A stretch of DNA of 41,157 bases from Arenibacter sp. (lineage in GTDB: Bacteria; Bacteroidota; Bacteroidia; Flavobacteriales; Flavobacteriaceae), in the NCBI GenBank assembly GCA_041582955.1, contig JBFHGV010000001.1, positions 1 to 41,157 on the forward strand, written 5' to 3'. The notes beneath the pieces are model-generated. The model worked only from the letters and a program-made list of their open reading frames with translations, was not told where the DNA came from and searched no databases. Position 1 is the stretch's first letter; each line of letters starts with the position of its first letter. Shown piece after piece: positions 1 through 41,157 of the stretch. A program made the translations under genes and the position numbers.

Positions 1-253
1 CCCCAACAACAGGGACGACAATGATGTAATGAAATTGCTTTATGCGAGTGAGTTGGATACAGTGCTGAATTCGGGCCTTGAGTTATTGTGCAAACAGGAA
101 CGAAAAGTTCTTAGAATGAAAATTAATGGTTGCAGCACCAAGGAGATTTGCAGTACACTAGGTATCACCAAGGTGAATAGTTGGGTGGCATTGAGCCGCG
201 CACGTAAGAAAATAAGACATTACCTCGATAGTAATTGGCATGACGTTGCTTAA
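1..253 (+). CDS. 3' end of an ECF RNA polymerase sigma factor (region 4), truncated by the window edge
   Basis: Frame is open from base 2 (PNNRDDNDVMKLL...). It ends in a sigma-4 HTH pattern 'ERKVLRMKINGCSTKEICSTLGITKVNSWVALSRARKKIRHYL'. Confidence 0.75.
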   Translation, partial: PNNRDDNDVMKLLYASELDTVLNSGLELLCKQERKVLRMKINGCSTKEICSTLGITKVNSWVALSRARKKIRHYLDSNWHDVA

Positions 254-383
254 ATCCGTTCCATGAAACATTTTTGACTAGACATACAATTGATCATACA
301 CCGTGTTGGCATAGTTTGCCTAGATATATATAGGCAGTATAGGTATAAATATCAAGAACATACAGAACTGAAAATACGGCATT

Positions 384-794
384 ATGAATGAAAAAAATTG
401 CCTATATCGCCTTTTACCAAGGAAAGGCCAAAATAAAAGTACAATTGGCGGAGGACGCCTGGAACGGCAAGATCCCGCCACGTTATCCAAGGCCTACACA
501 GCCGACACGGAGTGGAGGAACAGGTCGCAATTCGTTAACGGCCGCACGGAAGTAGTTGCCTTTTTGAGCAATAAATGGAATAAAGAAATAAACTATAAAT
601 TTAGAAAGGAACTATGGGCATTTTCCGACAATAGGATAGCTGTACATTTCGAGTACGAGTACCAGGATCATGAAGGACAAAGGTATCGGGCGTACGGCAA
701 CGAGAATTGGGAATTCAATGAGAATGGCCTCATGAAAACGCGGTACGCCAGTATCAATGACCATCCTATATCGGAAAAAATGAGAAAACTATAA
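384..794 (+). pseudogene. DUF1348 / NTF2-like (SnoaL-fold) protein with an N-terminus scrambled by three compensating frameshifts
   Basis: C-terminal part has family motifs 'AYTADTEWRNRSQF', 'KELWAFSDNRIAV', 'RAYGNENWEF', 'RYASIND'. The expected N-terminus (LPISPFTKE; AKIKVQLAEDAWN) is present but in the two other frames between 398 and 470. Confidence 0.75.
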
Positions 795-804
795 TATCCT
801 TTAA

Positions 805-1686
805 ATGAAAATTTTTAACACCTACACCCTTATCAACGAACATACTGGAAATACCGCCTTTAGAATTTGGGACTTTGAGGACAACGGACAATTTTGTAGG
901 GTCAATCAGTTGAACCACTACTCCCTAATATGGATAAAAAAAGGAAGTGGTACCGCCACGATTGATCTTTCGGAACATGATTTCACCCATAGCACCATGT
1001 TCGCATTGACACCACATCAATATATTAAATTTACGGAAAAAGAGCGATTGGAGGGTGTAGCGTTAAATTTCCATCCTGATTTTTTCTGCATCCACAAGCA
1101 CCAGGACCAGGTAGCATGTAACGGGGTTCTTTTCAACAATGTCTACAATCCCCCGATGCTTCAAATAAACAACAAGTCCAAAGGGGATTTTGAGATGTTG
1201 ATCTCCCTAATGAGAAATGGGATACAGAATGTTGATCTGGCCCAATATGATCTTTTGGTCTCCTATTTGAAGGTATTCCTGATTACCGCCTCACGCATCA
1301 AGGTCCAACAGCACCCTGAGGAGTTGGATGCCGTTCCGGACAACACGGAGCCCTTTATACTCCAAAAACTTTTGGACTTGATCGAGGACAATTTCAAGTC
1401 CAAGCATTCGGCCAGTGAATATGCCGAACTGTTGAACATAAGCCCTCAAGCCTTAGCGAAAATTACCAAGAGCCATTTCAACAAGACCATGACAAATCTC
1501 ATAGCGGAAAGGATAATAATAGAGGCCAAACGAGAGCTCTACCTTACACGCAAATCGGTCAAGGAGATCGCATTTGATCTTGGTTATGATGATGAACACT
1601 ATTTTAGTCGATTTTTCAAGAACAATGTAGACATTTCACCAACCGTATACAGGGAAACCGCTGGTTTTGTAAGGGCAGTTTCTTAA
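805..1686 (+). CDS. AraC family transcriptional regulator
   Basis: Cupin-like N-terminus (YSLIWIKKGSG; FHPDFFCIHKH) and C-terminal double HTH 'KSVKEIAFDLGYDDEHYFSRFFKNNVDISPTVYR'. Confidence 0.93.
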   Translation: MKIFNTYTLINEHTGNTAFRIWDFEDNGQFCRVNQLNHYSLIWIKKGSGTATIDLSEHDFTHSTMFALTPHQYIKFTEKERLEGVALNFHPDFFCIHKHQDQVACNGVLFNNVYNPPMLQINNKSKGDFEMLISLMRNGIQNVDLAQYDLLVSYLKVFLITASRIKVQQHPEELDAVPDNTEPFILQKLLDLIEDNFKSKHSASEYAELLNISPQALAKITKSHFNKTMTNLIAERIIIEAKRELYLTRKSVKEIAFDLGYDDEHYFSRFFKNNVDISPTVYRETAGFVRAVS

Positions 1687-1742
1687 ATACTCCTTCGAAC
1701 AATTCAGCATAAAAACATCATCCAATTTTAAAATTTACATTT

Positions 1743-2120
1743 ATGAAATCATGCGTTATTCAAAGAAAAGTAAACAGTAATTTTTTAGACACATATGAGT
1801 CTGTAAAGTATAGTATAGAGCGAAATGGATTTCTGTTGTTACCTGAAATTGATACTCAAAAGATTGTTTCCGAACATGGGGTTGTAATACCAAAACTGAT
1901 CCAATTATTGTTTTTTGATCCTAAACACGTAAGCCAAATCATGAAAAAAGATCCATTGGCATTCAACGATATCCCATTAAAAATTGTACTAAGGGATTTA
2001 GAAGATGGAACTACTGAGGTGAGTTTCCAAAATCCTATTGGAAATTTGATAGACTACAATGTGGAAAGTGAGATGCTGCTTGAACTAGAATTGCGCCTCG
2101 ATGAAATTTTTTACTTATAA
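1743..2120 (+). CDS. DUF302 domain protein
   Basis: 125 aa; 'GFLLLPEIDTQK...LLFFDPK...MKKDPLAFNDIPLKIVL' matches the DUF302 pattern. Confidence 0.75.
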   Translation: MKSCVIQRKVNSNFLDTYESVKYSIERNGFLLLPEIDTQKIVSEHGVVIPKLIQLLFFDPKHVSQIMKKDPLAFNDIPLKIVLRDLEDGTTEVSFQNPIGNLIDYNVESEMLLELELRLDEIFYL

Positions 2121-2214
2121 TCACCATTTACTACCAGGAAAAATCAACCGGAAATGCATTTAATACCTCTTAATATTTTAGTCTCGTTTGCTAATGCCGG
2201 AATATTATAAAGTT

Positions 2215-2724
2215 ATGAAAAATTACATTAAAAAATATAAGACAAAAGAATCGAGTCCAGATCATTTAGGTATTCATTTTTCGGTCATTTCGGGAATAGG
2301 TGGATTCATAGCAATAGCTTCTGTAGCTTTATTAACCCATCTTACTCAATCTCCATTTTTAATGGCTCCATTCGGTGCTACCTGTGTTCTAGCTTTTGGA
2401 GTTCCAAACAGTCCCTTGGCACAACCTAGAAATATTATCGGAGGTCATTTCATATCCACCCTGATAGGGTTAGTCTGTTTGATCCTTTTAGGTAACGAGT
2501 GGTACTCTTTGGCATTGGGTGTTGCATTGGCGATTAGTATAATGCAACTGACGCGGACAACGCACCCTCCTGCTGGCGCTGATCCAATAGTTGTGATTTT
2601 AGGCGCAAAAACTTTAAGCTTCGTTTTTAGCCCTGTGCTGACCGGAGCAGTTGTCATAACCATGATAGCATTAATATTTAATAACCTGAGTAAGGCACGA
2701 AAGTATCCAACCTACTGGAAATAG
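2215..2724 (+). CDS. HPP family integral membrane protein
   Basis: Motifs 'MAPFGATCVL', 'SPLAQPRNIIGGH', 'TTHPPAGA'. ATG at 2215 preferred over the in-frame TTG at 2188. Confidence 0.93.
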   Translation: MKNYIKKYKTKESSPDHLGIHFSVISGIGGFIAIASVALLTHLTQSPFLMAPFGATCVLAFGVPNSPLAQPRNIIGGHFISTLIGLVCLILLGNEWYSLALGVALAISIMQLTRTTHPPAGADPIVVILGAKTLSFVFSPVLTGAVVITMIALIFNNLSKARKYPTYWK

Positions 2725-2877
2725 TATTAAGCCGTGTGCAGGTAAAATCAAAATCAAAGCTTGGTGGAACATAAAAGGAATTTGAGTGGATTTAAAATCG
2801 CTTTGTTCTTTTAAAATTACTTTGACAGGGTCAATGACCATTAAAAATTAATTTAAAATTTGTATTGAAGTCCTAAA

Positions 2878-4101
2878 ATGAGAAAACTACTTTCCAATTA
2901 TATTAACACTTTTCAGGGCCTATCCCTTGACGTATGGTGGTTGGCGTTGATTACGCTCGTTAATAGGGCCGGTACAATGGTTGTTCCTTTTCTATCCCTG
3001 TACCTTACCACTAGTCTTGGTTTTACGTTTTCTGAAGTTGGGTGGGTAATGTCTTTATTTGGATTGGGCTCCGTGGTCGGTACTTGGTTGGGCGGAATAC
3101 TGACGGATAAAATTGGATATTATAAAGTAATGGTAATAAGTCTCTTGGCCTCAGGAGTATTTTTTGTAGCTTTTCAGTTCATGACTACATTCGTAGCTTT
3201 TGGTGTAGGTGTCTTTGTTTTAATGCTATTAGCCGATATGTTTCGTCCGGCTGTCTTGGTTGCCTTAAGCACATATAGTACCCCGGAAAACATGACTCGT
3301 TCCGTAACCTTAATCCGATTGGCGATCAATTTAGGTTTTTCTGTAGGACCAACATTGGGAGGTCTTATTATTTTTACACTTGGTTACGATGGCTTGTTTT
3401 TGGTAGATGGCATTGCTAGCATTATTGCCGGGATACTACTGTTAAATATTCTGGTTGCAAAGAACACTAAGATATTTGATAACAAAAAAGTAAATAGGCC
3501 CAGCAAGGCTTACGAGGATAAGGCATTTCTTTTTCTATTGGCGGCCATGACACTTTTTGGGGTTACCTTTTTTCAGCTATTGTCTACCTTGCCCTTATTC
3601 TATAAGGACATCCATCAATTGACGGAAGGGGAAATAGGCCTGTTGCTTGGCTTGAACGGCTTCATCATTTTTATTTTCGAAATGCCATTGATCAAATGGC
3701 TGGAGAATAGCAAAAATAGTTTTTCAAAGCTTATACTATTCGGTGTGCTATTGACCGGATCAAGCTTTTTGGCACTTAATCTGATAGGGGGGATTGGGGC
3801 TCTATACATCGGTATGACATTGATCACCATTGGAGAAATGATCGTGTTCCCATTTTCCAATTCCCTGGCTCTAATAAGATCCAAAGAAGGCAATCAGGGA
3901 CAATATATGGCATACTATTCCATTTCATTTTCTTTAGCACATATTTTTGGACATAGTGTGGGAATGAATTTAGTTTCTAATTTGGGTTTCACGTCCACTT
4001 GGTATGTAATATCATTTTTGGCCGCATTAAGTGTACTTTTTGTTTTATTGTTAATTCGTGAGCTAAAGCTCGAAAAAAGTATAAAGTCGATTGAATTGTA
4101 G
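2878..4101 (+). CDS. MFS transporter
   Basis: 407 aa, about 12 hydrophobic segments, MFS motif A 'GGILTDKIGYYK', 'NRAGTMVVPFLSLYL'. Confidence 0.92.
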   Translation: MRKLLSNYINTFQGLSLDVWWLALITLVNRAGTMVVPFLSLYLTTSLGFTFSEVGWVMSLFGLGSVVGTWLGGILTDKIGYYKVMVISLLASGVFFVAFQFMTTFVAFGVGVFVLMLLADMFRPAVLVALSTYSTPENMTRSVTLIRLAINLGFSVGPTLGGLIIFTLGYDGLFLVDGIASIIAGILLLNILVAKNTKIFDNKKVNRPSKAYEDKAFLFLLAAMTLFGVTFFQLLSTLPLFYKDIHQLTEGEIGLLLGLNGFIIFIFEMPLIKWLENSKNSFSKLILFGVLLTGSSFLALNLIGGIGALYIGMTLITIGEMIVFPFSNSLALIRSKEGNQGQYMAYYSISFSLAHIFGHSVGMNLVSNLGFTSTWYVISFLAALSVLFVLLLIRELKLEKSIKSIEL

Positions 4102-4216
4102 TCGTAGATTAACCAGATATAGATTATATACTCTATCCGTTTTATTCAGGTCAAATGATAGCCCGAATTCGGATACGGAATTTGTAAAATACTTGAACTA
4201 ATGAAAAAATTGCCAT

Positions 4217-4684
4217 ATGAAGACACCTGAAGATTTTATGAGACATTGTCTGTATCTGGGACTTAGGGCTCTGGAAAGTGGTAACCCACCGGTTGGAGCT
4301 ATCCTTGTATATAGAGATAAAATTATTGGGGAAGGAATTGAGTCTGGTAAGTCAACTGGAGATTATACAAATCATGCGGAGATATTGGTTATTCGAGATG
4401 CGATTGAAAAGGGCAACATTGAAATATTGTCTCAATCTACCATGTACAGTACCCATGAACCATGTGTTATGTGTTCTTATTTGATACGGGCCCACAAAAT
4501 AGCAACAATTGTTTATGGTACTGATGTCAAAAACCTGGGGGGAGCCACTTCTAGGTATAGCCTTTTGCTGGAGAATGAAGTCCCTAATTGGGGAGATGCA
4601 CCTCTCATTGTACCAGGAATATTGGAAGAAGAAAGCATGGAGCTAACTAAGTTATATGTAAAAAAAAAGCATAAAGAAATGTGA
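4217..4684 (+). CDS. Zinc-dependent nucleoside/nucleotide deaminase (TadA/guanine-deaminase-like)
   Basis: 'GNPPVGAILV', 'HAE' and 'EPCVMC' zinc-ligand motifs. Confidence 0.9.
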   Translation: MKTPEDFMRHCLYLGLRALESGNPPVGAILVYRDKIIGEGIESGKSTGDYTNHAEILVIRDAIEKGNIEILSQSTMYSTHEPCVMCSYLIRAHKIATIVYGTDVKNLGGATSRYSLLLENEVPNWGDAPLIVPGILEEESMELTKLYVKKKHKEM

Positions 4685-5013
4685 GAACAGACCTATAAAA
4701 ATCAACTTTGGTAATTTAAAAGCAATTGCATCAAACTAGCCTAATCCTTAAATTAAAATAGGTCCGAAGTCTAGCTGATATCTGTGAAAAATAAGGGCAC
4801 TGGTGAATGTTCTGTTCAATTAACCCATACAATATATCGCAGATGGATTCGTGATTGATATGTTCAAATAAATTATGCAGTGAATTACTATTGAGATAAT
4901 TGAAAATCTGAATGCTTTTAGATTTTTTTTTACACAAATCTATTCACAGTTGTCATTTTTTACTGTCTAACATAATGTAGGCAAAATTCATTGTCTATTT
5001 AAATTATTAAAAT

Positions 5014-5427
5014 ATGAGTCAAGTAAAAAATCACGATGTACAAAGTGTAAATATTCAAACCTCCGTAAATGAGGCTTTTGAATACCTTTCCAACCCCTTA
5101 AACCTCCCGAATTGGACAGGTGCTTTTAAAGAGGTTGATGGACAGTCTGCACTCCTATTAACACCAAATGGTGAAATAAAAATTGGACTTGAAACCACAA
5201 CAAACCGGGAAACAGGAACCATAGACTGGTATATGTCGATGCCCGACGGAAGTATGGGAGTAGCCTATTCTCGAATTGTTCATGGACCGGATAACAAGGC
5301 CATTTATTCATTTTTATTAATGGCTCCACCGGTACCTTTAGAGGAAATAGAGGGAACGTTAAACACTCAAATTGGGCAATTAAAGGAAGAACTTAGGAAA
5401 CTGAAAACGATTTTGGAGAAAGAGTAA
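5014..5427 (+). CDS. SRPBCC/START-fold (polyketide-cyclase-like) protein
   Basis: 'SVNIQTSVNEAFEYLSNPLNLPNW' start and C-terminal helix 'EELRKLKTILE'. Confidence 0.75.
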   Translation: MSQVKNHDVQSVNIQTSVNEAFEYLSNPLNLPNWTGAFKEVDGQSALLLTPNGEIKIGLETTTNRETGTIDWYMSMPDGSMGVAYSRIVHGPDNKAIYSFLLMAPPVPLEEIEGTLNTQIGQLKEELRKLKTILEKE

Positions 5428-5434
5428 ATTGGTT

Positions 5435-5458
5435 TGGGCCGGGTTTTAATCCGGCCCA
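5435..5458 (+). terminator. GC-rich stem-loop between the SRPBCC and sigma genes (weak terminator or mRNA-stabilising hairpin)
   Basis: TGGGCCGG (5435-5442) / CCGGCCCA (5451-5458), with only a short T tail. Confidence 0.55.
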
Positions 5459-5485
5459 TTACATATAACAAAAATAATTTAGTAA

Positions 5486-6298
5486 ATGGATGAACGGGAA
5501 CTAATTAAATCATGTTTGGATGGGAATAAAAAGAGTCTAGAATTCTTAATTGGATCTATTCAGGATTTAATATATAATTTATCGATCCGATTTTTATGGA
5601 ATAAACAGGATGCAGAAGATGCGACACAGGAAATTTTAATAAAAGTATTGACTAATTTAAGCAAGTACGATGGTAGGAGTAAGTTTACCACTTGGGTATA
5701 TCGGCTAGCAACTAATTATTTGATAAACCTGAAAAAATCGACATTGGAGAAAACCTTTACCACTTTTGATGTTTTTGCAACTGACCTCAAATCAAATATT
5801 GAACCAAAAAGCTATGAATTGCCCGATAAGGACTTGATGGAAAGGGAAATGAAGACGGGTTGCACGTTGGCCATGCTTCAATGCCTAAATAGAGAATTAA
5901 GAATTGCATTTATCTTAGGGAGTATTCTTAAACTAAAAAGTAATGAAGCGGCAAATATTGTTAATATATCACCAGAGAATTTTAGGAAACGTCTCCAAAA
6001 GTCAAGAAAATTAATTGGTTATTTTTTGAGTGGTAATTGCGGGGTTTACAACCCTAACAACTCATGTAGGTGTAGTCATAAAATAAATGTTGCAATTTCT
6101 AGTGGCAGAATTGTAAGGAACAGTCCAAATTTTACCAATACCATGGAAGTCTACAACAATGAAATGGAAGAACTGGCTTCAATGGAGGGCATTTATAGAA
6201 ATCACGGAACTTTTAGTTCTGGTTCTAAATTCATTGTGGAACTAAAAGGGATACTCGAAAGGAAAGGAATAATAAATAACACTGCCTTCTTAAAATAA
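5486..6298 (+). CDS. ECF sigma factor with cysteine-rich C-terminal extension
   Basis: Region 2 'DAEDATQEILIKV...SKFTTWVYRLATN', 'CTLAMLQCL', region 4 'ENFRKRLQKSRK', then 'CGVYNPNNSCRC' and about 70 further residues. Confidence 0.9.
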   Translation: MDERELIKSCLDGNKKSLEFLIGSIQDLIYNLSIRFLWNKQDAEDATQEILIKVLTNLSKYDGRSKFTTWVYRLATNYLINLKKSTLEKTFTTFDVFATDLKSNIEPKSYELPDKDLMEREMKTGCTLAMLQCLNRELRIAFILGSILKLKSNEAANIVNISPENFRKRLQKSRKLIGYFLSGNCGVYNPNNSCRCSHKINVAISSGRIVRNSPNFTNTMEVYNNEMEELASMEGIYRNHGTFSSGSKFIVELKGILERKGIINNTAFLK

Positions 6299-6310
6299 AT
6301 ATAAAGCCCT

Positions 6311-6335
6311 AAGGGGCAAAAGCAGTGCCCTTTTT
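6311..6335 (+). terminator. Probable intrinsic terminator after the ECF sigma gene
   Basis: AAGGGGCA-aaagcag-TGCCCTTTTT hairpin with T-run, 13 nt after the stop codon. Confidence 0.6.
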
Positions 6336-6696
6336 ACTTTTATATGCGCAATGTAGATAGGTGGGTTCTGTCCAATAGATATAATCCTTAGTATTCTGAA
6401 TTAATCGTAACATATTCATTTGTAAGTTGTTCGTTTTGCATCTGATCGTTATTTCACATATTTATGTGTAAAGTTGGTCTTTTATTTTCGACATAATTAT
6501 AGCAGTTGACATCAGATGGGAATTCAATTATTGGGTATGACCTAGGCCCAATATATAGAAGGCAATATTTTACATGTAGTTGCGGCCAAGTATAATGAAG
6601 CAAATAAAGTGGGTTTCCTAGTCTGTTTTTAAAAGCGGGGATGTCAGCTGATTTAAACAATTATTTTACAAGAGGTATTACTACAAAATCTAATAA

Positions 6697-7500
6697 ATGA
6701 AATTTTTTCAGATAACTCTCATAATTTCTCTTCTTTCTATAGGCGGTTGCAAAGAAAAAGATAATACATCTACCACTTCGATACAACACCATGTAGCCAA
6801 TGTCAGTTCTGACAGCAAAAAACATTGGGGATATAAAGGTGAGACCGGTCCTGAACACTGGAAGGAAATCGAAAAAAATTCTGAATGTGGAGGATCCTTA
6901 CAATCGCCTATAAATATTGTAAATTATGTTTTGGATTCTACCTTGCAAAAACTAAATGTGCAGTACGCAGCTAGCACACATATACATGATGTAGTGAATA
7001 ATGGCCATACAATTCAGTACAATTTTGAGGTAGGGGATTTTATTCTTTTGAATAACGTTAAACTTGCACTAAAGCAGTTTCATATACATGAGCCGGCAGA
7101 ACATTTAATAGACGGGGTAAGATTTCCCATGGAATTGCATCTGGTCCATCAAAATGAGAAAGGAGAATATGCAGTGTTGTCAGTGATGGCAAAAGAAGGG
7201 ATAAACAGTGATCCCTTTGAATTTTTGGAACGGTTCTTACCATTGGAAGTTGGTGATGTTCAAACAGTGGATTTGGCGTTTGATATGAACTTTAGCTTGC
7301 CAGAGGACAAAGCTTATTTCACCTATATGGGTTCCTTGACTACACCTCCTTGTACTGAAAATGTCCAGTGGTTCATATTTAGGGAACCGATAACCGTGTC
7401 TTTGGAACAGGTCAATAAAATAAAAAAATTAATGCCTTTAAATAATTACCGCGGAATTCAACCCCAAAATAGTCGGCCAGTATTTTTATCTGCCCGTTAA
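6697..7500 (+). CDS. cah: Alpha-class carbonic anhydrase, lipoprotein
   Basis: Lipobox 'LLSIGGC'; 'HWGYKGETGPEHW', 'QSPINI', 'QFHIHEPAEH', 'ELHLVH', 'GSLTTPPCTENVQW'. Confidence 0.95.
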   Translation: MKFFQITLIISLLSIGGCKEKDNTSTTSIQHHVANVSSDSKKHWGYKGETGPEHWKEIEKNSECGGSLQSPINIVNYVLDSTLQKLNVQYAASTHIHDVVNNGHTIQYNFEVGDFILLNNVKLALKQFHIHEPAEHLIDGVRFPMELHLVHQNEKGEYAVLSVMAKEGINSDPFEFLERFLPLEVGDVQTVDLAFDMNFSLPEDKAYFTYMGSLTTPPCTENVQWFIFREPITVSLEQVNKIKKLMPLNNYRGIQPQNSRPVFLSAR

Positions 7501-8151
7501 ACACATTGTTTAACTGTTCTTTTTAATAAACGCCAATATATAAAGTTAAAAGCAGAAATCTTTTATATAAGCTATACCAACAGTACCAATTGGTTTCAGT
7601 TACACCTTTAAAAAAAATCTTGCTGCCAATACAAAAGAATTACGTTGATAGATTTAACAAAATGAATAAAAAAGAACCGCTAAGGTGATTTTCAGTTCGA
7701 TTATTGTTTTTAGGATAGTGCGAATTTCAGGAAACCCTTTAATTGTGTAAGAACCATTAAGCAAATGTTAGGATATATTGATTGTCTAATACCATATTCC
7801 TCGGATTGGATTGTATACCCCCATGATTTGGTTTTCTAAAAATATGATCATGGGCATGAGCATATTAAAGCGCATATGTGGTATTGTTTAGATAACGGCA
7901 ATATCGGTTATATTCCCGAATTTCTCTCTTTGTGTCCTTATCAGGAAAATAAAAAATATCTCAAAGAAGGCAAAGGTATACTGCACTTACAATAAACTTA
8001 GTGGATACAAATTTCTCAAGACAATGATTTTATGGTCATTAATCCCGGTACCGCAGTGGAAAGGATTTTCGGAAATGTCGGTGTATATTTCAAAGGATAG
8101 GCAAACCGTTAGGAGAGATGGTTCAATTGAAGGTTTTAAATGGGATTGTAT

Positions 8152-8159
8152 TAAGTTTG
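8152..8159 (+). promoter_or_regulatory. Bacteroidota housekeeping promoter -7 element for the PUL regulator
   Basis: TAAGTTTG matches TAnnTTTG, 56 nt before the ATG at 8216; TTG at 8127-8129 is a plausible -33 element. Confidence 0.55.
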
Positions 8160-8215
8160 CGTGTCATCCAAAAAATGTTGTAGTCTTAAATACATATCAA
8201 TTACCAATTTAGAAT

Positions 8216-10972
8216 ATGAGACGTTTTATAGTACTTTTTTTGATCCTAGTAGTTACTCCAATAATTGTCTTGGGGCAGAACTTAGTCCCGCCTATAGAGA
8301 ATTACAAAATATTCGAATATAAAGCTGCTAGTAAAAATTGGGACCTAGCGGTTAGCCCAGAAGGAGAATTGTTCGTTGCCAACAATAAGGGGTTGTTGCA
8401 TTTCAATGGTGAGCATTGGGCATTCTACCAACTTCCCAAAAAGACTACGATTAGATCTGTGGCCTGGGTACAGGGAAAGGTTTATACCGGATCTTATGAG
8501 GAATTTGGATTTTGGGAAATGAATGTTTTTGGTGACCTGGAATATACATCGCTCAGCCATTTAATTCAAGGCCATGAATTTACGAGTGAAGAATTTTGGC
8601 AAATTTTGACTATTGACAATGCCATAGTTTTCCGATCCTTTTCTGGGATATATGTATATGAGGATGAACATATTACCATTATTGAACCTCGTATTGTGGT
8701 AAATCATATGGCAGTCTGGGAAGGTAGTATTCTGGTTGCAGGCGGGAAAAATGGTCTAAGTTATTTACAAGGCAAAGATCTTGTGCCCATAAGTGGAACT
8801 TCTATTTTGAATTCCAAGATCGTAGTGGATATGGAACCAGTAAACAATGGTTTGTTGATAGGAACAAAGTTACATGGTGTTTATTTTTTGAGAAACAGCC
8901 TACTTCAACCCATTAACGAGGATATAAACTTTGAGTTGAAACAACACCAACTGAACCAAATTCTACCATTGACTAACGGACAAGTAGCTTTTGGGACTAT
9001 AAAGAATGGAATTTATTTTTATAATTTGAGGGATAAGGACTATTATTCCGTAAATAGGGAGGTGGGGCTTCAGAACAATACGGTTTTATCGCTCGAACTG
9101 TTTAATGATCAATTGTGGATTGGGTTGGATAATGGAATAGACCGACTTCAATTAGATAATCCGCTTGCTTACTACACCGACTATACCGGTACTGTTGGTA
9201 CTGTCTATGATGTGGCCCAATATGATGGAACCCTATACTTGGGCAGCAATACTGGTATTCATTATTTTGAAGGAAATACACTAAGATTTGTAGAGGGCTC
9301 ACAGGGGCATGTTTGGGATTTGGAAGTACTGGAAGGAAAATTATTTTGTGGTCATAATACGGGTACATTTATCCTTGAAAATGGTAATTTAAATTTGATT
9401 TCCGATATATCAGGAGGTTACCAAATGACCAAAGTTCCTAGTTCCACATCACTGTACCTTCAAGGGACTTATACGGGCCTAGCGAGGTATCTAAAGGATG
9501 AACATGGAATTTGGTCTATAAAGGTCATTGAAGGAATAACTTTTCCCATAAAATATCTCTGTTTTGAAAATCCTTCCACCCTATGGGTTGCTCACCCGTA
9601 CAAGGGTCTTTATCGGCTATTACTAAATGAAGAATACTCGAAGGTAGTCGAGATTCAGGAATTCGCGGATGAGAGCATTCCTAATATCTATAATGTAAAA
9701 CTCTTTAGTATAAAGAACCAGATTGTAATCTATAGTGATGGTATTTGGTATAAATATGATCCCATAAGAAATAAAATTATTGTTTTAGAAGAGTTTCAGG
9801 ATTTTAATTACAAGGAGCTTGTACATTTTAATAAGGATTACTATTGGTTTCGGGATCATCAGGGAGCTAAAGAATTAATAGTAACCAACCTGAATGATGA
9901 TAAATTCGTTCTGGAGGATGCTCAATTGGGTAGACGATTGGTCCCAGAGGCAGAAAATGTAATCAAGATTAACGATAGTATTTATTATTTTACCCTTAGT
10001 GACGGTATTGGCAAACTCAACTTAGCAAATTTCAGGTCACAGTTGGGAAAATTTCAATTATCAATACCCAAACTTGTTTTCTTTAAAGATCAGGATGGTA
10101 CATACGCCTTGGACGGCACTCCTTTAGTGATAGAGAATAAACGGTCCCGCGAAATTGAAATGGAGTTTGCGGCCACCAATATGGTTCAACCCAAGTATTT
10201 TTATAACCTAAAAGGACCAATGGAACTGTCCTCCTTTAGGGATACAGGAATTATAAAGTTTCAGAATTTACCATATGGCACATATTCATTGGAGATTTTT
10301 ACTGTGGGGATTAACAATGCGCGATCTCAACCGAGAAGTGTTGCATTCCAAATAATGCCACCATGGTATCTTTCAAGTTTAAGTTATGTGGTTTATGGAT
10401 TAATTGGGCTCACGATCATCTTTTTGGTGCGAGGATACAATAGTCGAAAATTGAAAAGGAAACACACTCTATTAAAAGAAAAACTGGAACGCGAGCAGGA
10501 AGAGCAGCTGGCCCTTTTGGAAAAGAAAAAGCTGGCCAAGGAAATTAAAGTAAAACAAAAGGAATTGACAAGTACTACCCTGAGTATGGCCAGAAAGAAC
10601 GAGCTTATTCTAGAGCTTAAGAATCTTTTGTTAATGAATAAATCAAAATTCGATAACCAGCAGCGCTATCGATCCTTTATGAAAAAACTCAACAGTGCTA
10701 TTAGTGATGATGAAGATTGGAAACATTTTGAGGTAAATTTCAAAGAGCTTCATGACGACTTCTTTGAGACCCTATTGTTGCGCTATCCGGCACTTACCTC
10801 AAAAGATCTAAAATTATGCGCATACCTCAAAATGAACCTAACCTCCAAGGAAATTGCTCCATTAATGGGAATTAGCACAAGAGGGGTTGAGATACATCGT
10901 TACCGCCTACGCAAAAAATTGGATTTGGATAGTGATGATAACATTTCCAACTTCCTAATTACCCTCAAGTAA
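8216..10972 (+). CDS. Membrane-spanning PUL regulator: periplasmic beta-propeller + Y_Y_Y domain, TM helix, coiled coil, LuxR-type HTH
   Basis: Signal peptide; repeats such as 'GLQNNTVLSL...LWIGLDNGID'; 'NLPYGTYSLEI...PPWYLS' + TM; C-terminal 'LTSKDLKLCAYLKMNLTSKEIAPLMGISTRGVEIHRYRLRKKL'. No kinase or receiver domain seen. Confidence 0.9.
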   Translation: MRRFIVLFLILVVTPIIVLGQNLVPPIENYKIFEYKAASKNWDLAVSPEGELFVANNKGLLHFNGEHWAFYQLPKKTTIRSVAWVQGKVYTGSYEEFGFWEMNVFGDLEYTSLSHLIQGHEFTSEEFWQILTIDNAIVFRSFSGIYVYEDEHITIIEPRIVVNHMAVWEGSILVAGGKNGLSYLQGKDLVPISGTSILNSKIVVDMEPVNNGLLIGTKLHGVYFLRNSLLQPINEDINFELKQHQLNQILPLTNGQVAFGTIKNGIYFYNLRDKDYYSVNREVGLQNNTVLSLELFNDQLWIGLDNGIDRLQLDNPLAYYTDYTGTVGTVYDVAQYDGTLYLGSNTGIHYFEGNTLRFVEGSQGHVWDLEVLEGKLFCGHNTGTFILENGNLNLISDISGGYQMTKVPSSTSLYLQGTYTGLARYLKDEHGIWSIKVIEGITFPIKYLCFENPSTLWVAHPYKGLYRLLLNEEYSKVVEIQEFADESIPNIYNVKLFSIKNQIVIYSDGIWYKYDPIRNKIIVLEEFQDFNYKELVHFNKDYYWFRDHQGAKELIVTNLNDDKFVLEDAQLGRRLVPEAENVIKINDSIYYFTLSDGIGKLNLANFRSQLGKFQLSIPKLVFFKDQDGTYALDGTPLVIENKRSREIEMEFAATNMVQPKYFYNLKGPMELSSFRDTGIIKFQNLPYGTYSLEIFTVGINNARSQPRSVAFQIMPPWYLSSLSYVVYGLIGLTIIFLVRGYNSRKLKRKHTLLKEKLEREQEEQLALLEKKKLAKEIKVKQKELTSTTLSMARKNELILELKNLLLMNKSKFDNQQRYRSFMKKLNSAISDDEDWKHFEVNFKELHDDFFETLLLRYPALTSKDLKLCAYLKMNLTSKEIAPLMGISTRGVEIHRYRLRKKLDLDSDDNISNFLITLK

Positions 10973-11024
10973 CAATATCAAGACGCTAAGTCATATATAA
11001 GGTCCATTTTTTTACACTTATCAG

Positions 11025-11146
11025 TACTACATCATTACTACATCTATTTGTTAAAATTTTAAAATTAATTTAGTTCGTTACTACTGCAACGACATAAAAG
11101 ACTGTGCTTAAGGGACTATTTTTAACTGATGTAGTTTTTATGTACC
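11025..11146. promoter_or_regulatory. Phased TACTACATC repeats upstream of susC (candidate regulator-binding sites)
   Basis: TACTACATC at 11025-11033 and 11036-11044 (11-bp period). Inverted TGATGTAGT at 11127-11135 and degenerate TTATGTACC at 11138-11146 (also 11-bp period). Confidence 0.7.
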
Positions 11147-11169
11147 CCTATTGGCGGCCGCCAATAGGG
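11146..11169. repeat. Perfect 24-bp palindrome
   Basis: CCCTATTGGCGG|CCGCCAATAGGG, no spacer, GC-rich within an AT-rich intergenic region. Confidence 0.9.
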
Positions 11170-11214
11170 TCGTTTTATTAATTTAGCAATAATCTAACTC
11201 AATTTTTACGAATT

Positions 11215-14200
11215 ATGAAAATAAGAAACGTTTTATTATTAATTTCGTTCTTGTTGTTCCATTGGTTTACTAATGCTCAGGATAAGATTACTGTGCAAGG
11301 TACGGTCATGGACAATGCTAATCTGCCCTTACCCGGGGCATCTGTCATTGTAAAGGGAACAACTACTGGAACGCAGACCGATTTTGATGGGAATTTTATT
11401 CTAGACAATGTTCCTGCCAATGCAACTTTGGTTTTTAGTTATATAGGATTTAAAACTGCAGAAGTTCCTGTTAACGCTCAGACATCCTTTAACATTATAC
11501 TACAGGAAGATGCCCAGGCACTGGATGAGGTAGTCGTGGTAGGTTATGGTGAAATGAAGGTAAAGGATCTTACTTCTGCCATAACCACTATCAAATCTGA
11601 AGAATTGGCAGCCACTCCTACCGGGCAGGCAATGCAGGCCCTACAGGGAAAGGTGGCCGGTTTACAAATAGTCAGTAATGGTAGCCCTGGACAATCTCCA
11701 ACAGTTAGGGTAAGGGGTATTGGTTCCTACGATCAAGGCGCTTCAGGACCCTTATATGTAGTTGATGGTATGTTTTTTAATAACATCGACTTTTTAAATA
11801 CATCTGATATTACATCAATATCCATTCTAAAAGATGCTTCAGCTGCGGCTATTTATGGAGTACGTGCAGCCAATGGTGTGGTGCTTATAGAAACCAAAGC
11901 AGGTTCTTATAATCAAAAGGCAGAAATTACTTATGATGGGTATTCTGGCTTTCAGGTAGCTCAAAACATTTTGAAATTGGCCAATGCTGAGCAATTTACT
12001 ACCATAGCTATGGAATCTGGTTCTGCACCTGATGCGCAATTTATTTTAAATGCAATGCAGCGTTATGGACGTAGTAGGGTTAACCCCAATGTCCCCAATG
12101 TAAATACTGATTGGTATGATGAAATAACGCGTCAGGCCCTAATTACCAGTCATAGTATTGGCATCACTGGAGGTAGCGAGGATGCTACTTACTCCATTGG
12201 AGCCAATTATTTTGGGCAACAAGGTATCCTAAAAATGAAAAACCAGTACGACCGATTTAATTTAAGAAGTAAAATTGACTTTAAGGTCTCGGATTGGTTA
12301 ACTGTAGGAGGGAATACTATTATTAGTAATGCAACAAGATATGATGCTGAAAATTCGGCATGGAGAAGTGCTTATTTTGCTGTACCTATTTTACCAGTTT
12401 TAGACCCTCAGAATACAGAGGCATTTCCTAAGAATTATGCCAATGCCCAAGATTTGGGATATCGAGGAGGACAAAACCCTTTTCCTTTAATGGATCTCAA
12501 TGAGAATAGATTAAAAATCAGAAATGTATTGGCGAATTTTTATGCTCAAGTAAATATTATACCAGACCGATTGACATTTAAGACGGCTTATAACCACAAT
12601 TTTGAAACTTTGGAAACTAGATTAGTACGTTTACCTTATTTCATTGGCAACAATTTTCAACGTGAGAATTCCCAATTAATAAAAAGAAACGCTACAGTGT
12701 CCAATCAAATTTGGGACAATACCCTTACTTATACTAATTCATTCGGCAATCATAATCTAACGGTGTTAGCGGGTACTTCCTTTAGGGACGAATCATATGA
12801 ACAATTACAGGCAGAAGGGCTTAATTTTCCTTTGTCGGGCGAAGAAGCATACTTCCTTGATCAAGCACAGACAATTGTAATGGATGGAGTAGGGGATGAC
12901 GGTAGACGTGAGTATGGATTTTCATATTTCTCTCGAATATCCTACAATTATGATAATCGCTATTTGCTTTATGGTACTTTTCGAGCTGATGGTACAAATA
13001 AATATCAAGAAAAATGGGGTTATTTCCCTACGGTAGGGGCTGGCTGGGTACTGTCTGAGGAATCGTTCATGGATAACAATGGCATTTTCGATTACTTAAA
13101 GTTACGAGCTAGTTGGGGTGAATTGGGAAACGATAAAATAGCATCTAGTGAGGGCTCTATTACCTCAACAGTTGTGACAACTGCCCTTGGGGATACCCAA
13201 TTTAGTGGGGTAAATACGAACAGTGACTTTACGGCATTAAAATGGGAGGTTACCGAAGAGATAAACGGAGGTATTTCCGCTAGGTTTTTTAATAATAATC
13301 TCGATTTGGAAGCTGATTATTACGTGAGGGATACCAAGGATGCTGTTATTCCTGTAGCCAGACCGCTAATACCTGGGACTACTAGACAGAATGTAGGTGA
13401 AATAAGAAATTCAGGTTTTGAACTGGCACTTAATTGGGACAAGATGGTATCTAAGGATTTCAGTTACAATATTGGAGCGAATATATCGACCTTAAAGAAC
13501 GAGGTCTTGGATATTAATGGTGCTGTTGCCTTGGATGCCGGAACTGCGGAATTCAGACAACGCTCCATGGTAGGAGAGCCAATATTTGCATTCTTTGGTA
13601 GGGAAATAGCTGGAGTTTACCAAAATGAAGCTGAAGTACAGGCCGATCCTGTCGCAGTATCCAATAATTTGGTGCCAGGGGACTTTAAATATAAGGATCA
13701 GAATGGTGATGGGGAAATTAATGATGATGATAGGGTTGTCCTAGGGTCTTTCTTGCCTTCATATTCTTACGGAGTTAATCTTGGTGTTAACTATAAGGGG
13801 TTCGATTTTTCGGCTAGTGCTTTAGGCCAAGGTGGAAATAAAATTTTGAACCGTAAGAGGGGAGAGGTAATTTTTACCAATGATACCAATATAGATCGTG
13901 ATTTTGCCGTAAATCGTTGGCATGGAGAGGGTACTACCAATAGTTATCCTTCTGCAGCCGGGATAAGAAAAGGCTGGAACCAAAGATTAAGCAACTATTT
14001 TATAGAAGACGGTGATTTTTTCAGGATACAGAACATTACTTTAGGTTATACCATAAATAAGAAAGGTGAGCGTCCCGGAATACCAGAAACAAGGATTTAT
14101 CTGACTGCTGAAAAACCTTTTACCCATTTTAACTATAACGGATTTAATCCTGAGGTGGCCAATGGTGTGGATAATGAAACTTATCCTATTCCATCTGTAT

Positions 14201-14229
14201 ATACCATAGGCGTTAACATAAAATTATAA
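11215..14229 (+). CDS. susC: SusC/RagA family TonB-dependent transporter
   Basis: N-terminal carboxypeptidase-regulatory-like domain, 'LDEVVVVGYG', 'GPLYVVDG', 'SILKDASAAAIYGVRAANGVVLIETK'. Confidence 0.97.
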   Translation: MKIRNVLLLISFLLFHWFTNAQDKITVQGTVMDNANLPLPGASVIVKGTTTGTQTDFDGNFILDNVPANATLVFSYIGFKTAEVPVNAQTSFNIILQEDAQALDEVVVVGYGEMKVKDLTSAITTIKSEELAATPTGQAMQALQGKVAGLQIVSNGSPGQSPTVRVRGIGSYDQGASGPLYVVDGMFFNNIDFLNTSDITSISILKDASAAAIYGVRAANGVVLIETKAGSYNQKAEITYDGYSGFQVAQNILKLANAEQFTTIAMESGSAPDAQFILNAMQRYGRSRVNPNVPNVNTDWYDEITRQALITSHSIGITGGSEDATYSIGANYFGQQGILKMKNQYDRFNLRSKIDFKVSDWLTVGGNTIISNATRYDAENSAWRSAYFAVPILPVLDPQNTEAFPKNYANAQDLGYRGGQNPFPLMDLNENRLKIRNVLANFYAQVNIIPDRLTFKTAYNHNFETLETRLVRLPYFIGNNFQRENSQLIKRNATVSNQIWDNTLTYTNSFGNHNLTVLAGTSFRDESYEQLQAEGLNFPLSGEEAYFLDQAQTIVMDGVGDDGRREYGFSYFSRISYNYDNRYLLYGTFRADGTNKYQEKWGYFPTVGAGWVLSEESFMDNNGIFDYLKLRASWGELGNDKIASSEGSITSTVVTTALGDTQFSGVNTNSDFTALKWEVTEEINGGISARFFNNNLDLEADYYVRDTKDAVIPVARPLIPGTTRQNVGEIRNSGFELALNWDKMVSKDFSYNIGANISTLKNEVLDINGAVALDAGTAEFRQRSMVGEPIFAFFGREIAGVYQNEAEVQADPVAVSNNLVPGDFKYKDQNGDGEINDDDRVVLGSFLPSYSYGVNLGVNYKGFDFSASALGQGGNKILNRKRGEVIFTNDTNIDRDFAVNRWHGEGTTNSYPSAAGIRKGWNQRLSNYFIEDGDFFRIQNITLGYTINKKGERPGIPETRIYLTAEKPFTHFNYNGFNPEVANGVDNETYPIPSVYTIGVNIKL

Positions 14230-14240
14230 ATAAAGAAACT

Positions 14241-15788
14241 ATGAAATTATCTTTTAAAATATCAGTACTTGTCCTGCTGGTCATAACTTCCTTTAGCTTT
14301 ACGGGATGTACGGACAAATTGGAAGAACCGGAGTTGAACAATAATTTTGCTGGAGGCACAGATTTTACCAAGACCGCAGATATGCAATTTTCCATTGTGG
14401 GAGTCTATGAAGCCTTTCAATCCCGTGGATGGGAACAACCTTTGTTGATTTCTGTTAGGGGTGATGACGTAAATGCTGGGGGCCTAGGGGATCAACAGGA
14501 TTTTTCCGAAACCGATAAATTTACTTACAACAAGGATTATTGGATGTATAATTCCCTTTGGGAGAACACTTATGTTGACGTAATATCGGCGCATACAGCC
14601 ATGGAACAGATTGCTAGGTACCAAGAGTTTGCTGATGAAAATGGAGTTGCTTTAGGGAATCAATACATTGCCGAAGCAAAAGTACTCAGGGGAATCATGC
14701 TGTTTCATATTTCCCAAGTATGGGGAGATGTATTTATTCCAGAATCCTCTAATACAGATCTTTTATTGGATGTTACCCAAGTGCCATCTAAAGCCGAGGT
14801 AATGCAGCATATTTCCGATCAAATGGATGAGGCCATTCCTTTTTTACCCAATCTTAGGCCAAATGAGCGCACTGACCTTCCTGGAGGGGTTACCAAATAC
14901 ACGGCTTTGGCTATAAAGGCATTGGCCAATCAAGAAGTGAAGAACTATCAAGCGGTTGCCGATGCAGCCGGACAGATTATCAGCTCAGGAAAATTCACAC
15001 TCTATCCTGATTATTACGAACAGTTTAAGATCCCTGGTAAATTGAGTGATGAAACCATATTGGATTTGCAATATTCGGATTATAACCAAGGTGAAGGAGA
15101 TCGATCTGGACATCTTTACGCACCTTATGGTCCACAAAACTGGACTCCTGAAGTTGCAGGTGCCGGCAGTGGTTGGGGTTTTTTTGAACCAAGTATGAAA
15201 TTCATAAAGTTTATGTTGGATCGTGGAGAAACCGTAAGATTGGAAACGAGTGTCTTGTTCACTGATAGGGGAATCGCCGAAATCAAAACCGATCCTGCTT
15301 ACGCTACCTTGCCCGGGTTTATTACAAATACAACACGGGATGGAGATGTTATTAATGACTATCCCAGGGCACTTTTTGCAAGCGGAAAGCACTATTTGCC
15401 TTCCAATCAATTAATATCGGGTAGAACAGATTACGGAAGTAATAAAAACTACAATGTTATCCGTTATGCAGAAATTTTACTGGTATACGCGGAAGCATTG
15501 GCCCAAGGTGCCACTGGCACGGGGATGACCGCTGATCAAGCAGTAAACCAAGTTAGGGCAAGGGCCAATATGACTCCTCTGTCTGGGATTACCTTGGATC
15601 AGGTATTGGACGAGAAGTTTGCCGAGTTAAGTATGGAGTGGGGTAAACGCTATTATGATATGATACGCTTGGGACGATTTAACGAGCTCAGTTATGATGG
15701 AAGGACCTTTTCGGAGAATAATACCTTCCTTCCCTATCCACAAAGTCAATTAGATCAATTTCCAATTTTGGGAGAGATCAATAACTAA
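14241..15788 (+). CDS. susD: SusD/RagB family lipoprotein
   Basis: Lipobox 'SFTGC'; 'EAKVLRG', 'IRYAEILLVYAEA', 'VNQVRARA', 'ELSMEWGKRYYDMIRLG'; directly follows susC. Confidence 0.95.
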   Translation: MKLSFKISVLVLLVITSFSFTGCTDKLEEPELNNNFAGGTDFTKTADMQFSIVGVYEAFQSRGWEQPLLISVRGDDVNAGGLGDQQDFSETDKFTYNKDYWMYNSLWENTYVDVISAHTAMEQIARYQEFADENGVALGNQYIAEAKVLRGIMLFHISQVWGDVFIPESSNTDLLLDVTQVPSKAEVMQHISDQMDEAIPFLPNLRPNERTDLPGGVTKYTALAIKALANQEVKNYQAVADAAGQIISSGKFTLYPDYYEQFKIPGKLSDETILDLQYSDYNQGEGDRSGHLYAPYGPQNWTPEVAGAGSGWGFFEPSMKFIKFMLDRGETVRLETSVLFTDRGIAEIKTDPAYATLPGFITNTTRDGDVINDYPRALFASGKHYLPSNQLISGRTDYGSNKNYNVIRYAEILLVYAEALAQGATGTGMTADQAVNQVRARANMTPLSGITLDQVLDEKFAELSMEWGKRYYDMIRLGRFNELSYDGRTFSENNTFLPYPQSQLDQFPILGEINN

Positions 15789-15805
15789 CAAACACTAGAC
15801 ATCAA

Positions 15806-17560
15806 ATGAAAAATATTAAACTATTATGTGCAAGTTTGGTCGCCGTGTTCCTATTCTACGGTTGTGATCAGGGAATAGACGCTATTACACAAGTTGATCC
15901 AGGGGCGGATGTTACTGCACCACAGGTAAAGGTCAATTATCCGACAGAAGGAGTGAAAATAAAAGTGCTCGATGTTGTAACTTCAATAACCATAGATTTT
16001 GAAGTAACCGATGATATTGAAATAGCCAGAGTGGATGTGATGCTTGATGGGAGTACTATAGGAACCTACGGTAGTTTCAAGGATTACCGTCGCTTGTTGG
16101 TCAAAGACTTGGTGTATGATCAATTGACAGATGGTGCCCATGAATTATCAGTTAGTGCAACAGATTTGGAAGGGAAAACTACCGTAACGACAATTAATTT
16201 TGAAAAAGAACCGGCGTATACACCATTATTTGCAGGAGAGACTCTTTATATGCCTTTTGATGGTGACTATTTTGATCTTGTAGGCCTAAAACAAGCTGAT
16301 AGAGTAGGGACTCCTGGTTTTGATGGTGAGGGACTGATCGGGACAAATGCCTATAAGGGCGCAACGGATGCTTATTTATCATACCCCACCGCTGACCTAT
16401 TAGGTACTGAATTTTCTGCTGCTTTTTGGTATAAGGTCGACGCTAGTCCAGATAGGGCTGGGATTCTAATAATTGGTGACGATGCCGATGACCGCTTTCA
16501 AGGACTTAGGTTGTTCAGGGAGGGTAGCGCTACCTATCAGACCATTAAAGCAAATGTGGGTATTGGTAGTGGCGAAAGCTGGAACGATGGTGGTGTAATT
16601 GATGTGACCGCAGGGGAATGGGTTCATATTGCACTTTCTATTTCTCCAACCCAAAGTACCATCTTTTTTAACGGAGTGGCAGTCCGGACAGCCACTCTAA
16701 GTTCACCTGTGGATTGGACAGGTTGTGATGAATTGGTTATAGGTTCCGGAGGACCTACATTTAGCTATTGGAACCATAAATCCGATAGTAGCCCAATGGA
16801 TGAATTAAGGTTGTTCAATAAAGCATTGACTGAGGCTGATATTCAAGAAATGATTAATGTGACTAATCCTTATACAGGGCAATTTGATGGGGAAATGTTT
16901 TATCTTCCATTTGATGGGGATATAAAAAATAAATTCACAAATGTAGAGGCTACAGTGGTTGGAACTCCTTCCTTTGCAGAGGAAAGTGTTAGAGGGACAG
17001 ATGCCTATGCTGGGTCACCTGATTCTTATTTAACCTTCCCAACAACTGGCTTAACAACAGAAGAGTTTAGTGCTAGTTTCTGGTATAACCTTAATGCCTC
17101 TCCGGATAGAGCTGGAATTTTGGTTATGGCCCCAGAAGATTTGGATAGGCCAGAATACCCAACCGTACAAAATTTACGGACTAGTGGATTTAGATTTTTC
17201 AGGGAAGGAAATGCCACCAATCAGACGTTTAAATTAAATGTAGGTAATGGTTCCGCGGATACTTGGATAGATGGAGGAGCTGCCGCATCATTGGATCCTA
17301 CCACAACCGGTTGGGTGCATATGGCATTTACAATTGGAAACGGAAAGGCCATTGTATATTTTGACGGAGAAATCGTTAAAGAATCAGATTTTACAGGTGT
17401 GGATTGGACCGGTTGCGACCTACTTTCAATTGGTTCTGGAGCACCTAGGTTTACGGAATGGGGACATTTGTCAGATTCAAGTTTTATAGATGAACTTCGA
17501 TTGTATAATAAAGTATTGACACAAGAAGAAGTGCAAACTGTCAGAAACGCTGATTTATAG
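15806..17560 (+). CDS. Surface glycan-binding lipoprotein: Ig-like domain + two LamG/ConA-like jelly-roll domains
   Basis: Lipobox 'FYGC'; Ig-like 'DGAHELSVSATDLEG'; two homologous repeats starting at 16235 and 16889 (GETLYMPFDGD / GEMFYLPFDGD; ASPDRAGIL; WVH; DELRL). Confidence 0.85.
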   Translation: MKNIKLLCASLVAVFLFYGCDQGIDAITQVDPGADVTAPQVKVNYPTEGVKIKVLDVVTSITIDFEVTDDIEIARVDVMLDGSTIGTYGSFKDYRRLLVKDLVYDQLTDGAHELSVSATDLEGKTTVTTINFEKEPAYTPLFAGETLYMPFDGDYFDLVGLKQADRVGTPGFDGEGLIGTNAYKGATDAYLSYPTADLLGTEFSAAFWYKVDASPDRAGILIIGDDADDRFQGLRLFREGSATYQTIKANVGIGSGESWNDGGVIDVTAGEWVHIALSISPTQSTIFFNGVAVRTATLSSPVDWTGCDELVIGSGGPTFSYWNHKSDSSPMDELRLFNKALTEADIQEMINVTNPYTGQFDGEMFYLPFDGDIKNKFTNVEATVVGTPSFAEESVRGTDAYAGSPDSYLTFPTTGLTTEEFSASFWYNLNASPDRAGILVMAPEDLDRPEYPTVQNLRTSGFRFFREGNATNQTFKLNVGNGSADTWIDGGAAASLDPTTTGWVHMAFTIGNGKAIVYFDGEIVKESDFTGVDWTGCDLLSIGSGAPRFTEWGHLSDSSFIDELRLYNKVLTQEEVQTVRNADL

Positions 17561-17571
17561 TATAGTGAATT

Positions 17572-18939
17572 ATGAGATTAACTATAATTATGGTCGTTGC
17601 TATCCTATTACATGGTTGCAACGGCCAAAAAAAATCAAATGATAAAAATATAGAAAAGACTGATAATGTCATAGCAGAAGGTGCCACAGATATTGAACTT
17701 TTGGATAAGGTTCAAAAACAGACTTTCGATTATTTTTGGGAAGGTGCCGAGCCTAACTCGGGATTGGCCAGGGAGCGTATCCATATGGACAATATTTACC
17801 CTTCCCATGATAAGGATATCATTACCATTGGAGGTTCCGGATTTGGACTGATGGCTATATTGGTTGGAGTGGAACGAGGATTCATTACCCAGGAACAGGC
17901 AACGGAACGCTACGTGCGCATATTGGATTTTTTGGAAAAGGCAGATCGTTTTCACGGTGCTTGGCCCCATTGGTTAAACCCAGATGGAGCTACAGCACCT
18001 TTTAGTAAAAAAGATGATGGGGGAGATCTTGTGGAATCGGCATTTTTGATTCAAGGTTTGTTAACAGTAAAGGAATTTTATGATAGTCGGGGAACTACAA
18101 TGGAGGAAAAATCCATAAGTACTAGAATTCAAAAATTATGGGAAGAAGTAGAATGGGACTGGTATACCAAAGGGGGGGAAGATGTTTTATATTGGCATTG
18201 GTCCCCAAATCATGGTTGGGAAATGAATTTTCCTGTTGGAGGATACAATGAAGCCCTGATCATGTATGTATTGGCAGCGGCATCACCAACACACCCCATT
18301 GATAGAGACGTTTATGACAAAGGTTGGGCGCTTAAAGGTGAAATTACCAAGGATACAGTTTACTACGGTCTTGAGACGGAATTAAATCATTACGAGCATG
18401 ACAAGTCGCCAGTTGGTCCTTTGTTCTGGGCGCACTATTCCTATTTAGGGTTAAACCCTAAGGGATTAAAAGATAAATATGCCGATTATTGGAAATTGAA
18501 CAGGAACCATGCCATGATCCATTACAAGCATGCCGTGGCCAATCCCAATAATTTCAAAGGGTATGGAGAGAATTTGTGGGGACAGACATCAAGCTACTCT
18601 ATGAATGGATATGCGGGCCACAGACCAGATAAGGATCTAGGAGTAATTTCTCCAACAGCAGCCTTGTCCTCCATGCCCTATACTCCCCAGGAAAGTACAC
18701 GTTTTTTGCGTTATATGTATCAGGAACAGGATTCCTTGATCGGTAAATATGGGCCTTATGATGCCTTTAGTTTGGAACTTAACTGGAGCCTTCCCAGATA
18801 CTTGGCCATTGATCAGGGACCAATACCTGTTATGATCGAAAATTATAGGTCTGGCATGCTTTGGACCCTTTTTATGAAAAACCAGGAAGTCCAAGCAGGA
18901 TTGCGAAAATTGGGATTTGAGGTCACCCTTTCCCAGTAA
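17572..18939 (+). CDS. GH144 beta-1,2-glucanase-family ('glucoamylase-like') lipoprotein
   Basis: Lipobox 'LLHGC'; 'SGLARER', 'GGSGFG', 'ADRFHGAWPHW', 'GGDLVESAF', 'LYWHWSP', 'YNEALIMY', 'YLAIDQGP'. Confidence 0.9.
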   Translation: MRLTIIMVVAILLHGCNGQKKSNDKNIEKTDNVIAEGATDIELLDKVQKQTFDYFWEGAEPNSGLARERIHMDNIYPSHDKDIITIGGSGFGLMAILVGVERGFITQEQATERYVRILDFLEKADRFHGAWPHWLNPDGATAPFSKKDDGGDLVESAFLIQGLLTVKEFYDSRGTTMEEKSISTRIQKLWEEVEWDWYTKGGEDVLYWHWSPNHGWEMNFPVGGYNEALIMYVLAAASPTHPIDRDVYDKGWALKGEITKDTVYYGLETELNHYEHDKSPVGPLFWAHYSYLGLNPKGLKDKYADYWKLNRNHAMIHYKHAVANPNNFKGYGENLWGQTSSYSMNGYAGHRPDKDLGVISPTAALSSMPYTPQESTRFLRYMYQEQDSLIGKYGPYDAFSLELNWSLPRYLAIDQGPIPVMIENYRSGMLWTLFMKNQEVQAGLRKLGFEVTLSQ

Positions 18940-19105
18940 TCTGCTTGGTTGACGGTTTTCAAGTACGTTGATGGCCTATATACATTAAATACCCATACGG
19001 TTGCTTAGTGGTGTATGCCTTGATTCTTATAACCGGCTAAACGGTATCGCAACATCTCTAAAAAAACGAGGGCGTAATAGCAGTAGCCGATAAAGAAAAG
19101 CTAAA

Positions 19106-20488
19106 ATGAGAAGTGTTTTTATAATCTTAATGATGGTTCTATCTTTTTCTTGCTCAGGAGATGATGTAACCGGACCAACAGGTGAATCGCAATTATCCGA
19201 TCCACCTATGACAGAACAACCCGAGCCGGAAGAGATTTCGGATGAGGAATTGATGGAGCTTACCCAAAGGGAAACCTTTAGGTATTTCTGGGATTTTGCG
19301 GAAGTTAACTCCGGTTGTGCCAGGGAGCGGTATCATCCGGATAGTCCCAAGAATGATGCCAATACCGTTGCCATAGGAGGAACCGGTTTTGGACTTATGG
19401 CCATTTTGGTGGCCATAGAACGTAGATATGTGTCTAGGGAAGAGGCAGTTATTCGTTTGCAAAAGATGTTGGGTTTTCTAGAGAATGCCGATCGATTCCA
19501 TGGGGCTTGGCCCCATTGGCTAAATGGTAATACTGGTAAAGTAAAACCCTTTAGCGCAATGGACAATGGAGGTGATTTGGTGGAAACAGCTTTTTTGGTT
19601 CAAGGCCTCATTTGTGTAAAGGAGTATTTCAAAAATGGGACTCAGACCGAAATAGATTTGGCGACCAAAGCCGATGCCTTGTGGAAAGGGGTGGAATGGA
19701 ATTGGTACACCCAGAATCACAACGTCCTTTACTGGCATTGGAGCCCTGATAACCAATTCGCAATTAATCTTCAGCTAAAAGGATATAATGAAACTTTGGT
19801 TACCTATATACTGGCTGCCGCTTCTCCCGATTATTCCATATCCAAGGAAGTATATAATAATGGTTGGGCATCCAATGGCGATGTAAAATCCAATATATCC
19901 GCATACAATTATCCATTGTTGGTAAAACATGCTGGTTCCGAATCCTATGGAGGACCCTTGTTCTTTTCGCATTACTCCTTTTTGGGTCTAAATCCAATTG
20001 GGCTTAAAGACGAGTTCGTGGATTATGGTGCGGTAAGTATCAATCACGCCATTATCAACTATCGCTATGCGGTGGAGAACCCTAAGAATTATCTGGGCTA
20101 TAGCACTGAATGTTGGGGTTTAACCGCTAGTTATTCTAGAAATTCAGATGGTAGCCTAGGGTATAATGCCCATTCACCTGCTAATGATGTGGGTGTTATT
20201 TCCCCCACGGCGGCTATAAGCTCCATTCCCTACACACCCACAGAATCGCTAGGGGCCATGCAGTATTTTTATCAGAACAAGGATAAATTATTAGGTCCTG
20301 CCGGATTCTATGACGCTTTTAGCCCACAGCATAATTATTGGGTTGCCGATGTATATTTGGCCATAGATCAGGGGCCACAGATTGTTATGATCGAAAATTA
20401 TAGAACAGGTTTATTGTGGAACCTTTTTATGCAGAATGAAGATGTCAAAGTGGGTTTAACCAAACTTGGATTTACTTATGGGAATTAA
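19106..20488 (+). CDS. Second GH144 beta-1,2-glucanase-family lipoprotein
   Basis: Lipobox 'LSFSC'; same motif series as 17572-18939 (ADRFHGAWPHW, GDLVETAF, LYWHWSP, YNETLVTY, YLAIDQGP). Confidence 0.9.
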   Translation: MRSVFIILMMVLSFSCSGDDVTGPTGESQLSDPPMTEQPEPEEISDEELMELTQRETFRYFWDFAEVNSGCARERYHPDSPKNDANTVAIGGTGFGLMAILVAIERRYVSREEAVIRLQKMLGFLENADRFHGAWPHWLNGNTGKVKPFSAMDNGGDLVETAFLVQGLICVKEYFKNGTQTEIDLATKADALWKGVEWNWYTQNHNVLYWHWSPDNQFAINLQLKGYNETLVTYILAAASPDYSISKEVYNNGWASNGDVKSNISAYNYPLLVKHAGSESYGGPLFFSHYSFLGLNPIGLKDEFVDYGAVSINHAIINYRYAVENPKNYLGYSTECWGLTASYSRNSDGSLGYNAHSPANDVGVISPTAAISSIPYTPTESLGAMQYFYQNKDKLLGPAGFYDAFSPQHNYWVADVYLAIDQGPQIVMIENYRTGLLWNLFMQNEDVKVGLTKLGFTYGN

Positions 20489-21266
20489 GCAGATTATTCT
20501 ATGGTTCTTTATTGCATTGGGCACCCCGGTGATGTACGGGCAAAGCAATATGTACAATTCAGAATTTTATGGAAAAGGCTCTGATACCTTGCACTATCGA
20601 ATACTGTATCCGAAAAATTTCTCCTCCTTGAAACAGTATCCTGTGGTCCTCTTTTTACATGGGGCCGGGGAAAGGGGTAATGATAATGAAAAACAGCTGA
20701 TCCATGGTAGTACTTTATTTTCTGGCGATAAGAATAGGGAAAAATTTCCAGCTATAGTAATTTTTCCACAATGCCCTACGGATGACTATTGGTCGAGTGT
20801 CCAGGTAGATAGAAAAACCCAACCCGTTGGCTTAAGTTTTGAATACGGGAAGGGACCTACCAAAGCTCTTGGTCTTACTATGGCCTTAATGGATTCGATA
20901 GTTGAAGAATCCCACATAAAAAGGGACCAAGTTTATGTTATGGGACTGTCAATGGGTGGTATGGGTACTTTTGAAATACTATATAGAAAACCGGGGATGT
21001 TCGCAGGAGCCATTCCAATATGTGGAGGTGGGGATACCGAAGCGGCAAAGGTCTTTGCCGATAAGGTTCCTTTGTGGATGTTTCATGGAGCACAGGATAA
21101 TGTGGTAGACCCGCAGTTGTCTTTGGATATGACCTCCCAAATTATAGAATATGGGGGGCATCCAAACTTAACCATTTTTGGAGATGCCAACCACAACAGT
21201 TGGGATTCGGCTTTCGCTGAGCCTGATTTATTGCCTTGGTTGTTTTCACTCAAACGATTTGAATAG
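20478..21266 (+). CDS. Alpha/beta-hydrolase esterase (phospholipase/carboxylesterase, S9-like), exported
   Basis: 'LFLHGAGERG', nucleophile 'GLSMGG', 'FHGAQDNVV', 'HNSW'. Signal peptide from ATG 20478, which overlaps the upstream stop. Confidence 0.88.
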   Translation: MGIKQIILWFFIALGTPVMYGQSNMYNSEFYGKGSDTLHYRILYPKNFSSLKQYPVVLFLHGAGERGNDNEKQLIHGSTLFSGDKNREKFPAIVIFPQCPTDDYWSSVQVDRKTQPVGLSFEYGKGPTKALGLTMALMDSIVEESHIKRDQVYVMGLSMGGMGTFEILYRKPGMFAGAIPICGGGDTEAAKVFADKVPLWMFHGAQDNVVDPQLSLDMTSQIIEYGGHPNLTIFGDANHNSWDSAFAEPDLLPWLFSLKRFE

Positions 21267-21316
21267 AGAACGGCCAAAGAATTTTGCAGTCATGAATTTG
21301 CATAAAACGGAACCAG

Positions 21317-23122
21317 ATGAAAATTTTAAAAAATATAATTGCAACAGCGGTTTTACTATTTAGTGTAATAATTTATTCACAGGAAGTGGTTCCGGAAACT
21401 TATATCAATCCTCTGGATATTGACTATACCTATATGGTTTATAATTCCAGTAGGAATATTTCCTACCGGTCCGGTGCAGATCCCGCAGTAATTGAATTTC
21501 GTGGGGAATACTACATGTTTGTCACTCGGTCTTTTGGTTATTGGCATTCAACCGATTTGATCAACTGGGAATTTATTAAACCTAAACAATGGTTTTTCGA
21601 GGGTTCCAATGCCCCGACCGCATTTAATTATAAAGATTCGCTGGTATATTTTGCTGGTGATCCCGCAGGTTACGGAAGTATTCTTTATACCGATGACCCC
21701 AAAAAAGGGGAGTGGACACCTACCGCGTCTATTACCAAAAACATCCAAGATTCGGAGTTGTTTATTGACGACGACGGAAAAACTTATCTGTATTGGGGCT
21801 CGTCTAACAAATATCCACTTCGTGTGAAAATGGTAAATAAGGACGATCGTTTTCTTGAAACCGGCGTTGAGAAAGAACTTTTCAATTTGGTTGAAGAGGA
21901 ACATGGTTGGGAACGTTTTGGCGAAAATAATTACCATCCAACCTTAAAGGAAGGATACATGGAAGGAGCTTCGATCACCAAACACCACGGGAAATACTAT
22001 TTACAGTATGCAGCGCCCGGGACACAATTTAATGTGTATGCCGATGGTACTTATATTGGTGAAACCCCCTTGGGTCCTTTTACTTACATGAAAAATAATC
22101 CGATGAGTTTTAAGCCTGGCGGTTTTGCTAATGGGGCAGGCCATGGTATTACCGTGAAACAAACCAATGGCCAATACTGGCATTTTGCCACCGTTGCATT
22201 GGCATCAAATTCTCATTGGGAACGTCGTCTGGCCATGTTCCCCACCTATTTCGATGATGAAGGATTAATGTATTCCAACACCAGCTATGGCGATTACCCC
22301 TTATTCGGGCCAAATCATCCAACAAAAGCAGGACAGCATAGTGGCTGGATGCTGCTTTCTTACAAAGGAAAAATAACGGTTTCATCTTCAAAAATGCAGG
22401 TGAAAAAAAGTACTTCTACCGATGATGATTATGACATCACCGAAATGTCACTTGAAAGGAATAGCGAAGGTGAAATTATTTCGAAACTCTTAACTGATGA
22501 AAGCCCGAAATCTTTTTGGGTTGCTGAATCCAATGATGATGAGCAATGGGTTAAGATCGAAATGCTTTCACCTGGAAATATTTATGCTTTTCAATTGAAT
22601 TTTCATGATCATGAATCGGGCATTTATACCCGTACTGAAGGTCTACGACATCGATTTACTCTGGAGGTTTCAGAGGATGGAAAAAACTGGGAAACTGTTG
22701 TAGACAGAAGCGGGAGTTATAAAGATGCGCCAAATGCCTACATCCCCCTAAATCAACCTGTACGAGGAAAATACGTACGCTTCAATAATGTGGAGGTTCC
22801 GGGGAAGAACCTAGGATTATCAGAAATAAGGGTATTTGGAAAAGGTTTAGGAAAGAAACCGGAAAGGGTGAATGGATTTAAAGTAACCAGGCAGGAAGAC
22901 AGAAGAGATGCCTCTATTACCTGGAACCCGGTGAAAGGAGCACAGGGTTACAATATCCGATGGGGTATCGAACCTGATAAATTATACCACTCCTGGTTGA
23001 TTTATGATGTGAACGAACATTTTATGCGCAACCTCGATCGCGATACGCGATATTATTTTAGTATAGAAGCATTTAATGAAAATGGGATTTCAGATAAAAC
23101 TGAGGTACAGGAAGTGAAATAA
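21317..23122 (+). CDS. GH43 glycoside hydrolase with F5/8 (CBM32-like) and Fn3 C-terminal domains
   Basis: 'YRSGADPAVI', 'DSELFIDDDGKTYLYWG', 'YMEGA', 'GAGHG'; then 'LEVSEDGKNW...GKYVRF' and Fn3 'ITWNPVKGAQGYNIRWG...YFSIEAFN'. Confidence 0.88.
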   Translation: MKILKNIIATAVLLFSVIIYSQEVVPETYINPLDIDYTYMVYNSSRNISYRSGADPAVIEFRGEYYMFVTRSFGYWHSTDLINWEFIKPKQWFFEGSNAPTAFNYKDSLVYFAGDPAGYGSILYTDDPKKGEWTPTASITKNIQDSELFIDDDGKTYLYWGSSNKYPLRVKMVNKDDRFLETGVEKELFNLVEEEHGWERFGENNYHPTLKEGYMEGASITKHHGKYYLQYAAPGTQFNVYADGTYIGETPLGPFTYMKNNPMSFKPGGFANGAGHGITVKQTNGQYWHFATVALASNSHWERRLAMFPTYFDDEGLMYSNTSYGDYPLFGPNHPTKAGQHSGWMLLSYKGKITVSSSKMQVKKSTSTDDDYDITEMSLERNSEGEIISKLLTDESPKSFWVAESNDDEQWVKIEMLSPGNIYAFQLNFHDHESGIYTRTEGLRHRFTLEVSEDGKNWETVVDRSGSYKDAPNAYIPLNQPVRGKYVRFNNVEVPGKNLGLSEIRVFGKGLGKKPERVNGFKVTRQEDRRDASITWNPVKGAQGYNIRWGIEPDKLYHSWLIYDVNEHFMRNLDRDTRYYFSIEAFNENGISDKTEVQEVK

Positions 23123-23162
23123 AGAAAATAACGCATCAATTTTTTAAATTATAACTAATAAG

Positions 23163-25430
23163 ATGAGAAGATTTAATCTGTCTGTCGCTGTGCTATTTTT
23201 CACAGGGCTTTCAAGTCTACAAGCACAAGAAAATATCCCCTTCGTGGAAGAGCTGTTGCGGAAAATGACCGTAGAAGAAAAGATTGGACAGTTAAACCTA
23301 TTGACCCCAGGGGGTGGTGTTGCCACAGGCGCAGTAGTCAGTGAAAATGTGGAAGCCAAGATTAAGGCAGGTCAGGTAGGCGGACTCTTTGGGGTGGCCG
23401 GACCGGAAAGGATAAAGATGGCGCAGGATTATGCTACCAAAGATACCCGTTTAAAAATACCCTTGCTATTTGGTTCCGATGTTATCCACGGCTATAAAAC
23501 CACTTTTCCTATTTCTTTAGGGCTTGCGGCGAGTTGGGATATGGAGCTGATAGAAAAAACGGCAAGGATTGCTGCCAAGGAAGCGACGGCAGACGGAATT
23601 AACTGGAATTTCTCCCCTATGGTAGACTTAGCCAGAGACCCCAGATGGGGCCGTATTGCCGAAGGAGCTGGAGAAGATCCTTATTTGGGATCTGCCATTG
23701 CCCAAGCAATGGTAAAAGGCTATCAGGGAAGCGATCTTACCCAGCCTAATACTATGTTGGCCACCGTAAAACACATGGCCCTCTATGGAGCTTCTGAGGG
23801 AGGCCGCGATTACAATTCCGTGGATATGGGGAAGGTGAAGATGTACAACGAATATTTACCGCCTTATAAAGCAGCAATCGATGCAGGTGCTTCTAGTGTA
23901 ATGACCTCTTTTAACGATGTGGACGGTATACCAGCCTCCGGGAATAAATGGCTGTTGACAGAGCTACTAAGGGAGCAGTGGGGTTTTAATGGATTTGTTG
24001 TGTCCGATTATACCTCTGTTAATGAAATGATTGCCCATGGACTGGGAGATTTACAGGCCGTATCTGCCTTAGCCCTTAATGCCGGTTTGGATATGGATAT
24101 GGTGGGAGAAGGCTTCTTAACTACCTTGAAAAAATCCTTGGAAGAAGGGAAGGTGACCGAAGAACAGATTACACAAGCCTGTCGCAGGGTGCTAGAAGCA
24201 AAGTATAAGTTGGGGCTCTTTGAGGATCCCTATCGGTATAGCCACCCACAAAGACCTGCCAAAGATATCCTGAGCCTAGAGAACCGAAAAGTGGCACGGG
24301 CCGCTGCGGCACGTTCTTTTGTACTTTTAAAGAATCACAATGAACTTCTTCCTCTAAAAAAAGAAATGAAAATTGCCATTATAGGGCCCTTGGCAAATAA
24401 TAAGAACAATATGTTGGGAACCTGGGCACCTACGGGCGACCCGCAATTGTCGGTTCCTATCCTAGACGGATTAAAATCGGTGGCCCCAAGGGCTACCATC
24501 GGTTACGCAAAAGGCGCCAATATTTCGGACGACCCAGAATTGGCGAAAAAGGTAAACGTATTTGGTCCCAGAATAGAGATCGATGCCCGTACGCCAGAAG
24601 AGATGCTCCAGGAAGCCTTGGATCTGGCCAATACCTCCGACGTAGTAGTGGCCGTAGTGGGAGAGGCTACTGAAATGAGTGGGGAAGCGGCCAGTAGAAC
24701 CGATCTTTCCATACCAGAAAGTCAGAAGAAATTGATCCGCGCCCTAGTAGCTACTGGGAAGCCCGTGGCCCTAGTGCTAATGAGCGGACGCCCGTTGACC
24801 ATCCCCGAAGAATTGGCACTGCCAGTGAGCATTTTGCAAGTATGGCACCCTGGGGTAGAGGCTGGGAATGCCGTGGCCGATGTGCTGTTTGGGGATTACA
24901 ATCCGTCCGGAAAGCTTACCGCTACCTGGCCCGTGAACGTAGGACAGATCCCTATTTATTACAGTAGGAAAAATACAGGTAGGCCGGCAACTTCAGAAAG
25001 TTTTCAGAAATTCCAATCCAATTATCTGGATGCACCCAATGCCCCCTTGCTGCCCTTTGGGTACGGGCTGAGTTATACCCAGTTTCAATATTCCAATCCC
25101 AAGGTAGATAAAGCAGAGATTGGCCAGGGCGAAGGGGTCCGCATTTCCGTAACCCTAAAGAATATTGGTAATTACGATGGGGAGGAAGTGGTACAACTCT
25201 ACCTCAGAGACGTGGTAAGGAGTATTACACCCCCCATGCGAGAGCTTAAAGGGTTTAAAAAAGTATTCCTTAAAAAAGGGGAATCCAAAGAGGTTACTTT
25301 AACCCTACAACCCGATGATCTAAAATTCTATAACAGCCAATTGGAATTTGTTTCAGAACCAGGGGAATTTGGGGTCTATATCGGTACGGATTCCAAGGCA
25401 ACGGAAAAAGTAACTTTTAAATTAAAATAA
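23163..25430 (+). CDS. bglX: GH3 beta-glucosidase (BglX-type)
   Basis: 'DVIHG', 'RDPRWGR', 'KHMALYG', 'GFVVSDY' nucleophile, 'GEATEMSGEAASR', Fn3-like 'EVVQLY...ELKGFKKV'. Confidence 0.95.
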   Translation: MRRFNLSVAVLFFTGLSSLQAQENIPFVEELLRKMTVEEKIGQLNLLTPGGGVATGAVVSENVEAKIKAGQVGGLFGVAGPERIKMAQDYATKDTRLKIPLLFGSDVIHGYKTTFPISLGLAASWDMELIEKTARIAAKEATADGINWNFSPMVDLARDPRWGRIAEGAGEDPYLGSAIAQAMVKGYQGSDLTQPNTMLATVKHMALYGASEGGRDYNSVDMGKVKMYNEYLPPYKAAIDAGASSVMTSFNDVDGIPASGNKWLLTELLREQWGFNGFVVSDYTSVNEMIAHGLGDLQAVSALALNAGLDMDMVGEGFLTTLKKSLEEGKVTEEQITQACRRVLEAKYKLGLFEDPYRYSHPQRPAKDILSLENRKVARAAAARSFVLLKNHNELLPLKKEMKIAIIGPLANNKNNMLGTWAPTGDPQLSVPILDGLKSVAPRATIGYAKGANISDDPELAKKVNVFGPRIEIDARTPEEMLQEALDLANTSDVVVAVVGEATEMSGEAASRTDLSIPESQKKLIRALVATGKPVALVLMSGRPLTIPEELALPVSILQVWHPGVEAGNAVADVLFGDYNPSGKLTATWPVNVGQIPIYYSRKNTGRPATSESFQKFQSNYLDAPNAPLLPFGYGLSYTQFQYSNPKVDKAEIGQGEGVRISVTLKNIGNYDGEEVVQLYLRDVVRSITPPMRELKGFKKVFLKKGESKEVTLTLQPDDLKFYNSQLEFVSEPGEFGVYIGTDSKATEKVTFKLK

Positions 25431-25470
25431 AGCTTAAAACTTATCTATAGCGACCAAAATCAAATAGAAT

Positions 25471-27108
25471 ATGCACCATTTAAGTAAATTATTGCTTTTG
25501 CTTAGTATCCTATTTGGGGTATCATGCAAATCGGAAAAACCTGGTAATCCCATAGAAAATAAAAGGCCCAACATCCTTTTCATTATGGCCGATGACCATG
25601 CTATCCAGGCTCTTAGTGCCTATGGGCATCCCATAGGGAAATTAGCGCCCACCCCCAATATAGATAAGCTTGCCAAAGGAGGAGCCCTCTTTACCCATAG
25701 CTATGTAACCAACTCCATTTGCGGCCCTAGCAGGGCGGTGATATTAACGGGAAAACACAGTCATATCAACGGGTTTAGGCAAAATGGCGACCGTTTTGAT
25801 GGGAGTCATCCTACCCTGCCAAAGATGTTGCAACAGGCAGGTTATCAGACTGCCCTCTTGGGGAAGTGGCATTTGCACGGATACCCGGAGGGTTTTGATT
25901 ATTGGAATATATTAGTGGACCAAGGTAATTATTACAACCCTGATTTCATTGAAAATGGAGATACCACCAGGATACAGGGATACGCTACGGATATCATTAC
26001 CCATGATACCTTGGATTGGCTAAAAACCAAACGGAAGGATAGTATACCTTTTTTTCTAATGGTACAGCACAAGGCTCCGCATAGGAATTGGATGCCGGCT
26101 TTGCGACATGTCAATAAATATGATTCGGTTCAATTTCCCATGCCAGACTCTTATTTTCCTACTTTCAATAACCAACAGGCGGCCGAGGAACAGCTACAGA
26201 ATATCTACCGAGATATGTATGAGGGGCACGACCTTAAGATGTCTGTGGAATATGGGAGTACGGAACTGGCCCACAATCCTTGGAAAACCGATTTTGAACG
26301 AATGAGCCCCGAGCAACGTAGCGCATGGGATGCTGGCTACTTGCCCAAGAATAATGCTTTTCACAAGGCGAAATTAAAGGGGAAGGAGTTGGCCAAATGG
26401 AAGGGACAGCGCTATTTGCAGGATTATATGGCCACCATTGCTTCCGTAGATGAAGGCGTGGGGGAGCTTATGGCGTATTTGGAGGAAAATGGCTTGATAG
26501 ATAACACCTTGGTAGTCTATACCTCCGATCAAGGATTTTATCTAGGGGAAAACGGGTGGTTCGACAAACGGTTTATGTACGAGCCCTCCTTTGGGACTCC
26601 CTTGGTGATGCAGTGGCCCGGGCATATATCTCCAGGAAAAAGGGTGGATGCACTGGTGCAGAATCTGGACTTTGCACCCACCTTTTTGGAGGTGGCCGGG
26701 GTACCGGAGTTGGGAGCGGAAATGCAGGGGGAATCTTTTCTGGGACTCTTAAACGGGAGTCAGGATCAGGCAGATTTTAGGGAGGTAATTTACTATCATT
26801 ATTATGATTACCCCGCCTTTCATATGGTGAAGAAACATTATGGAATACGTACGCAACGCTATAAATTGATGCATTTTTATGACGATATTGATCAATGGGA
26901 ATTATATGACCTGGAAAAGGACCCACTAGAACAACACAATCTAATTGAAGATAGGCTATATAGTGATGTATTAATTGAAATGCACCGAAAATTGGACAGT
27001 ATTCAGAAATTTTATCGGCTTACGGATCAAGAATTTCTCAATGCTCCTAAAGAAAAAGTGGAAAACGCCGATAAGTTATTTGAAAGACTTAGGGGCTTGG
27101 ATAATTGA
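25471..27108 (+). CDS. Formylglycine-dependent (S1) sulfatase, Cys-type, lipoprotein
   Basis: Lipobox 'FGVSC'; 'RPNILFIMADDH', 'CGPSRAVILTG', 'GKWHL', 'YTSDQGFYLGE', 'DKRFMYE'. Confidence 0.93.
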   Translation: MHHLSKLLLLLSILFGVSCKSEKPGNPIENKRPNILFIMADDHAIQALSAYGHPIGKLAPTPNIDKLAKGGALFTHSYVTNSICGPSRAVILTGKHSHINGFRQNGDRFDGSHPTLPKMLQQAGYQTALLGKWHLHGYPEGFDYWNILVDQGNYYNPDFIENGDTTRIQGYATDIITHDTLDWLKTKRKDSIPFFLMVQHKAPHRNWMPALRHVNKYDSVQFPMPDSYFPTFNNQQAAEEQLQNIYRDMYEGHDLKMSVEYGSTELAHNPWKTDFERMSPEQRSAWDAGYLPKNNAFHKAKLKGKELAKWKGQRYLQDYMATIASVDEGVGELMAYLEENGLIDNTLVVYTSDQGFYLGENGWFDKRFMYEPSFGTPLVMQWPGHISPGKRVDALVQNLDFAPTFLEVAGVPELGAEMQGESFLGLLNGSQDQADFREVIYYHYYDYPAFHMVKKHYGIRTQRYKLMHFYDDIDQWELYDLEKDPLEQHNLIEDRLYSDVLIEMHRKLDSIQKFYRLTDQEFLNAPKEKVENADKLFERLRGLDN

Positions 27109-27586
27109 TACAATAGTAACTACTGTTGACAAGTGCAATAATGGCCAATAAATTAGTTCTTCCTTTTTTGATATTTTCCCAGTTATGTAATCCATTATTT
27201 CTAAAGAAGGAAAACGTAGCCTAAAGTTTATTACTGGCACCCATACTTTGATCAATACAAAATATGGACACATAAGGCTATTATATGCCCAATTCGGATT
27301 TTATGGAGTTGTATATACGTCTTGCCAATTTTGAGTCTGCTCTGAAAAATTTAATAGGAAGCCGATCACGGTGTGCAGGTGACGCTCGCCACTTTTATAA
27401 TTTCCATCCCCGAGCACCGATATTAAAACTTAATAAGAAATAAACCAATATACTTACCAAGTAATCCCTATTGGCATTTCGCATGCTATACGGGCCTATC
27501 ACCATAATTGTTGAGTAGGATCCGTACAAGCATCCGTATTAAGACCAAGAATGATCAATAGATTTGAAACAATTAATTATTGGCCT

Positions 27587-28195
27587 TCAATTCATTGAAG
27601 TTTTGCCATTTCGATATCCACTGCCATTGCCATTTTCCAAAAAATTTCCAGAATCCTCAATCATTTTTATAGTGCTTTCATTTATTATTTCTATGGTTCC
27701 ATACAATTGGTCTTCACCAACCGGTATATCGCCCCATTTAAAAAAGACTAGGTTGCCCTTTATTGATCCATGATATACATGGCACCATTTGCTTCCTGTT
27801 GCGGCTTCGTTCGTATGCTTATTCATCCCTAGCCAAAATACTTGATCGTCGATTACCTTTACACAAAATGGGTTTTCTTCCTTAGACATCCAAAAACCTG
27901 ATTTAATGGTATCTAGTTTCATATTGTAAGGTGACATTTCTCTATGGTATCCTAAAATTTCTTTTCCTATTTACGTTTTATTGTCTTGTTTTAGGATTTC
28001 ATTCGTGCAAATATCAGCATATAAAATATTTACATCCGGATTGTCGAAAATATAATTTGCTGCAATAATCTTCGTAGTATTTTTTTCTTCGCACTTATCA
28101 TAAGGATAAGAGCTTATATATGAACTGAATACAAGAAAGAAAATTCTCCAAAGATTAATAAAAATTGACCTAATTGAGATCATTTTCTTCATCAT
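27587..28195 (-). pseudogene. Hypothetical protein interrupted by an in-frame TAA
   Basis: ORFs 27971-28195 and 27587-27937 share one frame. The 11 codons between them (IGKEILGYHRE) are sense codons, so the only break is TAA at 27971-27973. Confidence 0.6.
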
Positions 28196-28228
28196 TGACC
28201 AATGTCTGATTTAAAAAATTGCAAAATA

Positions 28229-28246
28229 AATAGAACGATCTCTATT
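28229..28246. promoter_or_regulatory. Operator-like inverted repeat before the divergent pseudogene
   Basis: AATAGA-ACGATC-TCTATT; shares ACGA and TCTATTATTAAA with the 29032 site, but the spacer is 2 bp shorter. Confidence 0.5.
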
Positions 28247-28356
28247 ATTAAAAAGATTATGGTGGGTGAGTTGTAGGATTCCACTGGAAATATAGGATTA
28301 GGACGGTTAACAGTTGCAAAAGAAATGTTTTGGTAATAATTAACATTATTAAATTA

Positions 28357-28406
28357 GGAAACGACTGGTCTATTATATTACATTTGTAAAATAAACTAAG
28401 GGTCTA
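28357..28406 (+). promoter_or_regulatory. nemR-like promoter: -7 element flanked by two NemR-box-like operators
   Basis: GGAAACGACTGGTCTA (28357-28372), TACATTTG (-7 element, 28379-28386), ATAAACTAAGGGTCTA (28391-28406). Confidence 0.75.
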
Positions 28407-28409
28407 ATT

Positions 28410-28997
28410 ATGGCTAAGCATGATATAAATGAAATATTAGAGAAAGGAATAGAACTCTTTCGCCTTAATGGTTATCACAATACTGGTATAAGGGATATTC
28501 TGAAGGCTTGTGGAATGCCAAAGGGATCTTTTTATCATTCTTTTGAAAGTAAGGAAGATTTTGTTATCAAGGCTATCTTGCACTTTGAAGAGGTTATTGG
28601 AAGAGATTTTGAAAAAAATCTGACAGATGAGTCACTTTCATATTATGAACGGTTACGGAATCATTTTGAGATACATATTAAATGGTATACAGAGAACGAT
28701 TTTAAGGTAGGTTGTCTTTTGGGAAATTTAAGCACTGAAGTTGCGGGCACTATAGATCCAGTATCCAAGGTAATTTCCGGAGTTTACGATAGATGGAGCA
28801 TAGGACTGGCTCAGTTTATTAAAAAAGGTCAGCAAAATGGGGATATTATCGATAATATCGATCCACTGTCTTTGGCGAACTACCTTTTTAATAGTTTTAA
28901 CGGCGCATTGGGGAGAATGAAAGTAGAACGATGCCGTGAACCGTTGGATCATTTTCTGTCGATCAACATGGCCTTTATAAAGAAGGAAAAAAAATAG
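28410..28997 (+). CDS. nemR: TetR family repressor, NemR-like
   Basis: HTH 'GYHNTGIRDILKACGMPKGSFYHSFESKE', conserved 'GCLLGN' cysteine; lies directly upstream of an Old Yellow Enzyme gene. Confidence 0.85.
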   Translation: MAKHDINEILEKGIELFRLNGYHNTGIRDILKACGMPKGSFYHSFESKEDFVIKAILHFEEVIGRDFEKNLTDESLSYYERLRNHFEIHIKWYTENDFKVGCLLGNLSTEVAGTIDPVSKVISGVYDRWSIGLAQFIKKGQQNGDIIDNIDPLSLANYLFNSFNGALGRMKVERCREPLDHFLSINMAFIKKEKK

Positions 28998-29021
28998 CCG
29001 GATAATTCATGCTATTTTTTT
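28988..29021 (+). terminator. Stem-loop/terminator overlapping the nemR stop codon
   Basis: AAAAAAATAGC (28988-28998) / GCTATTTTTTT (29011-29021). Confidence 0.55.
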
Positions 29022-29031
29022 ACCCAAAACC

Positions 29032-29047
29032 ATAAACGAACGGTCTA
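29032..29047 (+). promoter_or_regulatory. NemR-box-like operator upstream of the alkene reductase
   Basis: ATAAACGAACGGTCTA, 14/16 identical to the 28391 site. Confidence 0.7.
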
Positions 29048-29077
29048 TTATTAAATATATAAATTAAATTTAGAAAA

Positions 29078-30154
29078 ATGAAAACTTTTGAACCATTCAA
29101 TTTATCAGGTCAAATATTGAAGAACAAGATTGTAATGGCACCTATGACACGTAGCAGGGCCATTGACAATATTCCGAACAACCTTATGAAGGATTACTAT
29201 TCCCAGCGTTCCGGAGCTGGCCTCATCCTGTCCGAGGCAACTGCCGTATCAGCCAATGGAACGGGTTATCCGCGTATTCCTGGAGCTTACACGGACGATC
29301 AGATTGAGGGGTGGAAGAACGTGGCAAAAGGGGCACACAATCAAGGAGGCATATTTTATGTCCAACTTTTTCATACTGGTCGTGTTTCTTCGTCTTTGAA
29401 TTTACCAGAAGGAGGTGAGACCATTGCACCTTCTGTCGTACCATTGACGGAAATGGAAATGTACACCGACCAAAAGGGTATGCAACCGCACGACGTACCA
29501 AGGGAAATGACAATTGGGGACATTCTCCAAGTGCAGGACGAGTACGTAAAGGCTGCCAAAGGTCTAATTGAATCCGGTATTGACGGAATTGAAATTCACA
29601 GTGCCAATGGGTATCTTTTGGATCAATTTTTAGACCCAGGAACAAATCAACGAACCGATGAATACGGTGGAAATTTCAAAAATAGAGCAAAGTTCACCTT
29701 AGAAACTACACAAAAGGTAGCTGATGCGATTGGGGCTGACAAAGTTGGTATACGATTTTCCCCATACGGTGTTCTTCACGGAATGACTGGCGACTATCCT
29801 GAAATCACAGAAGTATATACCTATTTGGCCAAGGAACTATCAAAAATGGGTATTTCATACATTCATATTGCCGACCAACGGGCCGCGATGGCCGCGCCGG
29901 AATTCGCAACACAGATTTGGAAGACCATTGGTGCAAATTTTAACGGGGTCATGCTCGGAGGTGGCGACGTAAGCACAGCTCATAGAGCCGAAGAACTATT
30001 GAATGACGGGTACGACCTCGTCTATATTGGGAGACCTTTTATTGCCAACCCCAATTTGGTAGAAAAACTCAGGAACAAGGAAGAACTGACAACGTTAGAT
30101 CCAGACAAATTCTATTCACCTGGAGCCGATGGGTACACCGATTGGGCCTATTGA
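29078..30154 (+). CDS. nemA: Old Yellow Enzyme family alkene reductase (NemA-like)
   Basis: 'MAPMTRSRA', 'QLFHTGR', 'EIHSANGYLLDQF', 'NQRTDEYGG', 'GRPFIANPNL', 'GYTD'. Confidence 0.93.
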   Translation: MKTFEPFNLSGQILKNKIVMAPMTRSRAIDNIPNNLMKDYYSQRSGAGLILSEATAVSANGTGYPRIPGAYTDDQIEGWKNVAKGAHNQGGIFYVQLFHTGRVSSSLNLPEGGETIAPSVVPLTEMEMYTDQKGMQPHDVPREMTIGDILQVQDEYVKAAKGLIESGIDGIEIHSANGYLLDQFLDPGTNQRTDEYGGNFKNRAKFTLETTQKVADAIGADKVGIRFSPYGVLHGMTGDYPEITEVYTYLAKELSKMGISYIHIADQRAAMAAPEFATQIWKTIGANFNGVMLGGGDVSTAHRAEELLNDGYDLVYIGRPFIANPNLVEKLRNKEELTTLDPDKFYSPGADGYTDWAY

Positions 30155-30395
30155 GTAATAAAGGAAATTACTAATTTTTTTTCTGTTGGCACAGCCTAGG
30201 AAGATATGCTTGAGGAAATCATCACTGCTAGCATGAAAATATTCATCCATTCAATAGTTCAAGGCTAGTTTTATAAGATGTGCACACCTAACTAAAAGTT
30301 AAAATCTAATATTAAATCAATGTTTTGAGGGATTTACCGACATTAAGAAAAAAGAAAAGTGTTGGCAGTTCCCCAACATTTGTAAAACACATAAT

Positions 30396-30947
30396 ATGTC
30401 TATTGTACAATCAAATATGATGAAATTAGGGACTAAAGCTCCTGCTTTTCATTTACTGGACACAATATCAAAGGAAAGGCTATCATTTTCGGATCTAAGA
30501 TCCGATATCTCGACTGTAGTTGTCTTTATATGTAACCATTGTCCTTTCGTACACCATATCAACCAAAGGTTGGTGGAGATAGCGAACGAATATCAGGAAA
30601 AAGGGGTGAGGTTCATCGCTATATGTAGTAACGATGTGGATTACTATCCACAAGACGGTCCAGAAATGATGAGCCGTGTCGCTGAAAATATGGATTACCC
30701 GTTTCCTTACCTCTATGATGAGACACAAGAAGTTGCACGGGCCTACCAAGCGGAGTGTACACCTGATTTTTTCGTGTTCGATGGAAATTCAGAGCTTGCC
30801 TATAGAGGTCGTTTTGATGAATCAAGACCCAATATGGGAGCAGCATCGGGTAGGGAACTATCTACGGCTCTTAATGCGCTGTTGGAAGGAGAAGTAGTTT
30901 CCGAAAATCAATATCCGAGTATTGGTTGCAGCATTAAATGGAAGTAA
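30396..30947 (+). CDS. Thioredoxin-fold AhpC/TSA-like protein
   Basis: 'FICNHCPFV', 'YPFPYLYDETQEVARAY', 'CTPDFF', 'YRGRFD', 'SIGCSIKWK'. Confidence 0.9.
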   Translation: MSIVQSNMMKLGTKAPAFHLLDTISKERLSFSDLRSDISTVVVFICNHCPFVHHINQRLVEIANEYQEKGVRFIAICSNDVDYYPQDGPEMMSRVAENMDYPFPYLYDETQEVARAYQAECTPDFFVFDGNSELAYRGRFDESRPNMGAASGRELSTALNALLEGEVVSENQYPSIGCSIKWK

Positions 30948-30981
30948 AAATCAATAATAATCTACTTTAAAAATCATTACA

Positions 30982-31758
30982 ATGAAAAAAACACTATTTA
31001 CATCAATCCTTGTCGTCTGCACTGCTCTAGGTTCAGCACAGACTCCACAGGAGGTACTTGCCCTGGCCGTGGAGGCCATAGGCGGAAAGAAAAATTTCTA
31101 CAGCAAGAAGACAGTGACCTATGACTATGAGTACCGCGCTCCCGGTGGCGGGAACGCCCTTACCCTGGTTGGCAAGGAAACCTATATGTTTAGCGGGGAA
31201 CGTTCCTATGCAACGTATTCTACCCACTCCCTTAGCGGCACCAACGGAAAGATCGTAGAGGGTTATAATGGGGTGGATGCCTGGGTAACCTTTGATGGTA
31301 AGGTCTCATACGACGAAAAGGCCAATAGTGTGGCACGATTTCTTAGAAAGACTAATTATTATTGGTTTGCTATGTTCTACAAGTTGCTCGACCCTGGGGT
31401 TAACCAGGCATTCTTGAGCGACCAAAAGGTCAATGGAGAGGACTATAAACGCATCAAAATTACTTTTGGGGAAAATGTAGGAGACGTGCAGGACACCTAT
31501 GTCATTTATGTCAATAAAAGAACCAAATTGATAGATCAGTTCTTATTTAACATTTTAGGTTTCGGTGTAAAAGATCCCTATTTGATGACTTTTAAGTACA
31601 CCACCGTGGACGGTGTTAAGATTCCCAATAAGAGAAGGTACATTGAAGCTGATTGGGAAGGAAATGTCAAGGGAAAAGCGTACTACATCACCAACTGGAC
31701 CAACATTAAATTTGGAGTAGACGTCGATAAGACCATGTTCGAAAAGCCGATAAAATAA
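30982..31758 (+). CDS. Exported hypothetical protein (DUF6503 / LolA-like fold)
   Basis: Signal peptide; 'AVEAIGG', 'YWFAMFYKLLDPGV', 'ITFGENVGD..DTYVIY'. Confidence 0.65.
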   Translation: MKKTLFTSILVVCTALGSAQTPQEVLALAVEAIGGKKNFYSKKTVTYDYEYRAPGGGNALTLVGKETYMFSGERSYATYSTHSLSGTNGKIVEGYNGVDAWVTFDGKVSYDEKANSVARFLRKTNYYWFAMFYKLLDPGVNQAFLSDQKVNGEDYKRIKITFGENVGDVQDTYVIYVNKRTKLIDQFLFNILGFGVKDPYLMTFKYTTVDGVKIPNKRRYIEADWEGNVKGKAYYITNWTNIKFGVDVDKTMFEKPIK

Positions 31759-31787
31759 TCATTTAATTAATTTTTATTGATCAAAAG

Positions 31788-31834
31788 TGCCTCTGGCGAT
31801 TTCCGTGATTCACTGGACTCCAGAGGCAATTTTT
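31788..31834 (+). terminator. Probable intrinsic terminator
   Basis: TGCCTCTGG (31788-31796) / CCAGAGGCA (31820-31828) followed by ATTTTT, 30 nt after the upstream stop; the loop is long (23 nt). Confidence 0.55.
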
Positions 31835-32044
31835 ATAAAAAACGGCAGGAAGAAAGCTGTAAATACACTTTTGATCAAAGGAAAGCATTGGTTTCGTGCA
31901 ATACTGATAATATTGTACTAACGAACAGCTCAATAAAATGGTTGCCTATGTTATTTAAAAGGAGTTTTGTTGCTCTATTATTTTTTCATATCTAGGTAAG
32001 CAATAAGAATTTTATTCGTCTTATTGAATAGATTCTTTATATAA

Positions 32045-32767
32045 GTGATGAAACAGGCCTGCGGAACATTCGTGAAATTGGACCAGAAAAACACAGCCCT
32101 TCTTGTATTTTCTCTTTCGGCTGAAATGGAAATATGTAGGAAATCCATTTTTCATAGGCACCAAAAAAGGGAGAATACGGCCTTTTTTAATTTATTGATA
32201 CAAGAAACCAAGGATTTAGCTTACCAAAGTGGAATTGATGTTTTTTGGGTGGATGAGCACCAGCAGATTGGTGATGATTTTTCAAGCCGTTTTGCAAATG
32301 CATTTCAAGGGTTGTTTGACAAGGGTTATGAAAATGTAGTTTCTATAGGCAATGATTGCCCGGATATGACCCATCAGCTCTTGCAGGATGCCATTGAAAA
32401 AGTGCGGACCAAAAGGCTAGTAATAGGTCCTTCCAAGGATGGTGGAGTATACCTTTTGGGAATCAATAGGCAGATATTTGATAAAATAAAATTTCAACAG
32501 TTACCATGGCAAACTTCGGGGTTACAGCATGGTTTGGTCAAATATTTTAATTCACAAAAAATTGAATGTTATTTGTTCCATGAACTTAACGATTTGGATC
32601 TTTTCAGGGATGTACTACACTATGCTAAATCCAACCCTTCTAGAATTATAAGCAGGTTTTTCAAGGTAATAACAATATCAAAGAGGAGTGTATTGCCTGT
32701 TGCAAACAATTTAATTCAATCATTATTACGGTATTCATATATGGGGCTCAGTCCCCCTGTCGTTTAA
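32045..32767 (+). CDS. DUF2064 / TIGR04282-like CofC-fold glycosyltransferase-like protein
   Basis: 'TALLVFS', 'QIGDDFSSRFANAF', 'VVSIGNDCP', 'VIGPSKDGGVYLLG', 'LPWQT', 'LNDLD'. True start may be GTG 32072. C-terminal tail ends GLSPPVV. Confidence 0.85.
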   Translation: MMKQACGTFVKLDQKNTALLVFSLSAEMEICRKSIFHRHQKRENTAFFNLLIQETKDLAYQSGIDVFWVDEHQQIGDDFSSRFANAFQGLFDKGYENVVSIGNDCPDMTHQLLQDAIEKVRTKRLVIGPSKDGGVYLLGINRQIFDKIKFQQLPWQTSGLQHGLVKYFNSQKIECYLFHELNDLDLFRDVLHYAKSNPSRIISRFFKVITISKRSVLPVANNLIQSLLRYSYMGLSPPVV

Positions 32768-32797
32768 TTACTTCCCGTTGTAAAAATCTATGAAGTT

Positions 32798-32824
32798 AAT
32801 GGACACTTTATTATTAGGTCCATT
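32798..32824 (+). promoter_or_regulatory. Stem-loop between the DUF2064 gene and the second susC
   Basis: AATGGAC (32798-32804) / GTCCATT (32818-32824), 20 nt before the susC ATG; followed by the palindrome GTTTAATTAAAC. Confidence 0.45.
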
Positions 32825-32844
32825 GTTTAATTAAACTAATTAAT

Positions 32845-35800
32845 ATGAAATCAATACCAATTGTTGCTTTGCAATTGTTCGTGTTGACCTTGTTTGCGCA
32901 GGGAAGCACATATAATTCAAGGGTGTTGGACAGTAATGGGCAGTCAATTCCTTTCGCTGCTGTAATTGAAGAGGGAACCCAAAATTATACGACCGCGGAT
33001 GAAAATGGGTACTTTGAGTTAAGGACCGGATCAGAAAATTTTGTCCTTCAAATTTCCTCCATAGGGTATAAGACCCTTAATTATGAAGTGGTGGACGGCC
33101 AGTTCCCCTTTAGACTTGTTATGACAGCTTCCCAAGAGCAGTTAGAGGAAGTGGTGGTAACGGCGTTGGGTATTGGAAAAGCTCGACGCGCTTTGGTCTC
33201 CTCCGTATCCACAGTTAGTTCTGACAAGTTGGTCACAGTCCCGCAGACCAATCTTGTTAATGGTTTGGCCGGGCAGGTTGCCGGGGTGCAAATTACCAAC
33301 GGCTCCAGTGGCGTGGGATCCTCATCCAGAATCATTATCCGGGGGGAAAATTCCTTGAGTGGTAGCAATCAGCCTCTTTTCGTGGTAGATGGTGTTCCCA
33401 TAAGTAATGATCAGATTACAAGTGATCTGGTCAATAATGGCTCGTTACAGGAAGTGGATTATGGAAATGGTGGCGCTGAGTTTAGTCCAGACGATATTGA
33501 ATCCATTTCAATATTAAAAGGTGCCGGTTCCGCAGCACTTTATGGTGCCAGGGCAGCCAACGGAGTTGTTCTCATCACTACCAAACGAGGGAAAGCGATC
33601 AAAGGTTTTGGGGTAAGTCTAAATAGTAATTTTACCGTTGAAAGCTTACTTACATTGCCCGATTATCAGAACGCCTATGGGTTAGGGGCTAATGGAGCAT
33701 ATGCATTTCAGGATGGTGTTGGCGCCGGCATAGGTGATGGTGGTATTAGTAGTTATGGGCCGCGATTGGATGCTGGACTTTTGATTCCACAATTTGATAG
33801 TCCGTCCGTGGATGTTAATGGTAATCCCGTGAGGGCGGCTGATGTCATTTCCCGTAGGTTTGCCGATGGCTCCTTTACTCCAATAACGCCTACCCCTTGG
33901 GTGGCAAGACCTAACAATGTTCGGGACTTTTTTGAAACAGGGATTACCTATCAAAATAATATAGCAATAAGCAATTCAGGAGATAACGGCAGTAGTCGGT
34001 TATCCTACAGTAGTTTGCGCAATGAGGGCATGGTACCAAATACGGACCTCAAGAGAGACGGGATTGCCTTAAGCCTTGATCAAATTTTGAGCGACAAACT
34101 TCAGGTGAATGCTTTTGTAAATTATATTAACACCCGAAGTGGTAACCGCCCCAATTTGGGCTATGGTTATGAAAACGTGCTATATGGGTTTAATTGGACA
34201 GGGAGGCAGGCCAATATAGAACCGCTCAAGAACTATTGGCAGGCAGGCCAGACTGGTCGCCAACATTTTGACATCAACTACCTGTGGTTGACCAACCCTT
34301 ACCTTACCCTATTTGAAAATACCAATAGTTTTAACAAGAATAGGGTTTTGGGAAATATATCCGCAAACTACGACTTTTCAGATTATCTCTCCCTCAAAAT
34401 CCGGACAGGTCTGGATAATTACAGTGAAAACAGGGAGTTTAGAAGGGCGGTAAGTACCAATGCAAACCCATTTGGATCATTTCGCAAAGATGATCTACGG
34501 TTTACTGAATTGAATACGGATTTTTTGTTGACGTACAAGAATAATATTAATCAAGATTGGCTATATACCCTGACTGCTGGGGGCAACCGATTTGACCAAA
34601 AAATAAACTATTCTTATGCTGCCGCTTCACAGTTGGCCATTCCTGAAATTTACACATTGGCCAATTCTAGGGCTCCACTATTGGGAAACAGTGAAAACTT
34701 GGACAAGCGGGTCAACAGTATTTATAGTACTGTCAATTTTGAGTACCGGAACCACTTTTTTGTAGACCTTACCTATCGCAATGATTGGAGTAGTACCCTG
34801 CCGGATGGCAATAACTCCTTTGGGTATTACTCGGCAGGTCTTAGTTATATGGTCTCTAACGGTCTAAGATTGCCCGAAGCGATCTCTTTCTTGAAGTTTA
34901 GGTTAAGTGCCGCCTCGGTGGGCAATGATACAGATCCTTTTCAAGATACCCAGACTTTTCTGCTGAACGGCAATTATGGTTCAAACTTCAGGGTTACCAA
35001 CCAAACCATCCTAAAAAACACCGATCTAAAGCCGGAACGTCTTGACGCCTATGAAGGAGGAATGGAGGCTTGGCTCTTTAATGGTAGGATACAGTTTGAA
35101 GGTTCCATTTATGAAAATTTAAGTAAATACCAAATTATATCAAGACCCATATCCAATGCCACGGGCTTTAACAGCTTTAATGAAAATGGAGGTAAGATTA
35201 GGACACGTGGACTTGAATTAATGTTAAGTGCCTCGCCCATAAAGACTCTGGATTTTAATTGGAATACCTCCTTAAATTTTAGCACTTATAGGAGCGTGGT
35301 CACCGAATTGCCTGAAGGCGTGGATCAATTTGTAACCACTACAGCCAATGTTTTTAGTGGGAGTGGCGGTTCCAATACAGTTTTTTATATTGCGCGCGAA
35401 GGTGGACGGGTAGGGGATATGTACGGCACGGGCTTTGTGCAAATAGAGGGGCAGGATCTTTATGATGCCAACGGTTTACCGGTACAGGATGCCAAGCTAC
35501 GGAAACTGGGCAACTACAATCCGGATTTTTCGGTGGGATTCAACAATAGTTTTTCTTATAAGAATTTTCATTTTTCATTTTTGTTCGATTGGCGTCATGG
35601 CGGAACCATTGTATCGCGTATCAAGGCCTTGGGAAGTACATCCGGTGTTCTAAAAGAAACCTTGCAGGGCCGTGAAGGAGGTTCAGCAAGCACGGCGTTT
35701 GTGGATGGTAGTGGTGTTGTGGGGGAAGGTGTGGTAAATGTAGGTTCTGCAGACAGCCCAGTATATGTTCCCAATACCACCGCAGTTGCTGCAAATAGGT

Positions 35801-36096
35801 TCAATAATGCCTATTATGACCGTGGCAATGAAGTCAGTGCCCTGTATGATGCCTCTTATTTGAAATTAAGGCAAATGAGTGTCTATTATACTTTCCCGGC
35901 ACAAATGGCTAAATCCATAGGAGTGCAACAGCTAAAGATAGGGCTTATAGGTAGCAACTTGCTACTGTTCACTGAAAACCCGCATTTTGACCCAGAATTA
36001 AATGCCTTCCAGGAACGCAATGTTGTATATGGGGTTGAGGACTTTTCCTATCCATCAAGTAGAAGTTATGGTATTAGCCTTAAAACAAATTTTTAA
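32845..36096 (+). CDS. susC: SusC/RagA family TonB-dependent transporter
   Basis: 'LEEVVVTALGI', 'QPLFVVDGVPI', 'DDIESISILKGAGSAALYGARAANGVVLITTKRG', C-terminal 'YPSSRSYGISLKTNF'. Confidence 0.97.
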   Translation: MKSIPIVALQLFVLTLFAQGSTYNSRVLDSNGQSIPFAAVIEEGTQNYTTADENGYFELRTGSENFVLQISSIGYKTLNYEVVDGQFPFRLVMTASQEQLEEVVVTALGIGKARRALVSSVSTVSSDKLVTVPQTNLVNGLAGQVAGVQITNGSSGVGSSSRIIIRGENSLSGSNQPLFVVDGVPISNDQITSDLVNNGSLQEVDYGNGGAEFSPDDIESISILKGAGSAALYGARAANGVVLITTKRGKAIKGFGVSLNSNFTVESLLTLPDYQNAYGLGANGAYAFQDGVGAGIGDGGISSYGPRLDAGLLIPQFDSPSVDVNGNPVRAADVISRRFADGSFTPITPTPWVARPNNVRDFFETGITYQNNIAISNSGDNGSSRLSYSSLRNEGMVPNTDLKRDGIALSLDQILSDKLQVNAFVNYINTRSGNRPNLGYGYENVLYGFNWTGRQANIEPLKNYWQAGQTGRQHFDINYLWLTNPYLTLFENTNSFNKNRVLGNISANYDFSDYLSLKIRTGLDNYSENREFRRAVSTNANPFGSFRKDDLRFTELNTDFLLTYKNNINQDWLYTLTAGGNRFDQKINYSYAAASQLAIPEIYTLANSRAPLLGNSENLDKRVNSIYSTVNFEYRNHFFVDLTYRNDWSSTLPDGNNSFGYYSAGLSYMVSNGLRLPEAISFLKFRLSAASVGNDTDPFQDTQTFLLNGNYGSNFRVTNQTILKNTDLKPERLDAYEGGMEAWLFNGRIQFEGSIYENLSKYQIISRPISNATGFNSFNENGGKIRTRGLELMLSASPIKTLDFNWNTSLNFSTYRSVVTELPEGVDQFVTTTANVFSGSGGSNTVFYIAREGGRVGDMYGTGFVQIEGQDLYDANGLPVQDAKLRKLGNYNPDFSVGFNNSFSYKNFHFSFLFDWRHGGTIVSRIKALGSTSGVLKETLQGREGGSASTAFVDGSGVVGEGVVNVGSADSPVYVPNTTAVAANRFNNAYYDRGNEVSALYDASYLKLRQMSVYYTFPAQMAKSIGVQQLKIGLIGSNLLLFTENPHFDPELNAFQERNVVYGVEDFSYPSSRSYGISLKTNF

Positions 36097-36105
36097 TAAT
36101 GGTCT

Positions 36106-37551
36106 ATGAAAAACTCACTATTGCTTTTAGTTTCTTTTTTAAGCTTGTTCAATTCAAGCTGTACGGAAGACTTTGGCACCATAAACGATAACCCCAATTC
36201 CCCTCAGGAAGTAAGTCCGGAGTTCCTGTTGACCAATGTTATTGCGGCCCAAATTAATGAGCACACCTATAATCAAGGTCTTAGGCTCAATAATTACTTG
36301 GCACAATTCAATGCAGATATTGAATTTGAACGTATTGACCGGTATGAACTGGGTAGCAATAGCGGTTATTGGAATTTGATTTACGGTCTGTTGGCCGATT
36401 TGGAATCCATGAAAATCTTGCCAGGTTATAATGAGGCCTACGATGGAGTGGCCGAAATTTTGCGAAGTTATCTATTTTCACAACTTTCTGATATGTGGGG
36501 CGATGTGCCTTATAACGAGGCCATAAAGTTCAACGAACTTAATTTTACGCCAACTTATGATGCTCAGGAACGTATTTATACGGACCCTGAAACCGGCATA
36601 TTGGCGCGATTGGAATCTGCCGTGGCACAGCTTCAAAATACTACCGAGAGTATTCAGGGCGATATTATCTTCGGAAATGATTTGTCAGGGTGGATTAGAT
36701 TTGCGAACTCGCTTCAGGTTCGTTATTACCTTCGCATCAGTAAGCGGGTGACGGATTTTGGGAAATTACAGGAATTGGTCGATGGGGAAATGCTTATGCA
36801 GTCCAATGAAGACAATGCCATTGTGCCGTATTTAAATTCTGCTCCAAATCAATTTCCTTTGTATAATGCTTCCACAGGTATTTTTCAAGGATTAAAAATG
36901 AGCGAAACCTTAGAGAACATATTAAAGAGTTGGGATGACCCTAGGATTTCCGTTTTTTATAATCCCACTCAAGAAAGCATACTTGCTGGAACCCCGGAAT
37001 ATAAAGGAATGCCTAACGGGCTTAGCACCCAGACCATAAGTGAAAGGGGAATCGTTCTTAATGATGTTTCCAACCTGGACGATAGGTTTAGGGTAGTCCC
37101 TGATGGGGTGGATGCCCAGATTATGCTCTATTCGGAAGTACAATTTGCGTTGGCCGAAGCTGTGGAGAGAGGGTACATCACAGGAAATGCCCAGACCTAT
37201 TACAATAATGGTATACAGGCACATTTTGAGTATTACGATACACAGGTGCCAGCAGACTACTTTGAACGAGAAGCCATTGCTTTAAATAGTAGCACGAGTG
37301 AAAACCTTGATAAAATTTTAACCCAAAAGTGGTTCAGCCTTTTTATGGTGGGTCACGAGGCCTGGTTCAATATTCGGCGTACGGGCATCCCGGAATTGAC
37401 CGTGGGTCTGGACAATTTTAACAACGACCAATACCCAACACGATACTTGTATCCTGAGTCTGAACAAGCGGCAAATAGCGCAAATTACGATATAGCCGTT
37501 TCCCGCATTGGTGGGGATAATATTAACATCAAGAATTGGTGGGAAAAGTAA
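36106..37551 (+). CDS. susD: SusD/RagB family lipoprotein (SusD-like_2 type)
   Basis: Lipobox 'FNSSC' + 'TEDFGTINDNPN'; 'WGDVPYNEA', 'WIRFANSL', 'QKWFSLF', 'EAWFNIRRTG', 'PTRYLYP', 'WWEK'. Confidence 0.95.
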   Translation: MKNSLLLLVSFLSLFNSSCTEDFGTINDNPNSPQEVSPEFLLTNVIAAQINEHTYNQGLRLNNYLAQFNADIEFERIDRYELGSNSGYWNLIYGLLADLESMKILPGYNEAYDGVAEILRSYLFSQLSDMWGDVPYNEAIKFNELNFTPTYDAQERIYTDPETGILARLESAVAQLQNTTESIQGDIIFGNDLSGWIRFANSLQVRYYLRISKRVTDFGKLQELVDGEMLMQSNEDNAIVPYLNSAPNQFPLYNASTGIFQGLKMSETLENILKSWDDPRISVFYNPTQESILAGTPEYKGMPNGLSTQTISERGIVLNDVSNLDDRFRVVPDGVDAQIMLYSEVQFALAEAVERGYITGNAQTYYNNGIQAHFEYYDTQVPADYFEREAIALNSSTSENLDKILTQKWFSLFMVGHEAWFNIRRTGIPELTVGLDNFNNDQYPTRYLYPESEQAANSANYDIAVSRIGGDNINIKNWWEK

Positions 37552-37571
37552 ATTGACAATAACAATAACAC

Positions 37572-38684
37572 ATGAAAATAATTAATAGTACAGTGGGGCT
37601 TCTAATGACCATTTATCTTATGACCAATGCACAACTGAATGCTAATATAAATAGCAGGACCATGTTATCATCACATTGGAATTTAGTAGAACACAGTCCA
37701 TTATCTGGGTATAATGTAGAATCCGTAGTTTACTATGCAGGCCATAGGCCTGTTATAACCAATAAGAAGATGGTTTGGGTTGATACTGATCTTACAGTAG
37801 GAATGAAATGCTACTATAGGGAGGGCTTCAGTGATGTTGATGATGGCTATGCCGTTTTGCAATTGTTCAAAGCAGATAACATTCATATTACCGGCATCAG
37901 TGCGGTTTTTGGAAACACCAAAATTGATGATGCCTATCGGCTTTGTAAAAAAATGGTAAGTGATTTTTCGGGTAATCCCATCCCTGTGCACAAAGGTGCG
38001 GGGGAAAAGATAGATTTGGTCCAGGTGGTTACAATTGATGCGGTTGAAGCTATGGCAGAGGCCTTACGAAAAGAACCTCAGACTATTTTAGCCATTGGAC
38101 CAGCAAACAATGTTGGCCTACTTTTATTGTTATATCCAGAACTTGCGCCTCAAATTCAAGAGGTTGTGCTAGTTGCCGGACGAAGAACACCTACTTCGTA
38201 TTTCGAAATTGGAAATCCGGTACGTCATGCTCCTGACTTAAACTTCAACCTAGACAATGAGGCTTTCCGCATATTGTTTCAGAGGGAAATAAAAGTGGTT
38301 CTTTGCCCATTTGAAATATCAAATAAAGTTTGGTTAACGGCAGAAGACCTGAAGGATTTACAGGATGGTACGTCAGGTAACGCATGGTTAACCAATGCAT
38401 CAAAGCCCTGGTTAGAGCAGTGGGTAGATGCTGGGGACAAAGGGTTCAATCCATTTGATGTTTTTGCTAGCCATTACCTTATTGCTCCCGAAGATCTTAT
38501 CATGGAGCCACTTCTGGCCCGGTTGGAGATTCATGTAAACGATATGAAATTGGAAAATAAGGAACACAATTTTAAGCAATATCTATTGTGTGACAAAAAG
38601 GGTGGATACCCTATACTGTATTGCTACGGTGTTGTTTCCGATTATCATCAAAAATTAATGGCCAGTCTATTAAAATCCAATTAA
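37572..38684 (+). CDS. Inosine/uridine-preferring nucleoside hydrolase family protein, divergent, with signal-peptide-like N-terminus
   Basis: 'VWVDTD...SDVDDGYA' (expanded DxDxxxDD), 'GISAVFGN', 'PVHKGA', 'LAIGPANNV', 'DLNFNLD', 'FNPFD'. Confidence 0.85.
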   Translation: MKIINSTVGLLMTIYLMTNAQLNANINSRTMLSSHWNLVEHSPLSGYNVESVVYYAGHRPVITNKKMVWVDTDLTVGMKCYYREGFSDVDDGYAVLQLFKADNIHITGISAVFGNTKIDDAYRLCKKMVSDFSGNPIPVHKGAGEKIDLVQVVTIDAVEAMAEALRKEPQTILAIGPANNVGLLLLLYPELAPQIQEVVLVAGRRTPTSYFEIGNPVRHAPDLNFNLDNEAFRILFQREIKVVLCPFEISNKVWLTAEDLKDLQDGTSGNAWLTNASKPWLEQWVDAGDKGFNPFDVFASHYLIAPEDLIMEPLLARLEIHVNDMKLENKEHNFKQYLLCDKKGGYPILYCYGVVSDYHQKLMASLLKSN

Positions 38685-38700
38685 AATAAAAAATGGCAGG

Positions 38701-39678
38701 ATGGAGAAGTTGACAAGGGATATTGACAAACTGCAGGCCTATTTGAATCGGCGAGGGTGGTTGTTTCCAGATGAAAATATAGCGGCAGTTGAAGTCCCGG
38801 GAGCAGGGAATATGAATTTTACACTTCGAATCAAAACCAATGCGCGTAGTTTTATTATAAAACAGAGCAGGGACTATGTTGAGAAATATCCCCAGGTGGC
38901 CGCACCAGTGGAAAGGGCATTGCGTGAGTCCGAGTTTTATACCCTCATCGCCGATCATGATATTTTGAAGCGACAGATGCCAGAACTGAAGGGAGTAGAC
39001 AGACATAATCATGTCCTGAACTTTCAAGATTTGGGAAACGGTTTTGACTTTACCTATATATATCAAAAGGATGAACACCTAGAGGAAACCGATCTTCAAA
39101 AAATAATGGCCTTTGCAGCAACCCTACATGAAACCATCCGTACGGATACGACCCATGTAAGATTGGCCAATAGGAAAATGCGTAAACTCAATCATGAACA
39201 TATTTTTATCTATCCTTATGAAAATAGACTCGACCTGGATGTCATTCTTCCCGGGCTAAAGGGAATTGGCCATAACTTTAAGGCAGATTGGACTTTAAAG
39301 GATAGGGTACAAAAACTAGGCGAGCTTTATCTCGCGGATGGAAAGACTTTGTTACACGGAGATTATTTTCCCGGTAGTTGGTTTAAGGCTGAGGATGACA
39401 TTAAAATTATAGATCCAGAATTCTGCTTTTTTGGGGAGCCCGAATTCGACATTGGCGTGACCCTTGCACATTTAAAAATGTCTTCACAATCTCAATCTTT
39501 GATCGAAAAAGCGCTTAAATATTATTCGAATTTGGCTCCACTTAACAAGGACTTGTGCTTCCAATTCATGGCAATTGAAATACTACGGCGTTTACTGGGG
39601 TTAGCACAACTACCATTGAGTCTGGACCTTGAAGAACGTAAAGCTCTTCTTGAGGAGGCCCGTAGCATCCTAGTATAA
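38701..39678 (+). CDS. 5-methylthioribose-kinase-like phosphotransferase (APH/choline kinase fold)
   Basis: 'GAGNMN' (MtnK GxGNxN), 'IIKQS', 'LLHGDYFPGS', 'IIDPEFCFFG..EFDIG' (MtnK-type DPE motif). Confidence 0.85.
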   Translation: MEKLTRDIDKLQAYLNRRGWLFPDENIAAVEVPGAGNMNFTLRIKTNARSFIIKQSRDYVEKYPQVAAPVERALRESEFYTLIADHDILKRQMPELKGVDRHNHVLNFQDLGNGFDFTYIYQKDEHLEETDLQKIMAFAATLHETIRTDTTHVRLANRKMRKLNHEHIFIYPYENRLDLDVILPGLKGIGHNFKADWTLKDRVQKLGELYLADGKTLLHGDYFPGSWFKAEDDIKIIDPEFCFFGEPEFDIGVTLAHLKMSSQSQSLIEKALKYYSNLAPLNKDLCFQFMAIEILRRLLGLAQLPLSLDLEERKALLEEARSILV

Positions 39679-39926
39679 CCAAAGAATAAATCCGTACAAT
39701 ACAATCATAAAATGAATCGTAGGTAGGGTAATTATTACTATACTGTCCTGAATTTCGAGTACTCATCAGTTTCAAAAAATAGGAAAATTGAAGGAGGGCT
39801 ATCCCAATTGGACAAAAGTTTAAAATTCAGTCTAAGTGATCTAGAAAATAACTTGTAAGAAGATTATCCTGAAACCCTAAGATGGTGAAATCCGAACAAT
39901 GGACTTTTTGGCAAATGAAATAGGAT

Positions 39927-40579
39927 TTATATCCTTTTGTCCTTACTATCCTTGTCAAAGGCGTACAAATTAAATAATTGTCTCATTCTGGTACGCACTC
40001 GGTTACCATAGCGTACCTCAAGTTCTTGGGCATTAAGATTGGTAGTGGCATGAGTATATATGTTATGGTTCAATAATATTTCGTATCGTGAAAGAAGTAT
40101 TTCCCCATGACATTACAATCCTTTCCGAAATATCGTCCAGTGGGTTCTACTCCCAGTTTATCAAAACAATAGGCTTTGCCCTCACCATATTCCTCGACAA
40201 TTTTAAAGTCGATATTATTAAGGGCAAATATGATATTGCGAACCGGAATTACTTCGTAGGGTCGGGCATAGAGGGTCAGATAACGCAATTAGTTCATAAG
40301 ACTGCTCTTACCCCAACCTACAGGTCCTGACAGCAATATGCTCTTTTTAAGTTCAATATCCAACTTCTTGCAATTCAGTGGGTCTTTGATATAGTAGTTA
40401 CAGAGTTTGAGTAAAACCTCTCGGTACTGCTCAAAAATACTAAAATTTTTACCGAACATAATTTTTCCCTTGACATGGAGATACACCGATATTTTTTCAA
40501 AAGCATACCAGATCTGATTATCCTAAAGGCTACCTAGGACGTACTGTTTATAGCCCACAAAGCGAATATGTGGGTTCAT
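39927..40579 (-). pseudogene. P-loop ATPase (DnaC/IstB-like loader of Bacteroidota integrative elements), decayed
   Basis: ATG 40579; in-frame TAG 40523-40525; Walker A 'GPVGWGKS'; in-frame TAA 40289-40291; Walker B 'CFDKLG'; frameshift near 40105 (MG|EILLSRYE); 'THATTNLNAQELEVRYGNRVRTRMRQLFN'; stop at 39927-39929. Confidence 0.85.
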
Positions 40580-40901
40580 AGCGGTTGATTAAATCTTTCA
40601 TGGAACTTATCCCAAGGTTGTCCGTATTTTGGCTGACCGGGACCAATGTTTTATCCTCCTTTAATTCCTTTGCCTTAAGCATCCATTTTTTAGCAAGTGC
40701 GAACCAATCCACGATTTCGGCCGTGCCTCCAACTTTCCATCTGATGCTTTGATAATGACAATGAAACTTTTTTGCTTCCCCAAAGGGCAATTTCCTTTCA
40801 ATAAAAAACGTAACGACTAGTTTTTCATTTTGGGGTAGGTCTAGTTTGCCCCCATTTATTTTGTTTTTAATAGCTTTTATATGATTATTTATGGCTACCA
40901 C
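40548..40901 (-). pseudogene. C-terminal remnant of a phage/ICE replication-initiator-like protein
   Basis: 'EAKKFHCHYQSIRWKVGGTAEIVDWFALAKKW' resembles the F..YY...GW.VG....M..W...A..W motif of the gene that normally precedes this ATPase. No N-terminal HTH part is seen upstream. Confidence 0.6.
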
Positions 40902-40909
40902 TACTTGTA

Positions 40910-41157
40910 CATTACTTGTCTGATTATAAAGAATTATTTAATTGTAATTCGATTTCGCTATAACTAGTAGAGCTAATTATTACATAAATTATGGGCAATC
41001 GATATTGTAAAATTTACACGCTGATATAAAATTTACAAATTATAAATTATTCAATAATTGCTAATATATTAACAATATAATTTATTGTTAATATTAAAAA
41101 AATAGTAATAATGTAATAAAATTAAATAATATCATAATTATATTCAAAATATACACC
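40910..41157. other. Very AT-rich non-coding tract
   Basis: Nearly all A/T from about 41020 onward; no ORF in the track. Confidence 0.6.

What the first reader, a model, noticed from the sequence alone, without database searches (positions are those of the whole stretch)
32045..39678. CAZyme-free SusC/SusD locus with DUF2064, nucleoside hydrolase and MTR-kinase-like enzyme: candidate modified-riboside (possibly arsenosugar) utilisation system
Seen: five co-oriented, tightly spaced genes (gaps 77, 9, 20, 16 nt) with no glycoside hydrolase, lyase or regulator. Established: nucleosidase followed by a ribose-1-kinase is the entry logic of 5'-methylthioadenosine salvage (MtnN/MtnK) and 5'-deoxyadenosine salvage (DrdK). 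TIGR04282/DUF2064 proteins are annotated in radical-SAM ArsS arsenosugar-associated clusters, and arsenosugars are 5-substituted ribosides abundant in marine algae. Inference: this SusC/D imports a 5'-substituted riboside (arsenoriboside, MTA or 5'-deoxyadenosine), the hydrolase removes the aglycone and the kinase phosphorylates the 5-substituted ribose. That would be a PUL-like locus for a small non-polysaccharide substrate. No inner-membrane transporter, isomerase or aldolase is in the window, so the pathway is incomplete here.
Basis: partly seen in the sequence, partly recalled or inferred. Interest (0 to 1): 0.85.

Follow-up and report, generated by a model that had tools for sequence, protein, structure and literature searches.

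The report
Likely arsenic-sugar uptake and salvage operon
Five genes in a marine flavobacterium form an uptake operon, conserved across Bacteroidota, that in some relatives sits exactly where the arsenic-sugar synthesis gene arsS normally sits, so it likely imports ready-made arsenic-containing ribosides and recycles them instead of making them.

Summary
The five genes and spacings are real. Of 33 loci found with the kinase, 28 have the hydrolase, 27 a TonB-dependent transporter and 14 a YnjBCD-like ABC importer. Methionine or 5-deoxyribose salvage is unlikely: MtnA was found in 0 of 151 family genomes and 0 of 27 transporter-bearing genomes, and the kinase's 5-substituent pocket differs from MtnK. 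The link to the ArsS arsenosugar pathway is strong. In two Kriegella genomes the cassette replaces TIGR04169-arsS between identical flanks, behind the same DUF2064 leader. Of 27 transporter-bearing genomes, 24 keep the TIGR04283 transferase but only 7 have arsS. One database kinase is fused to a canonical TIGR04282 domain. Best reading: import and salvage of an arsenoriboside to its ribose-1-phosphate, feeding arsenosugar or arsenolipid assembly; the substrate is untested. The first gene is not the canonical transferase. It belongs to a subfamily ending in an RAPP/RGPP ribosome-arrest-type motif (102 of 108 homologues), here eroded to LSPP by a 3-nt deletion. This scan noted both the operon and the leader before on other DNA, and such leaders are listed in a published source table.

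The parts
32045..32767 (+). Leader-type DUF2064 protein with a CofC-like nucleotidyltransferase fold; lacks the N-terminal FxKxPxxGxxKTRL loop of canonical TIGR04282; predicted sensor/arrest leader. Probable start GTG 32072.
   Evidence: PF09837 77 bits; TIGR04282 95 bits, under its cut-off of 134. AlphaFold model pLDDT 88; best folds 3cgx and the CofC/FbiD guanylyltransferases. Alignment.
32747..32758 (+). Eroded arrest-type motif: codons for LSPP where relatives have L/F-R-A/G-P-P (3-nt deletion).
   Evidence: DNA alignment. 102 of 108 homologues end in [RK][AG][PS]P; the window's protein is one of the 6 that do not. A contig of run X1 covers 32286-33085 with no difference (probably the source sample, so not independent).
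32762..32836 (+). Predicted long-range helix pairing the leader's last codon and stop (32762-32770) with 32828-32836, 17 to 9 nt before the susC ATG.
   Evidence: Predicted in the window, L006, L008 and L039. In 5 close loci the helix pairs are mostly invariant, with two one-sided G-U changes and no compensatory change, so this is weak evidence.
32845..36096 (+). SusC-type TonB-dependent transporter, 1083 aa.
   Evidence: TIGR04056 586 bits. 60-85% identical to the full-length SusC of the related loci, 41-44% to SusC genes in three arsS operons, at most 34% to its own genome's paralogues.
36106..37551 (+). SusD-like lipoprotein, 481 aa.
   Evidence: PF12771 313 bits. Best solved relatives are unassigned SusD homologues (3ejn, 3mx3).
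37572..38684 (+). IU-family nucleoside (riboside) hydrolase with an N-terminal signal-like extension, predicted exported.
   Evidence: PF01156 104 bits. Acidic Ca-site motif with an insertion, and Phe-Asp where two plant hydrolases have His-Asp. Hydrophobic N-terminus in 16 of 16 transporter loci without an ABC importer and 0 of 16 with one (a hydropathy heuristic, not a signal-peptide predictor).
38701..39678 (+). MtnK-like (APH-fold) sugar kinase, predicted to give a 5-substituted ribose-1-phosphate.
   Evidence: TIGR01767 106 bits, under 275. Model pLDDT 95; top folds are MTR kinases, TM 0.74-0.81, 18-20% identity. HGD, DPE, Phe241, RR and Leu301 kept; His167 at the Leu180 position in 53 of 54; no Trp at W74.

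Best explanation
This operon likely imports an arsenic-containing riboside (dimethylarsinoyl-adenosine or a related arsenosugar) and likely salvages it: SusC/SusD would carry it across the outer membrane, the predicted exported hydrolase would remove the aglycone, and the kinase would phosphorylate the freed 5-substituted ribose at C1. That sugar-1-phosphate is inferred to be the same intermediate the de novo route would make from the ArsS product through the purine nucleoside phosphorylase in the arsenosugar cluster. It would then feed the canonical TIGR04282 nucleotidyltransferase-like protein and the TIGR04283 glycosyltransferase for arsenosugar or arsenolipid assembly. In relatives with an ABC importer the intact riboside would enter the cytoplasm and be cut there; in this five-gene form the inner-membrane carrier is unidentified. 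The first gene belongs to a subfamily predicted to act as a ligand-sensing ribosome-arrest leader over either the uptake genes or the arsS genes; this genome's copy has lost the motif's arginine, so that switch is probably damaged here. Shown: gene content, synteny, co-occurrence, motif conservation, folds. Inferred: substrate, each reaction, direction of flux, arrest.
For: (1) Swap at one chromosomal site. In 6 of 20 arsS loci fetched (L093-L095, L097, L099, L101; ten of the 20 were picked as kinase-positive genomes, ten arbitrarily) the order is oxidoreductase, DUF2064 leader, usually TIGR04169, arsS, TetR, GT9, DUF4254. Two Kriegella genomes have the same flanks on both sides but carry leader, SusC, SusD, ABC, hydrolase, kinase in place of TIGR04169-arsS, and no arsS was found in them. 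Two Cellulophaga loci have the cassette inverted between these flanks, also without arsS. In L015 the cassette, rhodanese, TIGR04169 and arsS are one co-oriented run. (2) Complementary distribution. Of 27 genomes with a transporter in the locus, 24 have TIGR04283 (23 over cut-off), 7 have arsS and 0 have an MtnA-fold gene; the family baseline for arsS is 118 of 151. Among the 33 arsS-negative family genomes, TIGR04283 is in 4 of 6 with the kinase and 0 of 27 without (Fisher p 3.7e-4, overstated because kin are not independent). (3) A sister kinase clade lies near canonical TIGR04282 plus PNP in 12 of 17 loci, often with rhodanese, an ArsM-like methyltransferase, DUF547 and TIGR04283. (4) Fusions among 150 representatives: canonical DUF2064-kinase (P0211), hydrolase-kinase (P0127), ADP-ribosylglycohydrolase-kinase (P0115). 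(5) The kinase keeps the residues that PMC2194712 (passages) assigns to ribose O1-O3 binding, but changes two of the three residues capping the 5-substituent (W74 lost, L180 to His in 53 of 54). (6) ArsS makes DDMAA from DMAs(III) (PMC13598754, passages). (7) This genome has arsS, a canonical TIGR04282, PNP, an ArsM-like gene, DUF547 and TIGR04283 on other contigs.
Against: No ligand or activity was tested; arsenic is inferred from family names and from ArsS chemistry shown in other organisms. Across all 151 family genomes the kinase is not tied to arsS either way (14 of 20 against 104 of 131, p 0.39). The TIGR04283 pattern does not generalise across the phylum: family f26 has TIGR04283 in 39 of 41 but arsS in 9 and the kinase in 3. 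Four kinase-positive genomes of more distant kinase types (G068, G098, G345, G415) and three Saprospiraceae MAGs with the full cassette (L021, L022, L025) showed neither TIGR04283 nor arsS. Many of the 27 genomes are MAGs of unknown completeness; among 11 Flavobacteriaceae isolates arsS is in 5. Four of the six loci with no transporter lie in genomes that have an MtnA-fold gene. Pairing of SusC/D with nucleoside hydrolases and ADP-ribosylglycohydrolases is also seen in plain ribose systems (10.1101/574913, passages). No inner-membrane carrier was found for this five-gene form; the ABC binding protein and an SSS permease seen in other loci gave no tblastn hit in this 78%-complete genome.
Confidence: 0.55

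Rival explanations
1. The operon imports arsenoribosides in order to break them down or detoxify them (carbon use, release of dimethylarsenic), not to feed biosynthesis.
For: Same arsenosugar linkage as above. An uncharacterised radical SAM enzyme, not ArsS, sits in 7 of 33 loci. Some kinase carriers lack TIGR04283.
Against: No isomerase of the MtnA fold in the transporter-bearing genomes; no conserved aldolase or dehydrogenase cluster next to the cassette. Replacement of arsS and retention of TIGR04283 point to supply rather than disposal.
Confidence: 0.15
2. The logic is salvage into the TIGR04282/TIGR04283 branch, but the natural substrate in these bacteria is a non-arsenic 5'-modified riboside (a sulfur, selenium or phosphorus analogue).
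For: arsS is in 118 of 151 family genomes, which is broad for an arsenic side-pathway (inference). Rhodanese and FAD-oxidoreductase genes travel with the cluster. ArsS activity has not been shown for a flavobacterial enzyme in anything I read.
Against: The only ArsS reaction I found in print is As-adenosylation. An ArsM-like methyltransferase (Pfam methyltransferase match; the ArsM label is my recall, not a call result) lies in the same clusters.
Confidence: 0.15
3. It is a variant ribose utilisation system (RUS) for ordinary nucleosides or ADP-ribose, using a non-homologous kinase.
For: RUS loci combine SusC/D with nucleoside hydrolases and ADP-ribosylglycohydrolases in 70 configurations (10.1101/574913, passages). 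The kinase family pairs with both hydrolase types.
Against: No RusR/LacI regulator, ribokinase or permease among the five genes. The kinase has the MTR-kinase fold. This reading does not explain the DUF2064 leader, the swap with arsS or the DUF2064-kinase fusion.
Confidence: 0.1
4. It is an MTA or 5'-deoxyadenosine salvage entry (MtnN/MtnK or DrdK logic).
For: The closest solved relatives of the kinase are MTR kinases.
Against: Score far under the MTRK cut-off; altered 5-substituent cap. MtnA in 0 of 151 family genomes, with the control ringing in 9 of 14, and in 0 of 27 transporter-bearing genomes.
Confidence: 0.05

Closest known systems
Ribose utilisation system (rus, BT2802-09) of Bacteroides thetaiotaomicron (10.1101/574913, passages read)
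   Same: SusC/SusD pair plus nucleoside hydrolase plus sugar kinase, for a small ribose-containing nutrient rather than a polysaccharide.
   Different: No RusR/LacI regulator, ribokinase or RusT permease. Has an MTR-kinase-fold kinase and a DUF2064 leader, often an ABC importer, and is tied to arsenosugar genes.
ArsM/ArsS arsenosugar gene set (NCBIfam TIGR04167, TIGR04169, TIGR04282, TIGR04283)
   Same: Shares the DUF2064 fold, neighbours, leader gene and, in some genomes, the chromosomal site.
   Different: The locus has no ArsS, ArsM or TIGR04283 itself; it is an importer plus hydrolase plus kinase. Its DUF2064 is not the canonical TIGR04282.
MtnN/MtnK methionine salvage (PMC2194712, passages) and DrdK 5-deoxyribose salvage (recalled)
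   Same: Hydrolase followed by an MTR-kinase-fold enzyme with HGD, DXE and RR motifs.
   Different: About 19% identity, about 70 aa shorter, changed 5-substituent pocket, no MtnA-type isomerase found, and fed by an outer-membrane importer.
CruR (DUF2946) and other RAPP/RGPP arrest leaders (PMC9426467 abstract; PMC12992588 passages and supplement rows)
   Same: Upstream ORF with a C-terminal RAPP-type motif ahead of a TonB-dependent transporter. DUF2064 proteins of this kind appear in the RAPP uORF source table of PMC12992588 (44 occurrences of the term; rows upstream of SusC and of TIGR04169 seen).
   Different: A whole enzyme fold with no evident signal peptide instead of a small exported metal sensor. 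Not mentioned in that paper's main text (0 hits for 'DUF'). Arrest untested. The window's own copy has lost the motif.

Membership tests
Ribose utilisation system (RUS) | SusC and SusD homologues | tested here: met
Ribose utilisation system (RUS) | One or two ribokinase genes, a RusT permease and a RusR/LacI regulator in the locus | tested here: not met
   None among the five genes by Pfam or NCBIfam; the kinase is MTR-kinase fold
Ribose utilisation system (RUS) | Induction by ribose | not testable with these tools
   Needs cultures
MtnK (S-methyl-5-thioribose kinase, TIGR01767) | Score over the curated cut-off | tested here: not met
   106 bits against 275; 0 of 251 phylum genomes over cut-off
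MtnK (S-methyl-5-thioribose kinase, TIGR01767) | HGD, DXE and RR motifs and fold | tested here: met
   HGD and DPE 54 of 54, RR 53 of 54; fold
MtnK (S-methyl-5-thioribose kinase, TIGR01767) | Hydrophobic cap W74/L180/L345 on the methylthio group | tested here: not met
   W74 absent, L180 is His in 53 of 54, L345 kept; by sequence alignment, not superposition
MtnK/DrdK pathways | Downstream MtnA-type isomerase in the genome | tested here: not met
   Not found in this genome (78% complete), in 151 family genomes or in 27 transporter-bearing genomes
IU-family nucleoside hydrolase (PF01156) | Pfam cut-off | tested here: met
   104 bits against 34
IU-family nucleoside hydrolase (PF01156) | N-terminal DXDXXXDD Ca/ribose motif | tested here: inconclusive
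   The aspartates are invariant but split by an insertion
TIGR04282 canonical transferase | Score over cut-off and N-terminal FxKxPxxGxxKTRL loop (motif read off the canonical copies here) | tested here: not met
   95 bits against 134; loop present in the C86 and L010 copies, absent in the leader type
RAPP/RGPP arrest leaders | RAPP-type motif near the C-terminus, upstream of a co-oriented gene (subfamily) | tested here: met
   83 of 108 strict R[AG]PP and 102 of 108 loose; 24 of 888 locus ORFs carry it, all DUF2064; codons vary synonymously
RAPP/RGPP arrest leaders | Intact motif in the window's own copy | tested here: not met
   LSPP through a 3-nt deletion
RAPP/RGPP arrest leaders | Translation arrest and control of the downstream gene | not testable with these tools
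   Needs toeprinting and reporters
ArsS arsenosugar pathway | Acts on an arsenic-containing riboside | not testable with these tools
   Genomic association only

The most novel reading that the evidence does not exclude
Marine Bacteroidota treat arsenoribosides as a scavenged metabolite worth having: a dedicated SusC/D (plus or minus ABC) importer with a new riboside hydrolase and a new 5-dimethylarsinoyl-ribose 1-kinase can replace de novo ArsS synthesis at the same locus. Both modules are feedback-controlled by a retired nucleotidyltransferase that senses the pathway's sugar phosphate and releases a RAPP ribosome arrest. This would be a dedicated arsenosugar uptake and salvage system and an enzyme-fold metabolite-sensing arrest switch.
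Probability: 0.35. Interest if true: 0.9.

Novelty: new variant of a known kind. Interest (0 to 1): 0.68.

Why it matters
Arsenosugars are the well-known organic arsenic of seaweeds (PMC12608789, passages), and that review calls uptake mechanisms for small organoarsenicals largely unknown, though it speaks mainly of animal cells. My 10 literature searches found no paper describing a bacterial arsenosugar importer, this kinase family or the late steps after ArsS; subscription journals are mostly outside that library. If the reading holds, it gives named, assayable candidates for uptake and for the sugar-1-phosphate step, suggests that these bacteria need the product rather than merely detoxify arsenic, and adds a non-glycan substrate class to SusC/D systems.

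Tried and rejected
MTA or 5'-deoxyadenosine salvage: rejected on the missing MtnA and the altered pocket. Simple co-occurrence of the kinase with arsS: none (14 of 20 against 104 of 131). Generalising the TIGR04283 pattern to the phylum: failed. A universal RNA switch: folding of 25 leader-to-next-gene regions gave z-scores from -3.3 to +1.5 and no shared structure; one region (L018) was mis-bounded; the helix seen in the close clade has no compensatory change. General decay of the window's operon: private changes at conserved sites are somewhat above the sister locus L006 for SusC (24 against 14), hydrolase (6 against 2) and kinase (4 against 2) but within the range of other loci, so inconclusive. 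Expression: no RNA holder listed. The metagenome scan gave 1 locus. SusD and the ABC binding protein have no ligand-informative solved relative. The associated radical SAM stayed unnamed. Upstream TetR, flavin oxidoreductase and thioredoxin genes are not conserved next to the cassette and were left out. The kinase tree is the quick tree, midpoint-rooted, with no MtnK outgroup, so no order of events is claimed. Literature searches for DUF2064 and for arsenosugar biosynthesis with ArsS and glycosyltransferase returned 0 papers; the 'SusC' term mostly matched unrelated words. One supplementary file of PMC12992588 was not searched and file 8 was cut when stored; bioRxiv supplements were not read and could list such loci among RUS variants.
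Full report
Observation. The five ORFs, their orientation and the gaps of 77, 9, 20 and 16 nt are as described. Pfam and NCBIfam give DUF2064, SusC, SusD, an IU-family nucleoside hydrolase and an APH-fold kinase most like MTR kinase but far under its cut-off. The window is contig C1 of a 78%-complete genome. The nearest relative of the locus lies in a record titled Arenibacter sp. F20364 (82% kinase identity). A close match to the leader was found in only 2 of 25 genomes of the genus, this one included, so the locus is accessory.

Conservation. A scan with the kinase gave 33 loci, all from records titled or placed as Bacteroidota. Clustering their ORFs showed the hydrolase in 28, SusC/SusD in 20, another TonB-dependent receptor in 7, DUF2064 in 24, a four-gene ABC importer in 14 and an unnamed radical SAM enzyme in 7. 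Some misses are loci cut by contig ends or by the 10-kb flank. The ABC binding protein scores over the cut-off of NF008633 (PRK11622; the name YnjB for this family is recalled). The exact five-gene order is in 6 of the 33. Single neighbours include arsS, TIGR04169, TIGR04283, DUF547, a rhodanese (NF045521) and PNP.

Compartments. The hydrolase has a hydrophobic N-terminal extension in all 16 transporter loci without the ABC importer, the window included, and in none of the 16 with it (hydropathy heuristic; one truncated hydrolase and one locus without a transporter set aside; kin are not independent). I infer that the ABC importer moves the intact riboside to a cytoplasmic hydrolase, while the five-gene form cuts it outside the cytoplasm. 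The carrier for the freed sugar is not identified here.

The kinase is not MtnK. Its model (pLDDT 95) matches MTR kinases best at 18-20% identity. In 54 homologues HGD, DPE and the Phe are invariant and RR and the L345 equivalent are in 53, but L180 is His in 53 and W74 has no Trp counterpart; His is also seen in 131 of 150 wider representatives, with 8 not matched by the pattern. So it is predicted to be a ribose 1-kinase for a more polar 5-substituent. MtnA, needed downstream in both methionine and 5-deoxyribose salvage (the latter recalled), was found in 0 of 151 family genomes and 0 of 27 transporter-bearing genomes, though in 4 of the 6 genomes whose kinase has no transporter beside it.

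Link to the arsenosugar pathway. First, synteny. Six of 20 arsS loci have the order oxidoreductase, DUF2064 leader, usually TIGR04169, arsS, TetR, GT9, DUF4254, and the window's own genome has leader, TIGR04169, arsS, TetR, GT9 on contig C144. Two Kriegella genomes carry the uptake cassette between the same flanks and show no arsS; two Cellulophaga loci carry it inverted there. L015 holds both modules in one run, so differential loss from a joint operon explains the pattern as well as replacement does. Second, distribution: 24 of 27 transporter-bearing genomes have TIGR04283 and 7 have arsS, against 118 of 151 for arsS in the family sample. Among the 33 arsS-negative family genomes TIGR04283 was found in 4 of 6 with the kinase and 0 of 27 without. 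Third, a sister kinase clade lies near canonical TIGR04282 and PNP in 12 of 17 loci, usually beside an ADP-ribosylglycohydrolase or a second hydrolase family. Fourth, fusions join the kinase to a canonical DUF2064, to the hydrolase and to an ADP-ribosylglycohydrolase. Fifth, a sister SusC/D clade with an SSS-like permease sits in three arsS operons. ArsS makes DDMAA (PMC13598754, passages). A PNP acting on DDMAA would give the 5-dimethylarsinoyl-ribose-1-phosphate that hydrolase plus kinase would give from an imported riboside, and a CofC-like fold suits activating such a phosphate. These steps are inference.

Results against. The kinase is not enriched or depleted with arsS in the whole family sample. 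At phylum level TIGR04283 often occurs without arsS or the kinase (one search scored at most 11 candidates per genome). Seven kinase carriers showed neither gene. Many genomes are MAGs. Nothing here shows arsenic.

The first gene. It folds like 3cgx and the CofC/FbiD guanylyltransferases but lacks the N-terminal loop of the canonical copies and carries about 40 extra C-terminal residues. In 102 of 108 homologues the last 16 residues hold [RK][AG][PS]P (RAPP 54, RGPP 29, KGSP 18, RGSP 1); among 888 ORFs of the loci only 24 have this, all DUF2064. The codons vary synonymously, so selection is on the peptide. RAPP and RGPP are arrest motifs (PMC12992588, passages), and CruR uses one to shut a TonB-transporter operon when its ligand is present (PMC9426467, abstract). 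By analogy the leader would keep uptake or synthesis on until the pathway's metabolite accumulates; the KGSP form is not among the motifs I saw tested. In the window a 3-nt deletion gives LSPP, also present in a contig of the best-holding run, so this copy probably no longer arrests. A helix pairing the stop codon with the region before the susC start is predicted in the close clade but lacks covariation.

Known or new. It works like a RUS-type small-molecule PUL and like MtnN/MtnK entry, but fails the membership tests for both. DUF2064 RAPP leaders are listed in the source table of PMC12992588 without mention in its text. Earlier notes of this scan describe the same operon and the same leader type on other DNA; I had reached both readings before looking (notes), and those notes are not independent evidence. 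A word search for the salvage-replaces-arsS reading returned nothing, although one note speaks of kinase, hydrolase and importer replacing the arsenic-specific enzymes. Verdict: a real, conserved, uncharacterised importer-salvage module of the ArsS-linked pathway; new variant of a known kind; interest 0.68.

Noticed in passing
window 8216-27108: A separate ordinary PUL: LuxR-type regulator, SusC, SusD, laminin-G protein, two glycoamylase-family (PF10091) genes, esterase, GH43, GH3 and a sulfatase.
   Followed up: no
G000:C144:4490-6908: A second leader-type DUF2064 ending in KGSP heads TIGR04169-arsS in this genome; canonical TIGR04282 and PNP are on C86, and PNP, an ArsM-like gene, DUF547 and TIGR04283 on C569.
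   Followed up: yes
L015:11007-11978 (also L007, L018, L020, L024, L026, L037, L040): An unnamed radical SAM family of about 320 aa, not ArsS, travels with the ABC-containing form of the cassette.
   Followed up: partly
L096, L107, L108: A sister SusC/SusD clade (41-44% to the window's SusC) with an SSS-like permease, and in two loci a metallophosphoesterase, lies in arsS operons: a second candidate uptake system.
   Followed up: partly
L042-L056: A sister kinase clade sits with an exported-looking ADP-ribosylglycohydrolase and often a GH32 beside the canonical arsenosugar cluster; this hydrolase is a candidate O-riboside hydrolase.
   Followed up: partly
window 28410-28997: An AcuR-like TetR upstream of a flavin oxidoreductase clusters by BLAST with the TetR that flanks arsS operons; probably only family-level likeness.
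   Followed up: no
window 37572-39678: The window's hydrolase has Asn where nearly all homologues have Thr (GPATN motif) and its kinase lacks two residues near position 173; together with the leader deletion this hints at relaxed selection, not shown.
   Followed up: partly
L015, L016 leaders: Two Leeuwenhoekiella leaders also lack the arrest-type motif, so motif loss is not unique to the window.
   Followed up: no
window 39679-41157: No long ORF after the kinase; one 117-aa minus-strand ORF without a family match, then the contig ends.
   Followed up: no
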